Below, one piece after another: positions 1 to 64,000 of a stretch of DNA of 64,000 nt. Both the position numbers and the translations under genes were made by a program. The stretch covers positions 47,267-111,266 of the forward strand of contig JBDRBE010000001.1 of NCBI GenBank assembly GCA_043823085.1, in the 5' to 3' direction. The notes below the pieces were generated by a model that was not told the DNA's origin, did not search any database, and saw only the letters and a list, made by a program, of their open reading frames with translations. Position 1 is the stretch's first letter. The number at the start of each line of letters is the position of its first letter. Source of the stretch: Candidatus Levyibacteriota bacterium (lineage in GTDB: Bacteria; Patescibacteriota; Microgenomatia; Levybacterales; UBA12049).

Positions 1-150
1 TCCATAACCAAACTGTGCTCCTGTTTGACTATAAGTAGCAATTCCGGAAGGATCATCATCTGCGGCACCAGTAGTCACACCCGGCCCAAAAACATGAATG
101 AGTTTATTTAACTTTTTTTTAACTTTCTGATATAAATTTTTATCTTCCAT
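1..150 (-). CDS. Nramp-family divalent metal transporter, N-terminal 50 aa only (gene continues past the window start)
   Basis: Reverse complement of 1-150 gives MEDKNLYQKVKKKLNKLIHVFGPGVTTGAADDDPSGIATYSQTGAQFGYG. The GPG...DPGN/S-IAT...Q-GAQFGY pattern matches the Nramp/MntH N-terminal signature. ATG is at 148-150 on the minus strand. Confidence 0.5.
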   Translation of the reverse strand, partial: MEDKNLYQKVKKKLNKLIHVFGPGVTTGAADDDPSGIATYSQTGAQFGYG

Positions 151-152
151 CC

Positions 153-581
153 TTAAATACCATCGCAGATTTTTTGACACATTTCTTTGGCTTGGTTTTT
201 TGGATAATTACCAAGTGATCTTATATCATTTACTACTTTTTGCATTTGTGGAGAAGACGAAGCAATTTCTTCCAAGTTTAGATTATTTGCCTCATTTTGT
301 ATTGATTTAATTTTTTGTGAAACATCAGTTTGCAATGTGTTTACCAAAGGAAGAGAAAAATTGACATTTTGATCCTTATCAGTTTCATTACTTTTTATAC
401 TTACTCCCTCAACCGTACCCAAAGATTTATTTGAGGACGGCTTTTGAACATATTTATTTACATCAAGCTTTAAAACTTTAAAGGATCCAATACACAAACC
501 AATAAAAATTCCAATTACAATTAATCCTAAAATTATCCTTTTTATATTCCATGATTCCCGGGTTTGGCTAATTTGTTCCAT
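153..581 (-). CDS. hypothetical protein with N-terminal transmembrane anchor
   Basis: 142-aa ORF with a hydrophobic segment (ILGLIVIGIFIGLCIGSF) near the N-terminus. No recognisable domain. Confidence 0.4.
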   Translation of the reverse strand: MEQISQTRESWNIKRIILGLIVIGIFIGLCIGSFKVLKLDVNKYVQKPSSNKSLGTVEGVSIKSNETDKDQNVNFSLPLVNTLQTDVSQKIKSIQNEANNLNLEEIASSSPQMQKVVNDIRSLGNYPKNQAKEMCQKICDGI

Positions 582-617
582 GAGGTAATTGTAGGTAAAA
601 CGCCAAACTTTTGCAAA

Positions 618-2594
618 CTAATTCGCAAGCTTTATAACTTTACTAACAATATGTTTTGCGCTGATTTGGGCATAAGCCAAGAGCTCTTCTGTGCTGCCCG
701 AGCGGGATATTTTAGGAACTGCCATTTTTAAAACTTTTGCACTACTTTCGGCCATTGCCTCTAAAACAAAATCACCTAAGCCTCCATGCTCGTAATGATC
801 TTCAACAGTGATAATTATTGGTTTTTTTGTTTCATTGGCACATTGTTTTATAGTTTTCTTATCAATTGGTTTAATACTATAACAATCTACAACTCTAATA
901 AAAATTCCTTTCTTTTTAAGCTCTTCATAAGCTTTTAACGCTTCAAAAACAGTGATGCCGCAACAAACAACAGTAAGAGTATCTTTTTTCGAACTTTTGA
1001 TAATTTTTGATCCGCCAATTAAAAATTTTTCGGTTGAATTATAAATTACAGATGTTTTAGGACGAAGTGTTCGAAAATAAGAAATACCAATATGTGAAAC
1101 CAAAAGCGGTAAAATTTTAGCAGTTGAAACTGCATCGCTTGGCTGAAAAATTAAAGACCCGGGAATAGTGCCAAACATGGCAATATCTTCAAGACCCATT
1201 TGAGACGGTCCGTCTTCGCCAATTGAAACTCCGGCATGCGAACCGCAAAACTTAATGTTAGCCTGCGAGATTCCCGCCATTCTAATTTGATCAAAAGCGC
1301 GGGTTAAAAAAGCGGCAAAAGTCGAAACAAAAGGAATTTTTTTCATTCTCGATAAGCCAACTGCAACTCCTACCATATTCTGCTCGGCAATAAAACATTC
1401 TATAAAACGCTCCGGATGATTTTTTTTGAAGATTTCCGAATATGTTGAATTTTTTGTGTCGCCGTCCAAGGCATAAATAAAAGGATTATTATTCCCAAGC
1501 TCTGATAATACGTGTCCATAAACCTCACGTGTTGCAATCTTATCACCAATTTTGTATGAAAGGCTTAAGCCGCGGGGAGGCACAAAATTTTCGCTGTTCG
1601 CATCTTGTCGAGCGCCGTTGACTTGATTAACAACTTGAGATCCTTCGCGAGACAACTGCGGAACAAGAAAATTTTCGTGCCGACCTAAGCGGCTTTTCCT
1701 ATTTAAATCAAACCTTAAACTATCGTCCGTTTTACGTAATTCCAAAAGCGCTTTCTCCAACTCATCTTTTTTAAGCGGTTTTCCATGCCATCCTTCTTTT
1801 CCTTCCAAAAATGAAACTCCTTTTCCTTTTTTAGTTTTAGCAATAATAACAAATGGTTTTTTATTCTTATTATTAGTTGCAAGTTTAAAAGCCTTAATAA
1901 TTTCTTCAAAATTATGTCCGTCAATTGCCAGTGTTTCAAAACCAAAAGAAGAAAATCTATTAAGATACTCGTTAACCTTATGATTAAACATTGTTTCCTG
2001 ACTTTGTCCCAAACCATTAACATCCACAATTGCGATTAAATTATCTAAATGGTAATAAGAAGAAAAATTTGCCGCCTCCCAAATATTTCCTTCCGCCGTC
2101 TCCCCATCTCCCATTAGAACATAAACTTTTGGTAAACTCTTAGTTCTTGATTCTGAATTTTTAATTCCCGCGCGTTGCGCATACGCTATTCCTGCGCCTA
2201 CTGATAAACCTTGTCCCAGTGACCCAGTTGCTGCTTCTGTGAAGGGGAAACGCGGAGTTGGATGACCTTCAAGCCGACTTTCAAATTTCCTAAGTGTTTT
2301 TAATTCTTCTAAAGGCAATCCTCCGCTTAAAGCAAAAAGTGTATAAAGGAGCGGCGCCGCATGACCTTTTGATAGAACAAACCTGTCATTGTTTAAATTA
2401 TGAGGATTTTTTAGATCGTAAGTAAAAAATTTATCAAACATAACAGTTGCGATATCTGCAGATGATAAACATGAGGTTGGATGCCCGGATCCTGCTTCAC
2501 TTGTTGCAATTAAAGACCATTTACGAATAAGCGCTGCTTTCTTTTCAAGATCCGAAGAGTCTACCATGATGCTATTGTAATGGTAATCGTTCAT
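618..2594 (-). CDS. tkt: transketolase
   Basis: 658 aa. TPP-binding signature SGHPTSCLSSADI, GDGETAEGNIWEA, and the central Pyr domain (ATREVYG...GDTKNS). Full-length single-chain transketolase architecture. Confidence 0.9.
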   Translation of the reverse strand: MNDYHYNSIMVDSSDLEKKAALIRKWSLIATSEAGSGHPTSCLSSADIATVMFDKFFTYDLKNPHNLNNDRFVLSKGHAAPLLYTLFALSGGLPLEELKTLRKFESRLEGHPTPRFPFTEAATGSLGQGLSVGAGIAYAQRAGIKNSESRTKSLPKVYVLMGDGETAEGNIWEAANFSSYYHLDNLIAIVDVNGLGQSQETMFNHKVNEYLNRFSSFGFETLAIDGHNFEEIIKAFKLATNNKNKKPFVIIAKTKKGKGVSFLEGKEGWHGKPLKKDELEKALLELRKTDDSLRFDLNRKSRLGRHENFLVPQLSREGSQVVNQVNGARQDANSENFVPPRGLSLSYKIGDKIATREVYGHVLSELGNNNPFIYALDGDTKNSTYSEIFKKNHPERFIECFIAEQNMVGVAVGLSRMKKIPFVSTFAAFLTRAFDQIRMAGISQANIKFCGSHAGVSIGEDGPSQMGLEDIAMFGTIPGSLIFQPSDAVSTAKILPLLVSHIGISYFRTLRPKTSVIYNSTEKFLIGGSKIIKSSKKDTLTVVCCGITVFEALKAYEELKKKGIFIRVVDCYSIKPIDKKTIKQCANETKKPIIITVEDHYEHGGLGDFVLEAMAESSAKVLKMAVPKISRSGSTEELLAYAQISAKHIVSKVIKLAN

Positions 2595-2625
2595 TAAATC
2601 AATAATATTTTGATATAATAGTTAA

Positions 2626-3399
2626 GTGAATTATTTTCAGACGTTAATTTATTCTCTTGTCGAAGGAGTAACTGAATTTTTACCAATATCTTCAACCGGT
2701 CATCTAATTTTAACTTCTGAATTATTAAAAATCCAACAAACAGAATTTATAAAAAGTTTTGAGATTTTTATCCAACTTGGGGCAATTCTTGCAATTGTCT
2801 TTTTATACTGGCAGACATTAACTAAAAATATTGAGGCTTGGAAAAGAATTATTGCCGCTTTTATTCCAACCGGATTTATTGGACTTCTTCTTTATAAAAT
2901 AATTAAAGATTCATTTTTTGAAAACACAAACATCACTCTTCTTGCTCTTTTTTTTGGAGGAATCTTGCTCATTCTTTTAGAATTTATTCATAAAGAAAAA
3001 GATCATCACATAGATAAAATAGAAAATTTAAGTCTAAAAAATTCTTTTCTAATTGGAATTTTTCAATCAATTTCTGTTATCCCCGGCGTTTCACGTTCTG
3101 CTGCAACTATTATTGGCGCGCTAATTTTGGGAACAAAAAGAAAAACAGCGGTTGAATTTTCTTTTCTTTTGGCAATTCCAACAATGTTTGCCGCAACCGG
3201 CTATGATCTTATTAAAAGCAGTTTTTCTTTTACACCTTTCGAATATTCTCTCTTGATTATTGGTTTTTTTGGATCATTTATTGTTGCAATTTTTGCTGTT
3301 AAATTCTTTTTAAATTTTATTAAAGAGCACACTTTTATTCCATTTGGCGTTTACCGAATTTTAATTTCATTTCTCTTTTGGTTCCTAATTATAAAATAA
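2626..3399 (+). CDS. uppP: undecaprenyl-diphosphatase (UppP/BacA)
   Basis: N-terminus LVEGVTEFLPISSTGHLIL is the canonical UppP motif. 257 aa with multiple TM segments. Confidence 0.9.
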   Translation: MNYFQTLIYSLVEGVTEFLPISSTGHLILTSELLKIQQTEFIKSFEIFIQLGAILAIVFLYWQTLTKNIEAWKRIIAAFIPTGFIGLLLYKIIKDSFFENTNITLLALFFGGILLILLEFIHKEKDHHIDKIENLSLKNSFLIGIFQSISVIPGVSRSAATIIGALILGTKRKTAVEFSFLLAIPTMFAATGYDLIKSSFSFTPFEYSLLIIGFFGSFIVAIFAVKFFLNFIKEHTFIPFGVYRILISFLFWFLIIK

Positions 3400-3407
3400 C
3401 ATCTCTG

Positions 3408-3431
3408 CTTTAATGATTTAAATCATTAAAG
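3408..3431. promoter_or_regulatory. 24-bp perfect palindrome ctttaatgatttaaatcattaaag in the uppP-MGMT spacer (operator-like, or hairpin without a U-tract)
   Basis: The first 12 nt are the exact reverse complement of the last 12. It lies 9 nt after the uppP stop and 28 nt before the next start. No T-run follows, so a classical terminator is less likely. Confidence 0.3.
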
Positions 3432-3459
3432 TGATGACATTAAAAATTGTTAAAGGCCA

Positions 3460-3762
3460 ATGAAAATTTTTGAAAAAATCTATGCTATTGTCTCGCTTGT
3501 ACCCAAAGGAAAAGTTCTTACCTATAAAAAAATCTCCGATATCCTAAATCTTAGAAATCCAAGAATTGTCGGCTATGCTTTGCATGCCAATAAAAATCCT
3601 CAAAAAATTCCCTGCCATAGAGTAGTGAAAAGCGACGGAACGCTGGCTTGCGGCTATGCTTTTGGCGGAATTAAAAAACAGAAAGAAAAACTAATAAAAG
3701 AAGGAGTTTCATTTTTGAATAACAATACTGTTGATCTTAATAAATCGATGAGAATTGTTTAA
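3460..3762 (+). CDS. MGMT-family protein (methylated-DNA-[protein]-cysteine S-methyltransferase DNA-binding domain)
   Basis: 100 aa. PCHRVV active-site motif and the pattern of the Ada/Ogt C-terminal domain, without the N-terminal domain. Confidence 0.75.
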   Translation: MKIFEKIYAIVSLVPKGKVLTYKKISDILNLRNPRIVGYALHANKNPQKIPCHRVVKSDGTLACGYAFGGIKKQKEKLIKEGVSFLNNNTVDLNKSMRIV

Positions 3763-3788
3763 TAGATTTTCTAACTCAATTCTATAAA

Positions 3789-4127
3789 TTAAGATCTTTT
3801 TAGAAGCGGTTCTTTATTATTTTGCTTTTTAAGCAGAACAACCACGCTGGATACTTCGACAATAAGTATCATAATCCACCAAATAATATCTTCAATAACT
3901 GCACCAAGGAAATAAATACCTAAAAATTTCTCAGATGAATACGACCATGCCTTAACATGCAATGCCACACTCATCATTATTGAACCATATATTGTAAATA
4001 ACACCACTATCAAAGTAATTAATCTAATGGCTTTTTTAAGAATAGGCCAATAATATATCCATATGCCTATTATTAATGGAAGCGTAATAATTAATGTATA
4101 GTCTAAATAAGTAAATTTACCAAACAT
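3789..4127 (-). CDS. small polytopic membrane protein, possible lycopene-cyclase-domain (CrtYcd-like) half
   Basis: 112 aa, three hydrophobic helices. It is paired and overlapping with the next ORF, which carries a PxEE motif. Assignment is weak. Confidence 0.3.
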   Translation of the reverse strand: MFGKFTYLDYTLIITLPLIIGIWIYYWPILKKAIRLITLIVVLFTIYGSIMMSVALHVKAWSYSSEKFLGIYFLGAVIEDIIWWIMILIVEVSSVVVLLKKQNNKEPLLKRS

Positions 4128-4449
4128 ATTTTTTCAAATATTTCCATGCGATAATGACAATTGTGCTGATAAAAAGAGGACATAAGGTGTTAAAAATTAT
4201 GAATTCCTCAAAAGGCAATCCGGTAGAAGGACCCCCAAAAAACCATACACCAAGAGTCGGTGAAGAATCATAACGCCAAAGTCCAGTTCTTACAGAAAGA
4301 AGATCCCAGGGGGCACCAAAAAGAAAAGTCGACATGACAGTAAAAAGAAATATCTTTTTATATTGCAGGAATGTTTTCCAAAAAAAAATCCAAAATACGA
4401 TAAGAGGAATCAAAAGAAATACAACAAGCAATGTTAAATAGGTATACAT
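4117..4449 (-). CDS. lycopene cyclase domain-like membrane protein
   Basis: 110 aa, three TM helices. GLPFEEFIIF resembles the conserved hPhEEhhF motif of CrtYc/CrtYd lycopene-cyclase domains. Confidence 0.4.
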   Translation of the reverse strand: MYTYLTLLVVFLLIPLIVFWIFFWKTFLQYKKIFLFTVMSTFLFGAPWDLLSVRTGLWRYDSSPTLGVWFFGGPSTGLPFEEFIIFNTLCPLFISTIVIIAWKYLKKYVW

Positions 4450-4496
4450 AGATTATATTTTAATTACTCTGTAGACAAAAAACAACTCAATAATAT

Positions 4497-5393
4497 TTAC
4501 GCATTTGAATTATTAACAATAAAATCTCCTGTCGCTTTTCCCAAACGCAATCCCTGCCTATCAACCTGCTTGTGGTCGCCAGATAATAGAGACATACGTT
4601 GAATTTTTTCTCTTATAACTAATGTTAAATTAGAGCCAAAATAAAAAGCAGTATTAAGAATTCCTACTTGTATTGGGTATTGTTTTTTTACCAGCGTAAA
4701 AATCATTCCTGCAGAGAATTGTGCCCACCAATGATATGCATCGCCCAAGGGATCCCTTACGTCGCTCATGGAAAAATCCGCGGTACTTCTAGCAATAGTC
4801 ATCATTGTAATAGGATCAGCCTCTGACTCTACCTTAAAAAGAAGTTTTTCACTTAGTCTCGTATCGCATAAACGCGCTACAGCTCGATAAGAAGCATGCG
4901 CAAGTAACGCAGCAGCAACGGGATTATTGTCTGTTTGCCTTAATGCAATATCAAATTGATCAACTACTGTTAATTGTCTTCCCATGGTTTGAGCTTGCTC
5001 TCTTACCGAATGTAAAAAATCAAAGATCTTCTCAATTGGGAAAAATTCAGATACTGTTTTTTTTCCATGATCATTTGAAAACGCAATAAGCGATGCTGTT
5101 AGTCGAGAAATCTTAATCCTCTTACTGTCCCATGGATTTATTAATAAATCGTTTACTGTATATTCTTTTTGCGAAATTACCCTAGTGATTCTCGAAAAAA
5201 GTTCATTTTTTATGACTGCCTCTTTAGGATTTTTAAAATAACAAGGCTCTTGTTTCATTTTATCTATATACACTCCAACGCCAGACGATAAATTCTCTGG
5301 TTTTGTGGCTGCTCCCAATGCTGCATCACTTAATACTTTTATATCTTCTATAAATGTTGGCAACGATCGCCCTGAATTAGCCTCTTTAGACAT
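4497..5393 (-). CDS. hypothetical protein
   Basis: 298-aa uninterrupted ORF. No motif recognised. Confidence 0.4.
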   Translation of the reverse strand: MSKEANSGRSLPTFIEDIKVLSDAALGAATKPENLSSGVGVYIDKMKQEPCYFKNPKEAVIKNELFSRITRVISQKEYTVNDLLINPWDSKRIKISRLTASLIAFSNDHGKKTVSEFFPIEKIFDFLHSVREQAQTMGRQLTVVDQFDIALRQTDNNPVAAALLAHASYRAVARLCDTRLSEKLLFKVESEADPITMMTIARSTADFSMSDVRDPLGDAYHWWAQFSAGMIFTLVKKQYPIQVGILNTAFYFGSNLTLVIREKIQRMSLLSGDHKQVDRQGLRLGKATGDFIVNNSNA

Positions 5394-5467
5394 TATAGGA
5401 TAATATCATTTTTTATTCTTAATATCAAAGATAAAGGCTTATTTAAAGAGTGATGATCCTAGAATAT

Positions 5468-5719
5468 TTAATCTAACTTATCAAAAAGCAGGAGTTGGTA
5501 GATTTTTTTCATAAATTTAATTAAAGCAACTTTTTCTATTTGCCTTATTCTTTCTGCGCTCAATCGGTATTTCTTGCCAATTTTTTCCAAGATTTTCCCC
5601 TTAACCCTTTTTACTAAAATATCTTTTTCTTTTTTATTTAATTTATCCGAACTCTCGATGAGCGATACAAAATATCCAATTGTTTTATTTCCCATTTTAA
5701 GAATGGGGCAGGGTTTCAA
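5468..5719 (-). CDS. sigma-70 region 4-like HTH protein
   Basis: LEKIGKKYRLSAERIRQIEKVALIKF fits the sigma-70 region 4.2 HTH consensus (TLEEIG..LGVSRERVRQIE..AL.KL). 83 aa. Confidence 0.45.
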   Translation of the reverse strand: MKPCPILKMGNKTIGYFVSLIESSDKLNKKEKDILVKRVKGKILEKIGKKYRLSAERIRQIEKVALIKFMKKIYQLLLFDKLD

Positions 5720-6023
5720 TGTCTTTATGTAATTCTTTAGTTAAATCCGCCGATGCATTTTTAATTTTATCTTCGATATTTTCTATTTTCCCATTTAAAA
5801 AATCCCATATTTTTTCGTGATTGTCAACTGAAAGATGCTCGAGAAATATTTTTTTATCTTCCTTTGAAAGTTCAGATAAAATCGCATCCAAAATTACATG
5901 GTATAAATTTGAATCGATAAGCGATATCAGATGCTCTCTTTCATCTTTTGATAAATTAATATTGTTTAGCTTAACGATTAATGAATCGATTTCAATAATA
6001 TGAGTGTAAAACTTTTTTTTCAT
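5697..6023 (-). CDS. hypothetical helical protein
   Basis: 108-aa ORF overlapping the downstream gene by 23 nt. No motif recognised. Confidence 0.35.
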   Translation of the reverse strand: MKKKFYTHIIEIDSLIVKLNNINLSKDEREHLISLIDSNLYHVILDAILSELSKEDKKIFLEHLSVDNHEKIWDFLNGKIENIEDKIKNASADLTKELHKDIETLPHS

Positions 6024-6916
6024 GATACTTTTTGATTGTAATTTTCAATAGGACCAAGGGGAACTTCGTCTTTTGGATCGTCAATAAAAAAATAAAGAAC
6101 AGGGCCTCTTTTTACTCCATCTTCACGTTCAAGATAGCTCATGACTTCAGGAGATCCTCCTAAATGTTTTCCTGTCCATTCTGCAGGCCCCGCATCTCCG
6201 ATAACTGCCACAACCGCTTTTCCATTGTTGGGATTCACTATCAGCATTTTCCTAAATTTAAAAAAGTCTAAAAGTTCTTTGGGATTTTTATCAAATCCGG
6301 GCGCTAAAAATGTTTGAACAGCTATATAATATTTTTCTCTTGCTTTATATTTTTCGTTCAACTGCTCGCCAAACGGCACAAAATATCCCCAACCTCCAAG
6401 GCCGGGAGCCATGCCGGATGAGGTATATTTTCTTGCGTCTTCATCCATATCAAAATGAACTATCATATTATCACCAGGGAATCTGGCCAGATGCTGTTCT
6501 GCTCCAATAATACCATAAGTTCTATTTAATCTTTTACCATTCAGTTGAGCCGCCACCTTAACATTAAAATCTCGAGAAAGGATATTTGCAATTTCCTCCT
6601 CTTCTTCTTTTGTTAATAACCGAACTTTATTTGGAACTAATTTTGAAAGATCGGAGATTAAAAATGTATTTTTATCAATGTTTTGCGCCAGCTGTTCTTT
6701 AGCCGGCAAAAAATGAGGCGCTGGAAGACTTTGTAAAAGCGGCGCGGTTAAAAGCATTAAACTTCCCAAAGAACCGACAGCCAAATGCTTAGTACGATCA
6801 GTTAACCAATTTAAAGAATCTTGATGTTTTGTCCAAAGTTTATTTTGAAGCTCCCTATGACGCGAAACCCACTTTTCTTTTAAGTGTTCAAAATTTGTTT
6901 TTTGTGTTTGCGGCAT
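6020..6916 (-). CDS. hypothetical protein with C-terminal RlpA-like double-psi beta-barrel-like segment
   Basis: LIVNPNNGKAVVAVIGDAGPAEW...LGGSPEVMSYL resembles the RlpA/DPBB core (V.V.N..NGKSVVVRVNDRGP...IDLS..A). Call made by eye only. Confidence 0.35.
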   Translation of the reverse strand: MPQTQKTNFEHLKEKWVSRHRELQNKLWTKHQDSLNWLTDRTKHLAVGSLGSLMLLTAPLLQSLPAPHFLPAKEQLAQNIDKNTFLISDLSKLVPNKVRLLTKEEEEEIANILSRDFNVKVAAQLNGKRLNRTYGIIGAEQHLARFPGDNMIVHFDMDEDARKYTSSGMAPGLGGWGYFVPFGEQLNEKYKAREKYYIAVQTFLAPGFDKNPKELLDFFKFRKMLIVNPNNGKAVVAVIGDAGPAEWTGKHLGGSPEVMSYLEREDGVKRGPVLYFFIDDPKDEVPLGPIENYNQKVS

Positions 6917-6978
6917 TTCTAACTACAATAATGACAAATTTTAATTAAATAGTCAATTGATGCAAGTCTTTCCGGAGT

Positions 6979-7215
6979 TTATCTCTTTTTCTTTGTTTTT
7001 GATATTTTCTGGTTATTAACCAGATATAGGAGACCAAGGAGAAAAGCCATTCCGACTGCAACGACAAAAACAAATGATTTCAGAGAATTGGTAGACATAA
7101 TATTATCTTGATAGGCTTTAAAAAGAATAAAAATACTAAAAGCAACTAAAAGAATTAAAAAGGCAATTACAGCTTTAAGAGTTGATTCATGATCTGATTT
7201 CTTAAAAGCTTTCAT
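6979..7215 (-). CDS. small two-TM membrane protein
   Basis: 78 aa, two hydrophobic helices, Lys-rich C-terminus. Confidence 0.3.
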   Translation of the reverse strand: MKAFKKSDHESTLKAVIAFLILLVAFSIFILFKAYQDNIMSTNSLKSFVFVVAVGMAFLLGLLYLVNNQKISKTKKKR

Positions 7216-7229
7216 TTATGAAGACCTGA

Positions 7230-7703
7230 TTATCGGGTAATTTCAATAATTGGTTCTATTTCTCCAACTGCTGACACTGTAACTCTGCCATCGCCATTTT
7301 TTACTACGCTATAACCCGTAGAATATGTTGTACAATCTGTTATTTCAGTGCCACCACCTGTCTGTGGATCCGATGGTAAAGCTGGAATATAATTAGGTAT
7401 TAAATCCGCACATATATCTGCGCCCGCATTTGATATTTCTGCAGCTGTAGTTAAGGGTATACCTACTGGCAAAACTCCCTGATTTTCGGCTGAATACTGT
7501 CCAATGGCACTTAGTATTTGAGCGATATCACTTTTTCTTTTGGTATCATTTGCCATGCCAAATTGTCTGGCAGGATTAACAGCTATTAAAACTATTGAAA
7601 GAAGGATTGCTAAAATTCCGATGACAACAAGAAGTTCAATTAATGTGAAGCCTTTATTTTTTTTACATTCCTTTGGGCAGCTTTTCATGTCTATAAAAAC
7701 CAT
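7230..7703 (-). CDS. type IV pilin (prepilin-type N-terminal cleavage/methylation domain)
   Basis: KNKGFTLIELLVVIGILAILLSIVLIAV is the canonical class III signal (G|FTLIELL). 157 aa. The real start may be the internal Met (MKSCPKECKKNKG|FTLIE). Confidence 0.8.
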   Translation of the reverse strand: MVFIDMKSCPKECKKNKGFTLIELLVVIGILAILLSIVLIAVNPARQFGMANDTKRKSDIAQILSAIGQYSAENQGVLPVGIPLTTAAEISNAGADICADLIPNYIPALPSDPQTGGGTEITDCTTYSTGYSVVKNGDGRVTVSAVGEIEPIIEITR

Positions 7704-7740
7704 AACATGTTAAAAAAGTCTTGTCAAGAGGGCAATTTGA
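7704..7740 (-). promoter_or_regulatory. candidate sigma-70 promoter for the pilin gene
   Basis: On the minus strand: cTTGACAag, then 17 nt, then TATGGT, about 10 nt upstream of the ATG. Confidence 0.35.
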
Positions 7741-7760
7741 GACTGAAAAATCTTATGTGA

Positions 7761-8594
7761 TTATTGAACAATTGCAGTTGTCGGCTGCAACAAAATTTCT
7801 CCTGTCGGACTGGGGTTAATAATCCCCGACGGACTACTGCTCTTTAATGTATCCTCAATATATTCTGTAGGACTGGGTTTGGGAGCTGTGTTTTTAATAG
7901 TCTTAGGTCTAGGAGCAGGCCTTGCTAAAACATTGGTAAAAATAAGAACAATTAATACTACTAACGATAATCCAACGACAACGGATAGAACTAATGTTTT
8001 TTTACTTTTTTCTTTTTTTTGCGTTTCTTCTTTTACAGCCTTACGCGTTTCCTGTTTGGTTAAAATACTAAACTGTTTAATAAATTCTACTTTATTTAAT
8101 ACGAGATTTAAATCAAGATTACTAGAGAGTTCCGGTATTGTTTCCTGTAAAACCGAGGTCGGAACAACCGCCGTAATAGAAAATCCCAGTCTTTCAAATG
8201 CATTTTTAAACGCCTCGCAAAATTCTTTGTTTATAGCAACAATTTTGCATTTTTTACCAATCATTATCTTCTTACTATCTATGTCCTGGAATGGAACCAA
8301 ATCAATGAATTTTTGTATTTCTTCTTCTAGGTCTTCGAGAACCGCCTCTTGAAAATCTTTTTCAAAAGTAACCATTGTAGAAAGAAGAATAAGCAAATTA
8401 GATGCTTCTATTTTATTGGATTGAACAAAAGCGGAAATAAGTGAAAACAACTTTTCTTTATCAAGAACCTCGACATCGCTAACAATTTCCAAAGGGATAT
8501 CCAAAGATAACATCTGCGAAACATTGCCGCCGTAGAATATAACTCTATTCCCTTCAATATAAAGGACAGCTGTTGATTTTTTAGAAAGCTCCAT
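7761..8594 (-). CDS. pilus-assembly-associated single-pass membrane protein (PilM/PilN-like?)
   Basis: 277 aa. A cytoplasmic N-domain, one TM segment (LVLSVVVGLSLVVLIVLIF) and a Pro-rich C-tail. Located inside the pilus cluster. Homology not established. Confidence 0.3.
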   Translation of the reverse strand: MELSKKSTAVLYIEGNRVIFYGGNVSQMLSLDIPLEIVSDVEVLDKEKLFSLISAFVQSNKIEASNLLILLSTMVTFEKDFQEAVLEDLEEEIQKFIDLVPFQDIDSKKIMIGKKCKIVAINKEFCEAFKNAFERLGFSITAVVPTSVLQETIPELSSNLDLNLVLNKVEFIKQFSILTKQETRKAVKEETQKKEKSKKTLVLSVVVGLSLVVLIVLIFTNVLARPAPRPKTIKNTAPKPSPTEYIEDTLKSSSPSGIINPSPTGEILLQPTTAIVQ

Positions 8595-8984
8595 TTAATA
8601 AATCTCCTTCCAAGACGATATGATAAGCATACCATTATTGTATACTATTTCTGCCTGAATTTTACGCAGGATATTATTTTCCACTGCTTGCGAAGTCATA
8701 ATGATTGGATTACCATGCACAACTTGTATTCCAACATTCCCCTCTGCAAGAGATAACGTTTCACCAGTATAATCAGGATTTCGCAGTAACCGCAAAATCC
8801 CATTTTCAATGCCGCTTTCTGCCAAATAATAATTATTTATTCCGTTTTCCATTTTACTTGCTGCTAATGAATTAACAAAAATGATTTCTATTGCCGATGT
8901 CACAATAGTTATGCCAACAACTATAAAAACAAGAAGCGTTACCAGCGCTTGTCCCTTTTGATAATTTTTATTAAAATTATGCAT
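8595..8984 (-). CDS. minor pilin-like protein
   Basis: 129 aa. N-terminal hydrophobic pilin-like helix GQALVTLLVFIVVGITIVTSAIEI, in the pilus cluster. Confidence 0.45.
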   Translation of the reverse strand: MHNFNKNYQKGQALVTLLVFIVVGITIVTSAIEIIFVNSLAASKMENGINNYYLAESGIENGILRLLRNPDYTGETLSLAEGNVGIQVVHGNPIIMTSQAVENNILRKIQAEIVYNNGMLIISSWKEIY

Positions 8985-9569
8985 TTATCTTAATCCTATT
9001 GCAGTTTGAAAAGTTTTACTTTCAGGCCCGGATTTTTTGATTGTTTTACTAGTTAAAGTAAAAGCTACTTTAATGGTGCTCTTCCCTTCTGTTTGCCCAA
9101 GTTGCATGAAGCTTAAATTTGATACACTTGTATCATTGCCATTTAATTGATCTGCTCCTAACATCAGATTACCATTGTTTAAGCTATAAACATAATCATC
9201 GCTATTTATAGTAATTGTTAAAGTTTGCGACTCGACTCCATAAGAAAGAGGAACCTTAACATCACTTGCTCTCCCAATGTCATAATTTAATCTTGAAAAA
9301 AGATATTTGCCGTCTTCCTGAACGCCGGACGTTGCTTCTGTATCAAGCTGTACATCTAAAATTGCCGTAAAAAGCTGAACCAAAACCAAAAGAAGCATCG
9401 AAAAAATACCAAGATAAATTAGAAGCTCAATAAGAGTAAACCCCGCACCTACGACTTTACGGCTCACCCCGCTGACTCGCCTCGCTTCGCGGACATTGAT
9501 TAACTCTTGTTTTAACGAACAGATATTGTGGTGCGGGGTAAATCCTTTTATTTTTTTGATTTTTAACAT
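8985..9569 (-). CDS. prepilin/pseudopilin with a 34-codon in-frame insertion in the leader (see mobile_element 9440-9539)
   Basis: ...KVVGAG|FTLIELLIYLGIFSMLLLVLVQLF is the class III signal. The leader is about 40 aa instead of the usual 6-25. Confidence 0.7.
   Translation of the reverse strand: MLKIKKIKGFTPHHNICSLKQELINVREARRVSGVSRKVVGAGFTLIELLIYLGIFSMLLLVLVQLFTAILDVQLDTEATSGVQEDGKYLFSRLNYDIGRASDVKVPLSYGVESQTLTITINSDDYVYSLNNGNLMLGADQLNGNDTSVSNLSFMQLGQTEGKSTIKVAFTLTSKTIKKSGPESKTFQTAIGLR
9440..9539. mobile_element. MITE-like insertion (about 100 bp) with perfect 10-bp terminal inverted repeats ACCCCGCACC / GGTGCGGGGT
   Basis: 9440-9449 accccgcacc is the exact reverse complement of 9530-9539 ggtgcggggt. 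The interior is GC-rich (ctcgcctcgcttcgcgg) in an AT-rich gene. Coding-strand direct repeats gGaTTTAC / gGgTTTAC flank it. Removing the 102 nt between them restores KG|FTLIELL. Confidence 0.45.
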
Positions 9570-9571
9570 GG

Positions 9572-11530
9572 TTATGGCGAATAATTAATAGTTATATCTT
9601 CTAATACCGGTGTCTGCGTTGAATCTTGAGTTGACAAATATGCCTTATATTTAAAACAGCGGCCAGGATTCTTATAATTTCCGTTCTCAATCACAGGTAT
9701 GGCAGATGACGTTGTAAAAAACGTTGTAGAGGTGGCGTCTGGACCAATAAAATTAAAAGTTGCTCCGCTGCAACTGCCGCCAACGGCATCTGCCACTGCG
9801 ACTTGGAATTTGATATTTGTTTGAGATGGTTTAAGAAAGTTGACTGAAAAGTTATTGAATGCTATCGAATAAGTGGCGTCAAATATCTTTGATTCAAATG
9901 TGCCCAGCGGTGATAATCCTCCTCCCGGTCCGCCAGCGATTATTTGAAACTCCTTACTTGCATTATCTGTCAAAATATAAGAATACGCATCTCCGTCGTC
10001 TTCAAGAACTGAAGCAATAGCATTTATACTTGTTGCTCCGTTGGGATTTGTTAATCCGCCGCAACGAAATGGAGGAAAGTCAGGAACTTTAGAAAGATTA
10101 AGAACCTGATATTGCTCCCCGCCAGATCCAACTATAATAACCATGTTTCCCGACACCGCCACTACTCCTTTGGGATTCATTGTGCCGGTATTGTAAACAC
10201 CAAGAGGTACTGGCAATGTTGTTATCTTACTGGAAGTATCGAGAATAAAAAAATCATTTTCCGGAGTTGACGCTTGTTTTGTCACTAAATAAACTCTAGT
10301 CCCGGTCGGATTAACAAAAAGGTCTGTTGCTTGTCGATCGTTAACATGCGCCGAAGAAACTTTTAAAATATTTAATGGATCGCTGATGTCATATATTGCC
10401 AACTGCTCCGTGGTGCTTGCTATGACTACATAAGCGTAATTTCCAATAACTATAACTCTTTTACCTGTTCCCGCGAGATCAATATGACCAAGCTCATTCC
10501 GAGATCCTGTTCTTTCTGAAAGATCAAACGTATAAAGCCTATTGCCAACCGTAACAAAACCAATATCTTTTCCAAGAATGCTGTTATACGCCACAAAAAC
10601 GCTAACGCCGCTTCCGCCTCCTGAACTGGCAAAAGTACCAACTTGGGCATAAGGTTTACTTGAAATCTCAATAATATCCACTGTTAATTTTGGGTGGTCT
10701 GATGTTAAATATGCATAAGAACTGTCTGTATAAATTCCATAAGTTTTATAGTTATTATAAGATGCATCATTTACAGCCACAGGCGGCGAAGAATTACTTA
10801 TTGCCATACTGTCCATAGAATTACCCGAAGCATTTCCTCCAGTTGTCGTATAAGCATGTCCTTGAACAGCGCTAATGGCTGTTGTTATACCCTGTCCAGG
10901 CAAGTCAAGCGGGTTAATCGAAAGATTGGGAGAACACCAATTTCCACTTCCGCCTGTGCCCAAAATTACTTCGCCTCCCCACATATTCGCAATAGTTACT
11001 CCATCTTTTATCCCAGAATTAAAATCGTCTTCTGTAGTTTCGGTATAAGTTATATTTGTATGGCGAGTAATATAAACCACCGAAGAAACAGTAGTTGCTA
11101 AGGGCGTATTCCAAGAAACATTAACTTGGACTTTTTTTGTTGAAGGGTCAATAATACCGCCGGTTAAAACAATCACACCGGATAAGTCCCTGTAAGCATC
11201 GCTAATAACTATCTGCCGAGTAAAATTATCAATTGTTTCCGAACCAGCAGAAAGAAACCAAGTTGTCCCCAAAGCTTCCGCATGAAAAGTTCCGTTAACC
11301 GCAAAATTGTTCCAATCTTTGTCGCGAACAATACGCACTGCTTCTTGAGCTTCTTTCACAAGCAGAGTTGCTCTTGTTCTTTGATCCTGCTGCGGTCTTC
11401 CTTCTTTTGAAGCCATAAAACTTGTAAAAAGAGCTGGTAAAAGGAGCGAGGCAACACCAATCGCCACTAAAAGTTCTATTAGCGACTGCCCTTTTCTCGA
11501 TTTAAAAATTGCAATCATCAAGCAATGCAT
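9572..11530 (-). CDS. large pilin-like protein (prepilin N-terminus plus LVIVD beta-propeller repeats), candidate pilus-associated adhesin
   Basis: 652 aa. N-terminus GQSLIELLVAIGVASLLLPALF is a prepilin-type signal. The central region has repeated YAYV.../LAIYDISDP/VYLV segments like LVIVD repeats. Confidence 0.6.
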   Translation of the reverse strand: MHCLMIAIFKSRKGQSLIELLVAIGVASLLLPALFTSFMASKEGRPQQDQRTRATLLVKEAQEAVRIVRDKDWNNFAVNGTFHAEALGTTWFLSAGSETIDNFTRQIVISDAYRDLSGVIVLTGGIIDPSTKKVQVNVSWNTPLATTVSSVVYITRHTNITYTETTEDDFNSGIKDGVTIANMWGGEVILGTGGSGNWCSPNLSINPLDLPGQGITTAISAVQGHAYTTTGGNASGNSMDSMAISNSSPPVAVNDASYNNYKTYGIYTDSSYAYLTSDHPKLTVDIIEISSKPYAQVGTFASSGGGSGVSVFVAYNSILGKDIGFVTVGNRLYTFDLSERTGSRNELGHIDLAGTGKRVIVIGNYAYVVIASTTEQLAIYDISDPLNILKVSSAHVNDRQATDLFVNPTGTRVYLVTKQASTPENDFFILDTSSKITTLPVPLGVYNTGTMNPKGVVAVSGNMVIIVGSGGEQYQVLNLSKVPDFPPFRCGGLTNPNGATSINAIASVLEDDGDAYSYILTDNASKEFQIIAGGPGGGLSPLGTFESKIFDATYSIAFNNFSVNFLKPSQTNIKFQVAVADAVGGSCSGATFNFIGPDATSTTFFTTSSAIPVIENGNYKNPGRCFKYKAYLSTQDSTQTPVLEDITINYSP

Positions 11531-11536
11531 TTAATT

Positions 11537-12031
11537 TTAATTTACTCCTGAAATTACACCATATTTATTAAAAGTTAATGTTTTTTGCTCATTGTCTTGA
11601 ATGTTTTTCAGTGTTAATGTATTTTGACCGCTTATAAAACCTGCTATTTCCCCGCTTCCTTTATTAAAAACAATCGTCTCTCCAGGCAAAGACGTAGAGC
11701 TAAATTCTAAATTTTGATCAAGATATATTATAAAATTCGTCGGATCATTAGCGTTATACGATGAGCCATGAAAAAGAATATATCTGTTTGCTTCAAAACG
11801 AACACCATAATCGTCTGATTGGGACCTTCCTTCTGTATCGCCAATCATAGCTTTTAATTGCTGCTCTCTAACATCCGCCACGAATTTTAAAAACTGACCA
11901 TTTAACGAGGATGAATATTGCGCCCGTAACAAATTGAAAGTTATCAAGCCAAATATAATAGCTGTGACTCCAAAAACTACTATTAATTCTACCACGCTGA
12001 ATCCCTTTTTATTGAATTTAAAACTTTCCAT
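11537..12031 (-). CDS. pseudopilin (GspH/FimT-like)
   Basis: KKGFSVVELIVVFGVTAIIFGLITFNL is a class III prepilin signal. 164 aa. Confidence 0.7.
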   Translation of the reverse strand: MESFKFNKKGFSVVELIVVFGVTAIIFGLITFNLLRAQYSSSLNGQFLKFVADVREQQLKAMIGDTEGRSQSDDYGVRFEANRYILFHGSSYNANDPTNFIIYLDQNLEFSSTSLPGETIVFNKGSGEIAGFISGQNTLTLKNIQDNEQKTLTFNKYGVISGVN

Positions 12032-12037
12032 TGTGGA

Positions 12038-13090
12038 TTATCTCGCACCGACTTGCCCAATTAAACCATATATTGGAGCAATTATCGAAATCATCATTGC
12101 CCCAACCAAAATTCCGACAATTACAAGCATTACCGGTTCCAAAACAACCGTAAGTGTTTTTAAAGTACTTGAAACTTCATTGTCAAGATATTCCGCTATG
12201 TCCTGCATTGATTTTTCTAAAGTTCCTGTTTTTTCTCCGGCCTCAATAATTTTTATCATGATGCTGGAAAAAACATCTTTTCTTTCTTTAAAACCTTCCG
12301 ACATTGGTCTTCCTGATAAAACTGTTTCTTTTGCATGAGCTATCGCCTTGGAAACATCTGACTTCAAAACAACATCTTGAGCCAATTCTAAAGCGCTATT
12401 TATTGTAATACCTGAAGCCAAAAGAAGATAAAGGCTTCTAGAAAACCGCGTCAAATCAATTTCTTTAATAAGTTTTTCAACTAAAGGCAGGGAAAAAACA
12501 ATATTGTAAACAAGACGTTTTTGCGCTCGATACAAAAGAATAAACCCAAAAACTACTCCTACTGTTGCAAGAATAATTGGAATAGTTTGATGAAGAAGAG
12601 CATCTGAGGCAAAAATAAGAATTTTTGTCGGAAGAGGTAATGAGATTTTTAATTTTAAGAAAACCGACGAGATTCTAGGAATAACGACAACCAACATTAA
12701 TAGCATTATTCCTGCAAAAACAATAAAAACCAAAACCGGATAAATAAGAGCGCCTTTTACCCTGCCTATAAATTCAATATCTTTTGTAATCTGCTGTTTT
12801 AAATCTTTTAAGGTAATATCAAGTGTTCCGGCCTCCTCCGAAGCCTTAATAATGTTTATCATAACCTTATCAAAAACATTTGGAAAATTAGAAAACGATG
12901 AATAAAGATGTTTGCCTTCGGCAAGATCATCTTGCACTGCTTCTAAAATTTTTTTTGTATTTCCTTTTGAACCTTCCATAAGAGATTGAACTGTTTCAAG
13001 AATAGGAATTCCGGCGTTAAGCATTGTAGCCATATTGCTTATTAAATTAAGTTTCTCGCTATTTGAAATGGAAATATTTTGATTATTCAT
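12038..13090 (-). CDS. pilC: type IV pilus / T2SS platform protein PilC (GspF family)
   Basis: 350 aa, 3 TM. Two GspF repeats with G..L...M......F..........EAGE..G.L motifs (IKASEEAGTLD; IIEAGEKTGTLE). Confidence 0.85.
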   Translation of the reverse strand: MNNQNISISNSEKLNLISNMATMLNAGIPILETVQSLMEGSKGNTKKILEAVQDDLAEGKHLYSSFSNFPNVFDKVMINIIKASEEAGTLDITLKDLKQQITKDIEFIGRVKGALIYPVLVFIVFAGIMLLMLVVVIPRISSVFLKLKISLPLPTKILIFASDALLHQTIPIILATVGVVFGFILLYRAQKRLVYNIVFSLPLVEKLIKEIDLTRFSRSLYLLLASGITINSALELAQDVVLKSDVSKAIAHAKETVLSGRPMSEGFKERKDVFSSIMIKIIEAGEKTGTLEKSMQDIAEYLDNEVSSTLKTLTVVLEPVMLVIVGILVGAMMISIIAPIYGLIGQVGAR

Positions 13091-14769
13091 AACGACTCTA
13101 CTTTTGTAACTCTTAGAATTTCTTCAATTGTTGTAACTCCTCTAGCAACTTTATCCAAACCATCATCTAACATAGTTGTCATTCCTTCATTAATTGCTTC
13201 TTTGGCAAGGATGTCGGAATCGTTTTTTTCGGTAATTAACTTTCTTATTTTTTCCGATGTTTCAATAATTTCAAAGATACCAAGTCTTCCGACATATCCT
13301 GTAAAATGACAGATCTTACAACCTTTTCCATGACAGGCTTTAATCGTTTCGCTTTCTCCAAAGTGTTTTTTAAAATCACTTTCTGAAAGATTTTTAAGAA
13401 TTTCGTTTCTATCAAGTGTTATCTCTTCTTTACAAGAGTCGCAAATTTTTCTAATTAATCTCTGTGCGACAATAACAGTAATTGTCGAGGCAACCAAAAA
13501 AGGCTCGACTTTCATATCAATAAGTCGAGGCAGGGCTGTTGCGGCATTGTTGGTATGAAGCGTTGAAACTACTAAATGTCCCGTCAATGCGGCATTAACG
13601 GCAATACCGGCAGTTTCCGTATCCCTTATTTCTCCGACAAAAACAACATTAGGATCTTGTCTTAGAATAGAACGAAGACCATTGGCAAAAGTCAAGTTTG
13701 TCTTAACATTCACCTGAATTTGATTAACACCTTTTATTCTGTATTCAACCGGATCCTCTATGGTTGTAATATTTTTTTCTCGGGTGTTTAAGATTTTTAA
13801 AATTGCATAAATAGAAGTTGTCTTTCCCGAACCTGTAGGACCGGTTGATAAAATCATGCCGTATGATTTATTGATGGCTGAGTTAACTTTTTGAAGATCC
13901 TTTTGGTTCATGCCAAGATCGAGAAGCGAAAACTCCCGAGAATGAGAAGATAAAAGGCGCAATACAACCTTCTCGCCGTCTGCAATTGGAACTACCGAAA
14001 CTCTCAAATCAAGATTGTCATTATCAATTGCCATCCGCATTTTACCGTCTTGAGCGCTTAAATGCTCATCTGTTCTAAGCCTCGATAAAACTTTGATTCT
14101 TGTTACAATTCTGTCATGAAGCACCTTCTCTACCGTCAAAACATCATGTAAAATTCCATCTATTCTAAACCTGATTAAAGAATCTTTTTCTTGCGGCTCA
14201 ATATGAATATCCGAGGCTTTATCATGATAGGCATAGGTTATTAAAAGATCGACTATTTTTATAATTGGCGCGTCATCCAAAACGCTATTAACGTTGCCTA
14301 TTTCTTCTAATAATAATTCATCAAAAGTCTTTTGCAAATCTTTACGGTAAAATTGCAAAGTGTTTTCGATATCTTTTTCTGTCGCAAAATAAGGAATAAT
14401 TTTTTGCCCTGTTTTTTTAGAAATCACAGTAAGGATTTCCGAATTTGAAGGATCATCCATGGCAAGCTTTACCCCATCGTTATCCCTGGCAAAAGCAATA
14501 ACTTTGTATTTTCGGGCAATTCTTTCCGGAACAATATTAAAAATATTGTCAGGAATTGTGATTTTGGAAAGCGTGACAAAAGGGCATTTCAAATAGTTTG
14601 CAACCAAGAGTCCTAATTTTTCATCGCTAATAAGATCTTTTTCTATTATCGCCTCCCGTAAAGAGGCTCTGGAATTTTTGGCAACTACAATCAGTTCATC
14701 AAGTGTTTTTTGGTCTACAATTCCACTTTGAATCAATAACGCCTTAAGCGAATCATCGGGCAGGATCAT
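13087..14769 (-). CDS. pilB: type IV pilus assembly ATPase PilB (GspE family)
   Basis: 560 aa. Walker A GPTGSGKTT. GspE N-domain and the C-terminal tetracysteine cluster (CDSC...CHGKGCKIC). Confidence 0.9.
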   Translation of the reverse strand: MILPDDSLKALLIQSGIVDQKTLDELIVVAKNSRASLREAIIEKDLISDEKLGLLVANYLKCPFVTLSKITIPDNIFNIVPERIARKYKVIAFARDNDGVKLAMDDPSNSEILTVISKKTGQKIIPYFATEKDIENTLQFYRKDLQKTFDELLLEEIGNVNSVLDDAPIIKIVDLLITYAYHDKASDIHIEPQEKDSLIRFRIDGILHDVLTVEKVLHDRIVTRIKVLSRLRTDEHLSAQDGKMRMAIDNDNLDLRVSVVPIADGEKVVLRLLSSHSREFSLLDLGMNQKDLQKVNSAINKSYGMILSTGPTGSGKTTSIYAILKILNTREKNITTIEDPVEYRIKGVNQIQVNVKTNLTFANGLRSILRQDPNVVFVGEIRDTETAGIAVNAALTGHLVVSTLHTNNAATALPRLIDMKVEPFLVASTITVIVAQRLIRKICDSCKEEITLDRNEILKNLSESDFKKHFGESETIKACHGKGCKICHFTGYVGRLGIFEIIETSEKIRKLITEKNDSDILAKEAINEGMTTMLDDGLDKVARGVTTIEEILRVTKVESL

Positions 14770-14907
14770 ATATTAATATAGTACCATATTTGTTTGAAAA
14801 TAAAAGTCAATTATTAATTGTTTTTATATACTATATATAGTAGCAACAAAAAACCAGCTGATTAAAATTAGGGATATTAACGTTTAGCTTGCCCTAAAAG
14901 CCTTTTA

Positions 14908-14926
14908 GAGGACTGTCTTTATAGGC
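14908..14926 (-). promoter_or_regulatory. conserved 19-nt upstream motif, copy 1 (upstream of pilB)
   Basis: gaggactgtctttataggc. Same motif as at 15386-15404 and 16841-16859 (15 of 19 positions conserved). Confidence 0.35.
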
Positions 14927-14949
14927 CAATAATAATTTTTTAGCTCTGC

Positions 14950-15378
14950 TTATAAATTCTTAAAAAAATGGTAGCCGTAGTTTTTATAACCTAGTGATTC
15001 GTAAAGTTTATGCCCCAATGTATGTTTATATTGAGACTCTATATATAAACGATAGCAATTTAATTTTTTTGCTTGTTTTTCAACTTCGCTCATTAATCGC
15101 TTGCCAATACCCTTCCCTCTATAGTTTGTGTCCACATACATTTCGTCAAGTTCTGCTATTGGCCTTTTATAACGTGTAACATTTCTTATGGAAAATGTCG
15201 CAAAGCCTACTAAATTATTCTTATCTTGGGCAACAAAGATAAAATTCGATCGGCTTCTTAAAACTTTATGAAAAGAGTCATTATCTTTTTTTGAATATCT
15301 GTCTTCTCCAACGAAATCATTATAAAGTTTTACTATTTGCTGATAATCCGTATCTTTTGCAGTTCTAATAATTATCAT
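14950..15378 (-). CDS. GNAT family N-acetyltransferase
   Basis: 142 aa. Acetyl-CoA motif A YRGKGIGKRLM and the VDTNY/ES fold pattern. Confidence 0.8.
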   Translation of the reverse strand: MIIIRTAKDTDYQQIVKLYNDFVGEDRYSKKDNDSFHKVLRSRSNFIFVAQDKNNLVGFATFSIRNVTRYKRPIAELDEMYVDTNYRGKGIGKRLMSEVEKQAKKLNCYRLYIESQYKHTLGHKLYESLGYKNYGYHFFKNL

Positions 15379-15385
15379 AATAATA

Positions 15386-15404
15386 GAGAACAGTCTTTAT
15401 ATGG
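15386..15404 (-). promoter_or_regulatory. conserved 19-nt upstream motif, copy 2 (upstream of the GNAT gene)
   Basis: gagaacagtctttatatgg, about 10 nt upstream of the GNAT start codon. Confidence 0.35.
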
Positions 15405-15418
15405 ATTTCTCTTATAAT

Positions 15419-16798
15419 TTATTTAGCTGTTGAAATAACTTTAATCTGGCAAAGTTCTCTAAAGCCTACAACTCCGTGCTCTCGTCCCATTCCGGAATTT
15501 TTATAACCGCCAAATGGATTACAGGATGATAACCATCTATTTGTTCCATTTATTTCAATACTGCCCGCGTCTATTCTCGATGCCACTCTTTGTGCTCTTA
15601 TCATATCTTTTGAAAATACTTTACTCCCTAATCCATAAATTGTGTCATTGGCAAGCTCTACCGCTTCTTGTTCTGTTTGAAATGTAAGCAATGAAAGTAC
15701 CGGTCCAAACACCTCTTCTTTCCATACGCGCATATTTCTTTTAATATTTCCTAAAACTGTTGGCGGACAAAATGCGCCTTTTAAATTATTTGGTGCGGGT
15801 AACTGAATAAGTATTTTTGCTCCTTTAGACATCGCATCATCAACTTGTCCTTTTAAAAGATCAAGCTGTCTTTTTGCCACTAAACTTCCTATATCTGTCT
15901 TTTCATCGCTAGGATCACCGACTTTTTTTGATTCGATGAGTTTCTTTAATTGCGAAATTATCTTATCTGCAACTGACTCATGTACAATCAGTCTTTTAAC
16001 GGAATTGCAAACTTGACCGCAATTCTGAAAGCGGCTTGCATAAACTGCTTCTGCGGCTTTAACAATATCAGCATCTTGAAAAACTACACAAGGGCTTGAA
16101 CCTCCCATTTCTAAAACAACTTTAATAAATTTATCAGCCGCGGTCTTATATAATAATCTCCCTACTTTTGTACTGCCGGTAAACCAAATGAGATTTATAT
16201 TATCTTCTGATAATCGTCTTCCTACCTCACCTGCCCCATAAATTTCTTCAAAAACGCCTTTTGGCAATTTATGGTTAAGAAATACTTTTTCCATAAATTT
16301 TCCAACAAGCGGAGATTCTTCGGAAACTTTAAAAACCACCACATTTCCTGCTAATAAGTTTGGGACAATACCCCATATTGCCATACCAAAAGGAAAATTC
16401 CACGGAGTAATAACCCCTGCTACGCCAAAAGGTTCATATACAATTTTATGAATTGAATCTTTGTCTTCATACGTTACCTCATCCGCCAAAGCAGATTCAG
16501 CGTTATTTAAAAACCATTCAAAATTTGTTATTTTACTTTCAACTTCCCCACGGCTTTGTACAATTGGTTTACCGGTTTCTTTTGTAATTAACTGCGCTAA
16601 TTCTTCACCGCGTTTAACAAACTCTTGGCAAATAGGACGAAGTAAATTAATACGTTTTTTGACGCCCAATTCTTTCCATATTAGCTTTACTCCGTTGGCT
16701 TTTTTAACTTTTTCTGCTATTTCGGCAGTGGTAGAAATTGCAACTTCTCCAACAATTGAATAATTGTCTGCTGGATTAGTGGATACAAGTTTATTCAT
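15419..16798 (-). CDS. aldehyde dehydrogenase family protein (NAD(P)+)
   Basis: 459 aa. FTGSTKVG, LEMGGSSP (catalytic Glu) and the NCGQVC catalytic Cys motif. Confidence 0.9.
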   Translation of the reverse strand: MNKLVSTNPADNYSIVGEVAISTTAEIAEKVKKANGVKLIWKELGVKKRINLLRPICQEFVKRGEELAQLITKETGKPIVQSRGEVESKITNFEWFLNNAESALADEVTYEDKDSIHKIVYEPFGVAGVITPWNFPFGMAIWGIVPNLLAGNVVVFKVSEESPLVGKFMEKVFLNHKLPKGVFEEIYGAGEVGRRLSEDNINLIWFTGSTKVGRLLYKTAADKFIKVVLEMGGSSPCVVFQDADIVKAAEAVYASRFQNCGQVCNSVKRLIVHESVADKIISQLKKLIESKKVGDPSDEKTDIGSLVAKRQLDLLKGQVDDAMSKGAKILIQLPAPNNLKGAFCPPTVLGNIKRNMRVWKEEVFGPVLSLLTFQTEQEAVELANDTIYGLGSKVFSKDMIRAQRVASRIDAGSIEINGTNRWLSSCNPFGGYKNSGMGREHGVVGFRELCQIKVISTAK

Positions 16799-16840
16799 GC
16801 CAATATTATAACATAGGTAAATAAAATTTTAACTAACGAG

Positions 16841-16859
16841 GGCAACAGTCCTTATAGGG
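16841..16859 (-). promoter_or_regulatory. conserved 19-nt upstream motif, copy 3 (upstream of the ALDH gene), with an extended -10
   Basis: ggcaacagtccttataggg. On the minus strand it is followed about 33 nt later by tgTTATAAT, 6 nt before the ALDH ATG. Confidence 0.4.
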
Positions 16860-16914
16860 ATAGCAAAATCAACCCAATTGCGGATAGTGGCTCATTCGAC
16901 TGCGCTCAGAGTCA

Positions 16915-19632
16915 TTATCTAATTTGGGGATAATGACATTTTTTCCACTTTTTCTTACTTCCGCACCAACAAGGATCGTTGCGGCCCAATTTTCTGCTCT
17001 GTGCATCCGAATTCCTACTTTCCGAATTCCCATTCGACATGTGGGAAGCTGATTTTTTTACATCCGTTTTAATCGACGGTTGTTGTGGCGCAACTTGTAC
17101 TGAAATTTTATAAATTCTGTGGACGATCTGGTCATCAATTGCCGACATTAATTGTTCGAACATTGTAAAAGCTTCATTTTTATATTCTACCAATGGATCG
17201 CGTTGACCATAGCCCCGAAGTCCGATTCCCTGACGAAGATTTTCTATAGCATCTAAGTGATCCATCCATAAATTATCAATAACCGAAAGCATCACAAACC
17301 GCTCAATTTGTCTTGTTAAATCGCTACCCATTTGCTCTTCTCTTTTTTGATAAATATCCAAAGAAACTTTTGAAAGAAAATTTATTTTTTCATCCGTTTC
17401 TAATAACTGCTCAAGTTGTTTTGCAAGTTGTTTTTGCGATAATTCGTCAAATGGAATAATGGTTGAAAATTCTTCAACAATTTTTTCGTCAGGTAATTTA
17501 TCTACCTCATAATTTTGTACGCTATTAACATTAACAATTGCCGAAATAATATTGTTAATTTTATTAAATATTTCCTCTTTTAGTGAATTTTGCTCTGATG
17601 CTTTTTCGTCCAAAGGACGATCAGCCCTTGGCTGAGATACCTCTAGTACTTTTCTTCTTGCTTTGTAAATTATTTCTCTTTGTTTGTTTAAGACATCGTC
17701 ATATTGAACTAAATGCTTTCTAATGTCAAAATTAAATCCCTCGACTTTAATTTGCGCCTGTTCTATCGCTCTTGACACAACCGGATGTTGTAAGGGTACG
17801 TCTTCTGGCATATTAAATCTTGTCATTAAACCGGCAATTCTGTCTCCGCCAAAAAGTCTCATAATCTCATCGTCTAACCCAACAAAAAATCTTGAAACTC
17901 CGGGATCTCCCTGACGGCCGGAGCGGCCCCTTAACTGATTATCAATTCTTCTCGACTCATGACGCTCTGTTCCAATAACATAAAGTCCTCCTAAATCCAC
18001 AACCTCCTTGTGTTTTTTTTCCCATTGTTCCCACTCCTTTGTTCCTCTTTTTTCCCTGCCATCCTCAAATTTTGGACTATCACCGCCCAAAATAATATCA
18101 ACACCACGACCTGCCATATTAGTTGCAACTGTGACTGCTCCCTTAACGCCTGCCATCGCCAAAATTTCTGCTTCTCTTTCGTGATTTTTAGCATTCAAAA
18201 CCTCATGTTTTATTCCACGTCTTCGTAACAACTCGGAAATAATTTCATTTTTATCAATAGCTGTTGTTCCAACTAATATTGGTTGTCCAATTTTATGCGC
18301 TTCTTCTATTTCGAGAGCCACTGCAGATAATTTTGCCCGTCCTGTTTTATAAACCGCGTCGGAATTATCAACTCTTATCATTTTTTTATTAGTCGGAACA
18401 ACAACAACATTAAGTTTATAAATTCTATGAAATTCCTCCGCTTCTGTAAGTGCAGTTCCGGTCATTCCCGCCAGTTTCTCATACATTCTAAAATAATTTT
18501 GTAAAGAAACCGTTGCTAAAGTTTTTGATTCCCGTTGTATCGGTACTCCTTCTTTTGCTTCTATTGCTTGATGAAGTCCTTCAGAAAGTCTTCGTCCTAT
18601 CATCAAACGACCGGTAAATTCATCGACTAAAATTACCTGATTATCTTTGACAATGTAATCTTTTTCTTTTTGGAAAAGAGTTCTTGCTTTTAGCGCTGCT
18701 TCTAAATGATAAACCGTATCAAAGTCTCTTTCATAAATGTTGGTAACACCATACATTTTTTCAATTTTTGCAATCCCATGATCGGTTAAATGAGCTGTCC
18801 GTAATTTTTCATCAACTTTGTAATCAATACTTGACGTTAACTTATCAACTAATTTTGAATATTCATAATATTTTTCCGATGGTTCGCTTTGCGGCGCGGA
18901 AATAATATGGGGAGTCCTTGCTTCATCAATCAAAACCGAATCAACTTCATCAACTATGGCAAAATTATGTCCTGTTTGAACAACCTCGGGAATACTTTGA
19001 GCCATATTATCTCTTAGATAATCAAAGCCAAATTCCGAATTAATGCCATAAATAACATTTGCCTGATAAGCTTCTTTTCTTGTAATTGGTCTTAAATGAA
19101 CTAGTCTAAAATCTGTTGTATCTTTATTGTGGAACGACGGATCAAAAATAAAAGATTGATCGGAAATAATTGAAGAAACAGAAATTCCCAAAAGATTAAA
19201 AATAGACCCCATCCAACCGCAATCTCGTCTTGCCAAATAATCGTTAACTGTCACCAAATGAACACTTTTGCCAGTTAAGCTGTTAAGATATAATGCTGGA
19301 ACTGCCGACAAGGTTTTTCCTTCTCCTGTTTTTTGTTCTGCAATTTTTCCCTGCGAAAGAACAATCGCCGCCATTAGCTGTACATCAAAATGTCTTTGAC
19401 CCAAAGTTCGTCTGGCCGCTTCTCTTACAAGTGCAAAAGTCTCCGGGAGTATTAAGTCTAAAGATTCTCCGTTTTCAATTCTTTTACGAAAATCTTCTGT
19501 TTTTTTTAGAAAATCTTTTTCTTTTAATTTTAAAGTTTCTTTCTCAAAAGAATTTATTTCTAAAACAATGGGTTTTAATTTATTTATTTCTTTTTCGTTA
19601 TTACTAAATATTTTATTTAAAAAAGAAAACAT
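16915..19632 (-). CDS. secA: preprotein translocase ATPase SecA
   Basis: 905 aa. DEAD-like motor domains. C-terminal zinc-binding tail CWCGSKKKWKKCH. Confidence 0.95.
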   Translation of the reverse strand: MFSFLNKIFSNNEKEINKLKPIVLEINSFEKETLKLKEKDFLKKTEDFRKRIENGESLDLILPETFALVREAARRTLGQRHFDVQLMAAIVLSQGKIAEQKTGEGKTLSAVPALYLNSLTGKSVHLVTVNDYLARRDCGWMGSIFNLLGISVSSIISDQSFIFDPSFHNKDTTDFRLVHLRPITRKEAYQANVIYGINSEFGFDYLRDNMAQSIPEVVQTGHNFAIVDEVDSVLIDEARTPHIISAPQSEPSEKYYEYSKLVDKLTSSIDYKVDEKLRTAHLTDHGIAKIEKMYGVTNIYERDFDTVYHLEAALKARTLFQKEKDYIVKDNQVILVDEFTGRLMIGRRLSEGLHQAIEAKEGVPIQRESKTLATVSLQNYFRMYEKLAGMTGTALTEAEEFHRIYKLNVVVVPTNKKMIRVDNSDAVYKTGRAKLSAVALEIEEAHKIGQPILVGTTAIDKNEIISELLRRRGIKHEVLNAKNHEREAEILAMAGVKGAVTVATNMAGRGVDIILGGDSPKFEDGREKRGTKEWEQWEKKHKEVVDLGGLYVIGTERHESRRIDNQLRGRSGRQGDPGVSRFFVGLDDEIMRLFGGDRIAGLMTRFNMPEDVPLQHPVVSRAIEQAQIKVEGFNFDIRKHLVQYDDVLNKQREIIYKARRKVLEVSQPRADRPLDEKASEQNSLKEEIFNKINNIISAIVNVNSVQNYEVDKLPDEKIVEEFSTIIPFDELSQKQLAKQLEQLLETDEKINFLSKVSLDIYQKREEQMGSDLTRQIERFVMLSVIDNLWMDHLDAIENLRQGIGLRGYGQRDPLVEYKNEAFTMFEQLMSAIDDQIVHRIYKISVQVAPQQPSIKTDVKKSASHMSNGNSESRNSDAQSRKLGRNDPCWCGSKKKWKKCHYPQIR

Positions 19633-19662
19633 GATGTTTATATTTTACCATAATTGAGTTTT

Positions 19663-19694
19663 AAAAAATCCCCCCGATGTTAATTCGGGGGGAT
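19663..19694 (-). terminator. rho-independent terminator / attenuator hairpin 35 nt upstream of the secA ATG
   Basis: Minus-strand reading: CCCCCCGAattaacaTCGGGGGG (8-bp GC stem), followed by a 6-nt T-run. Confidence 0.6.
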
Positions 19695-19745
19695 ACCAAT
19701 TGATCAATTGGTAACAATTAATCCGTTGTTAACGGAATTACCAAT

Positions 19746-19775
19746 TTATCTCTTCTTCTTTTTTTTCTTTGCCAT
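19746..19775 (-). CDS. tiny lysine-rich upstream ORF, MAKKKKKKR* (candidate leader peptide)
   Basis: ATG GCA AAG AAA AAA AAG AAG AAG AGA TAA, preceded 11 nt upstream by GGGAGGAGGTGA, the strongest SD-like sequence in the region. Too short to call by length statistics. Confidence 0.25.
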   Translation of the reverse strand: MAKKKKKKR

Positions 19776-20026
19776 GGTATAAATCACCTCCTCCCGTCTC
19801 CGCTCTTTTTAGCAGATCCGAGAGTTATTCTCGGGCAGCTTTAGCAGAATTAATTTAATGTTGTAATAATTTTTATATTTTGTCAAGATTTTTTCTTTGC
19901 TTCAAAACTAGTCGTTTAGATTGACAGCTGGGCAAAAATCACAGAGGCTATTTTTTCATTTTTTATTATAATTTTATTACAAAAATTAAAAATTTAAAAT
20001 TGAAAATTAAAAATTAAATGAAGAAT

Positions 20027-21265
20027 TTATTTTTTGATGTTGATTTCTGAAAATCCTGTATATTTTTGCAGAACTTCAGGAATTAAAACACTTCCATCTT
20101 TCTGTTGATAATTTTCTAAAATTGCAATAATTGTTCTTGATGTTGCAATTGCTGTTCCATTTATCATATGAATAAACCCTGTCGTTCCATTTTTCTGTTT
20201 AAAACGTATATTTAAATTTCTCGCCTGATAATCTGTACAATTTGAAGTTGAAGTTATCTCTCCATATTCTTTACGTCCCGGCATCCATGCTTCAACGTCA
20301 AATTTTCTTGCCGCCATTGCCCCTAAATCACCGCTGCACATTTCCACAACTCTATATGGAATTTCTAAATTTTGATAAATTTTTTCTTCTAAAGATAAAA
20401 GCCATTGATGCATCTTTTCCGAATCTTGCGGAAGACAATAAATAAATATTTCTGCTTTTGTAAATTGATGAACGCGAAATAAACCTCGAGAATATTTTCC
20501 ATAAGCCCCTGCTTCTTTACGAAAACAGTGAGAATATCCAACATATTTTAATGGCAATTTATCTTCTGGAATAACTTCATCTGCATGTTTACCAGCTAAA
20601 GCAACTTCTGCAGTTGCAATAAGTCCTAAGTCCTCATCTTTTATTTCATAGATTTGTGCTTCATTCCCTTTTGGGAGATAACCAGTACCAAGATAATATC
20701 TTGACTTTGCTAAATCAGGAGTGATAACCGGAATAAAACCTTCTTGACGCAATAAATCAAAAGCGTATTGAATTAATGCCAGCTCTAAAATCGCTCCTTC
20801 ATTATAAAGAAAATAAAATTGCGACCCTGAAACTTTAGCTCCGGTTTCAAAATCAAACAGATTAAGAAGCGCTCCTAATTCTACATGATCTTTTTGTTGG
20901 AAATCATTTTTTTTTATCTCTCCCCATTTTCTTAATTCAACATTTTCTTTTTCATTTTTTCCAACCGGAACGCTGGACAAAGGCAAATTTGGAATTTTTA
21001 ACATCCATTCTTTTAATTCTTCCTCAACCGCTTTTAATGCATTTTCTTCTTTTTCCAGCTTATCTTTTAACTCTTTTCCTTTTTCAATATTTTTCTCTTT
21101 AGCAAATTTATTTCTTTCTTCTCTTAATTTTTGGACAGATAATGAAAGTTCATGATATTTTTTATCAATTTCTAAAATGTGATTGACGTCAATATCAATA
21201 TTCTTACTCTTTGCAGCTTTCTGAACAACTTGCGGATTTTCTCTTAGTAACTTTACGTCTATCAT
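20027..21265 (-). CDS. serS: seryl-tRNA synthetase
   Basis: 412 aa. N-terminal coiled-coil arm and the class II core (motifs 2 and 3, GYSHCFRKEAG, GTAIATSRTI). Confidence 0.95.
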   Translation of the reverse strand: MIDVKLLRENPQVVQKAAKSKNIDIDVNHILEIDKKYHELSLSVQKLREERNKFAKEKNIEKGKELKDKLEKEENALKAVEEELKEWMLKIPNLPLSSVPVGKNEKENVELRKWGEIKKNDFQQKDHVELGALLNLFDFETGAKVSGSQFYFLYNEGAILELALIQYAFDLLRQEGFIPVITPDLAKSRYYLGTGYLPKGNEAQIYEIKDEDLGLIATAEVALAGKHADEVIPEDKLPLKYVGYSHCFRKEAGAYGKYSRGLFRVHQFTKAEIFIYCLPQDSEKMHQWLLSLEEKIYQNLEIPYRVVEMCSGDLGAMAARKFDVEAWMPGRKEYGEITSTSNCTDYQARNLNIRFKQKNGTTGFIHMINGTAIATSRTIIAILENYQQKDGSVLIPEVLQKYTGFSEINIKK

Positions 21266-21364
21266 ATTAAATAATTTTTAATTTGAAATTTTAAATCAAA
21301 TCTGAATGTTTAAAAATTTAAATTTTGAAAATTTATTAAAAATTAGAAATTGAAAATTTTAAAT

Positions 21365-21976
21365 TTAAGAAATTAATTCTTTTTTAATTGTTGGAATTAA
21401 TTTCTTTATTGCCTTATACCTATGATTGTATAACTTTTGTTCTTCCTGCGTCAATTCGCTTTCGTGATAATATTTTTTAATTTTTGGAAGATAAAAAAAC
21501 GAACGAAAAGGATAACCTTTAACGTGTTTTAATAACGGTTCTTTAGCAATAATTCCCTCAATCTCACCATTGATCGACCAAACTTCGCCATTTGGCAGCG
21601 CAAACGTCACCACATCTTTAAAAAATGCTTTTCTGTTATTATCCGGTAACTCTTTTGAAATTTTAGAAAGTTGAGAAAGAATTTCTTGGTCTGTCATCTC
21701 ATATCCTTGCCATCTTCTGGTTTTAACTCCCAACTGACCTTTTAGGGCTTCTATTTCTATTCCTCCGTCATCGGCAATGGTTGGCAAATTAGAAAGCTTG
21801 GCAAAAAATTTTGCTTTTTTTTGCGAGTTTTCTTTATAAGTTTTTCCGTCTTCTTGGATATCCTCTGTAATATTTAAATCGAAAAGTGAAACGATATCAA
21901 ATGGCAAGTCCGAAAGAAAATTTTTAAATTCTCCCAGTTTCCCCTCATTTCTTGTCGCAATAAGAAGTTTTAGCAT
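21365..21976 (-). CDS. rdgB: non-canonical purine NTP pyrophosphatase (RdgB/HAM1 family)
   Basis: 203 aa. LLIATRNEGKLGEF and IADDGGIEIEAL motifs of Ham1/RdgB. Confidence 0.85.
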   Translation of the reverse strand: MLKLLIATRNEGKLGEFKNFLSDLPFDIVSLFDLNITEDIQEDGKTYKENSQKKAKFFAKLSNLPTIADDGGIEIEALKGQLGVKTRRWQGYEMTDQEILSQLSKISKELPDNNRKAFFKDVVTFALPNGEVWSINGEIEGIIAKEPLLKHVKGYPFRSFFYLPKIKKYYHESELTQEEQKLYNHRYKAIKKLIPTIKKELIS

Positions 21977-24256
21977 TTATGCAGTTTCTACTCCAAATAA
22001 ATCAATTTTTCCGCCGCAATATTTAATAATAATATTACACGCTTCTTGTAAGACTTTTTCTACCATAAAAGGTGCAATATCATAAACTCCATCAACATTT
22101 ATATATAAATTTTTTGTTTTTACCTCTACTGCAGTTCTTTTTGCATCGCGATAGTTAAAATCCATATTATATCCGCCAATTTTATCAAAATATGCAATTT
22201 CTGTTTCTCTATATACTGTTGGTTTTGCGTCTCCTAAAAGTAAAATTTCTTCATCGTTTTTTGCAAATCTTAAAACGGTTGGAAATTCTATTTTATCGAG
22301 ATCAAATGCGCCAACCGAAATATGATGCTTCATTACAATTAAATTGTATGCATCTACGCAAGTATTGATATTATATAAACCCTTATTTAATGCAACTCTT
22401 CGCAAAAGCGCCTCGGGGCTTGGACGCCTTGAATGCCAATCAACTTTCATTTCTTTATATAATCTTCTGTAACTTATAATCTCCGGATATTGACCAAGTT
22501 TCTCTGTTGTTAATCCATTAAGCGAAGAAAGCAATTCTTCTTTTTCTTTTTCCAAACCCTCATTTGATTTTTCAATACTGACGCCTTTTATAATTGCTAT
22601 ACCAATTGAAATCGAAGGAAACCTATTTTTTAGCTCTTTACTAATTGAAAAGACCTTTAGATTATTAAATATTTTCAACGAATCTTTTTTCTCATCACTA
22701 CTTAAATGATATATATCATTTAAGTAAATATCCTTGAATCTTTTTTGGACGAATTTTTTATCCAGAGATAAAATTAACCAGCCAGCTTTAGGACCGTGAT
22801 CTTTACCGATTAATGAAAGATAAATTGCAGAGAATGCTTCTTTTGAAGAAACTTCTAATTCCTTTGCTAATTCATAAAGATTTTTTTGAAAATCTTGGGC
22901 GGTCCATTTTTTATCAAGTTCCAATGAAACTTTTTCCAAAAACTTTTTTTGTTTATCGGATAAACTCTTTGCAGTTTTGGGTATAGTTTTACTGACAGAA
23001 AATTTTTCCGATTCCGGAGCAAATTTTTCAACCCAAATTCTTGCATATTTTGCCCATTCTTGGAGTCCTTTTTTTTTAATCACGTCTTCCATATTCGGCA
23101 TCTGTATCCATTGGGCAAGAACTGAAAAACGAATTTTTGGCGGTTTTTTAAACTTGTCTATTTGGGATAATTCAAAAGTCCTTGCCAAATCATTATCGCC
23201 CTTATTAAAATATGCCTCTGCAGCTTTTTGATATTCATCTAATAAATTTGGAATTGCTAATGTACCAACCGGATTGAATTCTATCGCTTTTTTATAATCA
23301 GTTTTCGCAAATAAAAATCTTGCAATTTCTGGCGGTAAAAGATCAGTTAATTCTCTAGCTTTTAAACCCAAACCTTTTGAAGTACCCATTTTTTTACCGC
23401 CAATAAGAAAAAATTCATAAGGAAGATTAAAAGGATTTGGATAATTAAAAATTTCTTTGCATAATTCTTTTGCAATATCTCTTGAACCGCCGGCCGATGA
23501 ATGATCTTTTCCTGCACCCTCAATTGTCACTCCCAATACCTTCCAATGCGCCGGCCAATCAACTTTCCAAGGTAATTTTCCATTCCCGTCAAACGGACTA
23601 ATTTTCCCCGAGTATCCGCATCCTTTTGCCCATTTAACCATTTCCGGTTCACAAATATAGGAAACTTCCCTGCCGTCCCATTTGTAAACGCGAGTTGTGC
23701 CAATTTTTCCGCAATGCTGGCAAATGACTTGCAAAGGAAGCCATCCTTTTTCTTTTTTCTTGCTTCCCGAAACTTTTTGATAAATATCTTGAATTTTATC
23801 TGCATTATCTAAAGCAATTCTTACAACCTCATTGAATTTACCTTGATGATACATATCCCACGATGATAAAAATTGCGCTGAAACTCCTAAATCTCTTAAA
23901 ACTTTTTGGAAATCTTTGGCAAAATAATCGGCAAAACTTGAATAGCCTTTTTCGGGAGATGGAGCACTGCGAAGAGGAATACCAAGATATTTCTCGAAAC
24001 TTGATAAGTCTTGCGGCAATCCATCAATAGGATCAAAATCATTAAAAATGTATGTCCATTTAACCTCTTTTCCGGCATCTTTAATAGACCTAAATAATAT
24101 GTCATGAATCAGAGGCCCTCGCAACGAACCGACTGTTGCATAACCCGATGGAGTAAACATATCATCTACCCAATAATGTTTATGATTTCCAGATGAAATT
24201 ATTTCTTTGGTAACTTTATCCGCCCAAAACATATACTCGAATTGATTATAATACAT
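21977..24256 (-). CDS. lysS: class I lysyl-tRNA synthetase fused to a C-terminal B3/4 (PheT-like) tRNA-binding domain
   Basis: N-terminus WADKV...TPSGYATVGSLRG (degenerate HIGH), a Cys-rich insertion with the LPWKVDWPAHW motif, and a KMSKS-like GKKMGTSKG. The C-terminal roughly 230 aa carry VDAYNLIVMKHHISVGAFDLDKI, matching the B3/4 signature VDxTNYVMLExGQPLHAFDLDKI. Confidence 0.8.
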   Translation of the reverse strand: MYYNQFEYMFWADKVTKEIISSGNHKHYWVDDMFTPSGYATVGSLRGPLIHDILFRSIKDAGKEVKWTYIFNDFDPIDGLPQDLSSFEKYLGIPLRSAPSPEKGYSSFADYFAKDFQKVLRDLGVSAQFLSSWDMYHQGKFNEVVRIALDNADKIQDIYQKVSGSKKKEKGWLPLQVICQHCGKIGTTRVYKWDGREVSYICEPEMVKWAKGCGYSGKISPFDGNGKLPWKVDWPAHWKVLGVTIEGAGKDHSSAGGSRDIAKELCKEIFNYPNPFNLPYEFFLIGGKKMGTSKGLGLKARELTDLLPPEIARFLFAKTDYKKAIEFNPVGTLAIPNLLDEYQKAAEAYFNKGDNDLARTFELSQIDKFKKPPKIRFSVLAQWIQMPNMEDVIKKKGLQEWAKYARIWVEKFAPESEKFSVSKTIPKTAKSLSDKQKKFLEKVSLELDKKWTAQDFQKNLYELAKELEVSSKEAFSAIYLSLIGKDHGPKAGWLILSLDKKFVQKRFKDIYLNDIYHLSSDEKKDSLKIFNNLKVFSISKELKNRFPSISIGIAIIKGVSIEKSNEGLEKEKEELLSSLNGLTTEKLGQYPEIISYRRLYKEMKVDWHSRRPSPEALLRRVALNKGLYNINTCVDAYNLIVMKHHISVGAFDLDKIEFPTVLRFAKNDEEILLLGDAKPTVYRETEIAYFDKIGGYNMDFNYRDAKRTAVEVKTKNLYINVDGVYDIAPFMVEKVLQEACNIIIKYCGGKIDLFGVETA

Positions 24257-24283
24257 TTTATCTTTTTGAGGAACTAAAAGATT

Positions 24284-24757
24284 TTACTTTACTTCAACAA
24301 CCGTGTAGACGATTTCGCCGGCTGGGGCTTCGACTTTAACTTTTTCTCCAACTCCTTTTCCCATTAATGCTTTACCAAGAGGTGATTCGTGAGAAATTTT
24401 TTTCTCCATTGGATCTGCTTCCCATTCTCCAACAACCATAAAGATTTCTTTTTTACCGTTAACATGAAGTGTTACTTGCGAACCGAGTTTTACAATCCCT
24501 TTGCCATTTCCTTTAGAACTTCCGTGAATTAAACTTACCTGTTTTAGAAGCTCTTCTAATTCATCAATCCTGCCATCTATAAACGAGAGCTCTTCCCTTG
24601 CTGCGACATATTCCGCGTTTTCAGATAAATCTCCTAAATTTCTAGCTTGAGAAACTCTCGAAAGGACATCCGGTCTTTTTACGTTGGCCAGCTCATCATG
24701 CTCTTTTTTGAGTTCGGCCAACCCTTCTTTTGTTAGATAAATTTTTTTGTCGTTCAT
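24284..24757 (-). CDS. greA: transcription elongation factor GreA
   Basis: MNDKKIYLTKEGLAELKKEHDEL...GDLSENAEY is the GreA N-terminal coiled-coil plus FKBP-like C-domain. The listed ORF starts at an upstream TTG, and the ATG at 24757 is the likely start. Confidence 0.9.
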   Translation of the reverse strand: MNDKKIYLTKEGLAELKKEHDELANVKRPDVLSRVSQARNLGDLSENAEYVAAREELSFIDGRIDELEELLKQVSLIHGSSKGNGKGIVKLGSQVTLHVNGKKEIFMVVGEWEADPMEKKISHESPLGKALMGKGVGEKVKVEAPAGEIVYTVVEVK

Positions 24758-24765
24758 ATGTTTCC

Positions 24766-24794
24766 AAAAAAAACCCTCATTTAATACTGAGGGG
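24766..24794 (-). terminator. rho-independent terminator after the nucleotidyltransferase-like gene, 9 nt upstream of greA
   Basis: Minus strand: CCCTCAgtattaaaTGAGGG followed by T8. Confidence 0.5.
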
Positions 24795-24840
24795 AACAAT
24801 TACTTAGCAGGGAGATATTATCAATAAACTCGCCTTCTTG

Positions 24841-25758
24841 TCAATGACCTCTAGTAAGACGGTCCAATCTCTTTTTGTAAGCAGATAAAACCTTATCTTT
24901 ATAATCTAAAGGGTGAAAAGCTAGCAAATGGTCGGAAATAATTTCTTTTGTTCGATGTTTTTTTATCGAACGGAGTTGTATTTTTTTTGCAAGTGCCTCA
25001 AACGCCCAAAAACGCAGAACCGGACATTCCGCATGATTCCGCGCAGCAATCTGCGTAGTTCCACGCTCAAGCGCATTTGGCAGAAATTTTCTAACCCATG
25101 AATTTACAGCAACGAATTTTTGATAAGTATTGCCCCGATTAAATACCGGCATGAGCTGGGCAAGTTCATGTGCACCGTATAAATTCTGCATTTCTTTTGG
25201 AAGCAAAATAGCGTCTTCATCAATTAAAAAATTTAAACAAAATTTATCTTTAATATCTTTATCATTTCTTCCCCTATGCTTTCCTAAAATCTTTAAAAAA
25301 ATAATAAGCAATAACCTTGTCAGCCATAAAGTATGTTTCTTTGCAATAATAAATAAATCAATATCATCATCCTTTTGCGAATTCTTCATCGATAGGGCAC
25401 CGCTAATGCCAATAACCTGAACCGTTGGAATATAAGAAAGACGAGAAATTATTTTTTTCGCTAAGCGGAATTTTTCATTGCTTTCTTTTTCCTTTTTTAA
25501 TCGTTTACTGACAATGTCTCCTCGATTTCGTAAGCAGTAGAACCCGTCCTTCTTGACAATAAAATGAGTAAGATTGGAGAGTTCCATTTCTAGCCTTACA
25601 CTTAACCTTACACCCTTGGGGTGGAAAACTAGATTTTCCGATGAATCATTTATTAAAAATCGCCAAATCTCATCTTTTGTCAGGGGATAATCAAAAACAT
25701 CCGAATAACTAATGGTTTTTAAAATTGCTTTCTTTATCTGCGAGGTACTTTCAATCAT
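24841..25758 (-). CDS. nucleotidyltransferase-domain protein (Pol-beta-like superfamily)
   Basis: 305 aa. GISGALSMKNSQKDDDIDLFII fits the GS...DxD nucleotidyltransferase signature. Confidence 0.45.
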   Translation of the reverse strand: MIESTSQIKKAILKTISYSDVFDYPLTKDEIWRFLINDSSENLVFHPKGVRLSVRLEMELSNLTHFIVKKDGFYCLRNRGDIVSKRLKKEKESNEKFRLAKKIISRLSYIPTVQVIGISGALSMKNSQKDDDIDLFIIAKKHTLWLTRLLLIIFLKILGKHRGRNDKDIKDKFCLNFLIDEDAILLPKEMQNLYGAHELAQLMPVFNRGNTYQKFVAVNSWVRKFLPNALERGTTQIAARNHAECPVLRFWAFEALAKKIQLRSIKKHRTKEIISDHLLAFHPLDYKDKVLSAYKKRLDRLTRGH

Positions 25759-25772
25759 CGAGGTCTATTATA

Positions 25773-27206
25773 CTATTGTAATTTGTATTGACCAAGTATT
25801 TGATCTACTCCTTTTGTCAGAGTATCAACAGCACTTTGGGCAGAGGTATTGGCAAGCATAGATCTTACAGCATTTCCAATATAGGCGTTCATTTGAGCAT
25901 TTAAACCGTCATCAAAAGTATCGCTTGCAAAAAATGACGACGAGGCATCGTTTGCCTGACTGACAAAAGGGAAAACTAAAGGATTATCTTTTAAGCTATC
26001 TGCTAAATCAACTCTTGCATAGGGTTCGCCAAAGAATCTTGTCTTTGCAACTTCCGAAAATAATTTTTGCGCAGTTTCTTTTTGCGATAAATATTTTATA
26101 AAAACCAATGCTTCTTTTTGATGTTTACTTTTAGCGCTAACCCCTTCTGCCCAATAACTTGCAATCGTTGTATTTCTGTCCGGAAGATGAGGAACCGGAT
26201 AAATGGCAAACTTTAAATCGGGATTCAGCGCCTTAATTGTAAACACATCCCAAGAATAACCAAAATACATCGAGAGATTTCCTTTCGCAAAAGCAAGAAT
26301 TGACGAATCAAGATTATTATCCCAAACTTTTCCCTCGTCCTTGGCAAAGCTGGTATAAAAAGTTAACGCGTCAATTGCATTTTGAGATGTTTTGGAAAAA
26401 TTTTCTAAATCTGTTCCATTTTGGATTAAAAGAAGAGAAATAATATCCGGAGCATGAGTAATATTATCGAACGTCCCCATTGCCGCACCCGAATTCTTTA
26501 TCTTACCATTTTCATCAACAACTGTTAACGACCGGCTAACTCTTGAAAAATCATCCCAGGTTTTTGGGATATCAACGCCTGCCGCCTTAAAACTATCTGT
26601 ATTTACAAATAGAGCTAAAGTATCGATGCCTAAAGGAATTCCGTAAATGGCCCCATTTTTTACAAGATCTTTTTGAATAACCGGGTAAAACCATTTTTGA
26701 AAATCTTCTTTTTTAATTGTGTCCGAAGAAAGCGGAACTAGTATTTCTGCAAACATTGGCAGCCAAGAATTATGAAAACGAAAAATATCCGGTCCATCAC
26801 CATTGCCAATTCTTGTGGTAAGACGCTCTCTGTATTGCTTTATATCTTGCTTTGTATAGTCAATTTTTATATTCGGATTTTGTTTTTCAAAGTCGGCAAT
26901 CAAAGGATCTATGACCTGCTTATCTTCCCATAATCCCCAATACAAAAGGGTGACTTTTTGATTCTTATTTTGTAGAAATTTTGGAGCAACAAAATTAAAA
27001 ATCAAAAAGCCGATTATAAACAAAAAAATCGCGCCGATAAGTATTTTTAGAATTTTTCCAAAAAAGGAAGAAGATTCGTAATCCGGCGGCGATTCAAAAG
27101 GAAGAATAGGCGCAGTTTCTTTTTGAACAGGCTGTGGAGCTATATCTTTTGACAAAGAACTAATATCTTTTTTACCTTGAAAAACCGTATTCTCGTCTAT
27201 AGACAT
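25773..27206 (-). CDS. extracellular solute-binding protein (ABC transporter SBP, family 1), TM-anchored
   Basis: 477 aa. An N-terminal TM anchor then a sugar-type SBP fold (TLLYWGLWEDKQ...NPNIKIDY). No permease or ATPase genes are adjacent. Confidence 0.7.
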   Translation of the reverse strand: MSIDENTVFQGKKDISSLSKDIAPQPVQKETAPILPFESPPDYESSSFFGKILKILIGAIFLFIIGFLIFNFVAPKFLQNKNQKVTLLYWGLWEDKQVIDPLIADFEKQNPNIKIDYTKQDIKQYRERLTTRIGNGDGPDIFRFHNSWLPMFAEILVPLSSDTIKKEDFQKWFYPVIQKDLVKNGAIYGIPLGIDTLALFVNTDSFKAAGVDIPKTWDDFSRVSRSLTVVDENGKIKNSGAAMGTFDNITHAPDIISLLLIQNGTDLENFSKTSQNAIDALTFYTSFAKDEGKVWDNNLDSSILAFAKGNLSMYFGYSWDVFTIKALNPDLKFAIYPVPHLPDRNTTIASYWAEGVSAKSKHQKEALVFIKYLSQKETAQKLFSEVAKTRFFGEPYARVDLADSLKDNPLVFPFVSQANDASSSFFASDTFDDGLNAQMNAYIGNAVRSMLANTSAQSAVDTLTKGVDQILGQYKLQ

Positions 27207-27241
27207 GAGTATAGTATAATACTAGATGCAAACGTTGGCAA

Positions 27242-28681
27242 ATGAAAAAAAACTCATTTTCAAAATTCATTGACCATGAAAAAAAAGAACTAATTTTATT
27301 AGTTTCAAAAAGTTTTTTCTGGTTTTTGGTTGGAATATTCTTAGGCCTATTCTTCTTAATAAGCTTTGTTTTTTTAATCTTCCAAAAAATGTATTCTGAT
27401 GTCGTTTATCCCGGAGTTATGGTAAACAATATTCTGCTTGAAGGAAAAACGCAGGATCAGGTAAAAAAGTTTTTTGTTGAAAAAAATAAAAATATTAGCA
27501 ATACAAAATTCATTTTTATAAACCAGGAAGATATTGCCACTATTTCTGCTAAAGAACTGGAATTTAGCTATAATGAAGATCTTTTAGCAAAACAGGCCTA
27601 CAGCATTGGAAGATCTAACAGCCCACTTTCAAATATCAGTCTTCTTTTCCAAGCATATGTAACAGGAATTAATCTGGCTCCATCGTATCATTACTCCGAA
27701 GACAAACTACAAAAAATACTTCTTCCTATGACTGAAAAAATAAATACGCCTGCGATAGACGCGCTTTTCAATTTTGAGAATAGAAAAGTTATAGCGTTTA
27801 AACCTTCATCTGATGGACAAGAAGTTGATATGAAAGAATTAGAAAACAAGCTTAACTCCAAGCTGGTAGAAGTTATTAGTTCTAAAAAACCACTGACAAT
27901 CAACATTGTAATTCCCATCAAAATTCTTAAGCCAAAAATTACAACCGATAAAGCAAATAATTTAGGAGTAGAAGAATTAATCAGTCAAGGCACATCACTT
28001 TTTTATCACTCTATCCCAAACAGAATTTACAATATAACTCTTGCCTCGGAAAGACTTAATGGAATTTTAGTTGCGCCGCAAGAAATCTTTTCTTTTAATC
28101 AAGCTCTAGGAGATGTTTCGGCCTTCACTGGCTATCAACAAGCATACGTGATTCAAAATGGAAAAACAGTTCTTGGAGACGGAGGAGGAGTTTGCCAAGT
28201 TTCAACCACGCTTTTTAGAGCTGTTTTAAATGCGGGACTACCTGTTATTGAAAGACGCGCTCATGCTTATAGAGTCGGCTATTATGAACAAGATTCCGAT
28301 CCTGGTCTTGATGCAACTGTTTATAGCCCAAGTCCTGACTTAAAATTCAAAAACGACACCCCAAATTATATTCTTATTCAAACTAATGTTGATGGCGAGT
28401 CTCAACGTTTAACCTTTATGCTCTATGGAAAAAAAGACGGCAGAGAGGTTATTCTTAATAAGCCTGTCATTGTTTCACAAACACCTCCTCCGCCCGCAGT
28501 TTATCAAGATGACCCAACGCTTCTAAAAGGAGTAACAAAACAAGTAGATTTTCAAGCCTGGGGCGCCAGTGTTTATTTTACAAGAAAGGTGATAAAAAAT
28601 GGCAAAACTATTATTTCTGATAAATTTGTTTCCAATTATCAACCCTGGGCAGCGGTATATCTGAGGGGAACAAAAGAATAA
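27242..28681 (+). CDS. VanW family protein
   Basis: 479 aa. N-terminal TM, then a VanW domain with GGGVCQVSTTLFRAV. Confidence 0.8.
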   Translation: MKKNSFSKFIDHEKKELILLVSKSFFWFLVGIFLGLFFLISFVFLIFQKMYSDVVYPGVMVNNILLEGKTQDQVKKFFVEKNKNISNTKFIFINQEDIATISAKELEFSYNEDLLAKQAYSIGRSNSPLSNISLLFQAYVTGINLAPSYHYSEDKLQKILLPMTEKINTPAIDALFNFENRKVIAFKPSSDGQEVDMKELENKLNSKLVEVISSKKPLTINIVIPIKILKPKITTDKANNLGVEELISQGTSLFYHSIPNRIYNITLASERLNGILVAPQEIFSFNQALGDVSAFTGYQQAYVIQNGKTVLGDGGGVCQVSTTLFRAVLNAGLPVIERRAHAYRVGYYEQDSDPGLDATVYSPSPDLKFKNDTPNYILIQTNVDGESQRLTFMLYGKKDGREVILNKPVIVSQTPPPPAVYQDDPTLLKGVTKQVDFQAWGASVYFTRKVIKNGKTIISDKFVSNYQPWAAVYLRGTKE

Positions 28682-28831
28682 GCAAATAACTCAATAAGCA
28701 AATTTCAAATCAATATCAAATGACAAATAAATACAAATAAACAAATATAAACGTAGAATTTGTAATATTTGAAATTAAAAATTTTTAATATTGATTTGTT
28801 TATTTGACATTTGTAGTATTCCAAAACAACT

Positions 28832-29314
28832 ATGAACAAAATAATAACTCCCGAAATTGCAATAAAGACTTCAGAGGTATTAAGAGGAAAGGGTAAACAT
28901 ATTATTTTGGCCGGTGGTTGTTTTGACATTTTACATATTGGACACATTGAGTTTTTAAAACAAGCAAAAAAATACGGTGACTATCTTTTTATTCTTTTGG
29001 AAAGCGACGAAAGTTGCGCCAAAAAAGGGAAAAACCGTCCGATAAATATGCTCTATGACCGCGCTAAAATTTTATCGGCAATCGGATTAGTTGACTATAT
29101 TATTCCAATTCCAGAATTTGACGACCAAGGTTATATTGATTTGATTAAGCAATTAAAACCTGATACAATCGCGATAACAAAAAACGATCCTTTTAAGGAT
29201 CGTAAAGAAGAACAAGCCAAATTGATAAATGCAAAAGTAGTTGAAGTTATAAACCATTTGTCAAATAAATCAACTACGCAGTTATTAAAACTATTATCCG
29301 AGAATAACATATGA
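28832..29314 (+). CDS. cytidylyl-/adenylyltransferase family protein (RfaE domain II-like, HIGH nucleotidyltransferase)
   Basis: GGCFDILHIGHIEFLKQAKKYGDYLFILLESDES...KGKNRP matches the HldE-C / TagD HxGH nucleotidyltransferase core. 160 aa. Confidence 0.65.
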   Translation: MNKIITPEIAIKTSEVLRGKGKHIILAGGCFDILHIGHIEFLKQAKKYGDYLFILLESDESCAKKGKNRPINMLYDRAKILSAIGLVDYIIPIPEFDDQGYIDLIKQLKPDTIAITKNDPFKDRKEEQAKLINAKVVEVINHLSNKSTTQLLKLLSENNI

Positions 29315-29793
29315 AAACAGTTTTTGGATTATTTGCCCTGCTCATAATTATTGCCTTGGGAATTGCTTTTTATCAAAACAGTTCAAAAAATAATCCTTCA
29401 TTTTTAACAAATTTTTTTGGTAAAAAAACAACCGTAACGATTGATAAGCAAATTTTTGTGGTTACGGTTGCAAAAAGCGATTTGGATAAAGAAAAAGGAT
29501 TATCTGTTAAAAACTCTATTGCGCAAAACGAGGGCATGCTTTTTCCTTTTACAAAAGAAGATTATTATGCTTTTTGGATGAAAGATATGAAATTTTCTAT
29601 TGATATAATATTTATTAATAAAAATCGTATTATCACAATTTATCAAAGTGTGCCTGCGCCCAAATCGCCTAGCGAAAGCTTGACATTATACAAACCCGAA
29701 AAGCCGGCCGACATGGTTTTGGAAATTAATGCCGGACTTTCCCAAAAATATAATTTTAAAAAGGGCGACGAAGTTAAAATAGAAAATCTTTAA
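29311..29793 (+). CDS. DUF192 domain protein
   Basis: 160 aa with a signal/TM segment. EGMLFPF...FWMKDMKFSIDIIFIN pattern typical of DUF192. Confidence 0.5.
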   Translation: MKTVFGLFALLIIIALGIAFYQNSSKNNPSFLTNFFGKKTTVTIDKQIFVVTVAKSDLDKEKGLSVKNSIAQNEGMLFPFTKEDYYAFWMKDMKFSIDIIFINKNRIITIYQSVPAPKSPSESLTLYKPEKPADMVLEINAGLSQKYNFKKGDEVKIENL

Positions 29794-29811
29794 AACTTCC
29801 TCTTTTAAAAT

Positions 29812-30933
29812 ATGCTCATTTTAGGAATTGAAACTTCTTGCGACGAAACATCAGCGGCAATTGTGGAAGACGGAACAAAAGTTCTTTCTAATGTTATTTC
29901 TTCATCTCTTCCTCTTCACGTTAAAACAGGCGGAATAATTCCGGAAGTTGCCGCAAGACAACAAATTAAATATATTATTCCTGCAATCAATCAAGCTTTA
30001 TTAGATGCATTTGACGTGGGAAGTGAGAAGTGGGATCTTGATGTTTTGAAATCAAGAAATCTTGACGTCAAGAATTCAAGATCAAAAATATCTCACCTCT
30101 CACGTCTCATTTCTAAAATCGATGCCATTGCCGTCACTGTTGGTCCGGGGCTAATTGGTTCACTTCTTGTCGGCGTTGAAACAGCCAAAACTTTAGCCTA
30201 TGTTTGGAAAAAACCGATAATACCGGTCAATCATTTAATCGGCCACATCTACGCTAACTTCGTTAGCGAAATTTCAAATTTCAAATTTCAAATTTCAAAT
30301 TCGTCAATTACTTTCCCCGCTCTTGTTTTAATCGTTTCCGGCGGACATACTGATTTACTATTGATGAAAAATCATGAAAAATTAAAGTGGCTGGGCGGAA
30401 CCCGTGACGACGCAGCCGGCGAAGCATTTGATAAAATCGCAAGACTTCTTGGCCTTCCTTACCCCGGGGGACCAATAATTGAACAAAAAGCAAAAAACGG
30501 AAACCCTAAAGCTTTTAATTTTCCAAGGCCGATGATTGATTCAAATGATTTTGATTTTAGTTTCAGCGGTTTAAAAACAGCAGTTTTACGCGAAACCAAA
30601 ACAATTAAACAATTAAGCAATGAAACAATCGCTAATCTTTCCGCTTCTACCCAACAAGCCATTGTTGACATTTTAGTTGCCAAGACTTTAAAAGCCGCAA
30701 AAGAATATAATGTTAAATCAATTCTTCTTTCCGGTGGCGTCTCGGCGAATGATAAATTACGAGAACAATTTCAACTAGATGCTAGACGCTACTTACTAGA
30801 TGCTAATATTTTTTATCCCGATAAAAAATATTGTACAGATAATGCTGCTATGATCGCCTCGGCCGCATTCTTCAACTACAAACCCCTAGACTGGAGAAAA
30901 ATTACCGCTAATCCTGAACTTTACTTTATTTAA
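29812..30933 (+). CDS. tsaD: tRNA N6-adenosine threonylcarbamoyltransferase TsaD
   Basis: MLILGIETSCDETSAAIV N-terminus and the Kae1/TsaD fold. Contains the in-frame tandem 7-mer repeat (30271-30300) encoding NFKFQISN. Confidence 0.9.
   Translation: MLILGIETSCDETSAAIVEDGTKVLSNVISSSLPLHVKTGGIIPEVAARQQIKYIIPAINQALLDAFDVGSEKWDLDVLKSRNLDVKNSRSKISHLSRLISKIDAIAVTVGPGLIGSLLVGVETAKTLAYVWKKPIIPVNHLIGHIYANFVSEISNFKFQISNSSITFPALVLIVSGGHTDLLLMKNHEKLKWLGGTRDDAAGEAFDKIARLLGLPYPGGPIIEQKAKNGNPKAFNFPRPMIDSNDFDFSFSGLKTAVLRETKTIKQLSNETIANLSASTQQAIVDILVAKTLKAAKEYNVKSILLSGGVSANDKLREQFQLDARRYLLDANIFYPDKKYCTDNAAMIASAAFFNYKPLDWRKITANPELYFI
30271..30300. repeat. tandem heptanucleotide repeat (ATTTCAA)x4 plus 2 nt, in-frame inside tsaD
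   Basis: Exact 7-mer copies at 30271, 30278, 30285 and 30292. 30 nt in total, so the frame is preserved. Confidence 0.8.
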
Positions 30934-31011
30934 CCGCTTGCCCTTCCGAAGCCTTGGCGAAGGAGGACCAACCCCGAATTATATTTTGAATAGCTTAGAG
31001 TATTAACGTTG

Positions 31012-31830
31012 TTATTTTTTCCTTAGAATTTTTTCTACCGTAATAGATATGACTTCTAATATCTCCTCCATCGTATTTTTCCCACCCGATAAATGATCCC
31101 ATAATTCCGAAGCTATAAGCACTTCGTCTGGACTAAAAAATTTCTTGAATTCTATTAAATAACTAAAGAATCTCTCTTTATCATATCCTGTTGGGCTATC
31201 CGATGTTGGATCAAAAGGAAACCCAATATAATATCTTGTCTCCTTTTCTGGATTTTTATTCTTAAATGCAGCCTTTGCATGTAAAATCTTCTGTTTTTCT
31301 CCTCTTCCTTCACCCGAGTTAGGCCTAACTGATTTAAGTTCAATTCCTTCTATAAATATCTCTGTTTCTATGTAATTATCTACAGTAAATCCTAAAGCAT
31401 CCACTTCCGGCTCAGATTTTCTAAAATTGAATATTAACTTATTTTCTCTGTCTAAATTAGGCGCTATTCCATCTCTGCGTTTTAGTTCCCTAATAATATT
31501 ATCTATATCTTCCGCTTGGCTTTTTTTAATCCTTAATGTAAACGCACCGGTAAATTCTCTTTTATAGCCTCCTGAAATTATGTGTGACAGGTCTTCAAAG
31601 CTATTACCCAAAGATGTGCTTAAACCATGCAGCCAACTAGAAATAGCAAATAAATAAGGCGTTGGTATATTTATATTCCTGAATTGCTCTTCAAATCTTT
31701 TTATAATCAGTTCATGAAAAGGAGCATTTCTATTCTTATGATCAATTTTGGGAAAGTTTTCAGCTCTGGAAGCTAGTATCTTTTTTATGACCTCCGAGAT
31801 TCTTTCCTTCTTTTCTACATTTAACGCCAT
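31012..31830 (-). CDS. putative type II restriction endonuclease (partner of the adjacent methyltransferase)
   Basis: 272-aa ORF 7 nt downstream of the DNA methyltransferase gene and apparently co-oriented with it. No recognisable housekeeping domain. Assigned by context only. Confidence 0.4.
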   Translation of the reverse strand: MALNVEKKERISEVIKKILASRAENFPKIDHKNRNAPFHELIIKRFEEQFRNINIPTPYLFAISSWLHGLSTSLGNSFEDLSHIISGGYKREFTGAFTLRIKKSQAEDIDNIIRELKRRDGIAPNLDRENKLIFNFRKSEPEVDALGFTVDNYIETEIFIEGIELKSVRPNSGEGRGEKQKILHAKAAFKNKNPEKETRYYIGFPFDPTSDSPTGYDKERFFSYLIEFKKFFSPDEVLIASELWDHLSGGKNTMEEILEVISITVEKILRKK

Positions 31831-31837
31831 ATGCTTA

Positions 31838-33436
31838 TTAAGCCTCTTTTAAATGAAATATTATTTCTGAATAGGGAGATTTATCTCTTTCCGTTCTATT
31901 TAAAACCGGCCTTTTATACATATTAACTATTTTCATGCCTGATTTATAGGCAATACCAGGGTACAGATTATATTTGTCATTTGCAACTATAAAAACATTA
32001 TAACCCTCCACCAAGTATTTTCTTGAATTTAGCAACACTTTAGAAATATCCTCTACATAGGATTGTCTCGCCTCAAGGCCTTGCCCTTTGTATAACGGCC
32101 CTATCTCTAAATCATCTTTTCGTTTAAAACCAAAAAGATCATATGCGTAAGCATGCTGTTCATGATAATCTATTTGTCCAACATACGGCGGTGAAGTAAA
32201 TATTCCTTTTATTTTTTTCTTTAATAATAACTTATAAAAATTAGGTCTAATTTTTCTAATTTCATCCTTAATATTTACCGTTCTCGAATCACCGCAAATT
32301 ATGGCTGAAAAGGCATCAGTTTTTAATTTACTAAATTCTCTTAGCCGAAATAGCGTATCTAAAGAATACCTAATGAACATTTTATTTATTGAAAAAATTG
32401 GCTTGCATATTTTCATGTGTTTATAGCAATAATAAGTTGTCAATTGAGGTGCTTTAAGCGTTGCTAAATCAGAGTGCGTTGTTGCCCTGCATGAACGAAT
32501 TGTCCTGCTTAATATGATTGCTAATATTTTTTTATTTTTTTTATTTTCTATTTTCTTTATTCGTTCGAAAGCGTAATTAAACTCTTTTCGAACATTATCA
32601 GTATACCATTTGTCTAAAAAATTATTTTTTCCGATCTGTTCTAATTTAACTTTATATTTTTGAATTAATGCATTGTAAATTTTCAAAAACTCTTTTTCTT
32701 TATCGCTTATATAATCTCTTCCTATTTCGTTTCTTGCTAATTTATACTTGAAATCTGGGCTTGGAAAATATTTATGGTTAAATTCATTAATCGCTTCTGT
32801 GAGTTCCCCATCAAAAGCTTTAATTTTATTATCTGATTCATAGGAAGTTACTAATTCCATTAAGGTTTTTATTTCTTTTTCTAAAATGTTTAAATCATAA
32901 TTTAATAATTTAACCTCTGCTATTAAACAATTAAAACGCGATATCTCAATTCCCACAGAGTGAATCCCTAATTCGTTAGCTTGAATTAGAGTTGTGCCAG
33001 AACCAACAAATGGATCCAATACGATGTCTCCTTTATTGAAATAAATCTTCTTCTTAAAATCATCCGTATGTGTATCGAGAAAATAATTAACTAGCTGCGG
33101 AATAAATTTTCCCTTATATGGGTGCAGTCTGTGAACATGTTTAGTCGTATCCTTTTCCCTATAATTATCAAAGGATAATGTCCAATTTAAATCTTGCCCT
33201 AGCCTCTTTTTCCAATCTAATTCTTTTGTCCATTTGGATGAAATGTAATATTTTTTTAAATCATCAACATCTATTAGAGTAGAACCATTATTGTTGAATT
33301 TATGAACTTTACCATATTGGACTAAATAGGAAATATTTAAGACACTAATTTCCTTGTTGAGTAATTTACTGGCTAGCTCACTAGCCTCTTTTATGGAAAT
33401 TAACTGCTGCGGCATAAATTTATTATAACAACTCAA
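31838..33436 (-). CDS. DNA methyltransferase (N4-cytosine or N6-adenine, N-4/N-6 MTase family)
   Basis: 532 aa. Motif I DPFVGSGTT (AdoMet binding) near residue 140, and motif IV SPPY near residue 415. SPPY is more typical of m4C enzymes. Confidence 0.85.
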   Translation of the reverse strand: MSCYNKFMPQQLISIKEASELASKLLNKEISVLNISYLVQYGKVHKFNNNGSTLIDVDDLKKYYISSKWTKELDWKKRLGQDLNWTLSFDNYREKDTTKHVHRLHPYKGKFIPQLVNYFLDTHTDDFKKKIYFNKGDIVLDPFVGSGTTLIQANELGIHSVGIEISRFNCLIAEVKLLNYDLNILEKEIKTLMELVTSYESDNKIKAFDGELTEAINEFNHKYFPSPDFKYKLARNEIGRDYISDKEKEFLKIYNALIQKYKVKLEQIGKNNFLDKWYTDNVRKEFNYAFERIKKIENKKNKKILAIILSRTIRSCRATTHSDLATLKAPQLTTYYCYKHMKICKPIFSINKMFIRYSLDTLFRLREFSKLKTDAFSAIICGDSRTVNIKDEIRKIRPNFYKLLLKKKIKGIFTSPPYVGQIDYHEQHAYAYDLFGFKRKDDLEIGPLYKGQGLEARQSYVEDISKVLLNSRKYLVEGYNVFIVANDKYNLYPGIAYKSGMKIVNMYKRPVLNRTERDKSPYSEIIFHLKEA

Positions 33437-33482
33437 AAAAATATTACCACTATGGAAATAAAATTTCTGCTACAATATAAGC

Positions 33483-34505
33483 GTGCAAAATGAATTTTTA
33501 GTGATTATTTTAGTGATTGCCGGCTTTGGGGCGATACTTTATTTGCTGAATAAAAAACTTTCGGAAATAAACCAGCCAAAAACCGATGAAACACTTTTGG
33601 AATGGCTAAAAAGCATGCAATCATCGGTTGAAGCAACTAAAAAAACTTTAAATGAAGTACTTCGATCAAATTCCAATGATATGGTAAAGACCTTGCAGGA
33701 AAATTCCAAACAACTTAATGAAAGATTAGACAAAGCGGCAACTGTAATTAGAGATGTCGGAAAAGAAGTCGGGCAAATGAGTGAAATTGGCCGCAACATG
33801 AAAGAACTGCAGGAATTTTTAAAAAGTCCAAAATTGCGTGGAAATATCGGAGAACATATATTAAAAGATTTAATTTCCCAAATCTTTCCCAAAAACAGCT
33901 TTCATCTTCAATATCAATTTAAATCGGGTGAAAAAGTTGACGCCGCCATAAAAACCGACGCCGGGATTCTTCCTATTGATTCAAAGTTTCCTATGGAAAA
34001 TTTTCAAAAAATGGTCAAGGCCGAAAACGAGAAAGAGAGAGAAGAATTTAGAAAAGAATTTGCCAGGGATGTTAAGAAACATATTGAAGTAATTTCCAAA
34101 AAGTATATTCTGCCTGAAGAAGGAACTATGGATTTTGCCCTCATGTATCTTCCAAGCGAATCAGTTTATTACGAATTGGTAAATATGACTGAAATTATTG
34201 ATTACGCAAGAAGAGCAAGAGTTTATGTTGTCTCACCAAGTACGCTTTATGCTCATCTCCAAACTATTCTTCTGTCTTTCGAAGGTAAGAAAATTGAAAC
34301 CCGCTCACGCGAAGTTTTTCGAATGCTTAGAGCATTAAAAATCGACTATGACAAGGTTGATGACAATTTAGGCGTTCTTGGTAAACACATAAACAATGCC
34401 TCGTCTCAATTTAATAATGTAACAAGCGGTTTTTCCCAATTAGGCAGAAAACTTAATTCAACTAAAATTCTAGATGAAAAAATTACCGAACAATTGGAAG
34501 CATAA
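33483..34505 (+). CDS. rmuC: DNA recombination protein RmuC
   Basis: 340 aa. N-terminal TM, a long coiled coil, and a C-terminal RmuC domain (DFALMYLPSESVYYEL). Confidence 0.8.
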   Translation: MQNEFLVIILVIAGFGAILYLLNKKLSEINQPKTDETLLEWLKSMQSSVEATKKTLNEVLRSNSNDMVKTLQENSKQLNERLDKAATVIRDVGKEVGQMSEIGRNMKELQEFLKSPKLRGNIGEHILKDLISQIFPKNSFHLQYQFKSGEKVDAAIKTDAGILPIDSKFPMENFQKMVKAENEKEREEFRKEFARDVKKHIEVISKKYILPEEGTMDFALMYLPSESVYYELVNMTEIIDYARRARVYVVSPSTLYAHLQTILLSFEGKKIETRSREVFRMLRALKIDYDKVDDNLGVLGKHINNASSQFNNVTSGFSQLGRKLNSTKILDEKITEQLEA

Positions 34506-34540
34506 TCTCCTTTAAAAAATTATTGTGGTAAAATAACTCC

Positions 34541-37500
34541 ATGTCAGATGTTAGAATTTTAAATGTTGAACAAAGCAAAGCGGTTAAACACGAAGTTGGT
34601 CCTCTTTTAATTATCGCCGGAGCAGGATCCGGAAAAACTACTGTTATTACCGAGCGAATAAAACATTTAATTCTTAAAAAGAATATTCTTCCTCAAAATA
34701 TTCTTGCTCTTACTTTTACCGAAAAAGCGGCACGCGAAATGGAAGAACGCGTTGATATTGCCATGCCTTACGGCTACACTCAAATGTGGATTTCTACTTT
34801 CCATGCTTTTTGCGACCGGATTTTGCGAAACGAAGCAATTCATATCGGGCTTAATCCTTCTTATAAATTAACAACAGAGGCCGAATCTGTAATGTTTTTG
34901 CGCCTTAATTTATTTAAATTTGACTTTAATTATTTTCGTCCGCTTGGCAACCCCAATAAATTTTTAGAAGGACTTTTGCAGCATTTTTCAAGACTAAAAG
35001 ACGAAGACATTAACCCTTTGCAATACCTTGAATATGCAAAGGGAATTTTAAATGTCAAATTTCAAATATCAAATAAAAAATTAGACGCTAAACGCTATCC
35101 GCTAGACGCTGACGACGATGAGGTTAAAAAGAACATTGAACTTGCAAATGCCTATAAAACCTACGAAGATTTGAAAGTAAAGGAGGGCATTATGGATTTT
35201 TCCGATCTTATATCCAACACCTTAAAACTTTTTCGGCAAAGAAAAAATATTTTAAAAAATTACCAAGAACAATTCAAATATATTCTGGTTGATGAATTTC
35301 AGGATACCAACTTTGCCCAAAACGAATTAGCAATTTTACTTTCGGGAAGTAAGAAAAACATTACGGTTGTTGGCGACGACGATCAGGCAATTTACCGCTG
35401 GAGAGGAGCGGCAATTTCAAACATTATTCAATTTCGAAAACATTTTCCAGATGCAAAAGTTATAACTCTGATTAAAAATTACCGCTCGACAAAAGAAATC
35501 CTTGATAAGTCTTATGCTCTTATTCAAAATAATAATCCCGATAGATTAGAAGTAAAAGAAAAAGTAAATAAAAAACTTGTTTCAATGAGGAAATTAAAAG
35601 GAGAACAAATTGAATTTCTATTTGCTCCAAGGGTTGAAGACGAAGCAGATCTTGTTGCTAAAAAAATTGAAGAACTCACTACGAGCCACGCGCCATCTGC
35701 AAATTACCACTTTCACGATATTGCCATTCTTGTTCGTGCTAACGACCATTCTCAAGCTTTTACAAGAAGTTTGGAAAGACATAATATCCCTTTCCAATTT
35801 TTAGGCCCCGGTCAGCTTTTTAAAAAAGAAGAAATAAAAGATTTAATTGCCTATTTAAAAGTTCTTTATAATTTCGAAGACTCCGCATCGCTTTATCGCA
35901 TAATGAATATGCCAATTTTCAAATTTGAAGCAATAGAAATTGCCACTCTTTTAAATTATTCAAAAAGAAAAAACCTCGGTCTTTTTAAGACATTAGAAGT
36001 TGCCGCGCAAAAAGATCCGCCAGCTGGCGGAGAAATTTCTTTCAAAGAAAAAACTAAGGAAAAAATAAAACATATTTTTGAAATGATAAACAAACATTTA
36101 AAAAGGGTCCCCAAAGACACTGCTGGTCAAATCCTTTATTATTTTCTACAAGATACCGGTCTTCTCAAAGAAAGCTTGAATATCAAATCACAAAGTGATG
36201 AAAAAAAATATCAAAACATTGCGAGGTTCTTTGAGAAACTAAAAGCTTTTGAAGCAGATCATGAAGATGCTTCTATTTTTGCTGTAGTTGACTGGATTGA
36301 TCTTTCAATGCAAATGGGCGAAAGTCCGCTTGCTCAAAATTCGGACTGGCAGGATATTAATGCCGTTAATATTCTAACAATTCATTCAAGTAAAGGACTT
36401 GAATTTCCAATTGTTTTTTTAGTTAATCTTGTCACGCAAAGATTTCCAACCAGAGACAGAAAAGAACAAATTCCAATCCCGCAAGAGCTAATTAAAGAAA
36501 TTCTGCCGGAGGGAGATTATCACTTAGAAGAAGAGCGCCGTTTATTTTATGTTGGCGCAACCCGTGCAAGAGATTTACTTTTTTTAACAGCGGCAAATTT
36601 TTACGGCGAAGGAAAAAGAGAAAGAAAAATTTCTCCCTTTGTTTATGAAATGCTGGGAGAAAAAACAGTTGAAAATCAAACACTGAAACAATCAAACACT
36701 GAAACAATCAAACAATTATCTCTTCTTGCATGGTCAACACCAAAACAAGAAATTCCAGCTTCCAGCTTCCAGCTTCCAGCTTCGCCACCCCTCACTTATC
36801 TTTCTTACTCGCAGATTCAAACTTTTGATATCTGCCCCCTGCATTACAAACTTAAATATATTCTAAAAATCCCGACTCCGCCTTCTTGTGCCCAAAGCTT
36901 TGGAACAAGTATACACAGCGCTCTTCGCGATCTTTATCAAAATTTAATTGGAGGATTAAAAATTTCCGAAAAAGAGCTTTTAAGGATTTTAGAAAACGAT
37001 TGGATAAACGAAGGCTATCAAAGTAAAGCGCACGAAGAAAAAGCATACGAGGGCGCAAAAAAAATAATTTTAAATTATTTTGAAAATAATTTTAACCCAA
37101 AAAAAATTCCGGCTGCTCTTGAAACTCCTTTTAAATTCAGTTTAAGAAGACAAGAAGTAAATTCACCAAGCTTAATGGTTGGCGGGAGGATTGATAGGAT
37201 TGATGAAATTGATAATAATAAAATTGAAATTATTGATTATAAAACCGGCAATAATGTCCCCGATGAAAAAAAACTGGCGGATGATTGGCAATTAACCTTT
37301 TATGCTTTGGCTGCAACAGAAGTTAGAGATAATTTATTAAATAAGAAACCCGAGAACGTTACTCTTTCTCTTTATTATTTGGAACCGAATATAAAACTTA
37401 CAACTATTAGAACAAGAGAACAATTGGAAGAGGCAAAAAAGAAAATTTTGGAAAAAGCAGATGAAATTGCAAACAGTGAATTTAAATGCAGTCAAAACAA

Positions 37501-37546
37501 TCTTTGCAAAACCTGCGAATACAAAATCCTGTGCAATACAAGCTAA
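34541..37546 (+). CDS. UvrD/PcrA-family DNA helicase fused to a C-terminal RecB/Cas4-like PD-(D/E)XK nuclease with Cys cluster
   Basis: 1001 aa. Walker A IIAGAGSGKTTVITERI, a DEFQDTN Walker B-like motif and UvrD motifs. The C-terminus has IDRIDE...IIDYKTGN (RecB-family nuclease) and C-x(n)-CKTCEYKILC. Confidence 0.85.
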   Translation: MSDVRILNVEQSKAVKHEVGPLLIIAGAGSGKTTVITERIKHLILKKNILPQNILALTFTEKAAREMEERVDIAMPYGYTQMWISTFHAFCDRILRNEAIHIGLNPSYKLTTEAESVMFLRLNLFKFDFNYFRPLGNPNKFLEGLLQHFSRLKDEDINPLQYLEYAKGILNVKFQISNKKLDAKRYPLDADDDEVKKNIELANAYKTYEDLKVKEGIMDFSDLISNTLKLFRQRKNILKNYQEQFKYILVDEFQDTNFAQNELAILLSGSKKNITVVGDDDQAIYRWRGAAISNIIQFRKHFPDAKVITLIKNYRSTKEILDKSYALIQNNNPDRLEVKEKVNKKLVSMRKLKGEQIEFLFAPRVEDEADLVAKKIEELTTSHAPSANYHFHDIAILVRANDHSQAFTRSLERHNIPFQFLGPGQLFKKEEIKDLIAYLKVLYNFEDSASLYRIMNMPIFKFEAIEIATLLNYSKRKNLGLFKTLEVAAQKDPPAGGEISFKEKTKEKIKHIFEMINKHLKRVPKDTAGQILYYFLQDTGLLKESLNIKSQSDEKKYQNIARFFEKLKAFEADHEDASIFAVVDWIDLSMQMGESPLAQNSDWQDINAVNILTIHSSKGLEFPIVFLVNLVTQRFPTRDRKEQIPIPQELIKEILPEGDYHLEEERRLFYVGATRARDLLFLTAANFYGEGKRERKISPFVYEMLGEKTVENQTLKQSNTETIKQLSLLAWSTPKQEIPASSFQLPASPPLTYLSYSQIQTFDICPLHYKLKYILKIPTPPSCAQSFGTSIHSALRDLYQNLIGGLKISEKELLRILENDWINEGYQSKAHEEKAYEGAKKIILNYFENNFNPKKIPAALETPFKFSLRRQEVNSPSLMVGGRIDRIDEIDNNKIEIIDYKTGNNVPDEKKLADDWQLTFYALAATEVRDNLLNKKPENVTLSLYYLEPNIKLTTIRTREQLEEAKKKILEKADEIANSEFKCSQNNLCKTCEYKILCNTS
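35054..35074. repeat. tandem 7-mer (NTCAAAT)x3 inside the helicase gene, encoding VKFQISN
   Basis: gtcaaat ttcaaat atcaaat. Related to the tsaD repeat unit, and it encodes the same KFQISN peptide. Confidence 0.6.
36674..36714. repeat. tandem 16-mer (AATCAAACACTGAAAC)x2.5 inside the helicase gene
   Basis: Exact copies at 36674-36689 and 36690-36705, plus a partial copy. Encodes TLKQSNTETIKQ. Confidence 0.8.
36754..36784. repeat. tandem 7-mer (TCCAGCT)x4 inside the helicase gene
   Basis: Four exact copies at 36754-36781. Encodes PASSFQLPAS. Confidence 0.8.
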
Positions 37547-37552
37547 ATCAAA

Positions 37553-37978
37553 TTATCTAAGCCTATGACAGGTTCTTACTGGAATATCCAATATCTCCCA
37601 TATAGAAGCATTATTTAGATATTCTTCCTCTTCTACCACTCCTGCTTCAGGATCAACAATTTTTCCTTCAACATTTAAAACACAATGCCTCCTATTACCT
37701 ATTTTAACCAATAACAATTTAAGATATCCATTGCAACCGCCATCTGCTTGCGGATCTTTCTTAATAAGAAAATCAATATCCTCGGGAGTTAAACCTTTAT
37801 CTCTTTTAGGTAAACTTGCAGATGGATATCCCAACATCTCCAGACAAGTGTGAACGCAATCGAAGGGACCCTGTTGTATAAGTACAGGAACTCCAAGTTC
37901 TCTATCATTAAAAGGAACATATGGTTGTCCACTTTTGCTGTCAAATATAATTTGCGGGCGTCGTGATTCAGCGCTCAT
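37553..37978 (-). CDS. standalone peptidase C39-like (papain-fold cysteine peptidase) domain protein
   Basis: 141 aa. QQGPFDCVHTCLEMLGYP fits the C39 N-terminal motif (Q...DCG.A.L.MIL.YYG), and RRHCVLNVEGKIVDP fits the His/Asp region (H.VV....I.DP). Confidence 0.4.
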   Translation of the reverse strand: MSAESRRPQIIFDSKSGQPYVPFNDRELGVPVLIQQGPFDCVHTCLEMLGYPSASLPKRDKGLTPEDIDFLIKKDPQADGGCNGYLKLLLVKIGNRRHCVLNVEGKIVDPEAGVVEEEEYLNNASIWEILDIPVRTCHRLR

Positions 37979-38023
37979 AAAAAAGAATTATACTAATTAG
38001 GACACTAAAAAATCAAGACTTAT

Positions 38024-38052
38024 TTTGATTTTCAGGATTTTTTTGCTATAAT
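38024..38052 (+). promoter_or_regulatory. sigma-70 promoter of rnpB
   Basis: TTGATT (38024-38029), 17-nt spacer, TATAAT (38047-38052), then 8 nt to the first base of the P1 helix. Confidence 0.6.
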
Positions 38053-38060
38053 TAACATGT

Positions 38061-38480
38061 CCTAGGAAGAAGGATCGCTACCCGCCAATATTTGCGCCAT
38101 GAGCCGTGTACGAATAGTACTGAAAAGGCGAATGGCAAAAATTAGGCGGGAGGAAAGTCCAGACAGGTGTAAAGCCCGGGACGGAGCGTAAACTCCGATT
38201 AGCAATAACTAGTGTTTTGATGCTTTACCCCGCTCAGCGGGGTGAACCCACATGTGGCATCAAAAACAAATTCTGAATTGACAGAATTTGAGAGCAACAG
38301 AGACGAGTGGGAGTGAAACGAGCAATCCTACCGGCTGCAACCTCCGAATGGTACGTCAAAACTTGCTTTACAGGAGTACCGAAGTTTGAGGGCACCGCGT
38401 CAAACGCGGCAGGGGTGACTAAATATCACAACTGAGATAGATTGCGATTAGAACAGAATCTGGCTTATTCTCTTCCTAGG
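38061..38480 (+). ncRNA. rnpB: RNase P RNA, bacterial type
   Basis: Conserved P4 5' strand GGAGGAAAGUCC at 38149-38160 and the 3' strand ACAGAAUCUGGCUUA at 38452-38466, with compensatory changes (AGUCCAGA / UCUGGCUU). GAGUGAAACGAG and GUAAACUCCG motifs are present. P1 pairs cctaggaaga (38061-70) with tcttcctagg (38471-80). A T-run follows. Confidence 0.85.
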
Positions 38481-39531
38481 ATATTTTTTGTTTTTGAGTC
38501 GCTAGCATTCCTCTCTCGTTTATCTTGTCTAAAAAATATTCAAGGAGAATTTTAATTGTCGCGGTAATTGGAACGGCAAGAATTAATCCCATCCAACCCC
38601 AAATATGTCCTCCGGCCAAAACCGCAAAGAAAACAACCAAGGGATGAAGCTTTGTCACTTTACCCAAAACAAAAGGATTTACAAAGTAATCTTGAAATTG
38701 TCGAGTCAAAAAATAAATTAGACCAACGACAACCGACGCCATAATCGGAGTCAGACCGAAGTTATTAACACCTGTTATAAAAACCACAAGACCTGCAACC
38801 ACTCCGGCTGTAATCGGTCCGATAATGGGGATTATTTCGGCAAATCCGGAAAATATCGCCAAAATCAACGCAAATCTTGCCCCTAAAATGGAAAGGGCAA
38901 TAAAAAGAACTAATGATACGAAGAAAACTAAAAAAAGCTGACCGCGTAAATATCCCGCAAACACGGCATTTATTTTTCGCAAAAGTATTTCAACTTCTAT
39001 TCTGTAATCTTTTGGGATAAAAAGTAAAATTTGATTAACAAAATTTTTCCCTTCTTTAAGAAAATAAAAGCCGGCGAAGAGAAAAATAAAAATACTGATA
39101 ATCCGAGAAATAGCTTGGGGAAAAATCATAAAAAGTGAAACAGGCGAAAAAAGTTTTGATTTTTCAAGAGAGTTAAAAGTATCATTGACTACAGGTCTCG
39201 CCCAATCCGGAAGATTCGTTATTTCCTTTTTTGTGGCCTCTAAAAACGTTGCTATATATGACTTAAATTCTGAAGATTCGCTAATTACTTCTTTAGTTAA
39301 AAAAATACTGAAAATAGAAATCGCCGAAATAATCAATAAATAAATAAAAATTATTGAAATAATTCTTGGAACCTTAATTTTATTTGAAAAAAAATTGACT
39401 ACCGGATTAAAAATATAGGCAAAAATTGCAGCTAAAATAAACGGGGCAAGAATCGCCCTTTCGATATATAAAAACCAAATTATAATAAGACCCAGAGCAA
39501 TAAAAAAAGCGGTTCGAAGTCTAATTGTCAT
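38476..39531 (-). CDS. AI-2E family transporter (PerM/YhhT-like)
   Basis: 351 aa, about 8 TM helices, family-typical N-terminus. The stop codon overlaps the rnpB P1 3' strand (convergent). Confidence 0.8.
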   Translation of the reverse strand: MTIRLRTAFFIALGLIIIWFLYIERAILAPFILAAIFAYIFNPVVNFFSNKIKVPRIISIIFIYLLIISAISIFSIFLTKEVISESSEFKSYIATFLEATKKEITNLPDWARPVVNDTFNSLEKSKLFSPVSLFMIFPQAISRIISIFIFLFAGFYFLKEGKNFVNQILLFIPKDYRIEVEILLRKINAVFAGYLRGQLFLVFFVSLVLFIALSILGARFALILAIFSGFAEIIPIIGPITAGVVAGLVVFITGVNNFGLTPIMASVVVGLIYFLTRQFQDYFVNPFVLGKVTKLHPLVVFFAVLAGGHIWGWMGLILAVPITATIKILLEYFLDKINERGMLATQKQKIS

Positions 39532-39565
39532 ACCGGCTCAATTATACCATTTGTAATTGAAATAA

Positions 39566-39598
39566 CAAAAAAGAAATCTTCCGCAATTTACGGAAAAC
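39566..39598 (-). terminator. candidate terminator downstream of hup
   Basis: Minus strand: TTCCGtaaattgCGGAA followed by gaTTTCTTTTTTgtt. Short stem, T-rich tail. Confidence 0.4.
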
Positions 39599-39621
39599 TT
39601 CTTTTAGATTTCAAGCAAGAA

Positions 39622-39894
39622 TCATCTTACCGCTTTTTTAAGAGTTTTACCCGGTGTAAAACCAGGAGCCTTTCTGGCTTGAATTGTTATCTTTTCGCCA
39701 GTCTTTGGATTTCGTCCAGGTCTTGCTGCTCTCTTTCGAACAGAAAATGTTCCAAAACCGGTAATTACTACTTTTTCTCCTCTTTTAAGAGAATCTCTTA
39801 TTGCATTTAGAAATGTATAGACTGATTCTCTTGCGGCTTTGTTGGTAAGATTTGCTTTTTTAGCAACGAGTTCAATTAAATCTTTCTTTGTCAA
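39622..39894 (-). CDS. hup: DNA-binding protein HU
   Basis: 90 aa. GFGTFSVRKRAARPGRNPKTGEKITI arm motif. Confidence 0.9.
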   Translation of the reverse strand: MTKKDLIELVAKKANLTNKAARESVYTFLNAIRDSLKRGEKVVITGFGTFSVRKRAARPGRNPKTGEKITIQARKAPGFTPGKTLKKAVR

Positions 39895-40045
39895 TTTCTT
39901 TCACCCCCATCTGGACAGAATATTAATTTTGATTAAAAAAACAATACAATGAAAACAGAAGATTGTCAAGCCCTAAAGTGATCGGAACGAAGACCCTGAG
40001 CGAGTGAAACGAGTCGAATGGGTCAAGATAACAAAATCTATCAAC

Positions 40046-41305
40046 TTACGAGGGCTGCAGGGATTCGGTTCTAAATTCACGAATTGCAGTAACTTTTACG
40101 TCGCCCGGAACTGCCAAGGCTTTGCTTACTTCTTCTCTAATTTTTTGCGCAACCAAAATAGTTTGCGAATCATCAAGTTTTCCCGGATTTATAATCACTC
40201 TTAATTCTCTTCCTGCTTCAAAAGCATACGCGTCGTCAACGCCTTCATATTTTTTGGCAATTTCTTCCATCTGGCTTAATCTTTTAACATATTCTTCGTA
40301 ATCTTCAAATCTTGCTCCGGGTCTTGCTCCCGAAATTGCATCGCCAATATAAACAATAACCGATTCTATCGAAGAAAAAGGCTTATCTTCATGATGCTCT
40401 GCCACACAATCAATTACGGCTTGAGGAATATTAAAACGCTTAAGAAAGTCAACCCCAAGCTTAATATGATTTCCCTCGCCTTCTAAAACTTTTCCAATAT
40501 CATGGAATAAACATCCAAGTCTAATAATATTGGCATCTGCTCCAAGCTCAAGCGCGATATGAACGCTAATTTTTGTTTCTTCAAGAGTATGTGCTATTAA
40601 ATTTTGTCCGTACGATGTTCTAAATTTAAATTTTCCAAGAACGGATAAAAGTTCAACCGGAAGGTTGTAAACGCCTGCGGCATGCGCCAATTTTTCTCCC
40701 TCTTCAAGCATTATTTTTTCCACTTCTTCTTTGGTTTGCTTAACAATTTCCTCAATTCTAAACGGCTGAATCCTTGTGTCTTTAAGAAGTTTTTCAAGAG
40801 CACGTCTTGCAACTTCTCTTCTTACCTGATCAAAAGAAGAAAGCCTAATAATTCCTTCTTCATCCAAATCTACATCAACGCCGGTTGCTTGTTCAAATGC
40901 CCTAATATTTCTTCCCTCTTTGCCAATAATTCTTCCTTTCATCTCTTCATCGGGTATTTTAACTGCGGAAACCGTATATTCGGCAATATAATTAAGAACT
41001 CCATGACGCATACTGTCTACCACAATTTCCCGCGCTTTTTTATCGGCTGTTTTTTTGGCTTCGTCTTCTTTTTCCTTGATGATTTTAGCAATTAATTGGC
41101 TTTCTTTTTTTTCAACTTCTTCCAAAAGCGAGCGTTTTGCTTCTTCTTTTGTAAGGCCAGAGGCTTTTTCAAGTTTTTGTTCGTAGTTATCGATTTTTTC
41201 TTCGAGTGAACTTTTTTCTTTTTCAAGCTCTTCTTTTTCTTTTTCTAATTTTTCCTCTTTTTCCAGAAGTTTTTTTTCTAATTGAATTAAATCCTGATTT
41301 GACAT
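40046..41305 (-). CDS. rny: ribonuclease Y (KH + HD domains; no N-terminal TM)
   Basis: Coiled-coil N-terminus, KH motif IGKEGRNIR, HD motif LFHDIGK. 419 aa. Confidence 0.85.
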   Translation of the reverse strand: MSNQDLIQLEKKLLEKEEKLEKEKEELEKEKSSLEEKIDNYEQKLEKASGLTKEEAKRSLLEEVEKKESQLIAKIIKEKEDEAKKTADKKAREIVVDSMRHGVLNYIAEYTVSAVKIPDEEMKGRIIGKEGRNIRAFEQATGVDVDLDEEGIIRLSSFDQVRREVARRALEKLLKDTRIQPFRIEEIVKQTKEEVEKIMLEEGEKLAHAAGVYNLPVELLSVLGKFKFRTSYGQNLIAHTLEETKISVHIALELGADANIIRLGCLFHDIGKVLEGEGNHIKLGVDFLKRFNIPQAVIDCVAEHHEDKPFSSIESVIVYIGDAISGARPGARFEDYEEYVKRLSQMEEIAKKYEGVDDAYAFEAGRELRVIINPGKLDDSQTILVAQKIREEVSKALAVPGDVKVTAIREFRTESLQPS

Positions 41306-41435
41306 ATTTTTATTTTTTGGAAAACAACAAAAAGAAGCGGCAATTTTGCCTTAAAATGTTTAGATTAAAAAGTAGATTTTAGCCATTTTTGACAATCTCA
41401 TAAACACTTGACTATCTTTTTTGTCTTCAAAACTA

Positions 41436-41942
41436 TTATACTCCATTTTCCAACACCTCGTCAATGCTTTGTTTAATCGTCTCCCAATTAAATCCTTTGC
41501 TTGCCAAAAACCGCCCCAGTTTCTGATAAATCTCAAGTTTTGGCAGAGTTTGATATTTTTTAATCTTTTTTCTTATTAGCTTTTTCGCCATTTCTGTTTC
41601 ATTGAAAATTGAAAATTGAAAATTGAAAATTTCATCAATGATATCGTCCGCAATTCCCTTTCCCTTCAGTTCAATTTTTATCAGCCGCATCGACCGCGGT
41701 TTAAAATTTGTTCTACTCTCAATCCACCACCTGGTAAACTCCGCATCATCAAGAAATTTATGTTCTTTAAGCTTACTAATTATTTTTTCGATTATTTCTT
41801 CCGGAGCCTTTTTGCTTTTCAACTTTTCTCTTATTTCTTGCTCTGACCGAGGACGGTAGGAAAGAAACTTAAGGGCACTATTATATTCGCGTTCGAATAA
41901 ATGCGAACGCTTATTAATGTTTCGCATTATAATATTTCTCAA
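41436..41942 (-). CDS. recX: recombination regulator RecX
   Basis: 168 aa. Three-repeat helical RecX pattern (LSYRPRSEQEIREKL ... FLDDAEF). Contains the in-frame tandem 7-mer repeat 41602-41630. Confidence 0.8.
   Translation of the reverse strand: MRNIIMRNINKRSHLFEREYNSALKFLSYRPRSEQEIREKLKSKKAPEEIIEKIISKLKEHKFLDDAEFTRWWIESRTNFKPRSMRLIKIELKGKGIADDIIDEIFNFQFSIFNETEMAKKLIRKKIKKYQTLPKLEIYQKLGRFLASKGFNWETIKQSIDEVLENGV
41602..41630. repeat. tandem heptanucleotide (TTGAAAA)x4 in-frame inside recX
   Basis: Four exact copies. Encodes NFQFSIFN on the minus strand. Confidence 0.8.
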
Positions 41943-41992
41943 AAGGATCCATATTATACAAAAATGTCAAAGACCCTGAGCTTGCCGAAATG

Positions 41993-42063
41993 TCGGGGTG
42001 CTGGGAATTGAACCCAGGCCTTACGCACCCCATGCGCAAATACTTCCGTTATACTACACCCCG
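41993..42063 (-). tRNA. tRNA-Pro (anticodon GGG)
   Basis: The minus-strand 71-nt sequence folds as a cloverleaf. Acceptor stem CGGGGUG/CACCCCG with the bacterial tRNA-Pro C1:G72 pair. D-loop GG. Anticodon stem UGCGC/GCGUA with loop A-U-GGG-G-U. T arm CUGGG-UUCAAUU-CCCAG. Discriminator A. No encoded CCA. Confidence 0.75.
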
Positions 42064-42110
42064 TTTTGACCTCTTGTATTTTAGCATAAAAGTAATAAAA
42101 TGGGGATGAT

Positions 42111-43187
42111 ATGGGCAGGACACCAAACGCACAAAAAACTCAAAGCCCCAATGGCCCGGCAGAATCATCTCAAAAACTAGAAGCAGTACGCATTGCCATG
42201 GATCAGATTGAAAAACAATATGGCCGCGGTTCAATTATGCGATTTGGACAGGCTGGAGAAAAATTTGACGTTTCGGTCATCTCCACAGGTTGTCTTCCCT
42301 TGGATTTGGCGCTTGGTGTTGGCGGAGTGCCAAGGGGAAGAATCATTGAGATTTTTGGTCCCGAGGCTTCCGGAAAAACTACAATTTGTTTATCAATTAT
42401 TGCCCAAGCCCAAAAGCATGGAGGAGTGGCGGCATTCATTGACGCCGAACATGCACTTGATCCATTATGGGCAGGGACAATCGGCGTCAAACTCGATGAT
42501 CTTTTAATTTCCCAGCCCGATACCGGCGAGCAGGCTTTGGAAATTGCCGAAAGCCTTATTCGTAGCGGCGGAATTGATGTTTTGGTTATTGATTCGGTTG
42601 CGGCTCTTGTGCCGCGCGCCGAAATCGAGGGAGAAATGGGAGACTCAATGATGGGACTTCAAGCGCGTCTTATGTCACAAGCCCTTCGAAAATTAACCGG
42701 AGTAATTTCTAAATCCAAAACAGTCTGTATTTTTACCAATCAATTACGTCAGAAAATCGGCGTAATGTTTGGTAATCCCGAAACAACAACAGGTGGTTTG
42801 GCGCTTAAATTTTATTCGTCAGTGAGAATGGATGTTCGAAAAATAGAAACTCTTAAAGACGGCGACAGGGTTGTTGGTTCGCGCCACAGAGTAAAAATTG
42901 TTAAAAATAAAGTTTCTTCCCCTTTTAGAATTGCCGAGTTTGATGTGACGGGCGAAAGCGGAATTTCGCGCGAAGGCGGAATTTTGGATGTTGGAGTTGA
43001 AATGGAAATTATTCAAAAGAGCGGCGCATTTTTGCGATTTGGAGACTTGATGCTTGGTCAGGGGAAAGAAGCGGCAAAAATGCTTCTTAAAGAAAAAAGT
43101 GATATTGCCAAAAAGATTGTTGACGAAATTTTGAAAAAAAGCAAAACCTCCGGTTCTCCTGTTGTTGTCGGCGCAGAAGAAAAATAA
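42111..43187 (+). CDS. recA: recombinase RecA
   Basis: [12 protein letters not shown], Walker [10 protein letters not shown] and the complete RecA core. 358 aa. Confidence 0.95.
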
Positions 43188-43244
43188 ACCACCCTAAATT
43201 TTAGTCGGCATCATGGTCAAAAAGCTAAAGGTCTAAATTTTTAA

Positions 43245-43727
43245 ATGATGAACATTCAAATTCAGCTGATAAATAAAACTGACGAAAGTTGGATAATTAA
43301 TCTCCTTAAAAATCATTGGTTTTCAACAAAAATTGTTAGTCGGGGAAAAATTTATAATGCGAGTAAATTACTGGGTTTTATTGCTTGGCAAAATAATAAA
43401 CCAGTTGCACTTATAACTTATCACATAGAGAATAATGAATGCGAAATTGTTACACTTGATAGTTTAGTTGAGAGGAAAGGAATCGCATCCAACCTGGTCA
43501 AAAGAGTTAGAAAAGAAGCAGTAAACAAAAAATGTAAAAGATTTTGGGCAATAACGACCAATGATAACAAAAAAGCAGTTAAATTTTACCAAAATCAAGG
43601 ATTTAAAATAAAAGCTATTCACAAAAATGCCATGGAAGTTTCCAGAAAGCTAAAACCATCAATCCCACTAATTGGCATTGATGGAATTCCAATTAAAGAT
43701 GAGATAGAGCTTGAAATTAATTTATAA
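43245..43727 (+). CDS. GNAT family N-acetyltransferase
   Basis: 160 aa. ERKGIASNLVKRV (motif A) ... FYQNQGF. Confidence 0.7.
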   Translation: MMNIQIQLINKTDESWIINLLKNHWFSTKIVSRGKIYNASKLLGFIAWQNNKPVALITYHIENNECEIVTLDSLVERKGIASNLVKRVRKEAVNKKCKRFWAITTNDNKKAVKFYQNQGFKIKAIHKNAMEVSRKLKPSIPLIGIDGIPIKDEIELEINL

Positions 43728-43768
43728 AGTTTCTCTTACTAATTCGTAATTAGCATCTTAAAAAGATT

Positions 43769-43812
43769 TAGCTTCGCAAGGCGACGCCTTGCGAAGCTAG
43801 CTAAGTATCTAT
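43769..43812 (+). terminator. terminator-like perfect 31-nt palindrome after the GNAT gene
   Basis: tagcttcgcaaggcg-a-cgccttgcgaagcta (43769-43799), 15-bp arms. A T-rich tract (tatattttt) begins about 12 nt later. Confidence 0.5.
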
Positions 43813-43943
43813 ATTTTTCATAATTTTTAAAGTAGCAAAATTATACGCTCATCCTTGAAGATTGGCAATGGAGTTAATAAAATTCTTTTTGTGTCTGCGG
43901 GAATTGGAAAAAAGGTGCCAAAAGTGATAATATTCTAGAACTT

Positions 43944-44294
43944 ATGGCAAAATGTGAAAAAGAGGGTCCCAAAATTCCCGACACGACAGTTAGTTTTAAT
44001 AAGATCTGGGAACTGGGAGGAGAATACCCTGTGGTATCTTTTCCTACAAAAGACTATGAAATCGTTTTGATTCGATATTCCTGGGGTAACCATGCAACTC
44101 CTGATGAAAGAAGAATGGTTATCTGCTTAACAAAGCATGGAGCAAAAGGAACAATGATATTTCGTATGTCCCCTGTGGAACTTGATGTGGTTGACCTTAA
44201 ACCACCTGTAAACACAACAAATGAGGGCAACTTTTTACAAGTTCAACAATTTTTATCCAATCAATTTGAGCTCGGAGCCAGAGAGACTGTTTAA
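43944..44294 (+). CDS. hypothetical protein
   Basis: 116-aa ORF. No motif recognised. Confidence 0.35.
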   Translation: MAKCEKEGPKIPDTTVSFNKIWELGGEYPVVSFPTKDYEIVLIRYSWGNHATPDERRMVICLTKHGAKGTMIFRMSPVELDVVDLKPPVNTTNEGNFLQVQQFLSNQFELGARETV

Positions 44295-44300
44295 AATTTT

Positions 44301-44831
44301 CTACTCTATACAGCAGTCAACTACTTTTTTAACAAGGACGGAGAGTGTTCCCATAAAGCCGGATTTTTCCTTATCATGGCGGTTTAGCGCTTTCTCATCT
44401 ATTTTTTTAATATCTTTAGAATCAACCAGTTTCATATTCACTCCCCAAAAAAGAGAATACAAATCAAAAGATTTTTTAAAGAGGTCATAAGCCTCTTCTT
44501 TTTTGCCCATTCCCAATTGCTTTGTCCCAACTTCCATAAGTCGCATGGAAGCGGCAAGTAAATGTTTTGAAATGCACCAAATTTCTCCCTCATATTCTTT
44601 AATAATTTTTTTAAGGAGTTCTTTTCGCATTTCTCTTACTTCTTTGAGTAAATCGAAATATTTATTTTTTCCGGTCTTTTGGGCCGTAAAAAACAAGTGT
44701 TCCTCAATACTTACCAAATTCATAATGGCTATTGATAAATCTTGATCCGAGGAAAGATCCATTTTATCCTGTTTTTTCATTTTGTTGACTTTTGATAATA
44801 GTTCTTCCAGCTCTTTTGTTTTATTTTCCAT
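44301..44831 (-). CDS. hypothetical helical protein
   Basis: 176-aa ORF. No motif recognised. Confidence 0.4.
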   Translation of the reverse strand: MENKTKELEELLSKVNKMKKQDKMDLSSDQDLSIAIMNLVSIEEHLFFTAQKTGKNKYFDLLKEVREMRKELLKKIIKEYEGEIWCISKHLLAASMRLMEVGTKQLGMGKKEEAYDLFKKSFDLYSLFWGVNMKLVDSKDIKKIDEKALNRHDKEKSGFMGTLSVLVKKVVDCCIE

Positions 44832-44835
44832 AAAA

Positions 44836-45390
44836 TTATTTTTTTGTTATAAACCAAAATATGATACTTAAAATTACTAAAGGAATAACCGGCATTAGAG
44901 CTTTTTGGAATGGAAAATGAGCGCGCCCATCATTTTTTTCTTTCATTTTAAAATACCAAATCCCGCCCATAAAAAAGAAAATGCTGCCAAAAATTATTCC
45001 AATCAATAATTTATCCATTCCCCAAATTCTATTATAAGGATGTCCCATGATATCGGTTTTGTAAAGCGGCAAAACAATTAAAAGATAATAACCAAGAGTT
45101 GTGATTATTTTCCGTCCTTTGAAAACAATTTTTCTTGAGTCTAAAAAACTTATGGTCCACATAATCATCGAAACTGTAAGACCTCCAATCCAAAGACCGG
45201 TAATAGTATCGTCAATTCCAAACCAGCGGGAAAGACCAACTCCGCCAATAACTGCAACTGTGCAAACCGGACATACTGCTAAAGCTTTTTGGGTAAAAGA
45301 AAGAAATAATGGTAAAAAAATTGCGGCTGAAAGAAATAGGCAGAATATTTTTCTCATAACGATTAATGTTTTGGAGATTGTTTGGCCCAT
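44836..45390 (-). CDS. hypothetical polytopic membrane protein
   Basis: 184 aa, four or five TM helices, CPVC motif after the first helix. Confidence 0.45.
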   Translation of the reverse strand: MGQTISKTLIVMRKIFCLFLSAAIFLPLFLSFTQKALAVCPVCTVAVIGGVGLSRWFGIDDTITGLWIGGLTVSMIMWTISFLDSRKIVFKGRKIITTLGYYLLIVLPLYKTDIMGHPYNRIWGMDKLLIGIIFGSIFFFMGGIWYFKMKEKNDGRAHFPFQKALMPVIPLVILSIIFWFITKK

Positions 45391-45478
45391 CTGGTCCCCC
45401 AGATCTTACCACTTGCCTTTTAATTCTATTCGAATACGGCTCGTGGAGCGATCAAAGTGGGACTTCGTCGGGCAAAAC

Positions 45479-45976
45479 TTATCTCTTTGGGCTCTGTTTG
45501 GCCCTCCTCGCTTTTCCGCCGGTACCAACTTTTCTTCTTTCTCTAATTCTTGAGTCGCGAGTCAGCATTCCTTTTTTCTTTAAAACCTTTCTGTGTTTTT
45601 CTCTATCAAGTGTCGAAAGTGCTCTTGCTAAACCATGAATCACCGCATCTAACTGCCCTTCTTTTCCTCCGCCTGAAACTACAATTGTTATTGTATATTT
45701 ATCAAGTGTGTCTGTCGCTTTAAAAGGCTCCATGTAGCTTGCCATCTGAACTTGCCCACCAAAATACTTTTCTATTGGCATTTTGTTTACATAGACTTTG
45801 CCTTCTTCCACTTTTTGCTCGCCAAAGAAAAGCTCTTCGCTAAGATTTTTATAAAGCCTGACTCTTGCCACAGCATTTTTTCTCCTGCCGACACTGGCAA
45901 TATAATCCTTCTTAGATTTTTTAATGTTTTTTGGTTCCTCAATTTGTTCTTCTTTTTTTTCTTCAGTTTTCGCCAT
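45479..45976 (-). CDS. rpsI: 30S ribosomal protein S9 (with Lys/Glu-rich N-terminal extension)
   Basis: C-terminus GGGKEGQ...RRKVGTGGKARRAKQSPKR. Confidence 0.9.
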   Translation of the reverse strand: MAKTEEKKEEQIEEPKNIKKSKKDYIASVGRRKNAVARVRLYKNLSEELFFGEQKVEEGKVYVNKMPIEKYFGGQVQMASYMEPFKATDTLDKYTITIVVSGGGKEGQLDAVIHGLARALSTLDREKHRKVLKKKGMLTRDSRIRERRKVGTGGKARRAKQSPKR

Positions 45977-46009
45977 AATAGTTATTTCGTACCTTTGATT
46001 TTGATTTTT

Positions 46010-46444
46010 TCAGCCAGAGGCTGATCGGCCTTTGGCCGAGATTTTATCTTGGTATGGATGCTCTTGCCCTTTAAAAACAAAAAGTCTCCCAAGCATCCTG
46101 TCTCTTAATTTATTCTGGGGAAGCATTCCTTTTACTGCATGAATTATAACATCTTCCGCTTTTCTTTGTTTTAATTTTCCTAAAGTTTCTGTTCTTAATC
46201 CTCCGGGGTATCCGGAGTAATTATAATATTTTTTCTGCTCGTCCTTTTTACCGGTTGTTTTTACCAAACTGCAATTAATTGCAACAACAAAATCGCCGCA
46301 ATCTAAATTTCTTACAAAATAAGGTTTTGACTTTCCTATAAGCAAATTTGTGATTTCGCTAGAAACTCTCCCTAAAACTTTACCCTTTAAATCTATCAAA
46401 TGCCACGCCCTTTTGATATCCGATTGTTTTGTTGATGTTGTCAT
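46010..46444 (-). CDS. rplM: 50S ribosomal protein L13
   Basis: KRAWHLIDLKGKVLGRVSSEI ... YSGYPGG. Confidence 0.9.
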   Translation of the reverse strand: MTTSTKQSDIKRAWHLIDLKGKVLGRVSSEITNLLIGKSKPYFVRNLDCGDFVVAINCSLVKTTGKKDEQKKYYNYSGYPGGLRTETLGKLKQRKAEDVIIHAVKGMLPQNKLRDRMLGRLFVFKGQEHPYQDKISAKGRSASG

Positions 46445-46465
46445 TATTTCTTCTCCTTCTTTGTT

Positions 46466-46936
46466 TTAGTCTTGGGTTTGGTTGTCGCTACCTGTATGGT
46501 TTTTTTTGGTTTTAGTTTCATTTTTAACTTCTCCCTTTGGCGATACAGGTTGCGACACCGACACCTTAGAACCTTCTTCTTTCTGCTCCCCCTCTGTCCA
46601 TTCTAAAAAAACCATTAATGAACCGTCTTGCCTTCTTCCAATTTTAATAATTCTTGTGTAACCGCCATTTCTTTTTGAAAATCGTTTAGCCGTATCGGAA
46701 ATAAATTTATCCATTGCGTTTGGAGCAAGATATCGCTGCAAAAAATTATTTGCCAACACTCCGTTTTTCTTAACCTGCGTCACCAATTTGTCAACCTGGC
46801 CTTTTATTGACTTTGCCTTTGCCTCGGTTGTTTTTATTCTTTCCTCTAAAACCAAAGATGACATTAAACCCTTGAAAAGAGCTTTTCTTTCATTTTTATC
46901 TCTCTTTAATTTTCTTCCAAAAACATTCTTTCTCAT
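46466..46936 (-). CDS. rplQ: 50S ribosomal protein L17 (C-terminal extension)
   Basis: The true start is MRKNVFGRKLKRDKNER at 46936. The listed ORF start at 46984 reads through the repeat-rich intergenic region. Confidence 0.85.
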   Translation of the reverse strand: MRKNVFGRKLKRDKNERKALFKGLMSSLVLEERIKTTEAKAKSIKGQVDKLVTQVKKNGVLANNFLQRYLAPNAMDKFISDTAKRFSKRNGGYTRIIKIGRRQDGSLMVFLEWTEGEQKEEGSKVSVSQPVSPKGEVKNETKTKKNHTGSDNQTQD

Positions 46937-47052
46937 AATAAAAATCTCAAACCTCAAAACGCAAATCTCAAAACTACAATGCAAATCTTAAATCTTGATA
47001 TTTTGAGATTTACAGACGTAGATTTGACATTTGAGATCTAAGATTTGAGATT

Positions 47053-47976
47053 CTATACTGTTAGTGAAATTCCTTTTTCGCGAAGTTTTTCTTCAATAAT
47101 TGAAATGGATTTTCCGCCCATATTGCGCATACTCATCAAATCTTTTTTGGTTGTTCCCAAAAGCTGACCCAATGTTTCTATCCCGCCGTTTCTTAAACTA
47201 TTATAAATTCTTGTCGGTAAATCCAACTCATCGATTGTCAATTTTAATATATCTTCCGAAATTGAAGGACTAATGGCAACTCCTTCGTTTGGCATAGGCG
47301 CTTTTGGTTCATAAATTTGTAAAAAATAAGAGGCAATAATTTTGGCCGCTTGGGTAATAGTTTCTATGGGTGTTACCGTACCGTTTGTCCAAACGTTCAT
47401 GATTAATTTATCAAGATTTGTTTGTCTTCCAACACGTGTAGCAGAAACTTCATAATTAACGCGAGTAACAGGCGTAAAAATTGCGTCTGTTGGAATAACT
47501 CCTAAAGTACTTACTTTTCTATCTTCCGCCAAAGAATAACCAAATCCTTTTTCAATCGTTAATTCCATCTCGAGTTTTGCCTTTTTATCCGAAAGTGCTC
47601 CCAAGTAATGATCTTCATTAGTAACTTCTACCGATTCGGGTAAATCAAGGTCTTTTGCCTTAATTTCTTTGGGGCCATTAACCGAAAGTTTAACAATAGC
47701 GCTGTTTTTTGAATCAAGCAGTTTAAAATTTATTCCTTTTATATTAAGCAAAAGATCAACAACATTTTCCTTTAATCCCGGTATTGTTGAGAATCTGTGT
47801 TTTACCGAAGTTATTTTAACCGAGGTTACAGCCGCACCAGGAATTGAGGTCAAAAGAACTCTTCGCATAGCATTTCCAATTGTGTGACCAAAACCAGGCT
47901 CTAATGGCTCGATAACAAATTTCCCAAAATCCTGGGATGATGTTTCTTCTTTAACTTTAAAAATCGGATCAGTCAT
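47053..47976 (-). CDS. rpoA: DNA-directed RNA polymerase alpha subunit
   Basis: N-terminal domain FVIEPLEPGFGHTIGNAMRRVLLTSIPG and C-terminal alphaCTD helix-hairpin-helix. 307 aa. Confidence 0.9.
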   Translation of the reverse strand: MTDPIFKVKEETSSQDFGKFVIEPLEPGFGHTIGNAMRRVLLTSIPGAAVTSVKITSVKHRFSTIPGLKENVVDLLLNIKGINFKLLDSKNSAIVKLSVNGPKEIKAKDLDLPESVEVTNEDHYLGALSDKKAKLEMELTIEKGFGYSLAEDRKVSTLGVIPTDAIFTPVTRVNYEVSATRVGRQTNLDKLIMNVWTNGTVTPIETITQAAKIIASYFLQIYEPKAPMPNEGVAISPSISEDILKLTIDELDLPTRIYNSLRNGGIETLGQLLGTTKKDLMSMRNMGGKSISIIEEKLREKGISLTV

Positions 47977-47999
47977 AGATACAAAGAATTATTTTACCA

Positions 48000-48602
48000 C
48001 TATCTTGAATAATATTCAATAATCAATTGCGTGTCGAATGGAACCTGGAAATCGTCTTTTTTTGGCACTCTTACAAGTTTTCCCAAAAATCCTTTTCGTT
48101 TTAGAAAATCCAACATTTGTGGTTTTTCCTCTCCAGCATCAGGGGGAACCACATTTTTTTGCATTTTTTCCTCCAAAACAATTGTATCACCTTCTTTTAC
48201 CTGATAAGAAGGAATTGTTACTTTTTTACCATTAACCAGGATGTGTCCATGACCAACGTACTGCCTTGCCTGAAATCTGCTTTTTGCAAAACCCAAACGA
48301 TAAACAACACTATCAAGTCTTGTTTCCAAAAGCGCAATTAAAAGTTCCCCTGTTTCTCCCTTTTTACTTTGAACTTTATCAACTAAACCCTTTAACTGTT
48401 TTTCCAAAACTCCATAAATGGCCTTTGCTTTTTGTTTTTCTCGAAGCTGCTGACCAAATTCGGAAGGAGCTCTCCTTCTTTTTTTGCCATGAACTCCCGG
48501 TCGGACATTTAAACGCCTTTGCAGGCTTTGTGATGTCTTATCTAAAATATTTATTCCTTCTCTTCTTGCTAATTTATGTTTTGGTCCTCTATATCTCGAC
48601 AT
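48000..48602 (-). CDS. rpsD: 30S ribosomal protein S4
   Basis: [16 protein letters not shown]... Confidence 0.9.
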   Translation of the reverse strand: MSRYRGPKHKLARREGINILDKTSQSLQRRLNVRPGVHGKKRRRAPSEFGQQLREKQKAKAIYGVLEKQLKGLVDKVQSKKGETGELLIALLETRLDSVVYRLGFAKSRFQARQYVGHGHILVNGKKVTIPSYQVKEGDTIVLEEKMQKNVVPPDAGEEKPQMLDFLKRKGFLGKLVRVPKKDDFQVPFDTQLIIEYYSR

Positions 48603-49024
48603 TATACTCTCCTTTTCTTTTTGGGCCTTGGGCCGTTATGAGGAATCGGCGTGATATCAGCTATCATTGCTATTGAAAGACCGGCGCTGCGTATTGCCCT
48701 AAGCGCAGAATCTCTACCCGATCCAGGCCCTTTAACAAACACTTCAACTGTTTTTAATCCCTTTTCAAATGCCTTTTTGGCCACATCTTCCATGGCCAGC
48801 GTTGCCGCATATGGCGTTGATTTACGAGTTCCTTTAAAACCACGGGCACCTGCGCTGCTCCAAGCAATAGTATCGCCTTTATCATTGGTTATAGTTATCA
48901 AAGTATTGTTAAATGTAGAAATAATATATGCTTTACCTTTTTCGGAAATTTTAACTCCTGATTTTCTTTTTATTGCTTTCTTAACTTCTCTGCCCAAGGG
49001 TCGGGCCTCTTTTTTATCTACCAT
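48602..49024 (-). CDS. rpsK: 30S ribosomal protein S11
   Basis: [29 protein letters not shown]. Confidence 0.9.
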
Positions 49025-49026
49025 AA

Positions 49027-49440
49027 TTATTCTTTCTTTTCCTCTTCTTTAACAACAATTCCCATTTTTTGAGCAGCCTCTTTCTTAATCGCACCAATCG
49101 TAACTCTCTTTCCTCTTTTGGTTCTGGCATTAGAACGAGTTCTCTGACCTCTAACCGGTAAATTTTTAGTATGCCTTGTTCCACGATATGCACTTATTTC
49201 TTTCAGCTGTTTAATATTCCCCATGACTTCTGTCCTTAAATCTCCTTCAATTTTATATTCTTCAAGGATTTTCTGAATTCTTTTTTGTTCGTCTTCGTTT
49301 AAAGCTTTTACTCTTTTAGAAATATCAACATTTGCTTTTTTAAGAACAACATAAACATTGCTTCTTCCTATTCCATAAAGGTAGGTTAAAGCAATGTCAA
49401 TTCTTTTTTCGTCCGGAATGTTTATACCTGAAATCCTCAT
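49027..49440 (-). CDS. rpsM: 30S ribosomal protein S13
   Basis: [25 protein letters not shown]. Confidence 0.9.
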
Positions 49441-49492
49441 ATATTTTTTTAATCTTAAACTATACGCTATGCGCTATTTGCCAAACACCATT

Positions 49493-49606
49493 TCATCCTT
49501 GTCTTTGCTTGTGCCTTGGATTATCACAAATTACACGTAAAACTCCTCTTCTTTTGATAACCTTGCATTTTACGCATCTTGGTTTAACACTTGCTTGCAC
49601 TTTCAT
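49493..49606 (-). CDS. rpmJ: 50S ribosomal protein L36 (37 aa; absent from the ORF track)
   Basis: The minus-strand translation is [37 protein letters not shown], with the C-x2-C...C-x5-H zinc-ribbon L36 signature. It sits in the canonical infA-rpmJ-rpsM position. Confidence 0.8.
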
Positions 49607-49686
49607 AATAACTAGCGTTTAGTTTACTAGCGTCTAGCGGTTAGTTGATTTCTTGAACTAGACGCTAAACGCTAATCTTCTAGACG

Positions 49687-49905
49687 CTACCTGTACCTGT
49701 AAACTATTCTTCCTTTTGTTTTATCGTATTCTGTCATTTCGACTCGAACTTTATCCCCCGGCAAAATCTTAATGAAATTCATTCTCATTTTGCCGGATAA
49801 ATGACAAAGCACAATATTTCCATCGGAAAGTTCTACTCTAAAAAGAGTATTCGGAAGAGATTCCTTAACTACTCCTTCAACCTCAAACGATCCCTGATGA
49901 ACCAT
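49687..49905 (-). CDS. infA: translation initiation factor IF-1
   Basis: 72-aa S1-like OB fold ([31 protein letters not shown]). Confidence 0.9.
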
Positions 49906-50053
49906 ACAATAAAAATTTCTAATTACTAATTGACCTAATGACTAATCAATTTTCTAAATTACCAATTTCAAATTTGGGATTTGATTAGAAATTAGACATT
50001 AGAAATTAGAAATTAATTGAACCTATTATAGCAAAATAAACAGAACTCTGCAA

Positions 50054-50815
50054 TTATGCAGTCAAAATGATTGGTCCTTCTTTGGTAACTGCAACCGTGT
50101 GCTCAAAGACGGCTGATAAACTACCATCTTTAGTAACAATTGTCCAGTTATCTCTGCCCGAAAGCACAACCTCGCTTTTTCCCATATTGTAAATTACCTC
50201 AATGGCAATAGTCATCCCCTCTCTTAAAGCAGGAGTTTTTTCAATTTGAGTACCATCTAAAAATCCGGGAATTCCCGGCTTTTCATGCAGATTTTTTCCT
50301 ACACCATGCCCAATAAGCCTTCTAACCACAGAATATCCATTTCCCTCAACAATCTCCTGAATGGTCTTTGAAATGTGCCCGATTCTATTTCCGACTACAG
50401 CCATTTTTATCGCTTCTTCAAGCGCTTTTTCACCCGTTTTTAAGAATTTATCAACCTTGTCATTTTTATTGAGTGGCAAAACCCTTTTGGTTTTACAAGC
50501 ATCTGTATTAAATCCTTTGTAAAAGACTCCGCAATCAATTCCCGCAACATCGTCTTCCTTGAACCTGTAATTGGTAGGTATACCATGAACAACCGCATCA
50601 TTGGTTGAGGTGCAAAGTGTGTAATTATATCCTGGTACTTTTTTAAATCCCGGCTCGCCACCCCTTTTTATAATAAAATCTTGCGCCAACTTATCAAGTT
50701 CTAATTCCGAAACCCCCACTTTAAGATGATTTAAAACTTCTGTTATAACCCCTGACAATATTTTCCCTCCCTGTGCCATTTTTTCCAAATCTTGCTTTGA
50801 TTTAATGGTGATCAT
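50054..50815 (-). CDS. map: methionine aminopeptidase type I
   Basis: 253 aa. Metal-ligand pattern (D...D...H...E...E) of MetAP-1. Confidence 0.9.
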   Translation of the reverse strand: MITIKSKQDLEKMAQGGKILSGVITEVLNHLKVGVSELELDKLAQDFIIKRGGEPGFKKVPGYNYTLCTSTNDAVVHGIPTNYRFKEDDVAGIDCGVFYKGFNTDACKTKRVLPLNKNDKVDKFLKTGEKALEEAIKMAVVGNRIGHISKTIQEIVEGNGYSVVRRLIGHGVGKNLHEKPGIPGFLDGTQIEKTPALREGMTIAIEVIYNMGKSEVVLSGRDNWTIVTKDGSLSAVFEHTVAVTKEGPIILTA

Positions 50816-51378
50816 TTTGCTTTTATCCCTATTCTCTCAAGAAGAGCGTCCACACCGGAGTATAAATCACTGATTGAATTACTATTGTTATCAATCGAAT
50901 AGTCGGCTATGGCTATTGGTCCGGCTTTGTTAAGATTTTCAATCTCTTTAATATCCCGAAGATAACATTTTTCCAAAGGAACCGGACGGACTTTTCTTTG
51001 TGATAGTCTTTGATAACGTTTTTGCGCTTCGACAAAAAGATGGATTAAGATAAGATTATCCAATTTTTCTTTTAAGAATTTATATTCCTCCCAGGAATAA
51101 AGACCGTCGAGAACTAAATAATCGCTTGCTCTCAATGCTTCTTCAATTTGTGACCATGATTTAACAGCATATGCATTCATTCCAAAATCTTTTCTAATTT
51201 TCTCTCTAAAATTCTGTTCGTTCTCTGGAGTTAAAGGAAGATTTGCACTTTCTAATCCATCGTCTGTAATATTACCGAATCTTACAAAAGGGATTCCTTT
51301 TTTTTCTAAATAAACTGTTGCTTCACTTTTACCTGACCCTGGCATTCCAACAAATGCCAAAACTATTTTTTTATTCAC
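50812..51378 (-). CDS. P-loop nucleotide kinase-like protein (adenylate/dephospho-CoA-kinase fold) inserted between adk and map
   Basis: 188 aa. P-loop GMPGSGKSE and NMP-kinase-like length. Not the canonical adk, which is adjacent upstream. Confidence 0.45.
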   Translation of the reverse strand: MNKKIVLAFVGMPGSGKSEATVYLEKKGIPFVRFGNITDDGLESANLPLTPENEQNFREKIRKDFGMNAYAVKSWSQIEEALRASDYLVLDGLYSWEEYKFLKEKLDNLILIHLFVEAQKRYQRLSQRKVRPVPLEKCYLRDIKEIENLNKAGPIAIADYSIDNNSNSISDLYSGVDALLERIGIKAK

Positions 51379-51919
51379 TTTCTTTCTTAATTTTTTCCAT
51401 TATCTCTTTATGAATTTCTCCAACCGATTTTTCCCCATCAACCTCAATTAAAATTCTTTTTTTACGGTAAAAGTCCAAAACCGGCTCTGTAAATTTATGA
51501 AATGAATGGATTCTTTTTCGAATAGCCGCCAAGGTTTCATCGTCGCGCGATTCGCCGTTTCGATAAGAAAGTCTCCATAACGCTTCTTTATCGGAAACGT
51601 TTAAATAAACGACGTCGTTAACATGATTTTCGAAAGCTTTTGCCTGACCTAGCGTTCTTGGAAAACCATCAAGAATATAACCTTTTTGATATTCATCGCG
51701 CTTAAGATAAGTTGAAACGATTAAAAGTGTTTTTCTGTCAGGAATAAGATACCCGGCATTCATAACTTCTTTAATGTAACGACCAAGTTTAGAATGTTCC
51801 TTGGTCAAACTTCTGAAGATGTGGCCGGTTGAAAGATAAGGAACATTAAACTTTTCGGACAATAAATTCCCTTGCGTTGATTTTCCCGAACCTTGAATAC
51901 CAATTAAAATAATCTTCAT
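51371..51919 (-). CDS. adk: adenylate kinase (short form, no zinc lid)
   Basis: [32 protein letters not shown] ... GFPRTLGQ. Confidence 0.85.
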
Positions 51920-53202
51920 TTTAAAAAGCCTTCGTAATTTCTCATTACCAGTTGCGACTCAATATTTTTAACTGTTTCCAAAACTACCGAAACGACAATC
52001 AAAATTCCTGTTCCTCCCAAAAGAAGTGTTTCAACCCCAGTAATCATTCTACCAATTGTAGGAAAAATTGCAATTGTTCCCAAGAAAATTGCGCCGGCCA
52101 ATGTAATCCTTGTTAAAATATAATTTAAAAAATTGGCTGTTGGAATACCCGGTCTAATGCCCGGAATAAACCCGCCGTACTTTTGTATTTCTTCGGCTAT
52201 TTTTTTTGGATTAAAAATTACTGCCGTATAAAAATAAGTAAAACCAACCACTAAAATAAAGTAAAGAACGTTATAAATAACTCCTTCCGGATTAAAAAAC
52301 GAGGTCATACCAACTGCCAGATTATGCAAGCCAGGATTTTTTGATGCAGTTAAATAATTAGCAATTAACGATGGCATTAACACCAGGGAAACGGCAAAGA
52401 TAATCGGGATTACACCCGCCTGATTTAATCTAAGAGGAATATGTGTTGATTGCCCCCCATACATTTTATTACCTCTTACTCTTTTGGCATAATAAACCGT
52501 AATCCTTCTTGTGGCCTCATTAATGATTATGATTGAGGAAATAACAAGAAGAGCAAGTCCTAAGAAAACAAGAATGTTAAAACTGTTTTCGGCAGTTGTT
52601 GTCGAAGCGGTTTGACCAAAAGCAATCGGTAGTCTTCCGACAATTCCCGCAAAAATAAGAAGGGATATTCCGTTCCCAATACCTTTTTCCGAAATCAACT
52701 CTCCAAGCCAAACCAAAAGCATCGTTCCCGCTGTCATGGTAAGAATAAATGAAACAAGACCAAGAGGCTGTAAAGTCGTAATAATATTTTGACTCCGAAG
52801 AAGCGCGTACATGCCAACTGCCTGCATCATTGCAAGCGGAACTGTAATCATTCTTGTATATTGATTTATTTTTTGACGGCCACTCTCTCCTTCTTTGGAT
52901 AACTCTTCAAGCTTTGGAATAACCATCGTTAAAAGCTGCAAGATAATTGAAGCATTGATATAAGGATTAAGCCCCAGGGCCATAACCGAAAAATTTGCCA
53001 GCGTCCCTCCGGAAAAAATATCCAAAAGACCTAAAAATTGATTCTGGGAAAAAAGTGCTTTGAGGCTGACTAGATTTACTCCCGAAACAGGAATATGAGC
53101 AAAAAGTCTAAAAACAACAAATATTGCCATCGTAAACAGAAGTTTTTTTCTAACATCTTCTGCTTTAATGGCATTTCTAAAAATCGAAAGATAATTTTGC
53201 AT
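51916..53202 (-). CDS. secY: preprotein translocase SecY
   Basis: 428 aa, 10 TM helices, SecY signatures. Confidence 0.95.
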
Positions 53203-53206
53203 AAAA

Positions 53207-53650
53207 TTATCCTAAATCTATTTTACCACCGGCTTTTTTAATTTTCTCTGCCGCTTTTTTAGATGTTTTTAATCTAACTGTTAATGGAACTTTAATTTCG
53301 CCTTCACCCAAAATTTTTACCCCGTAAGATTTTGCCTGATTTTCATCGACAATTCGGTGTTGAACTAAAGTTTTAATATCAACAATACTATTTTTTGGTA
53401 AAAGATTTAACACTTTAATATTGATAATTATCGGTGCTTTTTTAAAAGCTTTATTCTTATCTTTTCCGCGTCTAAAAGGAAGGCGTTTGATAAGCGAAAC
53501 TGCTCCTCCTTCGAAAGAAAGAGAAATTTTTCCTCTCGCCTTTTGTCCTTTAGTGCCTCTTCCCGAAGTTTTAACCCGACCGGAACCATGTCCCTGGCCA
53601 AGTCTTCTTTTTGTTCTCTTTTTTATTTTAGTTAAATTTTGTAAATTCAT
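53207..53650 (-). CDS. rplO: 50S ribosomal protein L15
   Basis: [25 protein letters not shown]. Confidence 0.9.
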
Positions 53651-53681
53651 ATTTTATTTTCGGTTGAGAAAAGACAATATG

Positions 53682-54176
53682 TCATTTTTTCAATTCTTTT
53701 TTTATTTGCAATTTTTCATACCTTTGGGAAAGAATTTCAAGGGCTTTCATGGCGGCGTAAACATTGCTTGCTTGATTTTTTGTTCCAAGCACTTTTGAAG
53801 AAATATTGTGTATCCCTGCCGCTTCCACAATGCTTCTGATTGCTCCTCCGGCAATAACTCCGCTTCCAAGCGGTGCTGGTTTTAACAAAATTTTGGCTGC
53901 TCCAAGCTTCATACGAACTTCAAACGGAATTGTTCCGTTTACAGTCGGAACTTTAAGCATGTGTTTTTTAGCAACAGATATACCTTTTTTAATTGCCGAT
54001 GAAACATCCGGCGCTTTTCCAAGACCAACTCCAACCGACCCATTTTTATCACCAACCACAACAAGTGCAGAAAATCCGATTTTATTTCCACCCTTAGTTT
54101 TTTTGGAAACTCGGTTTACTTGAACTATTTTTTCTTCAAATTCGCTTTGATTGCCAAAATTATAATTATTCATCAA
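53682..54176 (-). CDS. rpsE: 30S ribosomal protein S5
   Basis: [36 protein letters not shown]. Only 31 nt separate it from rplO, so there is no rpmD (L30). Confidence 0.9.
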
Positions 54177-54559
54177 AATTCCAAACCTCCTTCTCTTGCG
54201 CCTTGTGCAAGAGATTTAATTCTACCATGATAAATATAACCTCCTCTGTCAAAAACAACTTTCTTAATTTTTTTCTCCAATGCTTTTTTTGCCAAAACCA
54301 TCCCCAGATTTTTAGCCTGAATTGATTTTTGTCCCCCTTGCCTGCCGGCAGGCCCGCCTGCCGAGCGGGCAGGCTGGTTTTTTTCTTCCAAGTGACTTTC
54401 TGTCATTCCTAATATTGTTTTTCCTTCTTCGTCATTAATTAACTGAACGTAAATGGCTTTATTTGACCTAAAAACAGAAAGCCTTGGCCTTTCTTTGGTC
54501 CCCCTGACTTTACTTCTTACTCTGGATTGTCTTTTTATTTTATTTTTGTTCTTATTCAT
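54173..54559 (-). CDS. rplR: 50S ribosomal protein L18 with a GC-rich in-frame insertion
   Basis: [18 protein letters not shown] ... [28 protein letters not shown]. It carries an extra [15 protein letters not shown] segment encoded by palindromic GC-rich DNA at 54338-54380. Confidence 0.9.
54338..54380. repeat. GC-rich palindromic in-frame insert within rplR (cctgccggcagg ... gcctgccgagcgggcaggc)
   Basis: 12-nt perfect palindrome cctgccggcagg (54341-54352), followed by the hairpin gcctgcc-gagcg-ggcaggc. It sits in an otherwise AT-rich gene. Confidence 0.6.
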
Positions 54560-54570
54560 ATACTATACGC

Positions 54571-55122
54571 TTACTTTGCTCCAACTGTTTTTGCAGCCTT
54601 ACCTGCTTTTCTCTTAATTTTTTCTCCAAAATAAGATATTCCTTTTGCTTTGTATGGATCCGGCGGACGTATCGCTCTAATTTTGGCAGCCATATCTCCA
54701 ACTATTGTCTTATCAATTCCCATCACCGTAATTACATTTTCCGTAACTGAAAATTTAATTCCATTTTTAGCTTCAACCTTTACAGGATGCGAAAATCCAA
54801 GTGATAATATAAGATCATCGCCTGTTAAACTGACTCTATATCCGACACCTGACAATTCCAATTTTTTTTCAAAACCCTGCGATACTCCTTTAACCATATT
54901 GGCAATTAAAGCCCTTGTTAATCCAAATAGTGCTTTTGAATCTTCGGAACTTTCTTTCTTTTGAGAAACAATTACCTTTTTATCAAGAACTTTTACCTCA
55001 ATTTGTTTTGGGAACGAGTAAGACAATGATCCTTTAGGACCACCAACTTCAACAGTTCCATCATTGATGGTAACTGTAACTCCCTCTTTTATTTCAACTG
55101 GTATTTTCCCTATTTTTGACAT
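54571..55122 (-). CDS. rplF: 50S ribosomal protein L6
   Basis: MSKIGKIPVEIKEGVTV ... two L6 repeats. Confidence 0.9.
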   Translation of the reverse strand: MSKIGKIPVEIKEGVTVTINDGTVEVGGPKGSLSYSFPKQIEVKVLDKKVIVSQKKESSEDSKALFGLTRALIANMVKGVSQGFEKKLELSGVGYRVSLTGDDLILSLGFSHPVKVEAKNGIKFSVTENVITVMGIDKTIVGDMAAKIRAIRPPDPYKAKGISYFGEKIKRKAGKAAKTVGAK

Positions 55123-55128
55123 AGATTT

Positions 55129-55518
55129 CTACCAAATTTTAAAAAGAATTTCTCCTCCAAGACCCTTTTTCCTTGCTTGATACCCTGCCATAATTCCCTG
55201 ATTTGTCGAAACAACTGAAATTCCCAAACCGCCCTGAATTTTTGTCAGGTTTTTTGCGCCAATATAAATTCTAAGAGAAGGTTTTGAAACAACCTCGCAA
55301 TCGGAAAAAACCGGTACTCTTTTTTCGTAGCGTATTTTTCCAACTAAAATTTTCTTACCATTTGTAGTCTCTTCCTTTAAATCCTCAAGATAATTTTCTT
55401 TAACCAAAACCTTAGCGATTTCCTTACCCATTTTTGAATAAGCAAATTCAACTTGTTTTCGTTTTGCCATACAAGCATTTTTTAGCCTAATAACCAAATC
55501 CGAAACTAAATAATTCAT
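55129..55518 (-). CDS. rpsH: 30S ribosomal protein S8
   Basis: DLVIRLKNACMAKRKQVEF ... GGEILFKIW. Confidence 0.9.
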   Translation of the reverse strand: MNYLVSDLVIRLKNACMAKRKQVEFAYSKMGKEIAKVLVKENYLEDLKEETTNGKKILVGKIRYEKRVPVFSDCEVVSKPSLRIYIGAKNLTKIQGGLGISVVSTNQGIMAGYQARKKGLGGEILFKIW

Positions 55519-55523
55519 ATTAT

Positions 55524-55709
55524 TTACCAGGTCGCTTTATAAACCCCCGGAAGTTCTCCTTTCATTGCTAATTCTCTAAAGCAGATACGACAAATGCCAA
55601 AACGTCTCATATAAGCTCTTGGTCTGCCACAAAGTTTACATCGATTCTTGTTTCTGACCGCGAATTTTTGTTTCTTTAAAAGATTAACAACGTTTGATTT
55701 TTTTGCCAT
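55524..55709 (-). CDS. rpsZ: 30S ribosomal protein S14, type Z (zinc-binding)
   Basis: 61 aa. [25 protein letters not shown]. Confidence 0.9.
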
Positions 55710-55735
55710 ATTTTTGATTTTTGATATTTAATTTT

Positions 55736-56308
55736 TTATTTTGCGAATGGCATGCCCAATATTTTCAAAAGTGCGCTGCCTTCCTCATTGTTTTTAGCCG
55801 TTGTGACAATAACCACTTCAAGTCCTTGTATTTTATCAACTTTCGAAGGATCAATTTCAGGGAAAACAGTATACTCATTAAAACCAAGTGAGTAATTACC
55901 GCGTCCGTCAAAACTCTTTTGGCTTACGCCATGAAAATCTCTAAGTCTTGGAAGCACAATATTTGTCAATTTTTCGAAAAAAGAATACATTCTTTTTCCC
56001 CTTATTGTTACTGTCAATCCAATCTCGTCTCCTTGTCTTAATTTAAAAGAAGAAATTGCCTTTTTTGCCTTTGTGACTTTTGGTTTTTGACCTGAAAGGG
56101 CAGCTAGAATTACAGACGCTTTCTCAACATTCTTTTTATCGGAGAGTGCATCTTTTACGCCCAAATTAAGCACAATTTTTGATAGCTTGGGTAGAGCCAT
56201 CAAATTTTTTGCACCAAGTTCTTCTTTTAATTTTGTCCGCCAGTCGGCGGATTCTGAATTAAATCTTGTTTGTAAAGCACTCATATTGTTTGTTTGCATT
56301 TCTTGCAA
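55736..56308 (-). CDS. rplE: 50S ribosomal protein L5
   Basis: NLMALPKLSKIVLNLGV ... ITIVTTAK. Confidence 0.9.
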   Translation of the reverse strand: MQEMQTNNMSALQTRFNSESADWRTKLKEELGAKNLMALPKLSKIVLNLGVKDALSDKKNVEKASVILAALSGQKPKVTKAKKAISSFKLRQGDEIGLTVTIRGKRMYSFFEKLTNIVLPRLRDFHGVSQKSFDGRGNYSLGFNEYTVFPEIDPSKVDKIQGLEVVIVTTAKNNEEGSALLKILGMPFAK

Positions 56309-56619
56309 ATTCTTAATTTTTTGTCTTTTTCAATTGAAAATCCGACCCTTGTTGCCAAATGACATTTCGGACAAACCAATACAACGTTTGTAATAGACAT
56401 TGGTTTGGTTATGGTTATAATTTCCGATTTTTGATTCTGTGCCCTTGCTTTTAAATGCCTTTTGTACTGATTAATTCCGGCAATCAAAATAAGACCTTTT
56501 TTAGAAAAAACTTTTTCTATTTTTCCGCTTTTTCCTTTATCTTTTCCCAAAACTACTTTGACTTCATCTCCTTTTCGCAACTTATAACTTATAACTTGTA
56601 ATTTATAACTTTTTTTCAT
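56281..56619 (-). CDS. rplX: 50S ribosomal protein L24 with C-terminal C4 zinc-ribbon extension
   Basis: [25 protein letters not shown] (KOW). The C-terminus has CPKC...CKKC. The N-terminus contains the TTATAAC tandem-like repeat ([12 protein letters not shown]). Confidence 0.85.
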
Positions 56620-56990
56620 ACTATCTCAACTGCCATGCTGGCAATTTTAGCAAATCCTTTATTTTTAATTTCTCTTGCGATTGGTCCAAAAATTCTTGTC
56701 CCTATAGGATTTTTATCTTTTGGATTATCTATTAAAACAGCCGCATTTTCAGAGAAACGAACATATGACCCATCCGGTCTTCTTTGTTCTTTTTTACATC
56801 TGACCAAGACTGTCTTAACAATTTCTCCATCCTTTACATTCCCTGCCGGATTAGCTTCTTTAACCACACAGTTCAAAATATCTCCTATATATCCAAATTT
56901 TCTTTTCGAACCGCCGAAGATATGAATTACCATGAGTAATTTCGCTCCGGAATTATCTGCAACTTTTAACATTGTTCTATGCTGAATCAT
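56616..56990 (-). CDS. rplN: 50S ribosomal protein L14
   Basis: [17 protein letters not shown]. Confidence 0.9.
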
Positions 56991-57295
56991 TTGGCCTCCT
57001 TCTTCTTAACCTGTTTTTTAACCTTAATTTCAGCTTTTACCGTAACTGGCGCCTTTGGCTCTTCGGTTTTAATAATTTTTGAAATTTTAAAGTGTTTTTC
57101 TTTAGAAATGGGCCTAATTTTGAAAAACTCCACAAAATCTCCTACTAAAACATTAAAACCTTGAGTATCAACTTTATAACTCTTATTCTTTTTAGAAACC
57201 CTTTTATAGAGCTTATGAACAGTCTTTCGCGTAACCTGCACAACTGCTGTGTTATTCATTTTATTTGAAACAATAATTCCTTCAAATTTTTGCAT
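56987..57295 (-). CDS. rpsQ: 30S ribosomal protein S17
   Basis: [38 protein letters not shown]. Confidence 0.85.
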
Positions 57296-57299
57296 AATT

Positions 57300-57515
57300 T
57301 TATTTTTTTAAGCTAACCTCCAATTTTTTTTCTTCCAAAATAGTCAAGATTCTTGCGACTTCTTTTCTTTTTTCAAAGACAGAACGTAAATTCTTAAGTT
57401 TTTTTTGAAATTTATCCAGTTTTAATTGAAAAAGCTCGTTTTTTAATTCCAAAAATCTTGCTTTTAACTCCGGTATTGTTTTTGTATGTAATTCTTTTTT
57501 TGCTTTTGTTTTCAT
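57300..57515 (-). CDS. rpmC: 50S ribosomal protein L29
   Basis: 71 aa. ELHTKTIPELKARFLELKNELFQLKL. Confidence 0.85.
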   Translation of the reverse strand: MKTKAKKELHTKTIPELKARFLELKNELFQLKLDKFQKKLKNLRSVFEKRKEVARILTILEEKKLEVSLKK

Positions 57516-57523
57516 TTTATTTA

Positions 57524-57940
57524 TTAATCAAACATTTGCTTTTCTACAATTCTTGTTTTAACAGGCAATTTGTGAGACGCCAGGCGAAGAGCAGACATAG
57601 CAATATCACGAGTTATGCCTCCCATCTCAAACATCATCCTGCCGGGCTTTACAGATGCCACGTACTCATATACTTCTCCCTTACCGCTGCCCATTCTTGT
57701 TTCGGCCGGTTTCTTGGTAATTGGTTTATCAGGAAAAATCCGAATCCAAATCCGACCGCCTCTTTGGGTATAATGAGTAATTGCTCTTCGTGCCGCCTCG
57801 ATTTGCCGGCTGGTCACCCATCCCATTCCCAGTGAAATGAGTCCGAATTCTCCAAAGGAAATTTTTGTGCCGTTATGGGCATTTCCTCTCATCATTCCTC
57901 TTTGCTGTTTTCTAAATTTCGCTCTTTTTGGAACTAACAT
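57524..57940 (-). CDS. rplP: 50S ribosomal protein L16
   Basis: [15 protein letters not shown] ... RMGSGKG. Confidence 0.9.
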
Positions 57941-57942
57941 AA

Positions 57943-58594
57943 TTATTTCTCCTCCGGTCTATTTATCCAAACTTTTACTCCAATATAGCCTTTTTTAGTT
58001 AAAGCCGGAACACTGGCAAAACTAATATGCTCGCGGATCGTTGAAAGCGGAACCTTACCGATATGTAATTTTTCCCTGCGGCTGATTTCCGCTCCGGCTA
58101 TTCTCCCCGATAGTAAAATTCTTACTCCTTTTGCTCCTGAACTCATAACCCTTTCTCCGGCCGAAAACAGTGCACGTTTATAAGGCATTCTCTTAATCAA
58201 CTGCTCGGAAATGTTCTTTGCAACCAAGTATGCGTCGAGATTTGGTTCTTTAATTGGTTCAACTTTAATATCTAGTTTTGGCAAATTCTTTGTATTTTTT
58301 TTTAGTTTTATTTAAAATAGCAACAAGGAATTTTTTTAAATCATCAAGTCCTGTTCCGCCTCTGCCAATTACGATTCCAGGCCTTGAAACATAAATTATC
58401 AATTTTAAACTATTTATTGATCTTTCAATTTCTACCCTGGCAATGCCGGCAATTCTTAATTTTTCCATTAAAGCTTTTCGAAGAGTATAATCTTCAAAAA
58501 GAACATCTTTATATCTTTTACTGTCAAACCAACGGCTTTCCCAGTTATAAATTGTTCCAAGTCTTAAAACTTGCGGATTAACTTTTTGCCCCAC
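57943..58594 (-). CDS. rpsC: 30S ribosomal protein S3, interrupted by a frameshift at an A9 homopolymer (two ORFs: 58265-58594 N-part from a GTG start, 57943-58284 C-part)
   Basis: The N-part reads [13 protein letters not shown]...GIVIGRGG (KH domain) and ends 8 codons after the A9 run at 58295-58303. The C-part ([19 protein letters not shown]...[20 protein letters not shown]...YIGVKVWI) is in the +1 frame. Deleting one A joins them into a normal S3. Confidence 0.85.
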
Positions 58595-58595
58595 A

Positions 58596-58896
58596 GAACC
58601 TCCTTCCAGCCCGCCCCGCTTCGCTTGGCGAGGCCGGGGTCGGTAATAAACCAATGCTACAAATAAACAAATAATTTAATTTGCGGACAACCCGAAGCGG
58701 GTGACGCGAGGAAGTTTGGCGCGGGGAGGCGTAAAATTTTCGCAGTTCGCATTTCGAGCTTACAACTTTTGATGGAAATTTCAAAAGACTCCAGGGTTTT
58801 ATTCTGTTTCGAATTAAATCCAAACTGTTGCGAGTTGCGGAACAAGAAAACTTTTGCGCCGACCTAAGCGCCTTCTGCAACTTTTGACAGACACAA
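58596..58896. repeat. roughly 300-nt GC-rich mosaic insert between rpsC and rplV (hairpin 58610-58643; 20-mer shared with the rplC-rplD insert at 58692-58711; transketolase-homologous block 58716-58872)
   Basis: Normally rplV and rpsC abut. The sequence cccgaagcgggtgacgcgag is identical to 61265-61284. The 58721-58759 and 58823-58872 segments match transketolase 1572-1613 and 1651-1700 at roughly 85% identity, including identical runs of 15 and 13 nt. Confidence 0.6.
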
Positions 58897-59241
58897 TTAT
58901 TTCTTTTCATTTTTTTCCTCCAATACTATTCTTATATTACTTGATCTTTTTTTAAAAGGATGAACCCTGCCTCTGGTTGAGGGTTTAAACCTTTTAAGAG
59001 CCGGGCCGCCTGAAACATTAATACTTTTAATAATTAAATTCTCTTTTTGCAGCTTTGCATTATTAATTGCATTTGCCAAAGCGCTTTTTAAAGTTTTTAA
59101 AAGCGAAGTTGCCGCTCTTTTATTTGCCAGACTTAAAGCATTTATTGCTTGCTCAATTGACATATTGCGCACCATATCGGCAAGTAAACTCACCTTTCTT
59201 GGACTTATTTTAACTGATTTGCTTTCTGCTTTTATTTCCAT
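58897..59241 (-). CDS. rplV: 50S ribosomal protein L22
   Basis: KISPRKVSLLADMVRNMSIEQAINAL. Confidence 0.9.
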   Translation of the reverse strand: MEIKAESKSVKISPRKVSLLADMVRNMSIEQAINALSLANKRAATSLLKTLKSALANAINNAKLQKENLIIKSINVSGGPALKRFKPSTRGRVHPFKKRSSNIRIVLEEKNEKK

Positions 59242-59245
59242 ATTC

Positions 59246-59530
59246 TTAAGTTTTTGAAATCTCTCTTGCTACAACTCTTCCATGAGTTCTAAAAGTTCTG
59301 GTTGGAGAAAATTCTCCAAGCCTGTAACCCACCATCGCTTCTACAATATAAACATTGATAAAAACTCTTCCGTTATGAACGGAGAATGTATGGCCAACAA
59401 ATTCCGGCGGAATCTGGCACGCCCTGCTCCATGTTTTAATAGGGTTTTTATCACCTGTTTCTTTTTGTTTTAAAACTTTTTTAAGTATTCTTTTGTCCAC
59501 ATATGGACCTTTTTTTGCACTTCTTCCCAT
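59246..59530 (-). CDS. rpsS: 30S ribosomal protein S19
   Basis: [18 protein letters not shown] ... [10 protein letters not shown]. Confidence 0.9.
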
Positions 59531-60270
59531 TATTTTTTCCTCCTCTGTATTATATATTTATTCGAATATTTATTTCTGTCTCTGGTTTTTCCAACCGCTC
59601 TTCTCCCCGTATAAGTCTTTTGATACTTAAGACCAACGCTGCTTCTTCCTTCTCCTCCGCCGTGAGGATGAGATCTCGGATTCTGAGCAACTCCTCTAAC
59701 CGTTGGCCTTATACCCATATGTCTTTTTCTTCCGGCTTTGCCAAAAAATTCATTTTTCCAATCAATATTACCAAGCTGTCCAATTGTTGCAAAACATTCC
59801 TCGCGAATTCTGCGCATTTCCCCCGATGGCATTTTAAGATGGGCAAAATTATTCTCAATGGCCGAAATTATAATCGATGTTCCGGCGCTTCTTGCCAATT
59901 GCCCGCCTCTGCCTTTAACAATTTCAACGTTGTGAATAATTGTTCCAATTGGCATCTTTTTTAAAGGAAGAGTATTACCAACTTTTGTTTCAGCATCCTG
60001 CCCGGAAATAACTTCATCGTTTAAATTTAAACCCTCGGGTTTGAGAATATATCTCTTTTCTCCATCTGTGTATTGTATCAAAGCTATGTCACAAGTTCTA
60101 TTGGGATCATATTCTACTGAAATGACTTTTCCTTTAATATTAATCTTGTCTCTTTTAAAATCAATCACTCTAAGAAAACGCTTCTGTTCTCCGCCTTGAT
60201 GCCTAACAACGACTTTTCCGCTTACGTCTCTTCCCGAATTTTTCTTTCTGATAAATTTTAATTTACTCAT
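59530..60270 (-). CDS. rplB: 50S ribosomal protein L2
   Basis: GRNYNR ... PHGGGEGR signature ([19 protein letters not shown]). Confidence 0.9.
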
Positions 60271-60303
60271 AACTTATAATTAGTAATTAGTAATTAGTAA
60301 TTT

Positions 60304-60597
60304 TTATGTGCCTGCTTCAAAAAGATCAATTTTTTGACCTTTCAAAAGTTCTACAACCGCTTTTTTAAAATCTGCTTTTTTGACTTCTTTTCTTCTTATT
60401 CCAACTCTCGCCGATCTTCCTTTAATAATAATCGTTGAAACTCCTATCACTTTTACTTTAAATTTTTCTTCAACTGCTTTTTTAATTTCTTTTTTATTTG
60501 AATCTTTAGCTACCAAAAAAGTAAATTTTCCCTTACCAACATCATTCATTGATTTTTCCGTAATAATTGGCTTAATAATAATTTGTCCTGCATCCAT
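60304..60597 (-). CDS. rplW: 50S ribosomal protein L23
   Basis: IIKPIITEKSMNDVGKGKFTFLVAKDSNKKEIKKAVEEKFKVKV. Confidence 0.9.
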   Translation of the reverse strand: MDAGQIIIKPIITEKSMNDVGKGKFTFLVAKDSNKKEIKKAVEEKFKVKVIGVSTIIIKGRSARVGIRRKEVKKADFKKAVVELLKGQKIDLFEAGT

Positions 60598-60600
60598 AAT

Positions 60601-61242
60601 TTATTTCTCCTTTAAAAAATAATCCTTGGCTTCCTCTAATGCCTCTTTGGCAAAAATAAGCACTTTATTATTTAAAATTTGATAAGTATTAATTGTATTT
60701 ACCAATATAAAGCTTGTATTTTCAATATTTCTTACAGCCCTCATAATATTTTCCGCGTCTTTTGGCAAAACCAGCATAATTTTTTTACCAGAAAGTTCCA
60801 AGTTTTTTAAAGTGTTTGCCATATTTTTTGTTTTTGGCTCCAGGGTTTTTAGCCCTTTTATAATTTTTATTTCTTGGTCTTTTAATTTTGCAGAAAGTGC
60901 CGAAAATAAAGCCGATCTTTTCATTTTTTTAGAGAGTTTTAGCGAATAATCTCTTGGTTTTGGTCCAAAAGCAAGTCCTCCCTTAACAAAAATCGGAGCT
61001 CGTATTGATCCATGTCTTGCCCGGCCTGTTCCTTTTTGCTTATATATTTTTCGACTTGATCCTTTGACCTCACTTCTGGTTTTGGTTGAAGCTGTTCCTG
61101 TTCTCTGATTTGCTAAATAAACTCTGACTGCTTGACTTATTAATACTTTATTTACTTTTACACCAAACATTTCTTTTGGTAATTCCATTGATTCAACAAC
61201 TTTTCCTTTTAAATCGTAAACGTCAACTTTTAAACTACCCAT
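60601..61242 (-). CDS. rplD: 50S ribosomal protein L4
   Basis: The true start is MGSLKVDVYDLKGK... at 61242. The listed ORF extends to 61431 only because the GC-rich insert has no in-frame stop. Confidence 0.85.
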   Translation of the reverse strand: MGSLKVDVYDLKGKVVESMELPKEMFGVKVNKVLISQAVRVYLANQRTGTASTKTRSEVKGSSRKIYKQKGTGRARHGSIRAPIFVKGGLAFGPKPRDYSLKLSKKMKRSALFSALSAKLKDQEIKIIKGLKTLEPKTKNMANTLKNLELSGKKIMLVLPKDAENIMRAVRNIENTSFILVNTINTYQILNNKVLIFAKEALEEAKDYFLKEK

Positions 61243-61402
61243 CTTGCTTCTCAAATCGCGGGGAGCCCGAAGCGGGTGACGCGAGCCAGAGACCTTGCTG
61301 GCACGCAGTCCGCCAGTTGGCGGATTAGCCGTACGAGTACCAGCGAGATGGCGAGCGGCAGGACCCGCGAGGGCGACCTTTGATTTTTGATTTTTGATTT
61401 TT
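61243..61402. repeat. 160-nt GC-rich insert (about 65% GC) between rplC and rplD, with internal palindromes
   Basis: It contains cccgaagcgggtgacgcgag (61265-61284, identical to 58692-58711), the palindrome ccgccagttggcgg, inverted ends tcgcgggg...cccgcga, and then (GATTTTT)x3. Confidence 0.6.
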
Positions 61403-62182
61403 TTAACTGGCATTTTCATCCTCTTTACCATCCGTAGCTTTAGCGGAGGATGGCTTTACCTCCTTGCCCTCTGAAGCTTTAGCGAAAGAGGGCTTTTTTT
61501 CTGGCTCTTTTGATTCTTCAATTAAAGCTTCTTTGTAAAGCGGTACGAACTTTTTATCTTCCCCGACTTTTTTAATTGAAACAAGGCTATTTTTTGGCCC
61601 AGGAACCAATCCTTTTATTAAAACTAAATTGTCTAAGACATCCGCTACAATTTGGTTTTTGATTGTCACATTTTCATGCCCCATTCTCCCTGCCATTCTT
61701 TTTCCTTTGTAAACTCTTCCCGGTGTAGTGGTTTGACCGATTGACCCCGGCGCTCTTTCTCTGTCTGACTGACCGTGAGTTCTTGGTCCGCCTTTAAAAT
61801 GATGTCTTTTAACAACGCCTGCGTAACCTTTTCCTTTGGAAACGCCTGAAACATCAACAATATCTCCCGGCTTTAATACATCTTGAGCATTGATAGTCTC
61901 TCCAAGTTTTGGAGAATCGGAGATTTCGTTTACTCTTACTTCGCGCAAAAAATGAGGAGCAACTTTTAAGTTTGCTCCTTTGATATGCCCTTGCAATGCT
62001 TTTGACGGATGCTTTTTAGTTCCAAGACCAATTTGAAGGCTGTTATAGCCATTTTTATCTTTATTCTTAACCATGGCAACAACATTACCGGAAACATTAA
62101 TTTCCGTCACAGGTATTCTTGTTCCATCTTCCAAAAACTTTTGTGTTTGTTTTTGTTTTATTCCAAAAATTTGATTAATCAT
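61403..62182 (-). CDS. rplC: 50S ribosomal protein L3 (with Lys/Glu-rich C-terminal extension)
   Basis: MINQIFGIKQKQTQKF ... GVSKGKGYAGVVKRHHF. Confidence 0.9.
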   Translation of the reverse strand: MINQIFGIKQKQTQKFLEDGTRIPVTEINVSGNVVAMVKNKDKNGYNSLQIGLGTKKHPSKALQGHIKGANLKVAPHFLREVRVNEISDSPKLGETINAQDVLKPGDIVDVSGVSKGKGYAGVVKRHHFKGGPRTHGQSDRERAPGSIGQTTTPGRVYKGKRMAGRMGHENVTIKNQIVADVLDNLVLIKGLVPGPKNSLVSIKKVGEDKKFVPLYKEALIEESKEPEKKPSFAKASEGKEVKPSSAKATDGKEDENAS

Positions 62183-62210
62183 ATTCTTAAGTCTTCAAAG
62201 AAGCGGAAAA

Positions 62211-62238
62211 CCAAAAAAGCGACCCCATAGAGTCGCTT
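62211..62238 (-). terminator. rho-independent terminator / attenuator between the deaminase gene and rplC
   Basis: Minus strand: AAGCGACtctatgggGTCGCTT (7-bp stem) followed by TTTTTTggTTTT. The hairpin ends only about 25 nt before the rplC ATG. Confidence 0.6.
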
Positions 62239-62393
62239 AAATATTCAGGATTTCTCCCAAAAACTAGCTATACTATGAAGTCAGAACCACCTCCTCGCGT
62301 TTTGTCATGACTAAGTAATTGATGTAATTATATAACGAGTGTGTACGAAATGCAATAAGCCAGGAGTAAAACGGAAATGAGACAATTTTGAAA

Positions 62394-62888
62394 TTATGTG
62401 TATGGAGCTAATAGAGCGCGGACAAACTCTAGTCTGGGAAAATTCGGATTCTTATTTAAAAACTCCCGCATGAGAACAATTTCTTCATTCTCCAAAATAT
62501 CACCTACCATTTCAGGAACTTTTTGCCCACTTTTTTTAATGACATTAACAAATTGCGAGCCTCCATTAGGCACAGCACGCATACCAAAAACAATTTTATC
62601 AACAGCCGTTAACATGGCAGCGCCCAAGCACATCACACAAGGTTCGAGTGTTGTATATAATACAAGAGGTCTAGGCGCAGTCCAAACCAAATCTTTTGCT
62701 TTTCGAAGAGTAAGCCATTCTGCATGTACAGTAATAGATTTTGATCGAAGTTGTTGGCTATGTCCTTTTCCAATTAACCGATCATTGGCTACGAGCACCG
62801 AGGCAATTGGTAATTCACCTATCGCCAATGCTCTCTTTGCCTCTTTTAAAGCAAGACGCATCCAGTGTTCATCGCGATTGACTGCCAT
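62394..62888 (-). CDS. CDA-fold nucleoside/nucleotide deaminase (TadA/guanine-deaminase-like) embedded between rpsJ and rplC
   Basis: 164 aa. Zinc ligand motifs HAEWLTL (H-A-E) and EPCVMC (PCxxC). Confidence 0.75.
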   Translation of the reverse strand: MAVNRDEHWMRLALKEAKRALAIGELPIASVLVANDRLIGKGHSQQLRSKSITVHAEWLTLRKAKDLVWTAPRPLVLYTTLEPCVMCLGAAMLTAVDKIVFGMRAVPNGGSQFVNVIKKSGQKVPEMVGDILENEEIVLMREFLNKNPNFPRLEFVRALLAPYT

Positions 62889-62965
62889 AAAATACTAAAT
62901 TATTGAAATATTTTATCTTCACGAATATTTTACCAAAAACATGAAGGGGTTTCACATTTTTTGCA

Positions 62966-63274
62966 TCACATTCTTATTTCAACATCAACACCTGCGGGGA
63001 GTTCGAGATGGGTGAGGCTGTCGATAGTTTTATCGGTTGGGGAAATAATATCAATTAGCCTTTTGTGGACTCGCATTTCAAAATGATCGCGGGCATCTTT
63101 ATCAATATATGGAGATTTGTTAATTGCGTAAATGCTTCTTTGGGTTGGAAGAGGTATTGGACCTATAACCTTGGCGCCGGTTCTTATCGCCGTATCTAGA
63201 ATTTGTTGACAGCAAGCGTCAATGACTCTTGCGTCATAACTTTTTAAACGTACTCTAATTCTTCCTTTTGGCAT
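62966..63274 (-). CDS. rpsJ: 30S ribosomal protein S10
   Basis: RIRVRLKSYDARVIDACCQQILDTAIRTGAKVIGPIPLPT. Confidence 0.9.
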   Translation of the reverse strand: MPKGRIRVRLKSYDARVIDACCQQILDTAIRTGAKVIGPIPLPTQRSIYAINKSPYIDKDARDHFEMRVHKRLIDIISPTDKTIDSLTHLELPAGVDVEIRM

Positions 63275-63305
63275 TTTTTTAAAGTTCTTAAGCTATTAAA
63301 AATAC

Positions 63306-64000
63306 TTAAGCAATTATCTTGGAGATAACTCCTGCTCCGACTGTTTTTCCGCCTTCGCGGATAGCAAATCTTAGACCTTCCTCGAGGGCCACGGGGACGA
63401 TAAGTTTAACTGACATTTTGGTGTTATCGCCGGGCATGACCATTTCGACGCCTTTTGGAAGATTAACTTCTGCTGTAACATCGGTTGTTCTAATATAAAA
63501 TTGCGGTCGGTAGCCTGTAAAGAAAGGTGTATGGCGTCCGCCCTCTTCTTTGGTAAGAATATACGCTTCTGCTTCAAACTCTTTGTGAGGAGTAATACTT
63601 CCCGGCTTTGCAATAACTTGTCCTCTTTCGACATCTGCTTTTTCTACTCCGCGGAGAAGTAATCCGACATTGTCTCCGGCTTGACCCTCGTCAAGCTGCT
63701 TTCTAAACATTTCAACTCCCGTAACAACTGTTGCTTTTGTGTCTTTGATTCCGACAATTTCGGCCGGTTCATTGATTTTTATCTTTCCTCTTTCAATTCT
63801 TCCGGTTACAACTGTTCCTCGGCCTTTAATTGAAAAAACGTCTTCAACCGGCATAAGGAATGGTTTTTCTGTGTCTCGAACCGGAGTTGGAATATAATTA
63901 TCAACCGCGTCCATTAAAGCCATAATTTGTTTTTCAGCCTCCGCATCGCCTTCCAAAGCTTTCAAGGCTGAACCTCTTATAATTGGCACATCATTACCGG
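63306..64000 (-). CDS. tuf: elongation factor Tu, C-terminal domains 2-3 only (the gene continues past the window end)
   Basis: ...[26 protein letters not shown] ... [17 protein letters not shown]. Confidence 0.9.

Follow-up and report, generated by a model that had tools for sequence, protein, structure and literature searches.

Heptanucleotide tracts in coding and non-coding DNA

The window analysed here, a stretch of 64,000 nucleotides from a Candidatus Levyibacteriota bacterium, has a G+C content of 35% and contains, besides serS and ribosomal protein genes, three genes whose identities were assigned by Pfam: TsaD, a helicase-nuclease (UvrD-helicase, UvrD_C and PDDEXK_1) and RecX (HTH1-3). 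The 7-nt tandem tracts that had been noticed in these three genes are all present, with boundaries only 1-3 nt away from those of the original prediction, and translation gives the expected peptides (EISNFKFQISNS, NVKFQISN, IPASSFQLPAS and EIFNFQFSIFN). In addition to the perfect tracts of tsaD, recX and the helicase gene, about 10 further 7-nt tracts were found in the window, and this type of tract occurs in several genes as well as in spacers, as had been proposed. The tracts are the following:

19980..20019, no strand: AAAAATT/AAAATTG, 5.7 copies, intergenic, just downstream of the serS stop codon
21271..21366, no strand: degenerate A/T-rich period-7 array that fills the spacer between serS and a Ham1-family gene
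30269..30301, + strand: tsaD loop tract, (AAATTTC) x4.7, perfect, 33 nt, encoding ISNFKFQISN (aa 153-164)
30772..30807, + strand: tsaD C-terminal-site tract, degenerate, ACGCTAG/ACGCTAA family, encoding QLDARRYLLDAN (aa 321-332)
35044..35074, + strand: helicase site 1a, AAATGTC AAATTTC AAATATC AAAT, encoding NVKFQISN
35081..35113, + strand: helicase site 1b, degenerate (ACGCTAR), encoding LDAKRYPLDAD
36674..36714, + strand: helicase linker 16-mer, 2.6 copies (or alternating 8-mers), between the helicase and nuclease domains
36753..36783, + strand: helicase site 2, (TTCCAGC) x4.4, perfect, 31 nt, encoding IPASSFQLPAS in the interdomain linker
41601..41631, - strand: recX linker tract, ATTGAAA x4.4, on the coding strand (TTTTCAA), perfect, 31 nt, encoding IFNFQFSIFN
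46941..47053, no strand: inverted pair, (AAATCTC)n then (GAGATTT)n, in the rpoA-rplQ spacer
49607..49700, no strand: inverted pair of ACGCTAA-family arrays between infA and rpmJ
49983..50016, no strand: (ATTAGAA) x4.9, intergenic, between map and infA, adjoined by weaker period-7 tracts at 49914-49975
55709..55732, no strand: (GATTTTT) x3.4, intergenic, downstream of the rplE stop codon
56577..56604, - strand: N-terminal tract of ribosomal protein L24 (rplX), (AAGTTAT) x4, with an in-frame TAA changed to CAA
60274..60306, no strand: period-7 tract found in the lag-7 scan
61375..61404, - strand: (AAAAATC) x3.4, directly after the rplC stop codon

The helicase 7-mer originally placed at 35054-35074 extends in TRF over 35044-35074 (period 7, 4.4 copies, 83% matches). 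The helicase 16-mer was recovered at 36674-36714 with 2.6 copies and 100% matches, with 5.4 copies of an 8-mer as an alternative reading, and the tracts flanking serS were recovered as AAAAATT in 5.4 copies at 19981-20018 and as a period of 7 in 13.7 copies with 64% matches at 21273-21366. The two inverted pairs are predicted to fold. For the rpoA-rplQ pair a long hairpin is predicted (RNA minimum free energy -45.6 kcal/mol, z -8.4), and for the infA-rpmJ pair, the 3′ end of which overlaps the last codons of infA (49687-49905), the predicted minimum free energy is -35.6 kcal/mol (z -6.2). Depending on whether a doubtful N-terminal extension of L4 is real, the tract at 61375..61404 is part of that extension or of the rplC-rplD spacer; the GC-rich segment of the spacer, when folded, gave no unusual structure (z -0.9).

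The preference for a period of seven is sharp. Regions with at least 85% self-match over 21 nt number 10 at lag 7, and the same criterion yields none at lags 5, 6 and 8-15 and none in 20 triplet shuffles. With 75% match over 24 nt there are 14 regions at lag 7 versus 0-2 at other lags, lag 14 with its 9 regions being a harmonic of lag 7. The excess of period 7 is also seen in the related loci of relatives, whose copies of these genes have lag-7 tracts at matching sites or elsewhere in the gene. The non-coding 9.5% of the window holds 8 of the 14 tracts, a density per nucleotide about 13-fold above that of coding DNA. Arrays consist of about 3-6 units in genes and spacers (3.4-4.7 copies in the perfect tracts), and their length of about 31-35 nt is alike in coding and non-coding DNA. 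By their tandem excess, their period of 7 and their predominance in non-coding DNA, the tracts belong to the heptanucleotide class of long simple sequence repeats (SSRs; 5-11 nt units).

Low G+C content and mostly A/T-rich units are what one would point to in proposing that the tracts are chance low complexity, or else an artefact of assembly. However, shuffled sequence contained no such tract, periods between 5 and 15 other than 7 are not enriched, each tract is shorter than one sequencing read, and tracts recur at orthologous sites in independent NCBI, JGI, ENA and Logan assemblies. The shuffle, period and assembly controls already refute this explanation, and its probability is practically nil.

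Orthologous tracts in tsaD, recX and the helicase-nuclease gene

None of the coding tracts with an assignable position falls within a conserved region. The housekeeping gene tsaD is conserved universally and is assumed to be essential. Its loop tract directly follows the HxxxH motif, and the description of this tract as inserted is correct in one sense: a 10-residue gap falls exactly at the tract in the solved TsaD of Thermotoga maritima (6NAK), the alignment to which was used instead of an AlphaFold2 model of poor quality (16-sequence alignment, mean pLDDT 55.9). As a recent event the insertion does not stand, for the DNA of orthologues with about 60-70% identity has a homologous heptamer tract there as well. 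Homologous tracts occupy the loop site in four relatives, which are denoted L020, L018, L019 and L014. The 33-nt (AAATTTC) tract of the window recurs unchanged in L020, L018 has (AAATCTC) x4.7, L019 has (AAATGTC) x5.1, and L014 has mixed units. In four species the tract is uniform within itself, with a copy number of 4.7-5.1. Between the same tsaD genes, identity at third positions, taken over shared four-fold-type codons, is only 27-39%. Because the units are uniform in each species although synonymous sites are saturated, the tsaD tracts are evidently being re-homogenised, that is, they undergo concerted evolution.

The same periodicity is visible in the proteins. Residue identity at lag 7 is 0.198 in TsaD loop 1 (n=111 orthologues) and 0.247 at the C-terminal site (n=113), compared with about 0.055 at other lags, and it is 0.056 in the remainder of TsaD. 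Peptides of TsaD and RecX orthologues can be back-translated to heptamers (LEIGNWKLEI to TTGGAAA, MENGKWKMEN to ATGGAAA, SKIKNQKSKI to TCAAAAA), and at the TsaD C-terminal site the units are unrelated across lineages, ACGCTAA and TTGAAAA among them. The TsaD tree (neighbour-joining, 120 sequences, tract columns removed) is star-like, so that gains and losses of tracts could not be ordered. The TsaD and RecX proteins of the window are each the sole member of their own 90% cluster, and an exact-protein look-up with the window TsaD returned no contig.

The recX tract is located between HTH2 (residues 65-104) and HTH3 (115-158), as delimited by Pfam. RecX orthologues have 7-residue-periodic peptides at this linker, where lag-7 residue identity is 0.16 (n=115 orthologues) versus 0.075 in an N-terminal control. 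More than 100 TsaD and RecX orthologues have homologous tracts at the matching loop or linker. Because these sites are orthologous across the clade, the tracts must be regarded as old and, judged from the sequence comparison, they are not recent insertions.

In the helicase-nuclease gene, site 1 lies in a segment that is variable in the alignment; tract 1a is missing from the closest relatives, L001 and L018, and tract 1b is orthologous to the (ACGCTAA) x4 of these two, both of which have a TAA>TAT patch. L009 has a single copy at site 1 and is 7 residues shorter than L001. The 16-mer leaves the net length unchanged relative to L001. Site 2, located between UvrD_C (to 685) and PDDEXK (from 754) according to Pfam, consists of an 'EIPA' seed that is common to relatives plus 21 nt, which add SSFQLPA.

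Reading frame and stop codons

It was correctly pointed out that a change by one unit shifts the frame, which holds for any 7-nt unit inside an ORF and is a formal property only. The accompanying statement that four copies preserve the frame needs to be divided: the tracts are indeed in frame, but four units amount to 28 nt, which is not a multiple of three. The frame is kept because 4.x-copy and 1.x-copy alleles differ by three units, which is 21 nt or seven residues. Alleles at one site have either 1.x or 4.x copies, intermediates were not seen, and the 1.x-copy alleles retain the same unit as the longer ones. The lengths of TsaD loop 1 form pairs of 15/22, 17/24, 19/26 and 26/33 residues; the C-terminal site has 27 residues in 92 of 113 orthologues and 20 residues in 2.

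In tsaD and recX, the coding strand carries only the stop-free orientation of the unit. Where units contain a stop codon, the in-frame copy is point-mutated exactly at the stop (TAA>TAT, TGA>TTA or TAA>CAA). Programmed ribosomal frameshifting was considered as a rescue of intermediates and set aside: A_AAT_TTC fits the X_XXY_YYZ pattern, whereas the other units do not.

Origin of the tracts

We consider it reasonably probable that the tracts are lineage-wide heptanucleotide microsatellites of the known long-SSR class in the Levyibacteriota/Microgenomates, on which selection acts as a filter in coding DNA. Both homogenisation and length change would come about inside a tract by slipped-strand mispairing or unequal exchange, and selection would let only three-unit changes survive. 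A homogenised unit presumably changes slowly because each of its nucleotides is read in all three codon positions, and selection on loop length may hold the total length roughly constant, so that variable loops would be overwritten by repeats. The tracts seem to reflect a mutational habit of this lineage rather than a gene on/off switch; they may be a mutational by-product that adds lineage-specific loop sequence.

Several observations are difficult for the microsatellite explanation. Simple slippage does not account for the period of 7, nor does it explain why arrays stay at about 4-5 units in spacers, which have no frame to keep. A single ordinary slip cannot take a 1.x-copy allele up by three units, and intermediates with one or two additional units, none of which was seen, would put the presumably essential tsaD out of frame. 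Different lineages have unrelated units at one orthologous site, the TsaD C-terminal site. Finally, a few unit families recur at unrelated sites: ACGCTAA, AAATNTC and TTGAAAA are each found at 5-6 independent sites, coding and spacer, versus 0.1-0.4 expected from composition (P = 1e-9 to 5e-6), a count made on about 264 kb from about 12 genomes, with families picked after seeing the data and with many single-site units present. The proposal that a single microsatellite is spreading is partly supported, since a few favoured families recur; it is not one unit, however, and locally seeded unique units such as TTCCAGC exist too.

According to another explanation, the tracts come from an active, motif-selective process that draws on a small repertoire of heptamers to install and refresh arrays about 32 nt long (4-5 units), with ordinary slippage in a minor role. 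The routes could be templated or stuttering repair synthesis, gene conversion between dispersed arrays, or a small mobile cassette, and the result would resemble the dispersal of the STRR, TAACTGA and GGGNATC heptamers in other phyla. The family recurrence and the similar array length in coding and non-coding DNA speak for such a process, as does the peptide KLNAKRYTLNA, found at three sites (TsaD loop 1, the TsaD C-terminal site and the helicase) with phase and patched unit unchanged. Where relatives of 85% identity have non-repetitive sequence, L002 has a tract instead, at a length difference of only +3 nt, and one templated step would solve the three-unit gain in an essential gene. A preference for four units has also been reported for unrelated heptamers in Xanthomonas and Nostoc (PMC4692102). 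On the other hand, an associated enzyme or element was not identified, unique units grow from local seeds (TTCCAGC from EIPA codons), and the unit variants at one site, which differ in a single base (T, C, G), agree with mutation and subsequent homogenisation. The 1.x-copy alleles with their unchanged unit are what three-unit deletions would leave, and the recurrence statistic is post hoc, AT-rich stop-free units being a restricted set. On balance we regard active writing as rather unlikely. If it were true, it would explain unit recurrence, constant array length and viable three-unit jumps in essential genes, heptamer arrays would be a systematic source of lineage-specific protein insertions in candidate-phyla-radiation bacteria, and a general mechanism, rather than G-quadruplex formation, would lie behind the four-unit preference of Xanthomonas and Nostoc.

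Footprints of transposon target-site duplication were also considered as the origin of the arrays; an insertion sequence was not seen. When a synthetic (LNAKRYT)6 was compared with 5.8 billion proteins, only 4 weak, unrelated matches were obtained, which means that long arrays of the ACGCTAA-type unit were not found translated in that frame. A search of viral contigs with the patched ACGCTAA cassette gave 0 matches. As a separate observation, (AAATTTC)x4 had 5 matches in viral contigs, giant-virus bins among them.

Two further explanations attribute the tracts to their effect on the gene product. A phase-variation-like contingency mechanism was one of two suggestions in the original prediction; in such contingency loci, slippage of the 7-mer would reversibly toggle tsaD, recX and the helicase, which would amount to adaptive bet-hedging. 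What speaks for this is that a one-unit change causes a frameshift and that the perfect tracts are evidently turning over; there is also a precedent in neuO, where full translation is obtained only when the unit number of a heptanucleotide tract is divisible by 3 (PMC13001214). The tracts have 4.4-4.7 units, however, as opposed to 3-53 with a mode of 20 in neuO (PMC13001214), and they are located mid-gene, in loops of conserved housekeeping proteins, and not at the 5′ ends of genes with surface or modification functions. Genes subject to phase variation can often be dispensed with (PMC11868660); the genes concerned here, tsaD, recX, the UvrD-type helicase-nuclease gene and rplX, are presumably not dispensable and are not of the surface-structure, host-interaction or DNA-modification kind. 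Copy number is conserved across species (4.7-5.1 in the four species above), and tract density is far higher in spacers. Each of the roughly 240 orthologues recovered is in frame, with the caveat that a search at the protein level overlooks alleles that are frameshifted. Moreover, L015 and L016, two contigs from separate source records with 99.97% identity and 0 gaps between them, agree in length at six tracts. The tracts are probably not phase-variation switches, adaptive toggling being very unlikely, and unit length alone is an insufficient ground for annotating phase-variable genes.

It could also be asked whether selection acts on the protein, for a 7-residue repeat peptide (a hairpin or heptad), with the DNA repeat as a side effect. 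The 7-residue periodicity is conserved at the same sites in more than 100 orthologues, and the T, C and G variants of the tsaD unit all preserve K-x-Q-I/M-S-N. Yet the tracts are perfect at the DNA level, with zero synonymous differences among units or between the window and L020 despite saturation elsewhere, and chemically unrelated peptides occupy one site (ISNFKFQISN, KLNAKRYTLNA, IHNSEFIIHNS, MENGKWKMEN). Tracts are commonest in non-coding DNA, repeat-free short alleles exist, and among seven orthologue DNA sequences examined none kept the periodic peptide with scrambled codons. We can give hardly any credence to selection for the peptide.

The value of this system is that one orthologous tract can be followed across many species in a presumably essential gene, and the orthologous tracts give direct evidence of concerted evolution, of length steps quantised in three units and of patched stop codons. 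They account for some of the extra loop sequence in the proteins of an uncultured, genome-reduced lineage and offer a route into the origin, persistence and turnover of 7-nt arrays.

Comparison with known systems

Cyanobacterial STRR heptamers are a dispersed heptamer family, perhaps of the same general kind, and to our knowledge the units described here equal none of the STRR units. They match neither TAACTGA nor GGGNATC. In the literature searched for heptanucleotide, heptameric or 7-bp tandem repeats together with Patescibacteria, Microgenomates or Parcubacteria, no paper was found.

An excess of 7-nt repeats in bacteria has been known since 2007. As related in PMC4679880, Mrazek et al. (2007) found heptanucleotide repeats to be the most abundant class of long SSRs in many genomes, and slippage tied to a 7-nt interaction with the polymerase has been put forward to explain them. 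As far as that work is represented there and in PMC4692102, its long SSRs resemble the present tracts in that 7-nt units dominate among the longer SSRs, exceed random models and are mostly intergenic. The cases in that account come from large, often GC-rich genomes (Burkholderia, Xanthomonas, cyanobacteria, actinobacteria), whereas the present genome is a small candidate-phyla-radiation genome of 35% G+C; the genic SSRs it mentions have mainly multiple-of-3 units, whereas here 7-mers lie inside conserved housekeeping genes.

GGGNATC of Xanthomonas and Nostoc (Rehm et al. 2015, PMC4692102), in a paper that also reports heptamer over-representation and mentions heptanucleotides of Calothrix, is a comparable heptamer family, dispersed genome-wide, that clearly prefers about four units and is enriched in non-coding DNA near gene ends; conserved coding sites are not reported there. 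Its units are G-rich and form G-quadruplexes, to which the four-unit preference is ascribed (PMC4692102). Because the units here are A/T-rich and without G runs, a G-quadruplex cannot explain their number of about 4.5, and A/T-rich units with a preference for about 4-5 copies challenge the G-quadruplex explanation given elsewhere.

The TAACTGA repeats of marine Beggiatoaceae, cyanobacteria and Bacteroidetes (MacGregor 2015, PMC4679880) are favoured heptamers in 2-6 copies at many loci, with related heptamers rarely repeated, and the families picked here may correspond to them; a stop-containing unit that is translatable in one orientation only is common to both. They differ in unit sequence, and sets of that type lie nearly without exception in spacers, where they often directly precede a start codon (PMC4679880). 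For TAACTGA and STRR, orthologous coding tracts with concerted evolution are not known to have been described.

A heptamer tract in an ORF is also known from NeuO of E. coli K1, where it is (AAGACTC)n, with three units giving one 7-residue repeat (PMC13001214). The NeuO tracts have 3-53 units, vary between strains and within cultures and are out of frame in about two thirds of genomes; they occupy the 5′ end of a gene for capsule modification that is phage-borne and non-essential (PMC13001214), whereas the present tracts are mid-gene and stable in length across species. The amino-acid tandem repeats of Borgs (Schoelmerich et al. 2023, PMC9879509) are similarly perfect and fast-evolving, occur in spacers and ORFs of one kind of genome, and in ORFs add loop or disordered sequence with the frame intact. 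However, Borg units in ORFs are all divisible by three and virtually all unique within a genome (PMC9879509), whereas here the unit is 7 nt, only the three-unit step is divisible by three, and a few units recur.

Period-7 tracts in the window

Levyibacteriota belong to the Microgenomates of the candidate phyla radiation, and the helicase in this window (G+C about 35%) has its nearest genome match, 68-70% identical, in another member of Levyibacteriota. Gene calls were confirmed with Pfam, which also supports serS, a Ham1-family gene and ribosomal proteins. All tracts (runs of 7-nt tandem units) listed in the original prediction were found, three of them perfect:

29812-30933, plus strand: TsaD
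30269-30301: perfect (AAATTTC) x4.7, 33 nt, in tsaD
34541-37546, plus strand: UvrD-helicase/UvrD_C/PDDEXK_1 protein, 1001 residues
36753-36783: perfect (TTCCAGC) x4.4, in the helicase
41436-41927/41942, minus strand: RecX
41601-41631: perfect (ATTGAAA) x4.4, in recX

The enrichment exceeds chance and concerns period 7 alone. Among perfect repeats with 2.5 copies or more, there are seven at period 7, three to four at periods 5 and 6, and none at periods 8-15; with mismatches allowed (at least 85% self-match), ten regions of the window match at an offset of 7 (lag 7) and none at lags 5, 6 and 8-15, and triplet shuffles give none at lag 7. A looser scan yields 14 regions at lag 7 versus 0-2 at other lags. 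Non-coding DNA makes up 9.5% of the window, yet it contains 8 of these 14 regions, so that tract density per nucleotide is about 13-fold higher in spacers. Loci of Microgenomates relatives likewise show the excess at lag 7 only. The 7-mer observation is real and statistically solid.

Inside the ribosomal-protein/rpoA operon, pairs of inverted heptamer arrays, whose units belong to the same families as the coding tracts, fold into long hairpins:

46937-47056, between rpoA and rplQ: (AAATCTC)n followed by (GAGATTT)n, minimum free energy of the RNA -45.6 kcal/mol, z -8.4
49607-49700, infA-rpmJ spacer: ACGCTAA-family arrays, minimum free energy -35.6 kcal/mol, z -6.2

These predicted hairpins might be processing sites, stabilisers or terminators. 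The tract at 60274-60306 takes up the expected position of a ribosome-binding site. About 130 nt of GC-rich DNA (61243-61375, minus strand) separate a heptamer tract near the rplC stop from the conserved L4 domain. This DNA is a spacer or else extends L4 at the N-terminus (VALAGPAARHLAGTRTANPPTGGLRASK...); its fold shows nothing unusual (z -0.9). Exact (AAATTTC)x4 occurs in five viral-collection contigs (IMG/VR), including two giant-virus bins and one 550-kb contig.

Age and concerted evolution of the coding tracts

The coding tracts had been described as inserted. Compared with T. maritima TsaD (solved structure 6NAK), window TsaD does carry an insertion of 10 residues precisely where the tract lies (loop 1), but the tracts are old and sit at orthologous sites in relatives. 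In the 120 TsaD proteins closest to that of the window, at 58-69% identity, peptides with a 7-residue periodicity occur at loop 1 and at a second, C-terminal site, where lag-7 residue identity is 0.198 and 0.247, respectively, against about 0.055 at other lags and 0.056 in the remainder of TsaD. For the RecX HTH2-HTH3 linker of 115 orthologues (typical peptides IFNFQFSIFN, ISNFQFPISN, MINDEGLMIN and IHNSEFIIQN) the value is 0.16, and 0.075 in the control region. Heptamers emerge on back-translation: ISNLKSQISN gives (AAATCTC), MSNVKCQMSN (AAATGTC), LEIGNWKLEI (TTGGAAA), MENGKWKMEN (ATGGAAA) and KLNAKRYTLNA (ACGCTAA) with TAA changed to TAT. The contigs of six orthologues, used as a DNA-level test, confirmed repeats in the tsaD loop: the window's own (AAATTTC) x4.7, 33 nt, in L020, (AAATCTC) x4.7 in L018, (AAATGTC) x5.1 in L019, mixed AAATTTC/AAATCTC/AAATGTC units in L014, a patched (ACGCTAA) tract in L015 and a degenerate one in L017. 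The proposed orthologue comparison has recovered periodic peptides at the same TsaD and RecX sites.

At aa 57-101 (29980-30115) window TsaD also differs from the T. maritima protein by an insert of about 32 residues, DAFDVGSEKWDLDVLKSRNLDVKNSRSKISHLSRLISK, that is unique to it; most orthologues have a shorter, different one there. Weak repeats in the window's insert (period 8 at 30048-30081, period 7 at 30091-30109) suggest a third tract site in tsaD.

Third positions of four-fold-type conserved codons are 27-39% identical between the compared tsaD genes, so synonymous sites are saturated, and passive inheritance cannot explain the internal perfection of a 33-nt stretch over such a distance. 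Moreover, the loop unit differs by one base between species, with the altered base present in every copy. Together these features show that the tracts are re-homogenised again and again, and that the tsaD loop tracts evolve in concert. Each unit position serves as codon position 1, 2 and 3 over successive units, so one homogenised change alters several residues at once, which could plausibly slow unit drift.

Probable selection on frame, stops and position

The length difference between alleles at one site is exactly 7 residues, or three units. Of 113 orthologues, 92 have a TsaD C-terminal site of 27 residues and two have one of 20, and L014 keeps a single CTAGACGCT copy there; loop 1 lengths pair as 15/22, 17/24, 19/26 and 26/33 residues, and at helicase site 1 (35044-35113) L001 and L018 exceed L009 by 7 residues. 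The window (TTCCAGC) tract consists of an E-I-P-A seed common to relatives plus SSFQLPA. In tsaD and recX only the stop-free orientation of the unit stands on the coding strand, and the TTCCAGC unit is stop-free on both. Where units contain stops, a substitution falls precisely at the in-frame copy: TAA to TAT in ACGCTAA tracts (L001, L015, L018), TGA to TTA in TTGAAAA tracts (L017, L018, L019), and TAA to CAA in the window's L24 N-terminal tract. The tracts occupy a TsaD loop, the RecX HTH2-HTH3 linker and the helicase-nuclease interdomain linker.

Loops seem to be overwritten by repeats rather than merely lengthened, judging from three cases of length constancy. The L002 helicase (11106-11146) has (AAATTAC) x5 where L003 (7883-8059) and L007 (7775-7951), with an identity of about 81-86% over the helicase region, have about 30 nt of non-repetitive sequence that is only 3 nt shorter; a tract was recently born here, or decayed, at nearly constant length. 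In the window's interdomain linker a perfect 16-mer x2.6 (36674-36714), alternating AATCAAAC and ACTGAAAC, shows zero net length change against the closest orthologue, L001, and sequence there seems overwritten rather than inserted. At the TsaD C-terminal tract, the T. maritima segment is of nearly equal length.

A second kind of small insert, GC-rich and palindrome-like, occurs in tract-bearing loops of some relatives (TsaD P0018, P0022, P0061, P0083 and P0107; helicases of L002, ~10490-10560, L003, L007 and L019, ~7190-7260), encoding peptides such as SLRAKRSN...PRND and PPKARLAKGG; in L019 and L002 it lies within a heptamer tract. The orthologous UvrD/PDDEXK helicase of L015 (14237-18271, 1344 residues) contains an intein (Pfam Hint, Intein_splicing).

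Origin of the tracts

The suggestion of a phase-variation switch does not hold up well. tsaD is universally conserved. The tracts have 4-5 units, with copy number conserved between species, recovered orthologues are in frame without exception, and two contigs separated by 4 substitutions over 12.76 kb align gap-free and carry the same tract at each of six sites. By comparison, neuO, the heptanucleotide switch proven to work within a coding sequence, ranges from 3 to 53 units (mode 20), about two-thirds of neuO genomes are out of frame and length mixtures occur within cultures (PMC13001214); phase-variable genes are often non-essential (PMC11868660). The tracts in these housekeeping genes are probably not a contingency mechanism. 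Most likely they are a mutational phenomenon of the whole lineage, with selection acting as a filter.

Plain slippage does not account for the 7-nt period, for which the literature offers only the proposal of a 7-nt polymerase footprint (PMC4679880). Nor does it account for why arrays hold about 4-5 units even in spacers, where frame does not matter; G-rich heptamers show a similar four-unit preference, ascribed to G-quadruplexes (PMC4692102), an account inapplicable here because the units are A/T-rich. It likewise fails to explain how an essential gene could gain three units starting from 1.x copies, and why a few unit families recur at unrelated sites: the ACGCTAA (both TsaD sites, helicase site 1, two window spacers), AAATNTC (TsaD loop, helicase site 1, rpoA-rplQ spacer) and TTGAAAA (recX, TsaD C-terminal site, serS flanks) families, picked post hoc, each occur at 5-6 independent sites versus 0.1-0.4 expected from composition. 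Because of these four points we give a more active, motif-selective mechanism a low probability rather than none.

Comparison with known systems

The Patescibacteria literature searched gave no description of heptanucleotide repeats, and no account was found of orthologous, concertedly evolving 7-mer tracts within housekeeping genes. The window tracts show what defines the heptanucleotide long-SSR class. In copy number and in their bias towards spacers they are like the dispersed GGGNATC, TAACTGA and STRR heptamer families, but their units differ. With NeuO they share the coding logic, but not length, position or variability. In Borgs, repeat units within ORFs are divisible by three (PMC9879509), a rule that the 7-nt units within ORFs here break.

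Follow-up and report, generated by a model that had tools for sequence, protein, structure and literature searches.

Why does a ribosomal protein gene in an AT-rich genome contain a short stretch of GC-rich, palindromic DNA? The 64,000-nt stretch of Candidatus Levyibacteriota DNA that we analyzed (hereafter, the window) has an overall GC content of 35%, and the stretch in question lies within rplR, the gene for ribosomal protein uL18. The rplR product matches the Pfam family PF00861 (Ribosomal_L18p) over profile positions 2–116 of 116 (E = 2.3e-36) and solved L18 chains with E values of about 1e-30, and an identical protein is recorded as the L18 of a Candidatus Levyibacteriota MAG. The ORF is flanked by rplF (L6) upstream and rpsE (S5) downstream, and both the full-length profile match and this placement assign the gene to uL18.

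The original prediction, made from the DNA alone, described an in-frame insertion at 54338–54380, composed of a perfect 12-nt palindrome followed by GCCTGCC-GAGCG-GGCAGGC. Both components are present on the plus strand (54341–54352 and 54356–54374, respectively), and the object is the same, although the predicted coordinates lie about 3 nt off the limits defined by codons (Table 1). The 12-mer is part of a longer perfect palindrome of 14 nt, GCCTGCCGGCAGGC, at 54340–54353. Both GCCTGCCGGCAGGC and GCCTGCC-GAGCG-GGCAGGC have a single occurrence in the window, whereas dinucleotide-preserving shuffles predict 0.02 and 0.00, respectively. The insert has a GC content of 0.81, compared with 0.33 for the remainder of rplR, a difference as pronounced as had been anticipated. 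On the coding strand, the region reads AAC CAG CCT GCC CGC TCG GCA GGC GGG CCT GCC GGC AGG CAA GGG GGA (16 residues) and includes two consecutive hairpin units, the second of which can alternatively be drawn as the loopless palindrome GCCTGCC/GGCAGGC (54340–54353). A direct repeat of 21 nt within the insert matches at 15 of 21 positions. On the opposite strand, the first hairpin and an adjoining T-run form a terminator-like site whose neighboring genes all lie on the minus strand; this site is probably a by-product of insertion beside Lys/Glu codons. An Rfam search of the sequence at gathering and permissive thresholds gave no match.

Table 1 Coordinates and states of the features discussed in the text. 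Positions without a locus prefix refer to the window.
Feature	Location	Strand	Details
rplR (ribosomal protein uL18), insertion host	54173–54559	minus	128-aa ORF
In-frame insert, 42 nt, codons 62–75 (14 residues)	54335–54376	minus	Missing from P0003/L084 and P0004/L085; 38 of 41 consensus positions match
Hairpin unit 1, CCTGCC-CGCTC-GGCAGG (coding strand)	54357–54373	minus	Stem extendable to 7 bp, 54356–54374
Hairpin unit 2, CCTGCC-GGCA-GGCAAGG (coding strand)	54336–54352	minus	
Terminator-like site, hairpin unit 1 then TGGTTTTTTT	54356–54384	plus (antisense to rplR)	Consensus scan
rsmH site, empty state	L228		AAT AAT/TTC
rsmH site, 21-nt state	L226		CTGCCTGCCGGCAGGCAAGGT, encodes LPAGRQG
rsmH site, 42-nt state	L191		Encodes 14 residues
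Family B copy in window	36016–36031		
Family B copy in window	56236–56251		rplE N-terminus
Family B copy in window	61309–61324		rplC–rplD spacer
Family B copy elsewhere	L087:1692–1707		L18 loop, PPAGG
Family B copy elsewhere	L089:4941–4956		L18 loop, PPAGG
Family B copy elsewhere	L227		rsmH

Comparison with other L18 genes resolves the segment into a cleanly delimited insertion of 42 nt in a single loop. The rplR product exceeds its nearest relatives (112–114 aa) by exactly 14 codons and solved L18 structures by 10–12 residues, in agreement with the extra segment that had been proposed. The closest insert-free relatives, P0003/L084 (72% identity, 112 aa) and P0004/L085, read EEKN/GQKS across the site, and in both P0003 and P0004 the empty-site DNA is GAAGAAAAAAAT/GGACAAAAA. 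A closer relative, P0002 (77% identity; three assemblies, L081–L083), carries a 42-nt segment at this codon position. Had the segment been a lineage-specific loop, relatives might have encoded it in AT-rich, non-palindromic DNA with conserved residues; the L081 insert, LPARLAAERAGRQE, is instead 79% GC and partly palindromic, and it has diverged, with poorly conserved residues and most of its pairing lost (fold z = −1.2).

Given an insertion site common to the window genome and P0002, the simplest history would be a single insertion in the common ancestor of the window genome and the P0002 lineage. Outside the insert, rplR and the L081 gene are 83.5% identical (16.5% diverged). The window copy, with near-perfect stems, is nearer to the repeat consensus described below (about 93%) than to its L081 ortholog, a pattern that fits poorly with a simple single old neutral insertion.

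The same loop has independently received similar DNA in other lineages. Measured from 'SHLEE' to 'AKNLG', it spans 17–19 residues in most of the 120 best relatives and 32 in the window L18; across relatives its length extends from 12 to 46 residues, and ~15% of the 120 carry inserts. An unrelated L18 (L086, 57% identity) has CCTGCC-TACC-GGCAGGCAGG (PAYRQAG) at this loop, and two others, L087 and L089, have the 16-mer TCCGCCAGCTGGCGGA (PPAGG). Taking the window copy and its ortholog together with L086 and with L087 and L089, the L18 loop has acquired GC-rich palindromes at least four times. A scan of a genome collection with the L18 protein returned, among the matches listed, only distant non-CPR L18 loci.

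An AlphaFold model of the rplR product retains the L18 fold (mean pLDDT 79.8, 28-sequence alignment), and only residues 61–74, which correspond to the insert, fall below a pLDDT of 50. These residues are modeled as a coil joining strand 47–53 to helix 75–95 (the β3–α2 loop), consistent with a disordered, tolerated extra loop that probably lies at the protein surface, as had been predicted. Because the length of this loop differs from relative to relative and the model shows it as disordered, it would tolerate added length, which may be why the insert copy persists.

To look for the repeat beyond L18, we scanned metagenomes with the pattern GCCTGCC(N3-6)GGCAGGCGGGCCTGCC, which specifies 23 bases and leaves the loop free. 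The core pattern is present in at least 120 metagenome stretches with unrelated flanks, where by our estimate chance would yield a handful at most, even in DNA of 70% GC. We refer to these repeats, to which the palindrome of the L086 L18 gene also belongs, as family A. Their loci range from 34% to 71% GC among the matches listed, the loop left free by the pattern is CGTCC in most listed copies, and at least eight unrelated flanks display sharp boundaries. The 41-nt consensus is CCTGCCTGCC-CGTCC-GGCAGG-CGGG-CCTGCC-GGCA-GGCAGG. Its unit of ~21 nt consists of a 4-nt spacer and CCTGCC-loop-GGCAGG, and it commonly occurs as a head-to-tail dimer of 41–42 nt whose ends form 10-nt inverted repeats, CCTGCCTGCC ... 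GGCAGGCAGG. Longer tandem arrays consist of abutting 21-nt units. The stems are unchanged among variants of the second loop (GGCA, GGTA, GGAA, GGGA and GGCAA), and many copies have other sequences in place of CGTC, namely TCGCC, CGAC or TACC. As single-stranded DNA, the consensus has a folding energy of −18 kcal/mol (z = −3.0). All six of its frames are free of stop codons, and family A can therefore enter genes without truncating the protein.

The L18 insert is identical to the consensus CCTGCCTGCCCGTCCGGCAGGCGGGCCTGCCGGCAGGCAGG at 38 of 41 positions, and one additional A (CAAGG) brings it to 42 rather than 41 nt. The L18 insert shares this CAAGG variant of the second hairpin unit with a copy in a DegT gene (L215) and a copy in rsmH (L226). 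Alignment to the consensus places the element at 54336–54377, so that its boundary is ambiguous by 1 nt relative to the codon-defined insert. We assign a probability of about 0.8 to the reading that the L18 segment is one copy of a tiny GC-rich palindromic repeat, non-coding and dispersed among uncultivated bacteria. The prediction that the segment is the footprint of a small palindromic element inserted in frame is supported by this dispersed family and by the filled and empty sites. The proposed search for the repeat unit led to the large dispersed family, including copies in Levybacteria rsmH, and, within the 64-kb window, to no second family A copy in a mismatch-tolerant hairpin scan, near-matches being at chance level. 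As the sole family A copy within the window, the L18 insert may be an old relic.

Among the matches listed, we distinguish 113 family A instances, 47 of which have flanks below 50% GC. Twenty-one of these 47 lie inside ORFs of at least 600 nt and use at least four of the six combinations of frame and orientation. A further category, comprising 13 copies among the matches listed, is found in stretches whose open frames all fall short of 300 nt and that are therefore probably intergenic. Hosts of in-frame copies verified with Pfam are DegT aminotransferase, RsmH, KdtA, FolD (two sites), ValRS, GpsA (an array), IspE, IlvC, a radical-SAM protein and a DEAD-box helicase. One 14-residue frame rich in Pro, Ala, Gly and Arg recurs in L18, RsmH, DegT and KdtA because the same DNA is read in the same frame. 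Several copies can occur within a single contig (for example, L133 and L162), and those in contigs of 60–70% GC may in part be low-complexity coding repeats, such as the PARPAGG tracts in an IF-2-like N-terminus.

Two hosts show the element both present and absent at a fixed site. The rsmH gene of L191 is assigned to Levybacteria on the basis of its named RsmH relatives (63–72% identity), and one codon position in Levybacteria rsmH exists in three states: empty, 21 nt and 42 nt (Table 1). These states, together with the tandem arrays, indicate gain or loss of 21-nt units at a fixed site. The second host, a kdtA gene in L113 whose named relatives belong to Candidatus Omnitrophota, carries a consensus copy of family A. 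In its closest relative the site is empty (LNGQT-GEQANRQ), and further relatives have distinct element-like inserts in that loop. The Levybacteria rsmH and L18 hosts and the Omnitrophota kdtA host place family A in at least two phyla, Patescibacteria and Omnitrophota, and it is additionally present in GC-rich lineages.

Family A is also present in a 37% GC contig with phage-type genes (L096, equivalent to L108 and L112), including those for a structural protein, a tape-measure-like protein and a protease. Of its two copies, at 9300–9320 and 9437–9474, one is in frame and one is intergenic. In a viral-contig scan, the intergenic copy, GCCTGCCCGACGGCAGGCGGGCCTGCC, lies directly upstream of a gene that itself contains CCTGCC-GAACA-GGCAGG in frame (IPAEQAGP). 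This phage-like contig is a possible vehicle between hosts. Searches of 72,556 plasmids and 50,697 cultured-phage genomes with the consensus (blastn) gave no match.

An alternative reading is that the sequence was kept or recruited for a function at its site, as a hairpin for mRNA stabilization or processing in the spc operon, as an antisense terminator, as a site for protein binding or of the DNA-uptake type, or as a useful peptide loop of the ribosome, and that its recurrence reflects selection and not selfish spread. Such roles have been credited to REPs (PMC3733652), and several observations are in keeping with them: the plus-strand hairpin and T-run score as terminator-like, stems are conserved and loops variable across copies, and the stems of the window copy are near-perfect despite the divergence of the flanking gene from L081. 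However, the L081 ortholog has lost most of this pairing and its residues are poorly conserved, the insert is missing from most L18 relatives, and Rfam contains no match. The spread of copies over at least four of six frame and orientation combinations and over intergenic DNA indicates that no single peptide has been selected. We consider a site function unlikely.

Less probable still is a local origin of the segment, in which the loop expanded de novo by slippage or template switching on a quasi-palindrome and the resemblance to DNA elsewhere is a convergence of GC-rich, low-complexity sequence. The direct repeat inside the insert and the variable length of the L18 loop in many lineages are compatible with such an origin, as are the palindromes of a second family, described below as family B, which add ~9–12 nt at similar loops and overlap local GCTGG-like sequence. 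Against this, a palindrome templated locally, in DNA of 33% GC, should be AT-rich. Moreover, the 38 of 41 matching positions, which span the spacer and both stems, agree with a consensus present in more than 100 unrelated contexts, and most listed copies share a CGTCC loop that the search pattern left free. De novo local expansion is thus strongly disfavored.

That the insert is a chimeric join or hairpin artifact of a MAG could draw on the 19 of 113 listed instances within 150 nt of a contig end and on an apparent rpsC frameshift at an A9 run in the same operon, but contig-end copies are expected because dispersed repeats break short-read assemblies, and an artifact is effectively excluded by an insert of exactly 14 codons in frame, a diverged ortholog at the same codon position in three other assemblies and an identical protein from two sources (NCBI and Logan). 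We also rejected a CRISPR array, since the tandem units abut and have no spacers, and an intrinsic terminator of the operon, since the terminator-like site lies opposite to the strand that carries the genes. Transfer of a patch from a GC-rich L18 was discarded as well, as the DNA on either side of the insert is AT-rich and native to this L18 gene.

If the segment is a copy of a dispersed repeat, its history would involve several processes. Insertions would persist only if their length were divisible by three and the frame they fall in were benign, and the number of units would change through slippage or unequal recombination. Spread to new sites would call for a trans-acting activity that recognizes hairpins, most likely a mechanism dependent on hairpins in single-stranded DNA, of the REP/IS200 type, as has been proposed for REPs and RAYTs (PMC3116915). 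Comparison of filled and empty sites revealed no target-site duplication at L18 (GAAGAAAAAAAT^GGACAAAAA) or rsmH (AATAAT^TTC), and no consistent repeat flanked the eight copies compared. In an all-against-all comparison of 1,963 ORFs from the 120 loci, only generic families and orthologous contigs recurred; no recurring protein beside the copies was transposase-like and no RAYT was found near them, within flanks of at most 15 kb and with RAYTs being single-copy per genome.

A bolder proposal is that family A represents a class of 'nano' mobile element, with a 21-nt head-to-tail unit that is free of stops in six frames, which moves between the co-occurring, ultra-small Patescibacteria and Omnitrophota and their phages and repeatedly remodels surface loops of essential proteins, ribosomal ones included, without a linked transposase. 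Recent movement between phyla would explain near-identical copies in hosts of 34% to 71% GC. We regard this proposal as speculative and less likely than not.

Several described systems resemble family A. The palindromic elements of Rickettsia (RPEs; Ogata et al. 2000, summarized in PMC10969869) are about 100–150 bp long, restricted to Rickettsia and AT-rich like their hosts. RPEs and family A are alike in being non-autonomous palindromic repeats that lie in frame in unrelated housekeeping genes, are compatible with the protein fold and are translated (PMC10969869). In-frame copies in unrelated genes are found for family A in L18, RsmH, KdtA, DegT, FolD, ValRS, GpsA and IspE. Family A is set apart from RPEs by its length (21–42 nt, three to seven times shorter), its GC content (~80%), its head-to-tail units and its presence in at least two phyla, with Levybacteria and Omnitrophota as hosts.

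REPs are mainly extragenic and mostly form inverted (head-to-head) doublets, and GTAG REPs adjoin RAYT genes (PMC3116915, PMC3733652). In common with REPs and REPINs, family A consists of GC-rich, multi-copy, non-coding stem-loops of 20–40 nt that are sometimes intragenic or clustered and have fixed stems and variable loops. CGTC-tagged REP families combine an unpaired tail close to CCA with stems of 8–9 bp whose first pairs are A-T (PMC3733652). In the minimum-energy fold of the family A consensus, a CGTC immediately precedes the central stem-loop, CGGCAGG-CGGG-CCTGCCG, on its 5′ side. However, the tag is missing in many copies and is replaced by CGCT in the window copy, the stem is 6–7 bp and entirely G-C, and the tail is GCA or GGC. 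Family A also differs from REPs in being often intragenic, as for the AT-rich-flank copies described above, and in its head-to-tail units, though the dimer has 10-nt terminal inverted repeats. None of the REP families given in the text of PMC3733652 contains CCTGCC/GGCAGG. We place family A outside the described REP families because it departs from them in extragenic bias, inverted doublets, A-T stem base and CCA tail.

In yeast mitochondria, GC clusters, which include the 'byp' elements, have terminal AG/TAG repeats that are read as target duplications, and some are skipped by translational bypassing (PMC8811140). Like family A, these clusters are short GC-rich palindromes in an AT-rich genome that occur in frame in a ribosomal protein gene (var1/rps3), singly or in tandem, with fast loop change (PMC8811140). 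They are organellar, whereas family A is bacterial, has no terminal duplication and maintains an open frame that needs no bypass. As in MITEs, terminal inverted repeats are present in family A (10 nt), but the target-site duplication is lacking. In cyanobacteria, Elhai and colleagues reportedly described in 2008 'very small mobile repeated elements' of ~20–30 nt with hairpin potential, located inside other sequences; these repeats are similar to family A in size and hairpins and differ in sequence and hosts. Searches of the accessible literature by exact DNA string, peptide string and topic returned no account of family A. On present sequence comparisons, family A appears to be a variant of the REP/RPE kind that falls outside every described family compared.

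The L18 case alone is modest. What is unexpected is the family: tiny, free of stop codons in six frames, shared by more than one phylum, frequently situated inside genes and found in CPR genomes. Reduced CPR genomes thus carry selfish-looking palindromic DNA in essential genes, including that for a universal ribosomal protein, and the same tiny element is found nearly unchanged in another phylum of ultra-small bacteria and in a phage-like contig. Family A could serve as a marker of DNA exchange among uncultivated lineages, and it adds variation to the loops of conserved proteins. It also hinders alignment-based phylogeny from ribosomal proteins and probably causes contigs to break in assemblies of these lineages. 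REP-like elements without a dedicated transposase are a standing puzzle, made explicit for CGTC REPs (PMC3733652), for which the many environmental copies of family A and their filled and empty sites provide material.

Other repeats occur in the window and in related contigs. The family B palindrome, TCCGCCAG(N)TGGCGGA, has three copies in the window (Table 1), where 0.07 would be expected, and an identical family B 16-mer is present in Levybacteria rsmH, two codons from the family A site. Only ~9–12 nt are added on net by family B, which suggests that it may arise differently from family A. Family B is found in viral contigs of ~50% GC in approximately five distinct contexts, too few for enrichment. 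A third type of palindrome is represented by ACCCCGCTCAGCGGGGT at 38227–38243 in the window and by GTCCCGCTCAGCGGGAC in rplF of Levybacteria (L089:4335–4351).

In the S10 operon, the rplC–rplD spacer (about 61240–61403, ~165 nt) is a mosaic of GC-rich palindromes that contains CGCGTCACCCGCTTCGGG..CCCGCG, a family B 16-mer and (TGATTTT)3 at 61381–61400. Reading through this spacer gives L4 a spurious N-terminal extension, the probable rplD start being MGSLKVDV. Tracts of (TGATTTT)n also flank family A copies in nine loci (L118, L144, L152, L162, L177, L192, L218, L220 and L224), which are dense mosaics of short repeats around these copies and include CGTC-ATTCC...GGAAT units resembling classical CGTC-tagged REPs. 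Adjacent to the rplC–rplD spacer, at about 61403–61480, the rplC C-terminus encodes a repeated L3 tail, ...SFAKASEGKEVKPSSAKATDGKEDENAS, and several Levybacteria RsmH C-termini have similar short tails (SAKGRSASG, SARGGSALG and DPSFAKA). These tails may represent another small repeat that is translated at gene ends.

The rplV–rpsC spacer (58597–58896, ~300 nt) contains GC-rich hairpins and shares CGCGTCACCCGCTTCGGG, here at 58691–58711, with the rplC–rplD spacer; it has no match in Rfam at gathering thresholds. In the related Levybacteria contig L089, rplV and rpsC are only 2 nt apart. At nine consecutive A residues (58295–58303), a frameshift splits the window rpsC into two ORFs (58265–58654 and 57943–58284); the L089 ortholog of rpsC is a single ORF of 214 aa. 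The split may reflect an assembly error in the homopolymer or a genuine frameshift.

The original prediction also drew a parallel with a prepilin leader. Judged by reading the sequence, the patch concerned (about 9460–9486), in a prepilin-type ORF (8985–9569, minus strand), is GC-rich but belongs to neither family A nor family B. It encodes REARRVSGVSR just before GFTLIELL and contains half of a CCCCGCT-CAGCGGGG palindrome. Further GC-rich islands lie at 17898–17931 (ORF 16915–19632, minus strand) and 30389–30422 (ORF 29812–30933, plus strand).

Follow-up and report, generated by a model that had tools for sequence, protein, structure and literature searches.

A frameshift in rpsC of a Levybacteria assembly very probably reflects a homopolymer miscall or a non-representative variant

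In the stretch of DNA analyzed here (64,000 nt from a contig of Candidatus Levyibacteriota; hereafter, the window), the gene of ribosomal protein S3, rpsC, is distributed between two reading frames that part at a run of nine adenines. The question raised by this locus is whether the gene is truly broken, whether its two frames are joined in the course of expression, or whether the assembled sequence misrepresents an intact gene. A preliminary description of the locus listed three explanations, i.e., a homopolymer sequencing or assembly error, rescue by transcriptional slippage, and programmed ribosomal frameshifting, and preferred none of them. Our analysis favors the first one: the frameshift is very probably a length miscall of the homopolymer or a non-representative variant in the window assembly.

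The reading frames of rpsC and the A9 tract

The gene is an ordinary bacterial uS3 gene (rpsC) of the S10/spc operon in a Levybacteria/Microgenomates (Patescibacteria, CPR) genome. The order rplV (L22), rpsC, rplP (L16) is that of the S10 operon, and the genes for L16, L29, S17, L14, L24, L5, S14, S8, L6, and L18 are located 3' of rpsC. The coordinates of the main features are collected in Table 1.

Table 1. Coordinates of rpsC, its neighbours, and GC-rich islands in the window
Feature	Coordinates	Strand	Remarks
rpsC Shine-Dalgarno sequence GGAAGGAGG	58599..58607	-	4 nt 5' of the start codon; read directly
rpsC 0 frame, as in the window	58265..58594	-	GTG 58594..58592 to TAA 58267..58265; 109 aa; KH_2 domain
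A9 homopolymer (plus strand: T9), site of the 1-nt length difference	58295..58303	-	A8 in the independent assembly
rpsC +1 frame, Ribosomal_S3_C	57943..58311	-	open from 58311; stop 57945..57943
rplP (L16), neighbour 3' of rpsC	57524..57940	-	Pfam Ribosomal_L16
rplV (L22), neighbour 5' of rpsC	58897..59241	-	Pfam Ribosomal_L22
GC-rich island	54311-54400		within the L18 gene
GC-rich island	58578-58661		just 5' of the rpsC start/Shine-Dalgarno sequence
GC-rich island	61235-61387		between L3 and the L4 domain
GC-rich island	9433-9500		within an uncharacterised ORF

The general layout given in the preliminary description is borne out. The GTG start codon is preceded by the Shine-Dalgarno sequence as described, the product begins with MGQKVNPQ, the same N terminus as in homologues, and the A9 run is found where it had been placed, being read on the minus strand. 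The N-terminal ORF encodes the KH domain (Pfam KH_2, E-value 8e-12 for the fragment and 5.5e-12 for the repaired protein), and the C-terminal domain of S3 is encoded in the +1 frame (Ribosomal_S3_C, PF00189, E-value 1e-26, full profile 1–83). The 0 frame does end soon after the tract, but its out-of-frame extension had been counted as eight codons, whereas we find nine sense codons (YKEFAKTRY) before TAA. In the +1 frame, a TAA at 58314..58312 immediately precedes the opening of the frame, and the first start-like codon is TTG at 58284.

Deletion of one A, which had been said to yield a normal contiguous S3, indeed produces a 216-aa product in which both domains are present and which aligns colinearly with every relative; it spans homologues of 214–216 aa over 100% of their length, at identities of up to 80%. 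The addition of two adenines (A11) is an alternative way to repair the frame. A single continuous S3 ORF is absent from the window as assembled, with A9, and is present after the removal of one A and in an independently assembled contig described below. Apart from the extra A, rpsC has no other defect.

The window has a GC content of 35% and contains four A or T runs of 9 nt and 31 runs of 8 nt. An A9/T9 run as such is therefore not unusual here; the interruption of an essential gene is. The remaining A/T runs of at least 8 nt are situated outside genes or in uninterrupted frames consistent with intact genes, and no other run of this length in the window lies at a break between gene halves. 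Several candidate homopolymer-split pairs (44301/44836, 50812/51371, 3789/4117, and the junctions at 6020 and 56616) were considered and rejected, as their Pfam assignments and start contexts are consistent with separate genes. Gene pairs abutting at A/T runs turned out to be separate genes starting with MKK... or members of unrelated families (adenylate kinase and a P-loop kinase; S9, L13, L17). The window is not generally error-prone, and the extra A is an isolated event at one of its four longest homopolymers.

S3 in relatives and in an independent assembly

In a database comparison, the best 120 matches of the repaired S3 are 213–226 aa long, with query coverage of 98–100% and identity of at most 80%; all 120 are full length, and none has a shift at this site. 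The named homologues come from MAGs of Candidatus Levybacteria, Microgenomates, or Patescibacteria. The repaired 216-aa product shares with Levybacteria/Microgenomates uS3 proteins the succession of KH_2 and Ribosomal_S3_C, is up to 80% identical to annotated S3 proteins of Levybacteria, and its gene has the same position between rplV and rplP. The copy in the window differs from theirs in the extra A and in the length of the spacer separating it from rplV (302 nt, versus −17 to 104 nt in 28 relatives).

Relatives were further scanned with one genome per GTDB species (31 loci), the genome of the window itself being outside this set and the best hit being 75% identical. In all Patescibacteria relatives examined among these GTDB genomes (27/27), S3 is a single ORF of 212–244 aa. 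In these 27 relatives, the two S3 domains are connected by a variable, lysine-rich linker containing A runs of 5–7 nt. The comparison of tract lengths in relatives, proposed in the preliminary description, thus revealed runs shorter than the one in the window and a change of frame in 0/27 genomes, and nothing among them points to a conserved or recurring shift at the rpsC tract. The motif conserved in the closest S3 homologues begins four codons past the tract and can be read in the +1 frame only.

The decisive comparison is with an independent assembly of the same organism, found in the Logan assembly of run SRR27458547, where the first contig was identified through the exact L16 protein. This contig (SRR27458547_9635, 4114 nt; hereafter, L001) corresponds to positions 58638..54524 of the window, with no mismatches and one 1-nt gap in an alignment of 4115 nt. 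The gap falls in the rpsC tract, which in L001 reads AAAACT-AAAAAAAA-TACAAAG, that is, A8, and the S3 ORF of L001 runs uninterrupted down to the stop codon seen in the window. The same run yielded three further contigs, L002, L034, and L035, by way of L22, a tRNA-synthetase-like protein of 759 aa, and a protein of 652 aa; each of them matches the window at 100% identity. Over the four contigs, 20.6 kb in total, the ninth A of the rpsC tract is the sole difference from the window.

Nine other runs of at least 8 nt are equal in length between the two assemblies, including the T9 at 23069–23077, which sits within the intact gene of the 759-aa protein; of the four 9-mers in the window, the comparison covered this one and the rpsC tract, the two others being at 4380 and 20907. 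The agreement at 23069–23077 indicates that runs of nine are not shortened as a rule in the other assembly.

Among the collections searched, the organism was found in one independent sample only. Exact-product look-ups for five other proteins of the window returned no match on record, likely because the short Logan contigs break inside genes. The window may originate from the sample behind SRR27458547 or from a sister sample, and the read sources would then not be fully independent; a literature search found no papers mentioning this run. Nothing is on record for the exact products of A9-type fragments (the 109-aa N-terminal one starting at GTG and the 113-aa C-terminal one starting at TTG), and hence a second assembly with the shift is not known. 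JGI metagenome contigs, scanned for the tract and its flanking sequence with A8 to A11 allowed, gave 0 hits.

The homopolymer error proposed in the preliminary description is thus backed by A8 and an intact rpsC in an assembly that is otherwise identical across 20.6 kb. Under this explanation, the true tract would be A8 (codons AAA ACT AAA AAA AAT) and the gene would encode one 216-aa protein. The ninth A would have arisen as a length miscall during sequencing, assembly, or polishing, or would be at most a non-representative variant in the consensus, and a recoding mechanism would be unnecessary.

On the grounds of parsimony, we infer that it is the window, rather than the other assembly, that carries the error, because a chance error restoring the frame of an essential gene is far rarer than one breaking it. 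If A8 is true, one insertion miscall in the window accounts for everything. If A9 is true, one needs both a frameshifted essential single-copy gene and an independent frame-restoring deletion error in the other assembly, which is far less likely. A mixed population is conceivable, although an A9 allele of rpsC should be strongly deleterious. As a counterpoint, no other error is seen in the window across the 20.6 kb, and its assembly is not generally indel-prone; a single isolated error must therefore be assumed.

The case has the appearance of known homopolymer-length errors in MAGs: a single 1-nt difference at one of the longest homopolymers distinguishes two assemblies and breaks a universal single-copy gene. 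No feature of the rpsC case sets it apart from such errors.

Rescue, disruption, and recoding as alternatives

The A9 allele might be real, either fixed or present in a sizeable subpopulation, with RNA polymerase slippage or ribosome sliding on poly(A) yielding an in-frame fraction of the product; we consider this improbable. Such a rescue by slippage has been put forward for genes with frameshifts in Buchnera and Blochmannia (PMC3017870; review PMC5009743), and in AT-rich genomes of reduced size, transcriptional slippage can make intragenic A9 tracts tolerable (PMC3017870). The rpsC locus shares several features with these poly(A)/poly(T) frameshifts, i.e., a single-base indel in an A/T run of at least 9 nt (here, A9 at 58303..58295) within an otherwise intact important gene that shows no decay beyond this single base, and an AT-rich genome (35% GC) from a lineage with a reduced genome. 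Moreover, 9 nt belongs to the length class where slippage becomes appreciable (PMC3017870, PMC5574713), and Blochmannia tolerates frameshifts in the essential genes dnaX, dnaG, and pth (PMC3017870).

The likeness ends at reproducibility. The endosymbiont shifts have been verified in finished genomes, and some of them are conserved between populations or species, whereas the shift in rpsC is absent from the otherwise identical genome, which has A8, and from all relatives (a single ORF in 27/27 genomes, and full-length proteins among the best 120 homologues). The conservation typical of maintained frameshifts is therefore lacking.

The direction of the shift is also unfavorable. The A9 frame can be restored only by a 1-nt deletion or a 2-nt insertion in RNA, both being less favored slippage products, while the common correction is +1 (PMC5574713). 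In genome-wide transcript data from E. coli and Buchnera, single-base insertions dominate slippage on A/T runs and in-run deletions are rare, and in Buchnera frame-restoring transcript errors were not detected (PMC5574713). For these two reasons, the absence of the shift elsewhere and the unusual product needed, the slippage rescue suggested in the preliminary description does not hold up well.

The expected yield is a further difficulty. About 30% of full-length or in-frame transcripts have been reported for frameshifted endosymbiont genes (PMC3017870), but S3 is needed stoichiometrically, one per ribosome, and even approximately 30% of in-frame transcripts would be costly. If rescue of this kind were nevertheless true, the correction of frameshifted genes by polymerase infidelity, proposed for insect endosymbionts, would also concern a core ribosomal protein and Patescibacteria with a free-living or episymbiotic way of life. 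Should reads support A9, rpsC would provide a first case of a CPR bacterium that tolerates a frameshift in the gene of a core ribosomal protein, with a bearing on recoding and genome reduction.

It is very unlikely that rpsC is truly disrupted, be it as a pseudogene of recent origin in a lineage that is dying or hitch-hiking, or as a functional split with the KH and C-terminal domains translated separately. Each half of S3 is a complete domain, and the TTG at 58284 could in principle serve as the start of the second half. Yet this TTG, the only candidate start, has no Shine-Dalgarno sequence and is positioned upstream of the stop codon of the first frame. Furthermore, S3 is essential and single-copy, a split S3 is found in no relative, and rpsC is intact in the identical genome.

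Programmed +1 ribosomal frameshifting of the prfB type, joining the two frames within 58311..58268, where their overlap of about 15 codons holds a run of lysine codons on which tRNA-Lys can re-pair, is scarcely credible: the site and the two-frame layout are conserved in 0/27 relatives and in none of the closest homologues, stimulating signals are absent (no SD-like, GGAGG-like element precedes the tract, and the 80 nt downstream of it have a fold no better than that of shuffled sequence, z = −1.0), the 0-frame stop is nine codons away from the tract and not at the shift site, and the unshifted rpsC of the identical genome argues strongly against this mechanism, which the preliminary description had also listed.

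With an A8 gene miscalled as A9 as the preferred reading, rpsC should be annotated as an intact gene that has an A8 tract and encodes 216 aa, and should not be labelled as a pseudogene, a split gene, or a case of recoding. Use of the repaired S3 sequence is advised for estimates of completeness from marker genes and for S3-based phylogenies.

The rplV–rpsC spacer, a repeated element, and other neighbours

The unusually long spacer between rplV and rpsC (58595–58896, minus strand) has a GC content of 47%, compared with 35% for the genome. No Rfam family was found in or around the spacer, its fold is not significant (z = −1.8), and a spurious 110-aa ORF that crosses it contains no Pfam domain.

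The spacer harbors an element of about 165 nt (58720–58883) in which two conserved blocks form an imperfect inverted repeat. Another copy was observed at 1571–1704, inside the transketolase gene, where it occupies residues 297–342 and keeps the reading frame; its blocks show identities of 83% (48 nt) and 91% (33 nt). The transketolase (618–2594, minus strand) belongs to the short type that resembles the human enzyme: among solved structures, human TKT matches best (E-value 4e-180), while bacterial transketolases match with E-values of about 1e-64 or weaker. The copy in this gene sits in the linker between Transketolase_N and Transket_pyr, and residues 288–328 of the query fall between aligned stretches, opposite just 14 residues of the human enzyme. 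Rickettsia palindromic elements (RPE) insert in frame within genes, and the repeated element seems to resemble them in its arrangement. A scan of JGI metagenomes for the repeat block gave 0 hits.

Short GC-rich islands (62–73% GC), some of them palindromic, are scattered over the window (Table 1). A 20-nt string, CTCGCGTCACCCGCTTCGGG, is common to the island between L3 and L4 and to the rplV–rpsC spacer. The Logan contigs L002 and L001 end, with an overlap of 29 nt, at 58610–58638 inside a GC-rich hairpin, which suggests an assembly-graph branch, the sequence being repeated or variable in the sample. The longest ORF of L4 (60601–61431, minus strand) comprises 276 aa, with the Pfam L4 domain starting from residue 82, and its first ~63 codons coincide with a GC-rich island. 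The true start of L4 may be an internal ATG (MGSLKVDVYDL...); L3 would then be followed by a spacer of about 160 nt.

Finally, secY is followed by two consecutive genes of P-loop kinases (50812–51378 and 51371–51919, minus strand). One encodes a clear adenylate kinase (182 aa) and the other an AAA_18 protein of 188 aa. The two genes overlap by 8 nt at an A7 run and appear to be separate genes, not one split gene.

Follow-up and report, generated by a model that had tools for sequence, protein, structure and literature searches.

A GC-rich palindromic element in frame within the N-terminal extension of ribosomal protein L4 in a Levybacteria genome

The DNA analyzed here (the window) is a 64 kb stretch of a Candidatus Levyibacteriota (CPR/Microgenomates) MAG, with a GC content of 35.2% over its whole length. 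Its minus strand carries an S10/spc ribosomal-protein cluster, whose genes are given below from the ORF list unless another source is named.

62966-63274, minus strand: rpsJ
62394-62888, minus strand: deaminase gene
61403-62182, minus strand: rplC (L3), with a variable K/E-rich C-terminal tail (also aligned to L3 of loci L013 and L014)
60601-61413, minus strand: rplD (L4), including a 57-codon lineage-typical N-terminal extension (from homologues, loci L013-L020 and the NCBI annotation)
between rplD and rplV, minus strand: rplW, rplB and rpsS
58897-59241, minus strand: rplV
from 58594 downwards, minus strand: rpsC

A homopolymer (A9) frameshift in rpsC suggests an imperfect consensus.

The L3 and L4 genes are adjacent, as usual, and a GC-rich core lies within the variable N-terminal extension of L4. 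The first-pass annotation had read the surrounding block (61243-61402) as an intergenic insert between rplC and rplD that caused the ORF caller to extend L4 wrongly by 63 codons; neither reading survives the placement of the L4 start. The L4 ORF (60601-61431) encodes 276 aa, versus 213 aa when counted from an internal ATG. Thousands of L4 proteins were retrieved when the extended ORF was used as a protein query, and the best 120, which we examined and which come mostly from Levybacteria and Microgenomates, are 228-300 aa long, not about 210 aa. All those called at full length among these 120 open with MP.KK(I/V)K, and the site of the window's internal ATG is not occupied by a conserved Met in any of them. 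In these proteins, the extension that precedes the canonical start L..DVYD.KGK is 20-100 aa long, rich in K, S and T, and highly variable in both length and sequence. In each of the relatives' loci (L013-L020, n = 8), the L4 ATG overlaps or abuts the L3 stop and opens an MPVKK start with a variable extension behind it, and among the upstream sequences read, a Shine-Dalgarno AAGGAGG precedes it inside the 3' end of L3 in L013, L014, L016, L018 and L020. In the window, AAGAGGA is followed after a 5 nt gap by ATGCCAGTTAA, which holds the L4 ATG at 61411-61413; this ATG opens an MPVKK start, overlaps the rplC stop (61403-61405) and is the one used by the NCBI annotation (P0001, 270 aa). Since this conserved L4 start overlaps the L3 stop, the GC-rich block is the 5' part of rplD, and the 63 'extra' codons are real coding sequence rather than an artefact of the ORF caller. 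The internal ATG (61240-61242) has a weak GAGAAG upstream.

The homologous extensions match over the first ~12 codons (MPVKKIKNQKSK, the heptamer tail), while the GC-rich core is unmatched. A genuine N-terminal extension of homologous L4 that matches the translated insert, which the first-pass annotation had named as a refuting finding, is thus borne out for these codons but not for the core. The heptamer tail comprises the following feature.

61381-61402, minus strand: (AAAAATC)3 heptamer repeat, forming the codons KKIKNQKSK of the conserved L4 N-terminus; also in L014/P0008

The same heptamer repeat and KKIKNQKSK open the L4 gene of L014, at only 58% L4 identity. The remainder of the block is dominated by an element that we call E1 (features below are listed with a strand where one was assigned).

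61256-61375: E1, a palindromic element of 120 nt and 70% GC that lies in frame within the L4 extension, encoding ..LAGPAARHLAGTRTANPPTGGLRASKVSGSRHPLRAPR (identified by GC, inverted ends, fold and peptide matches)
61266-61285: 20-mer CCCGAAGCGGGTGACGCGAG, located within what is, in gene sense, the 3' arm of E1 (2 matches, 0 by chance)
61309-61324: apical palindrome of E1, TCCGCC-AGTT-GGCGGA, containing CCGCCAGTTGGCGG (61310-61323) (pattern scan)

The 160-nt block, which had been put at ~65% GC and described as structured, is indeed GC-rich and folds, with a measured GC content of 58.8% for the block and 70% for its core (61256-61375). The other landmarks described on first reading were all located in the sequence: the palindrome, the inverted ends TCGCGGGG (61256-61263) and CCCGCGA (61364-61370), and a (GATTTTT)x3 tail at 61382-61402. 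The block likewise has no in-frame stop, as had been noted: one of the six frames, that of L4, is open across its whole length, and two of six are open across the core alone. When its RNA secondary structure was computed, as the first-pass annotation had called for, the block formed one long imperfect hairpin of -59.1 kcal/mol in the sense orientation (z -3.5) and -71.7 kcal/mol on the plus strand (z -4.1), and the 120-nt core likewise folds as a single hairpin (-55 to -72 kcal/mol). The E1 block and an insert in L18 are the strongest local structures in the 64 kb. The E1 and E2 elements and the inserts in transketolase and L18 (see below) each form a single long hairpin with z of -3 to -5.5, and for every insert the plus strand, which is antisense to the host gene, gives a better fold than the sense strand does. 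Rfam has no family for the block or the rplV-rpsC spacer at gathering score, with chance-level matches only at E<=10. A Logan contig (L006, SRR27458547) is identical to the first 124 nt of the block and then ends within the 20-mer, as expected at a repeat. This 2-kb contig was the only one obtained with the exact L3 protein, and the exact L4 protein in its 213-, 270- and 276-aa forms gave no match. The arms of E1 are absent from the L4 5' end in L013-L020, where the nearest L4 is only 68% identical, so that the orthologous L3-L4 junctions lack the large element, as the first-pass annotation had suggested checking; at this distance, none of them offers a clean empty site.

The translation of E1 recurs in proteins other than L4. 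The core was translated in six frames and searched against a protein database, with P0001 recovered as a control. The pattern GPAARHLAG.R.AN(PPTGG)LRA.K.SGSRHP was found in the tail of a NUDIX hydrolase, a loop of a pseudouridine synthase and a 58-aa ORF. The 183-aa NUDIX hydrolase (P0121) carries ATGPAARHLAGARSANPPTGGLRANKASGSRHPSPGGFDG as a C-terminal tail beyond the NUDIX domain (E 2e-6). The 258-aa pseudouridine synthase (P0122) contains ATGPAARHLVGARSANKRLRASKVSGSRHPSP, a weak match when taken alone (E 0.64); this segment falls within ~30 residues that are missing from solved RluD structures and stands just before the HRLD motif. The 58-aa ORF (P0123) ends with TAGPAARHLAGARSANKPLRASKVSGSRHPL and was matched at E 1.3e-12 by a profile of the P0001, P0121 and P0122 segments run against 1.8 billion representatives. 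The counterpart of these segments in the window's L4 is LAGPAARHLAGTRTANPPTGGLRASKVSGSRHPLRAP. The apical PPTGG palindrome is absent from the P0122 and P0123 copies, and with two copies lacking it the unit is modular. Four copies of the E1 core are thus known so far, three of them as protein sequences from Logan assemblies alone; since P0121-P0123 are known as protein only, the termini of E1, its terminal inverted repeats and any target-site duplications are not definable from them. One and the same unit of ~100 nt thus sits in frame within no fewer than three protein-coding genes that are unrelated to one another, L4 included. Two 20- to 23-mers of the E1 core and one arm of E2 had no match in a viral contig collection.

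A second insert lies between rplV and rpsC, and shares the 20-mer with E1.

58595-58896: E2, a 302-nt composite rplV-rpsC spacer (ORF list, folding and relatives' loci)
58691-58710: second copy of the 20-mer, forming a local stem-loop in the rplV-rpsC spacer (window pattern scan)
58718-58875: long hairpin element of E2, with arms 58720-58752 and 58836-58870 (repeat search and fold)
1571-1691: copy of the E2 hairpin in the transketolase gene (ORF 618-2594, minus strand), in frame in an inter-domain linker (repeat search and fold)

In relatives, rplV and rpsC overlap or stand 9-71 nt apart, versus 302 nt here. The spacer combines a GC hairpin with the stem-loop of the 20-mer and a hairpin of ~155 nt. 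The 20-mer CCCGAAGCGGGTGACGCGAG matches the window twice when as many as 3 mismatches are tolerated, versus 0 matches in 100 shuffles; its presence in both inserts had been noticed on first reading, with the second position given one nucleotide off. At both sites it forms the same small stem-loop, with the flank partly compensating, and these 20 nt are all that the two sites have in common. Outside the window, searches of genome, metagenome and viral contig collections for the exact 20-mer returned only unrelated genomes of 58-69% GC or nothing. The stem-loop was also considered as a kink-turn and rejected, as its internal loops GGGAG/UGA and GACAA/UGA fail the rule of a 3-nt bulge followed by tandem G.A pairs. 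The E2 hairpin recurs in transketolase, where arms of ~33-35 nt (1571-1603 and 1657-1691) are 91% identical to those of E2 and the interior differs. Residues ~288-328 of the window's transketolase, which form this linker insert, have no counterpart in the human enzyme. The reading frame differs between the two sites both for the 20-mer and for the element shared by E2 and transketolase. The suggestion that these inserts belong to a family of repeated hairpin-forming elements is therefore borne out by the recurrence of the E1 core in P0121, P0122 (weakly) and P0123, and by that of a second palindromic element of the rplV-rpsC spacer in transketolase.

Further palindromes are scattered across the window.

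56236-56251: TCCGCC-AGTC-GGCGGA at coding position +33 of L5 ('ESADWRT'), where it inserts 3 aa compared with relatives (pattern scan)
36016-36031: TCCGCC-AGCT-GGCGGA in a UvrD-like helicase ORF ('DPPAGG') (pattern scan)
54337-54377: nested GC-rich palindromes, in frame in a variable L18 loop (hairpin scan and fold)

The palindrome TCCGCCNNNNGGCGGA (TCCGCC-N4-GGCGGA) occurs 3 times in the window versus 0 expected, and the TCCGCC/GGCGGA stem is also found at the L4 5' end of L013, L017 and L020. Perfect GC-rich hairpins number 15 in the window versus 1.85 in shuffles, while the 21-kb loci L013 and L014 have one each versus 0.9 expected. With an excess in the window and not in these two loci, the proliferation of palindromes is specific to the window's lineage. 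When 120 GC-rich islands, taken from the window and from five relatives' loci, were compared all against all by BLAST, most matches joined orthologous coding sequences, the remainder being the 20-mer, a 17-nt palindrome and a borderline 16-nt match between hairpin H1 of E2 and the 5' end of the L013 EF-G gene (fusA).

We also identified a smaller dispersed hairpin, R1, which lies close to the L4 start.

61428-61453, minus strand: R1 copy b, CCATCC-tccGCTAAAGCtac-GGATGG, in the L3 tail ('SSAKATDGK') (stem/loop comparison)
61467-61492, minus strand: R1 copy a, CCCTCT-ttcGCTAAAGCttc-AGAGGG, in the L3 tail ('PSFAKASEGK') (stem/loop comparison)
30937-30970, minus strand: R1-like TCCTCC-ttcGCCAAGGCttc-GGAAGGG-caagc, in the spacer of two convergent genes (covariance model, 19.7 bits, E about 0.006-0.011)

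Copies a and b stand just upstream of the L4 Shine-Dalgarno sequence and have identical loops and fully compensated stems. R1 measures about 26-33 nt, with the consensus YCCNCC-TTCGC(TAAA/CAAG)GCTWC-GGNGGR-CAAG, and its fourth stem pair is A-U, G-C, C-G or G.U depending on the copy. Among relatives it is found at +24 to +60 nt of the L4 coding sequence in L016-L020, with a related hairpin in L015 and a short-loop form in L013. Across seven copies, 97.6% of cells are paired and four of the six pairs are compensatory, a result equalled by none of 500 shuffles. Over all sequence examined, R1 has 38 matches from 27 sources, with 97.5% of cells paired and 5 compensatory pairs. It occurs in about 20 unrelated IMG/VR contigs of 34-70% GC, often several times per contig and in both orientations. 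The peptide of this hairpin type is seen in ~20% of the 105 L4 extensions examined, and sister L4 lineages differ in the presence or absence of R1 (e.g., P0008 versus P0026). R1 is a widespread REP-like repeat and is not specific to L4; it has no Rfam family, and we found no description of it in the literature searched. That R1 turns up repeatedly at the 5' end of L4 is more readily accounted for by a hotspot for insertion in the A-rich heptamer tract, or by a single old insertion followed by many losses.

We consider that E1 is probably a non-autonomous palindromic repeat, similar in kind to Rickettsia palindromic elements (RPEs), REPs or MITEs, that is tolerated in frame inside the fast-evolving, lysine-rich extension of L4. 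A ~120-nt, stop-free element would have inserted in frame into this extension. It would be built of modules (outer arms, the 20-mer stem-loop and the apical TCCGCC/GGCGGA palindrome), copies or fragments of which are found elsewhere. Such elements may spread, now or formerly, by copy-and-paste, with a transposase supplied in trans that recognizes hairpin DNA. Because no transposase, RAYT included, was found among the 20 window ORFs scanned against Pfam, we can only infer mobility. Insertions would land in A-rich tracts, and in an AT-rich genome such tracts encode the lysines of disordered tails. Selection would then purge those that break the frame of essential genes, so that in-frame, stop-free copies survive in tails, linkers and loops. 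E1 itself would be translated as part of L4, through a hairpin of ~-59 kcal/mol, and presumably has no function of its own. A purely neutral model leaves the better folding of the inserts on the antisense strand unexplained.

The best-surviving alternative is that E1 and the small hairpins near the L4 start form a cis-regulatory mRNA structure, such as an L4-binding site for autogenous control that was enlarged in this lineage. L4 is the autoregulator of the S10 operon in E. coli, and as R1 was found only at the L3/L4 junction within nine loci, L4 autoregulation was considered. This idea draws on the GC-rich hairpin found +24 to +60 nt into L4 in seven loci (L013 and L015-L020), on the two further copies in the window's L3 tail and on the covariation of the R1 stems; the reading frame of the hairpin varies between genomes, suggesting that the nucleic acid rather than the peptide is conserved, and two G.U cases favor the sense strand. 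The hairpin with the GCTAAAGC loop (R1) was nevertheless rejected as an L4 autoregulatory site given its dispersed, multi-copy matches in unrelated contigs, its intergenic copy in the window and its sporadic occurrence in L4. The arms of E1, moreover, are missing from all orthologous sites and yet present in unrelated genes. With no Rfam match either, a regulatory role is distinctly unlikely, and the earlier idea of a processing or regulatory RNA motif shared by the two inserts is not upheld, since relatives lack E1 and R1 is dispersed.

Two other explanations are less likely still. The GC-rich segment could be a peptide module selected for its function in the L4 extension and in its other hosts, the hairpin being a by-product. 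One reading frame is used in all four copies, and the L4 extensions are genuine and basic; with the core open in just two of six frames, however, agreement in frame counts for little. The module sits in a tail, a loop or an extension of proteins that are not related to one another, while the 20-mer and the E2/transketolase element are each read in different frames at their two sites, and a near-perfect palindrome at the nucleic-acid level, with a composition foreign to the genome, makes a peptide-driven origin very unlikely. Equally little probability attaches to the block acting as an independent RNA, be it an antisense small RNA from the plus strand or an RNase processing or stability site in common with the rplV-rpsC spacer. 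The stronger plus-strand folding of every insert and the identical 20-mer stem-loop at both sites would fit such an RNA, but Rfam has no family for it even at E<=10, the two sites share just 20 nt, and the element family also lies inside unrelated coding sequences. Finally, it is barely credible that the block arose as a chimera or another artefact of assembly, or that the 20-mer matches by chance, despite the MAG source, the Logan contig break within the block and the frameshift in rpsC: the Logan assembly matches the first 124 nt exactly, an essential gene stays in frame through the insert, related copies exist in other assemblies, and the chance expectation for the 20-mer is 0.00.

The reading of E1 as a palindromic repeat tolerated in frame is best compared with RPEs, described in one account (PMC10969869, citing Ogata et al. 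2000, 2002) as palindromes of ~150 bp, inserted in frame into many genes unrelated to one another and translated into conserved peptides. Measured against that account, RPEs and E1 are alike in being palindromes of ~100-150 nt, GC-rich in comparison with an AT-rich reduced genome and in frame in unrelated genes, essential ones included; alike too are the conserved peptide that they contribute to the host protein, at its surface or in disordered regions, and the lack of a transposase of their own (PMC10969869). E1 forms a single long hairpin, is in frame in unrelated genes (with the pseudouridine synthase match being weak) and is absent from the L013-L020 orthologues, and sister elements are in frame in transketolase, L18, L5 and L3. 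Relative to the RPEs of the same account, E1 presumably has no sequence relationship, belongs to another phylum, counts four known copies versus dozens, and is modular, with the apical palindrome missing in some copies. Given its different host, E1 is at most an analogue of RPEs and not a member of one of their families.

Bacterial MITEs (ERIC, BOX, Correia and Anabaena elements; PMC10969869) resemble E1 in size range, long complementary arms, non-autonomy and occasional in-frame fusions to ORFs. E1 has inverted ends (TCGCGGGG/CCCGCGA), but no target-site duplication was recognized around the copy in rplD. REPs and REPINs, which are mobilized by RAYT (PMC3337134, PMC3733652), share with the elements described here short GC-rich imperfect palindromes, compensatory stems, arrangement in clusters or inverted doublets and both orientations, with R1 being the best fit. 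In contrast, they are extragenic by definition and present in hundreds of copies, and their GTAG or CGTC tag is not consistently present in the copies found here, which are largely intragenic and in frame. R1, with its 38 matches, is a short multi-copy palindrome as REPs are, while E1 itself has four copies; E1, the R1 copies at 61428-61492 and the L5, L18, helicase and transketolase copies all lie inside ORFs.

Yeast mitochondrial GC clusters are GC-rich palindromic islands that have invaded an AT-rich compact genome. Repetitive hairpin elements of organelle genomes (PMC2800124, PMC2670323) are likewise GC-rich palindromes in an AT-rich compact genome, found in coding regions and nested. Unlike E1, which is part of a free bacterial genome, they are organellar, and their sequences are not related to it. 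Leaders of the S10 operon under autogenous control by L4 are comparable as structured RNA beside the start codon of a ribosomal-protein gene in that operon. The block described here, however, lies inside coding sequence and is not kept at orthologous sites (R1 recurs in position, but sporadically), no Rfam leader was matched, and hairpins of this type are scattered throughout the genome and across phyla. The window contains no 23S rRNA with which a mimic of the rRNA-binding site could be compared. We found no description of repeats of this kind in CPR/Patescibacteria in the literature searched.

CPR bacteria are usually described as streamlined and repeat-poor. The Levybacteria genome studied here carries GC-rich palindromic repeats in frame in the essential genes for L3, L4, L5, L18 and transketolase. 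This extends the phenomenon of selfish DNA inside protein-coding genes beyond Rickettsia and offers a concrete source for the rapidly evolving ribosomal-protein extensions of this clade. A bolder proposal, which we regard as rather unlikely, is that mobile hairpins crossing phyla (the widespread R1, and lineage-restricted composites like E1) and inserting preferentially into A-rich tracts are a main source of the lineage-specific tails, linkers and extensions of ribosomal and other CPR proteins, some of those near the L4 start having been co-opted to tune translation. If this were true, coding palindromes, which have been described as peculiar to Rickettsia, would be a general means by which proteins grow in AT-rich genomes that are reduced, and the hairpin family driving it would be one for which the literature searched holds no description. 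In practical terms, elements of this kind break short-read assemblies, as seen from the Logan contig that ends within the block, and mislead both those who place gene boundaries and screens that detect foreign DNA by its composition. They also yield recurrent spurious or chimeric peptides in protein databases.

We report that the small hairpin R1 is widespread. The hairpin, YCCNCC-TTC-GC(TAAA/CAAG)GC-TWC-GGNGGR-CAAG, has copies in the window (61428-61492 and 30937-30970) and in loci of other sources (L015-L038), and its covariance model yielded 38 matches in 27 sources, IMG/VR contigs of 34-70% GC among them. Many contigs carry several copies each, in both orientations and with compensatory stems. 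The hairpin is without an Rfam family, and a literature search for the peptide strings read from its copies (SAFAKATADK, PPSLKLRRTS and SYGGQA) found no paper. The intergenic copy in the window is adjoined by restriction and methylation genes:

31012-33436, minus strand: TdeIII-type type II restriction endonuclease and N4/N6 DNA methylase

Tandem heptamers, including (AAAAATC)n, (AAATTTC)4 and (GAAAATT)4, were found at 5' regions in the window and in other sources:

Window 61382-61402: tandem heptamer repeat
Window 30269-30296: tandem heptamer repeat
Window 41604-41631: tandem heptamer repeat
L014 (a relative's L4 locus) 10010-10045: tandem heptamer repeat
L022 and L023 (loci of other sources): tandem heptamer repeats

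The array at the start of L4 is translated as KIKNQKSK, and a distant relative has kept it. R1 itself sits within (CAATATT)n arrays on one viral contig, and this suggests that heptamer arrays and hairpin insertion are linked.

The larger GC-rich palindromic inserts, located in the transketolase linker (1571-1691), the L18 loop (54337-54377), the rplV-rpsC spacer (58595-58896) and the L4 extension (61256-61375), have a strand asymmetry in common: in all of them the plus strand, which is antisense to the host gene, folds better than the sense strand by 4-15 kcal/mol, and G.T wobbles are gathered on one strand. Mutation bias and an active single-stranded form are both candidate explanations.

Outside the host, the exact 20-mer common to the L4 and rplV-rpsC elements also occurs in three Beijerinckiaceae-like contigs, L002 (at 6030), L008 and L009. 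The surrounding stretch is conserved across these alphaproteobacterial contigs, has a terminator-like GCGGGCTTTTTTGG at its end and may be an unrelated small RNA; we treat the match as coincidental. The weakest match of the profile of element-derived peptides, P0124 (207 aa), is built of tandem 'LSRTLVGAQLAGERGGLIASKLCCYGVC' units and presumably resembles a translated REP array of a high-GC bacterium. If it is such an array, it exemplifies how palindromic repeats populate protein databases.

Two further stretches bear some resemblance to the repeats. The first lies in a pilin-like ORF:

8985-9569, minus strand: type IV pilin-like protein ORF, with a GC island at 9440-9500

This ORF runs upstream through 'VREARRVSGVSRK', and the true start of the gene is probably a GTG giving MSRKVVGAGFTLIELL. 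The stretch shares a GCTTCGC flavour with the repeats and showed no significant folding (z about 0). The second, GCCCGCCTTTTCTTCGCTAGGCGAGGCTGGG, is found at the 5' end of a relative's EF-G gene (L013 446-495) and is similar to hairpin H1 of the rplV-rpsC spacer (58609-58645) at a borderline BLAST score (16 nt, E 0.025); the two are in opposite orientation relative to their own genes.

Three other features of the window were annotated:

38066-38479, plus strand: divergent bacterial class A RNase P RNA, starting GGAGGAAAGTCC...
57943-58594: rpsC, as two ORFs with the break at an A9 run (T9 on the plus strand, 58295-58303)
62394-62888, minus strand: tadA-like cytidine/deoxycytidylate deaminase gene, within the S10 cluster between rpsJ and rplC

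A gathering-threshold scan of the window did not pick up the RNase P RNA, which scored 24 bits in a local scan (E 1e-5) against a gathering score of 100. In rpsC, one surplus A breaks the frame; with one A removed, the gene encodes a 216-aa S3 colinear with that of L013. Either the MAG consensus is wrong at this homopolymer or the frameshift is genuine. The deaminase gene is separated from rplC by a 211-nt spacer, and the content between S10 and L3 is variable in relatives too.
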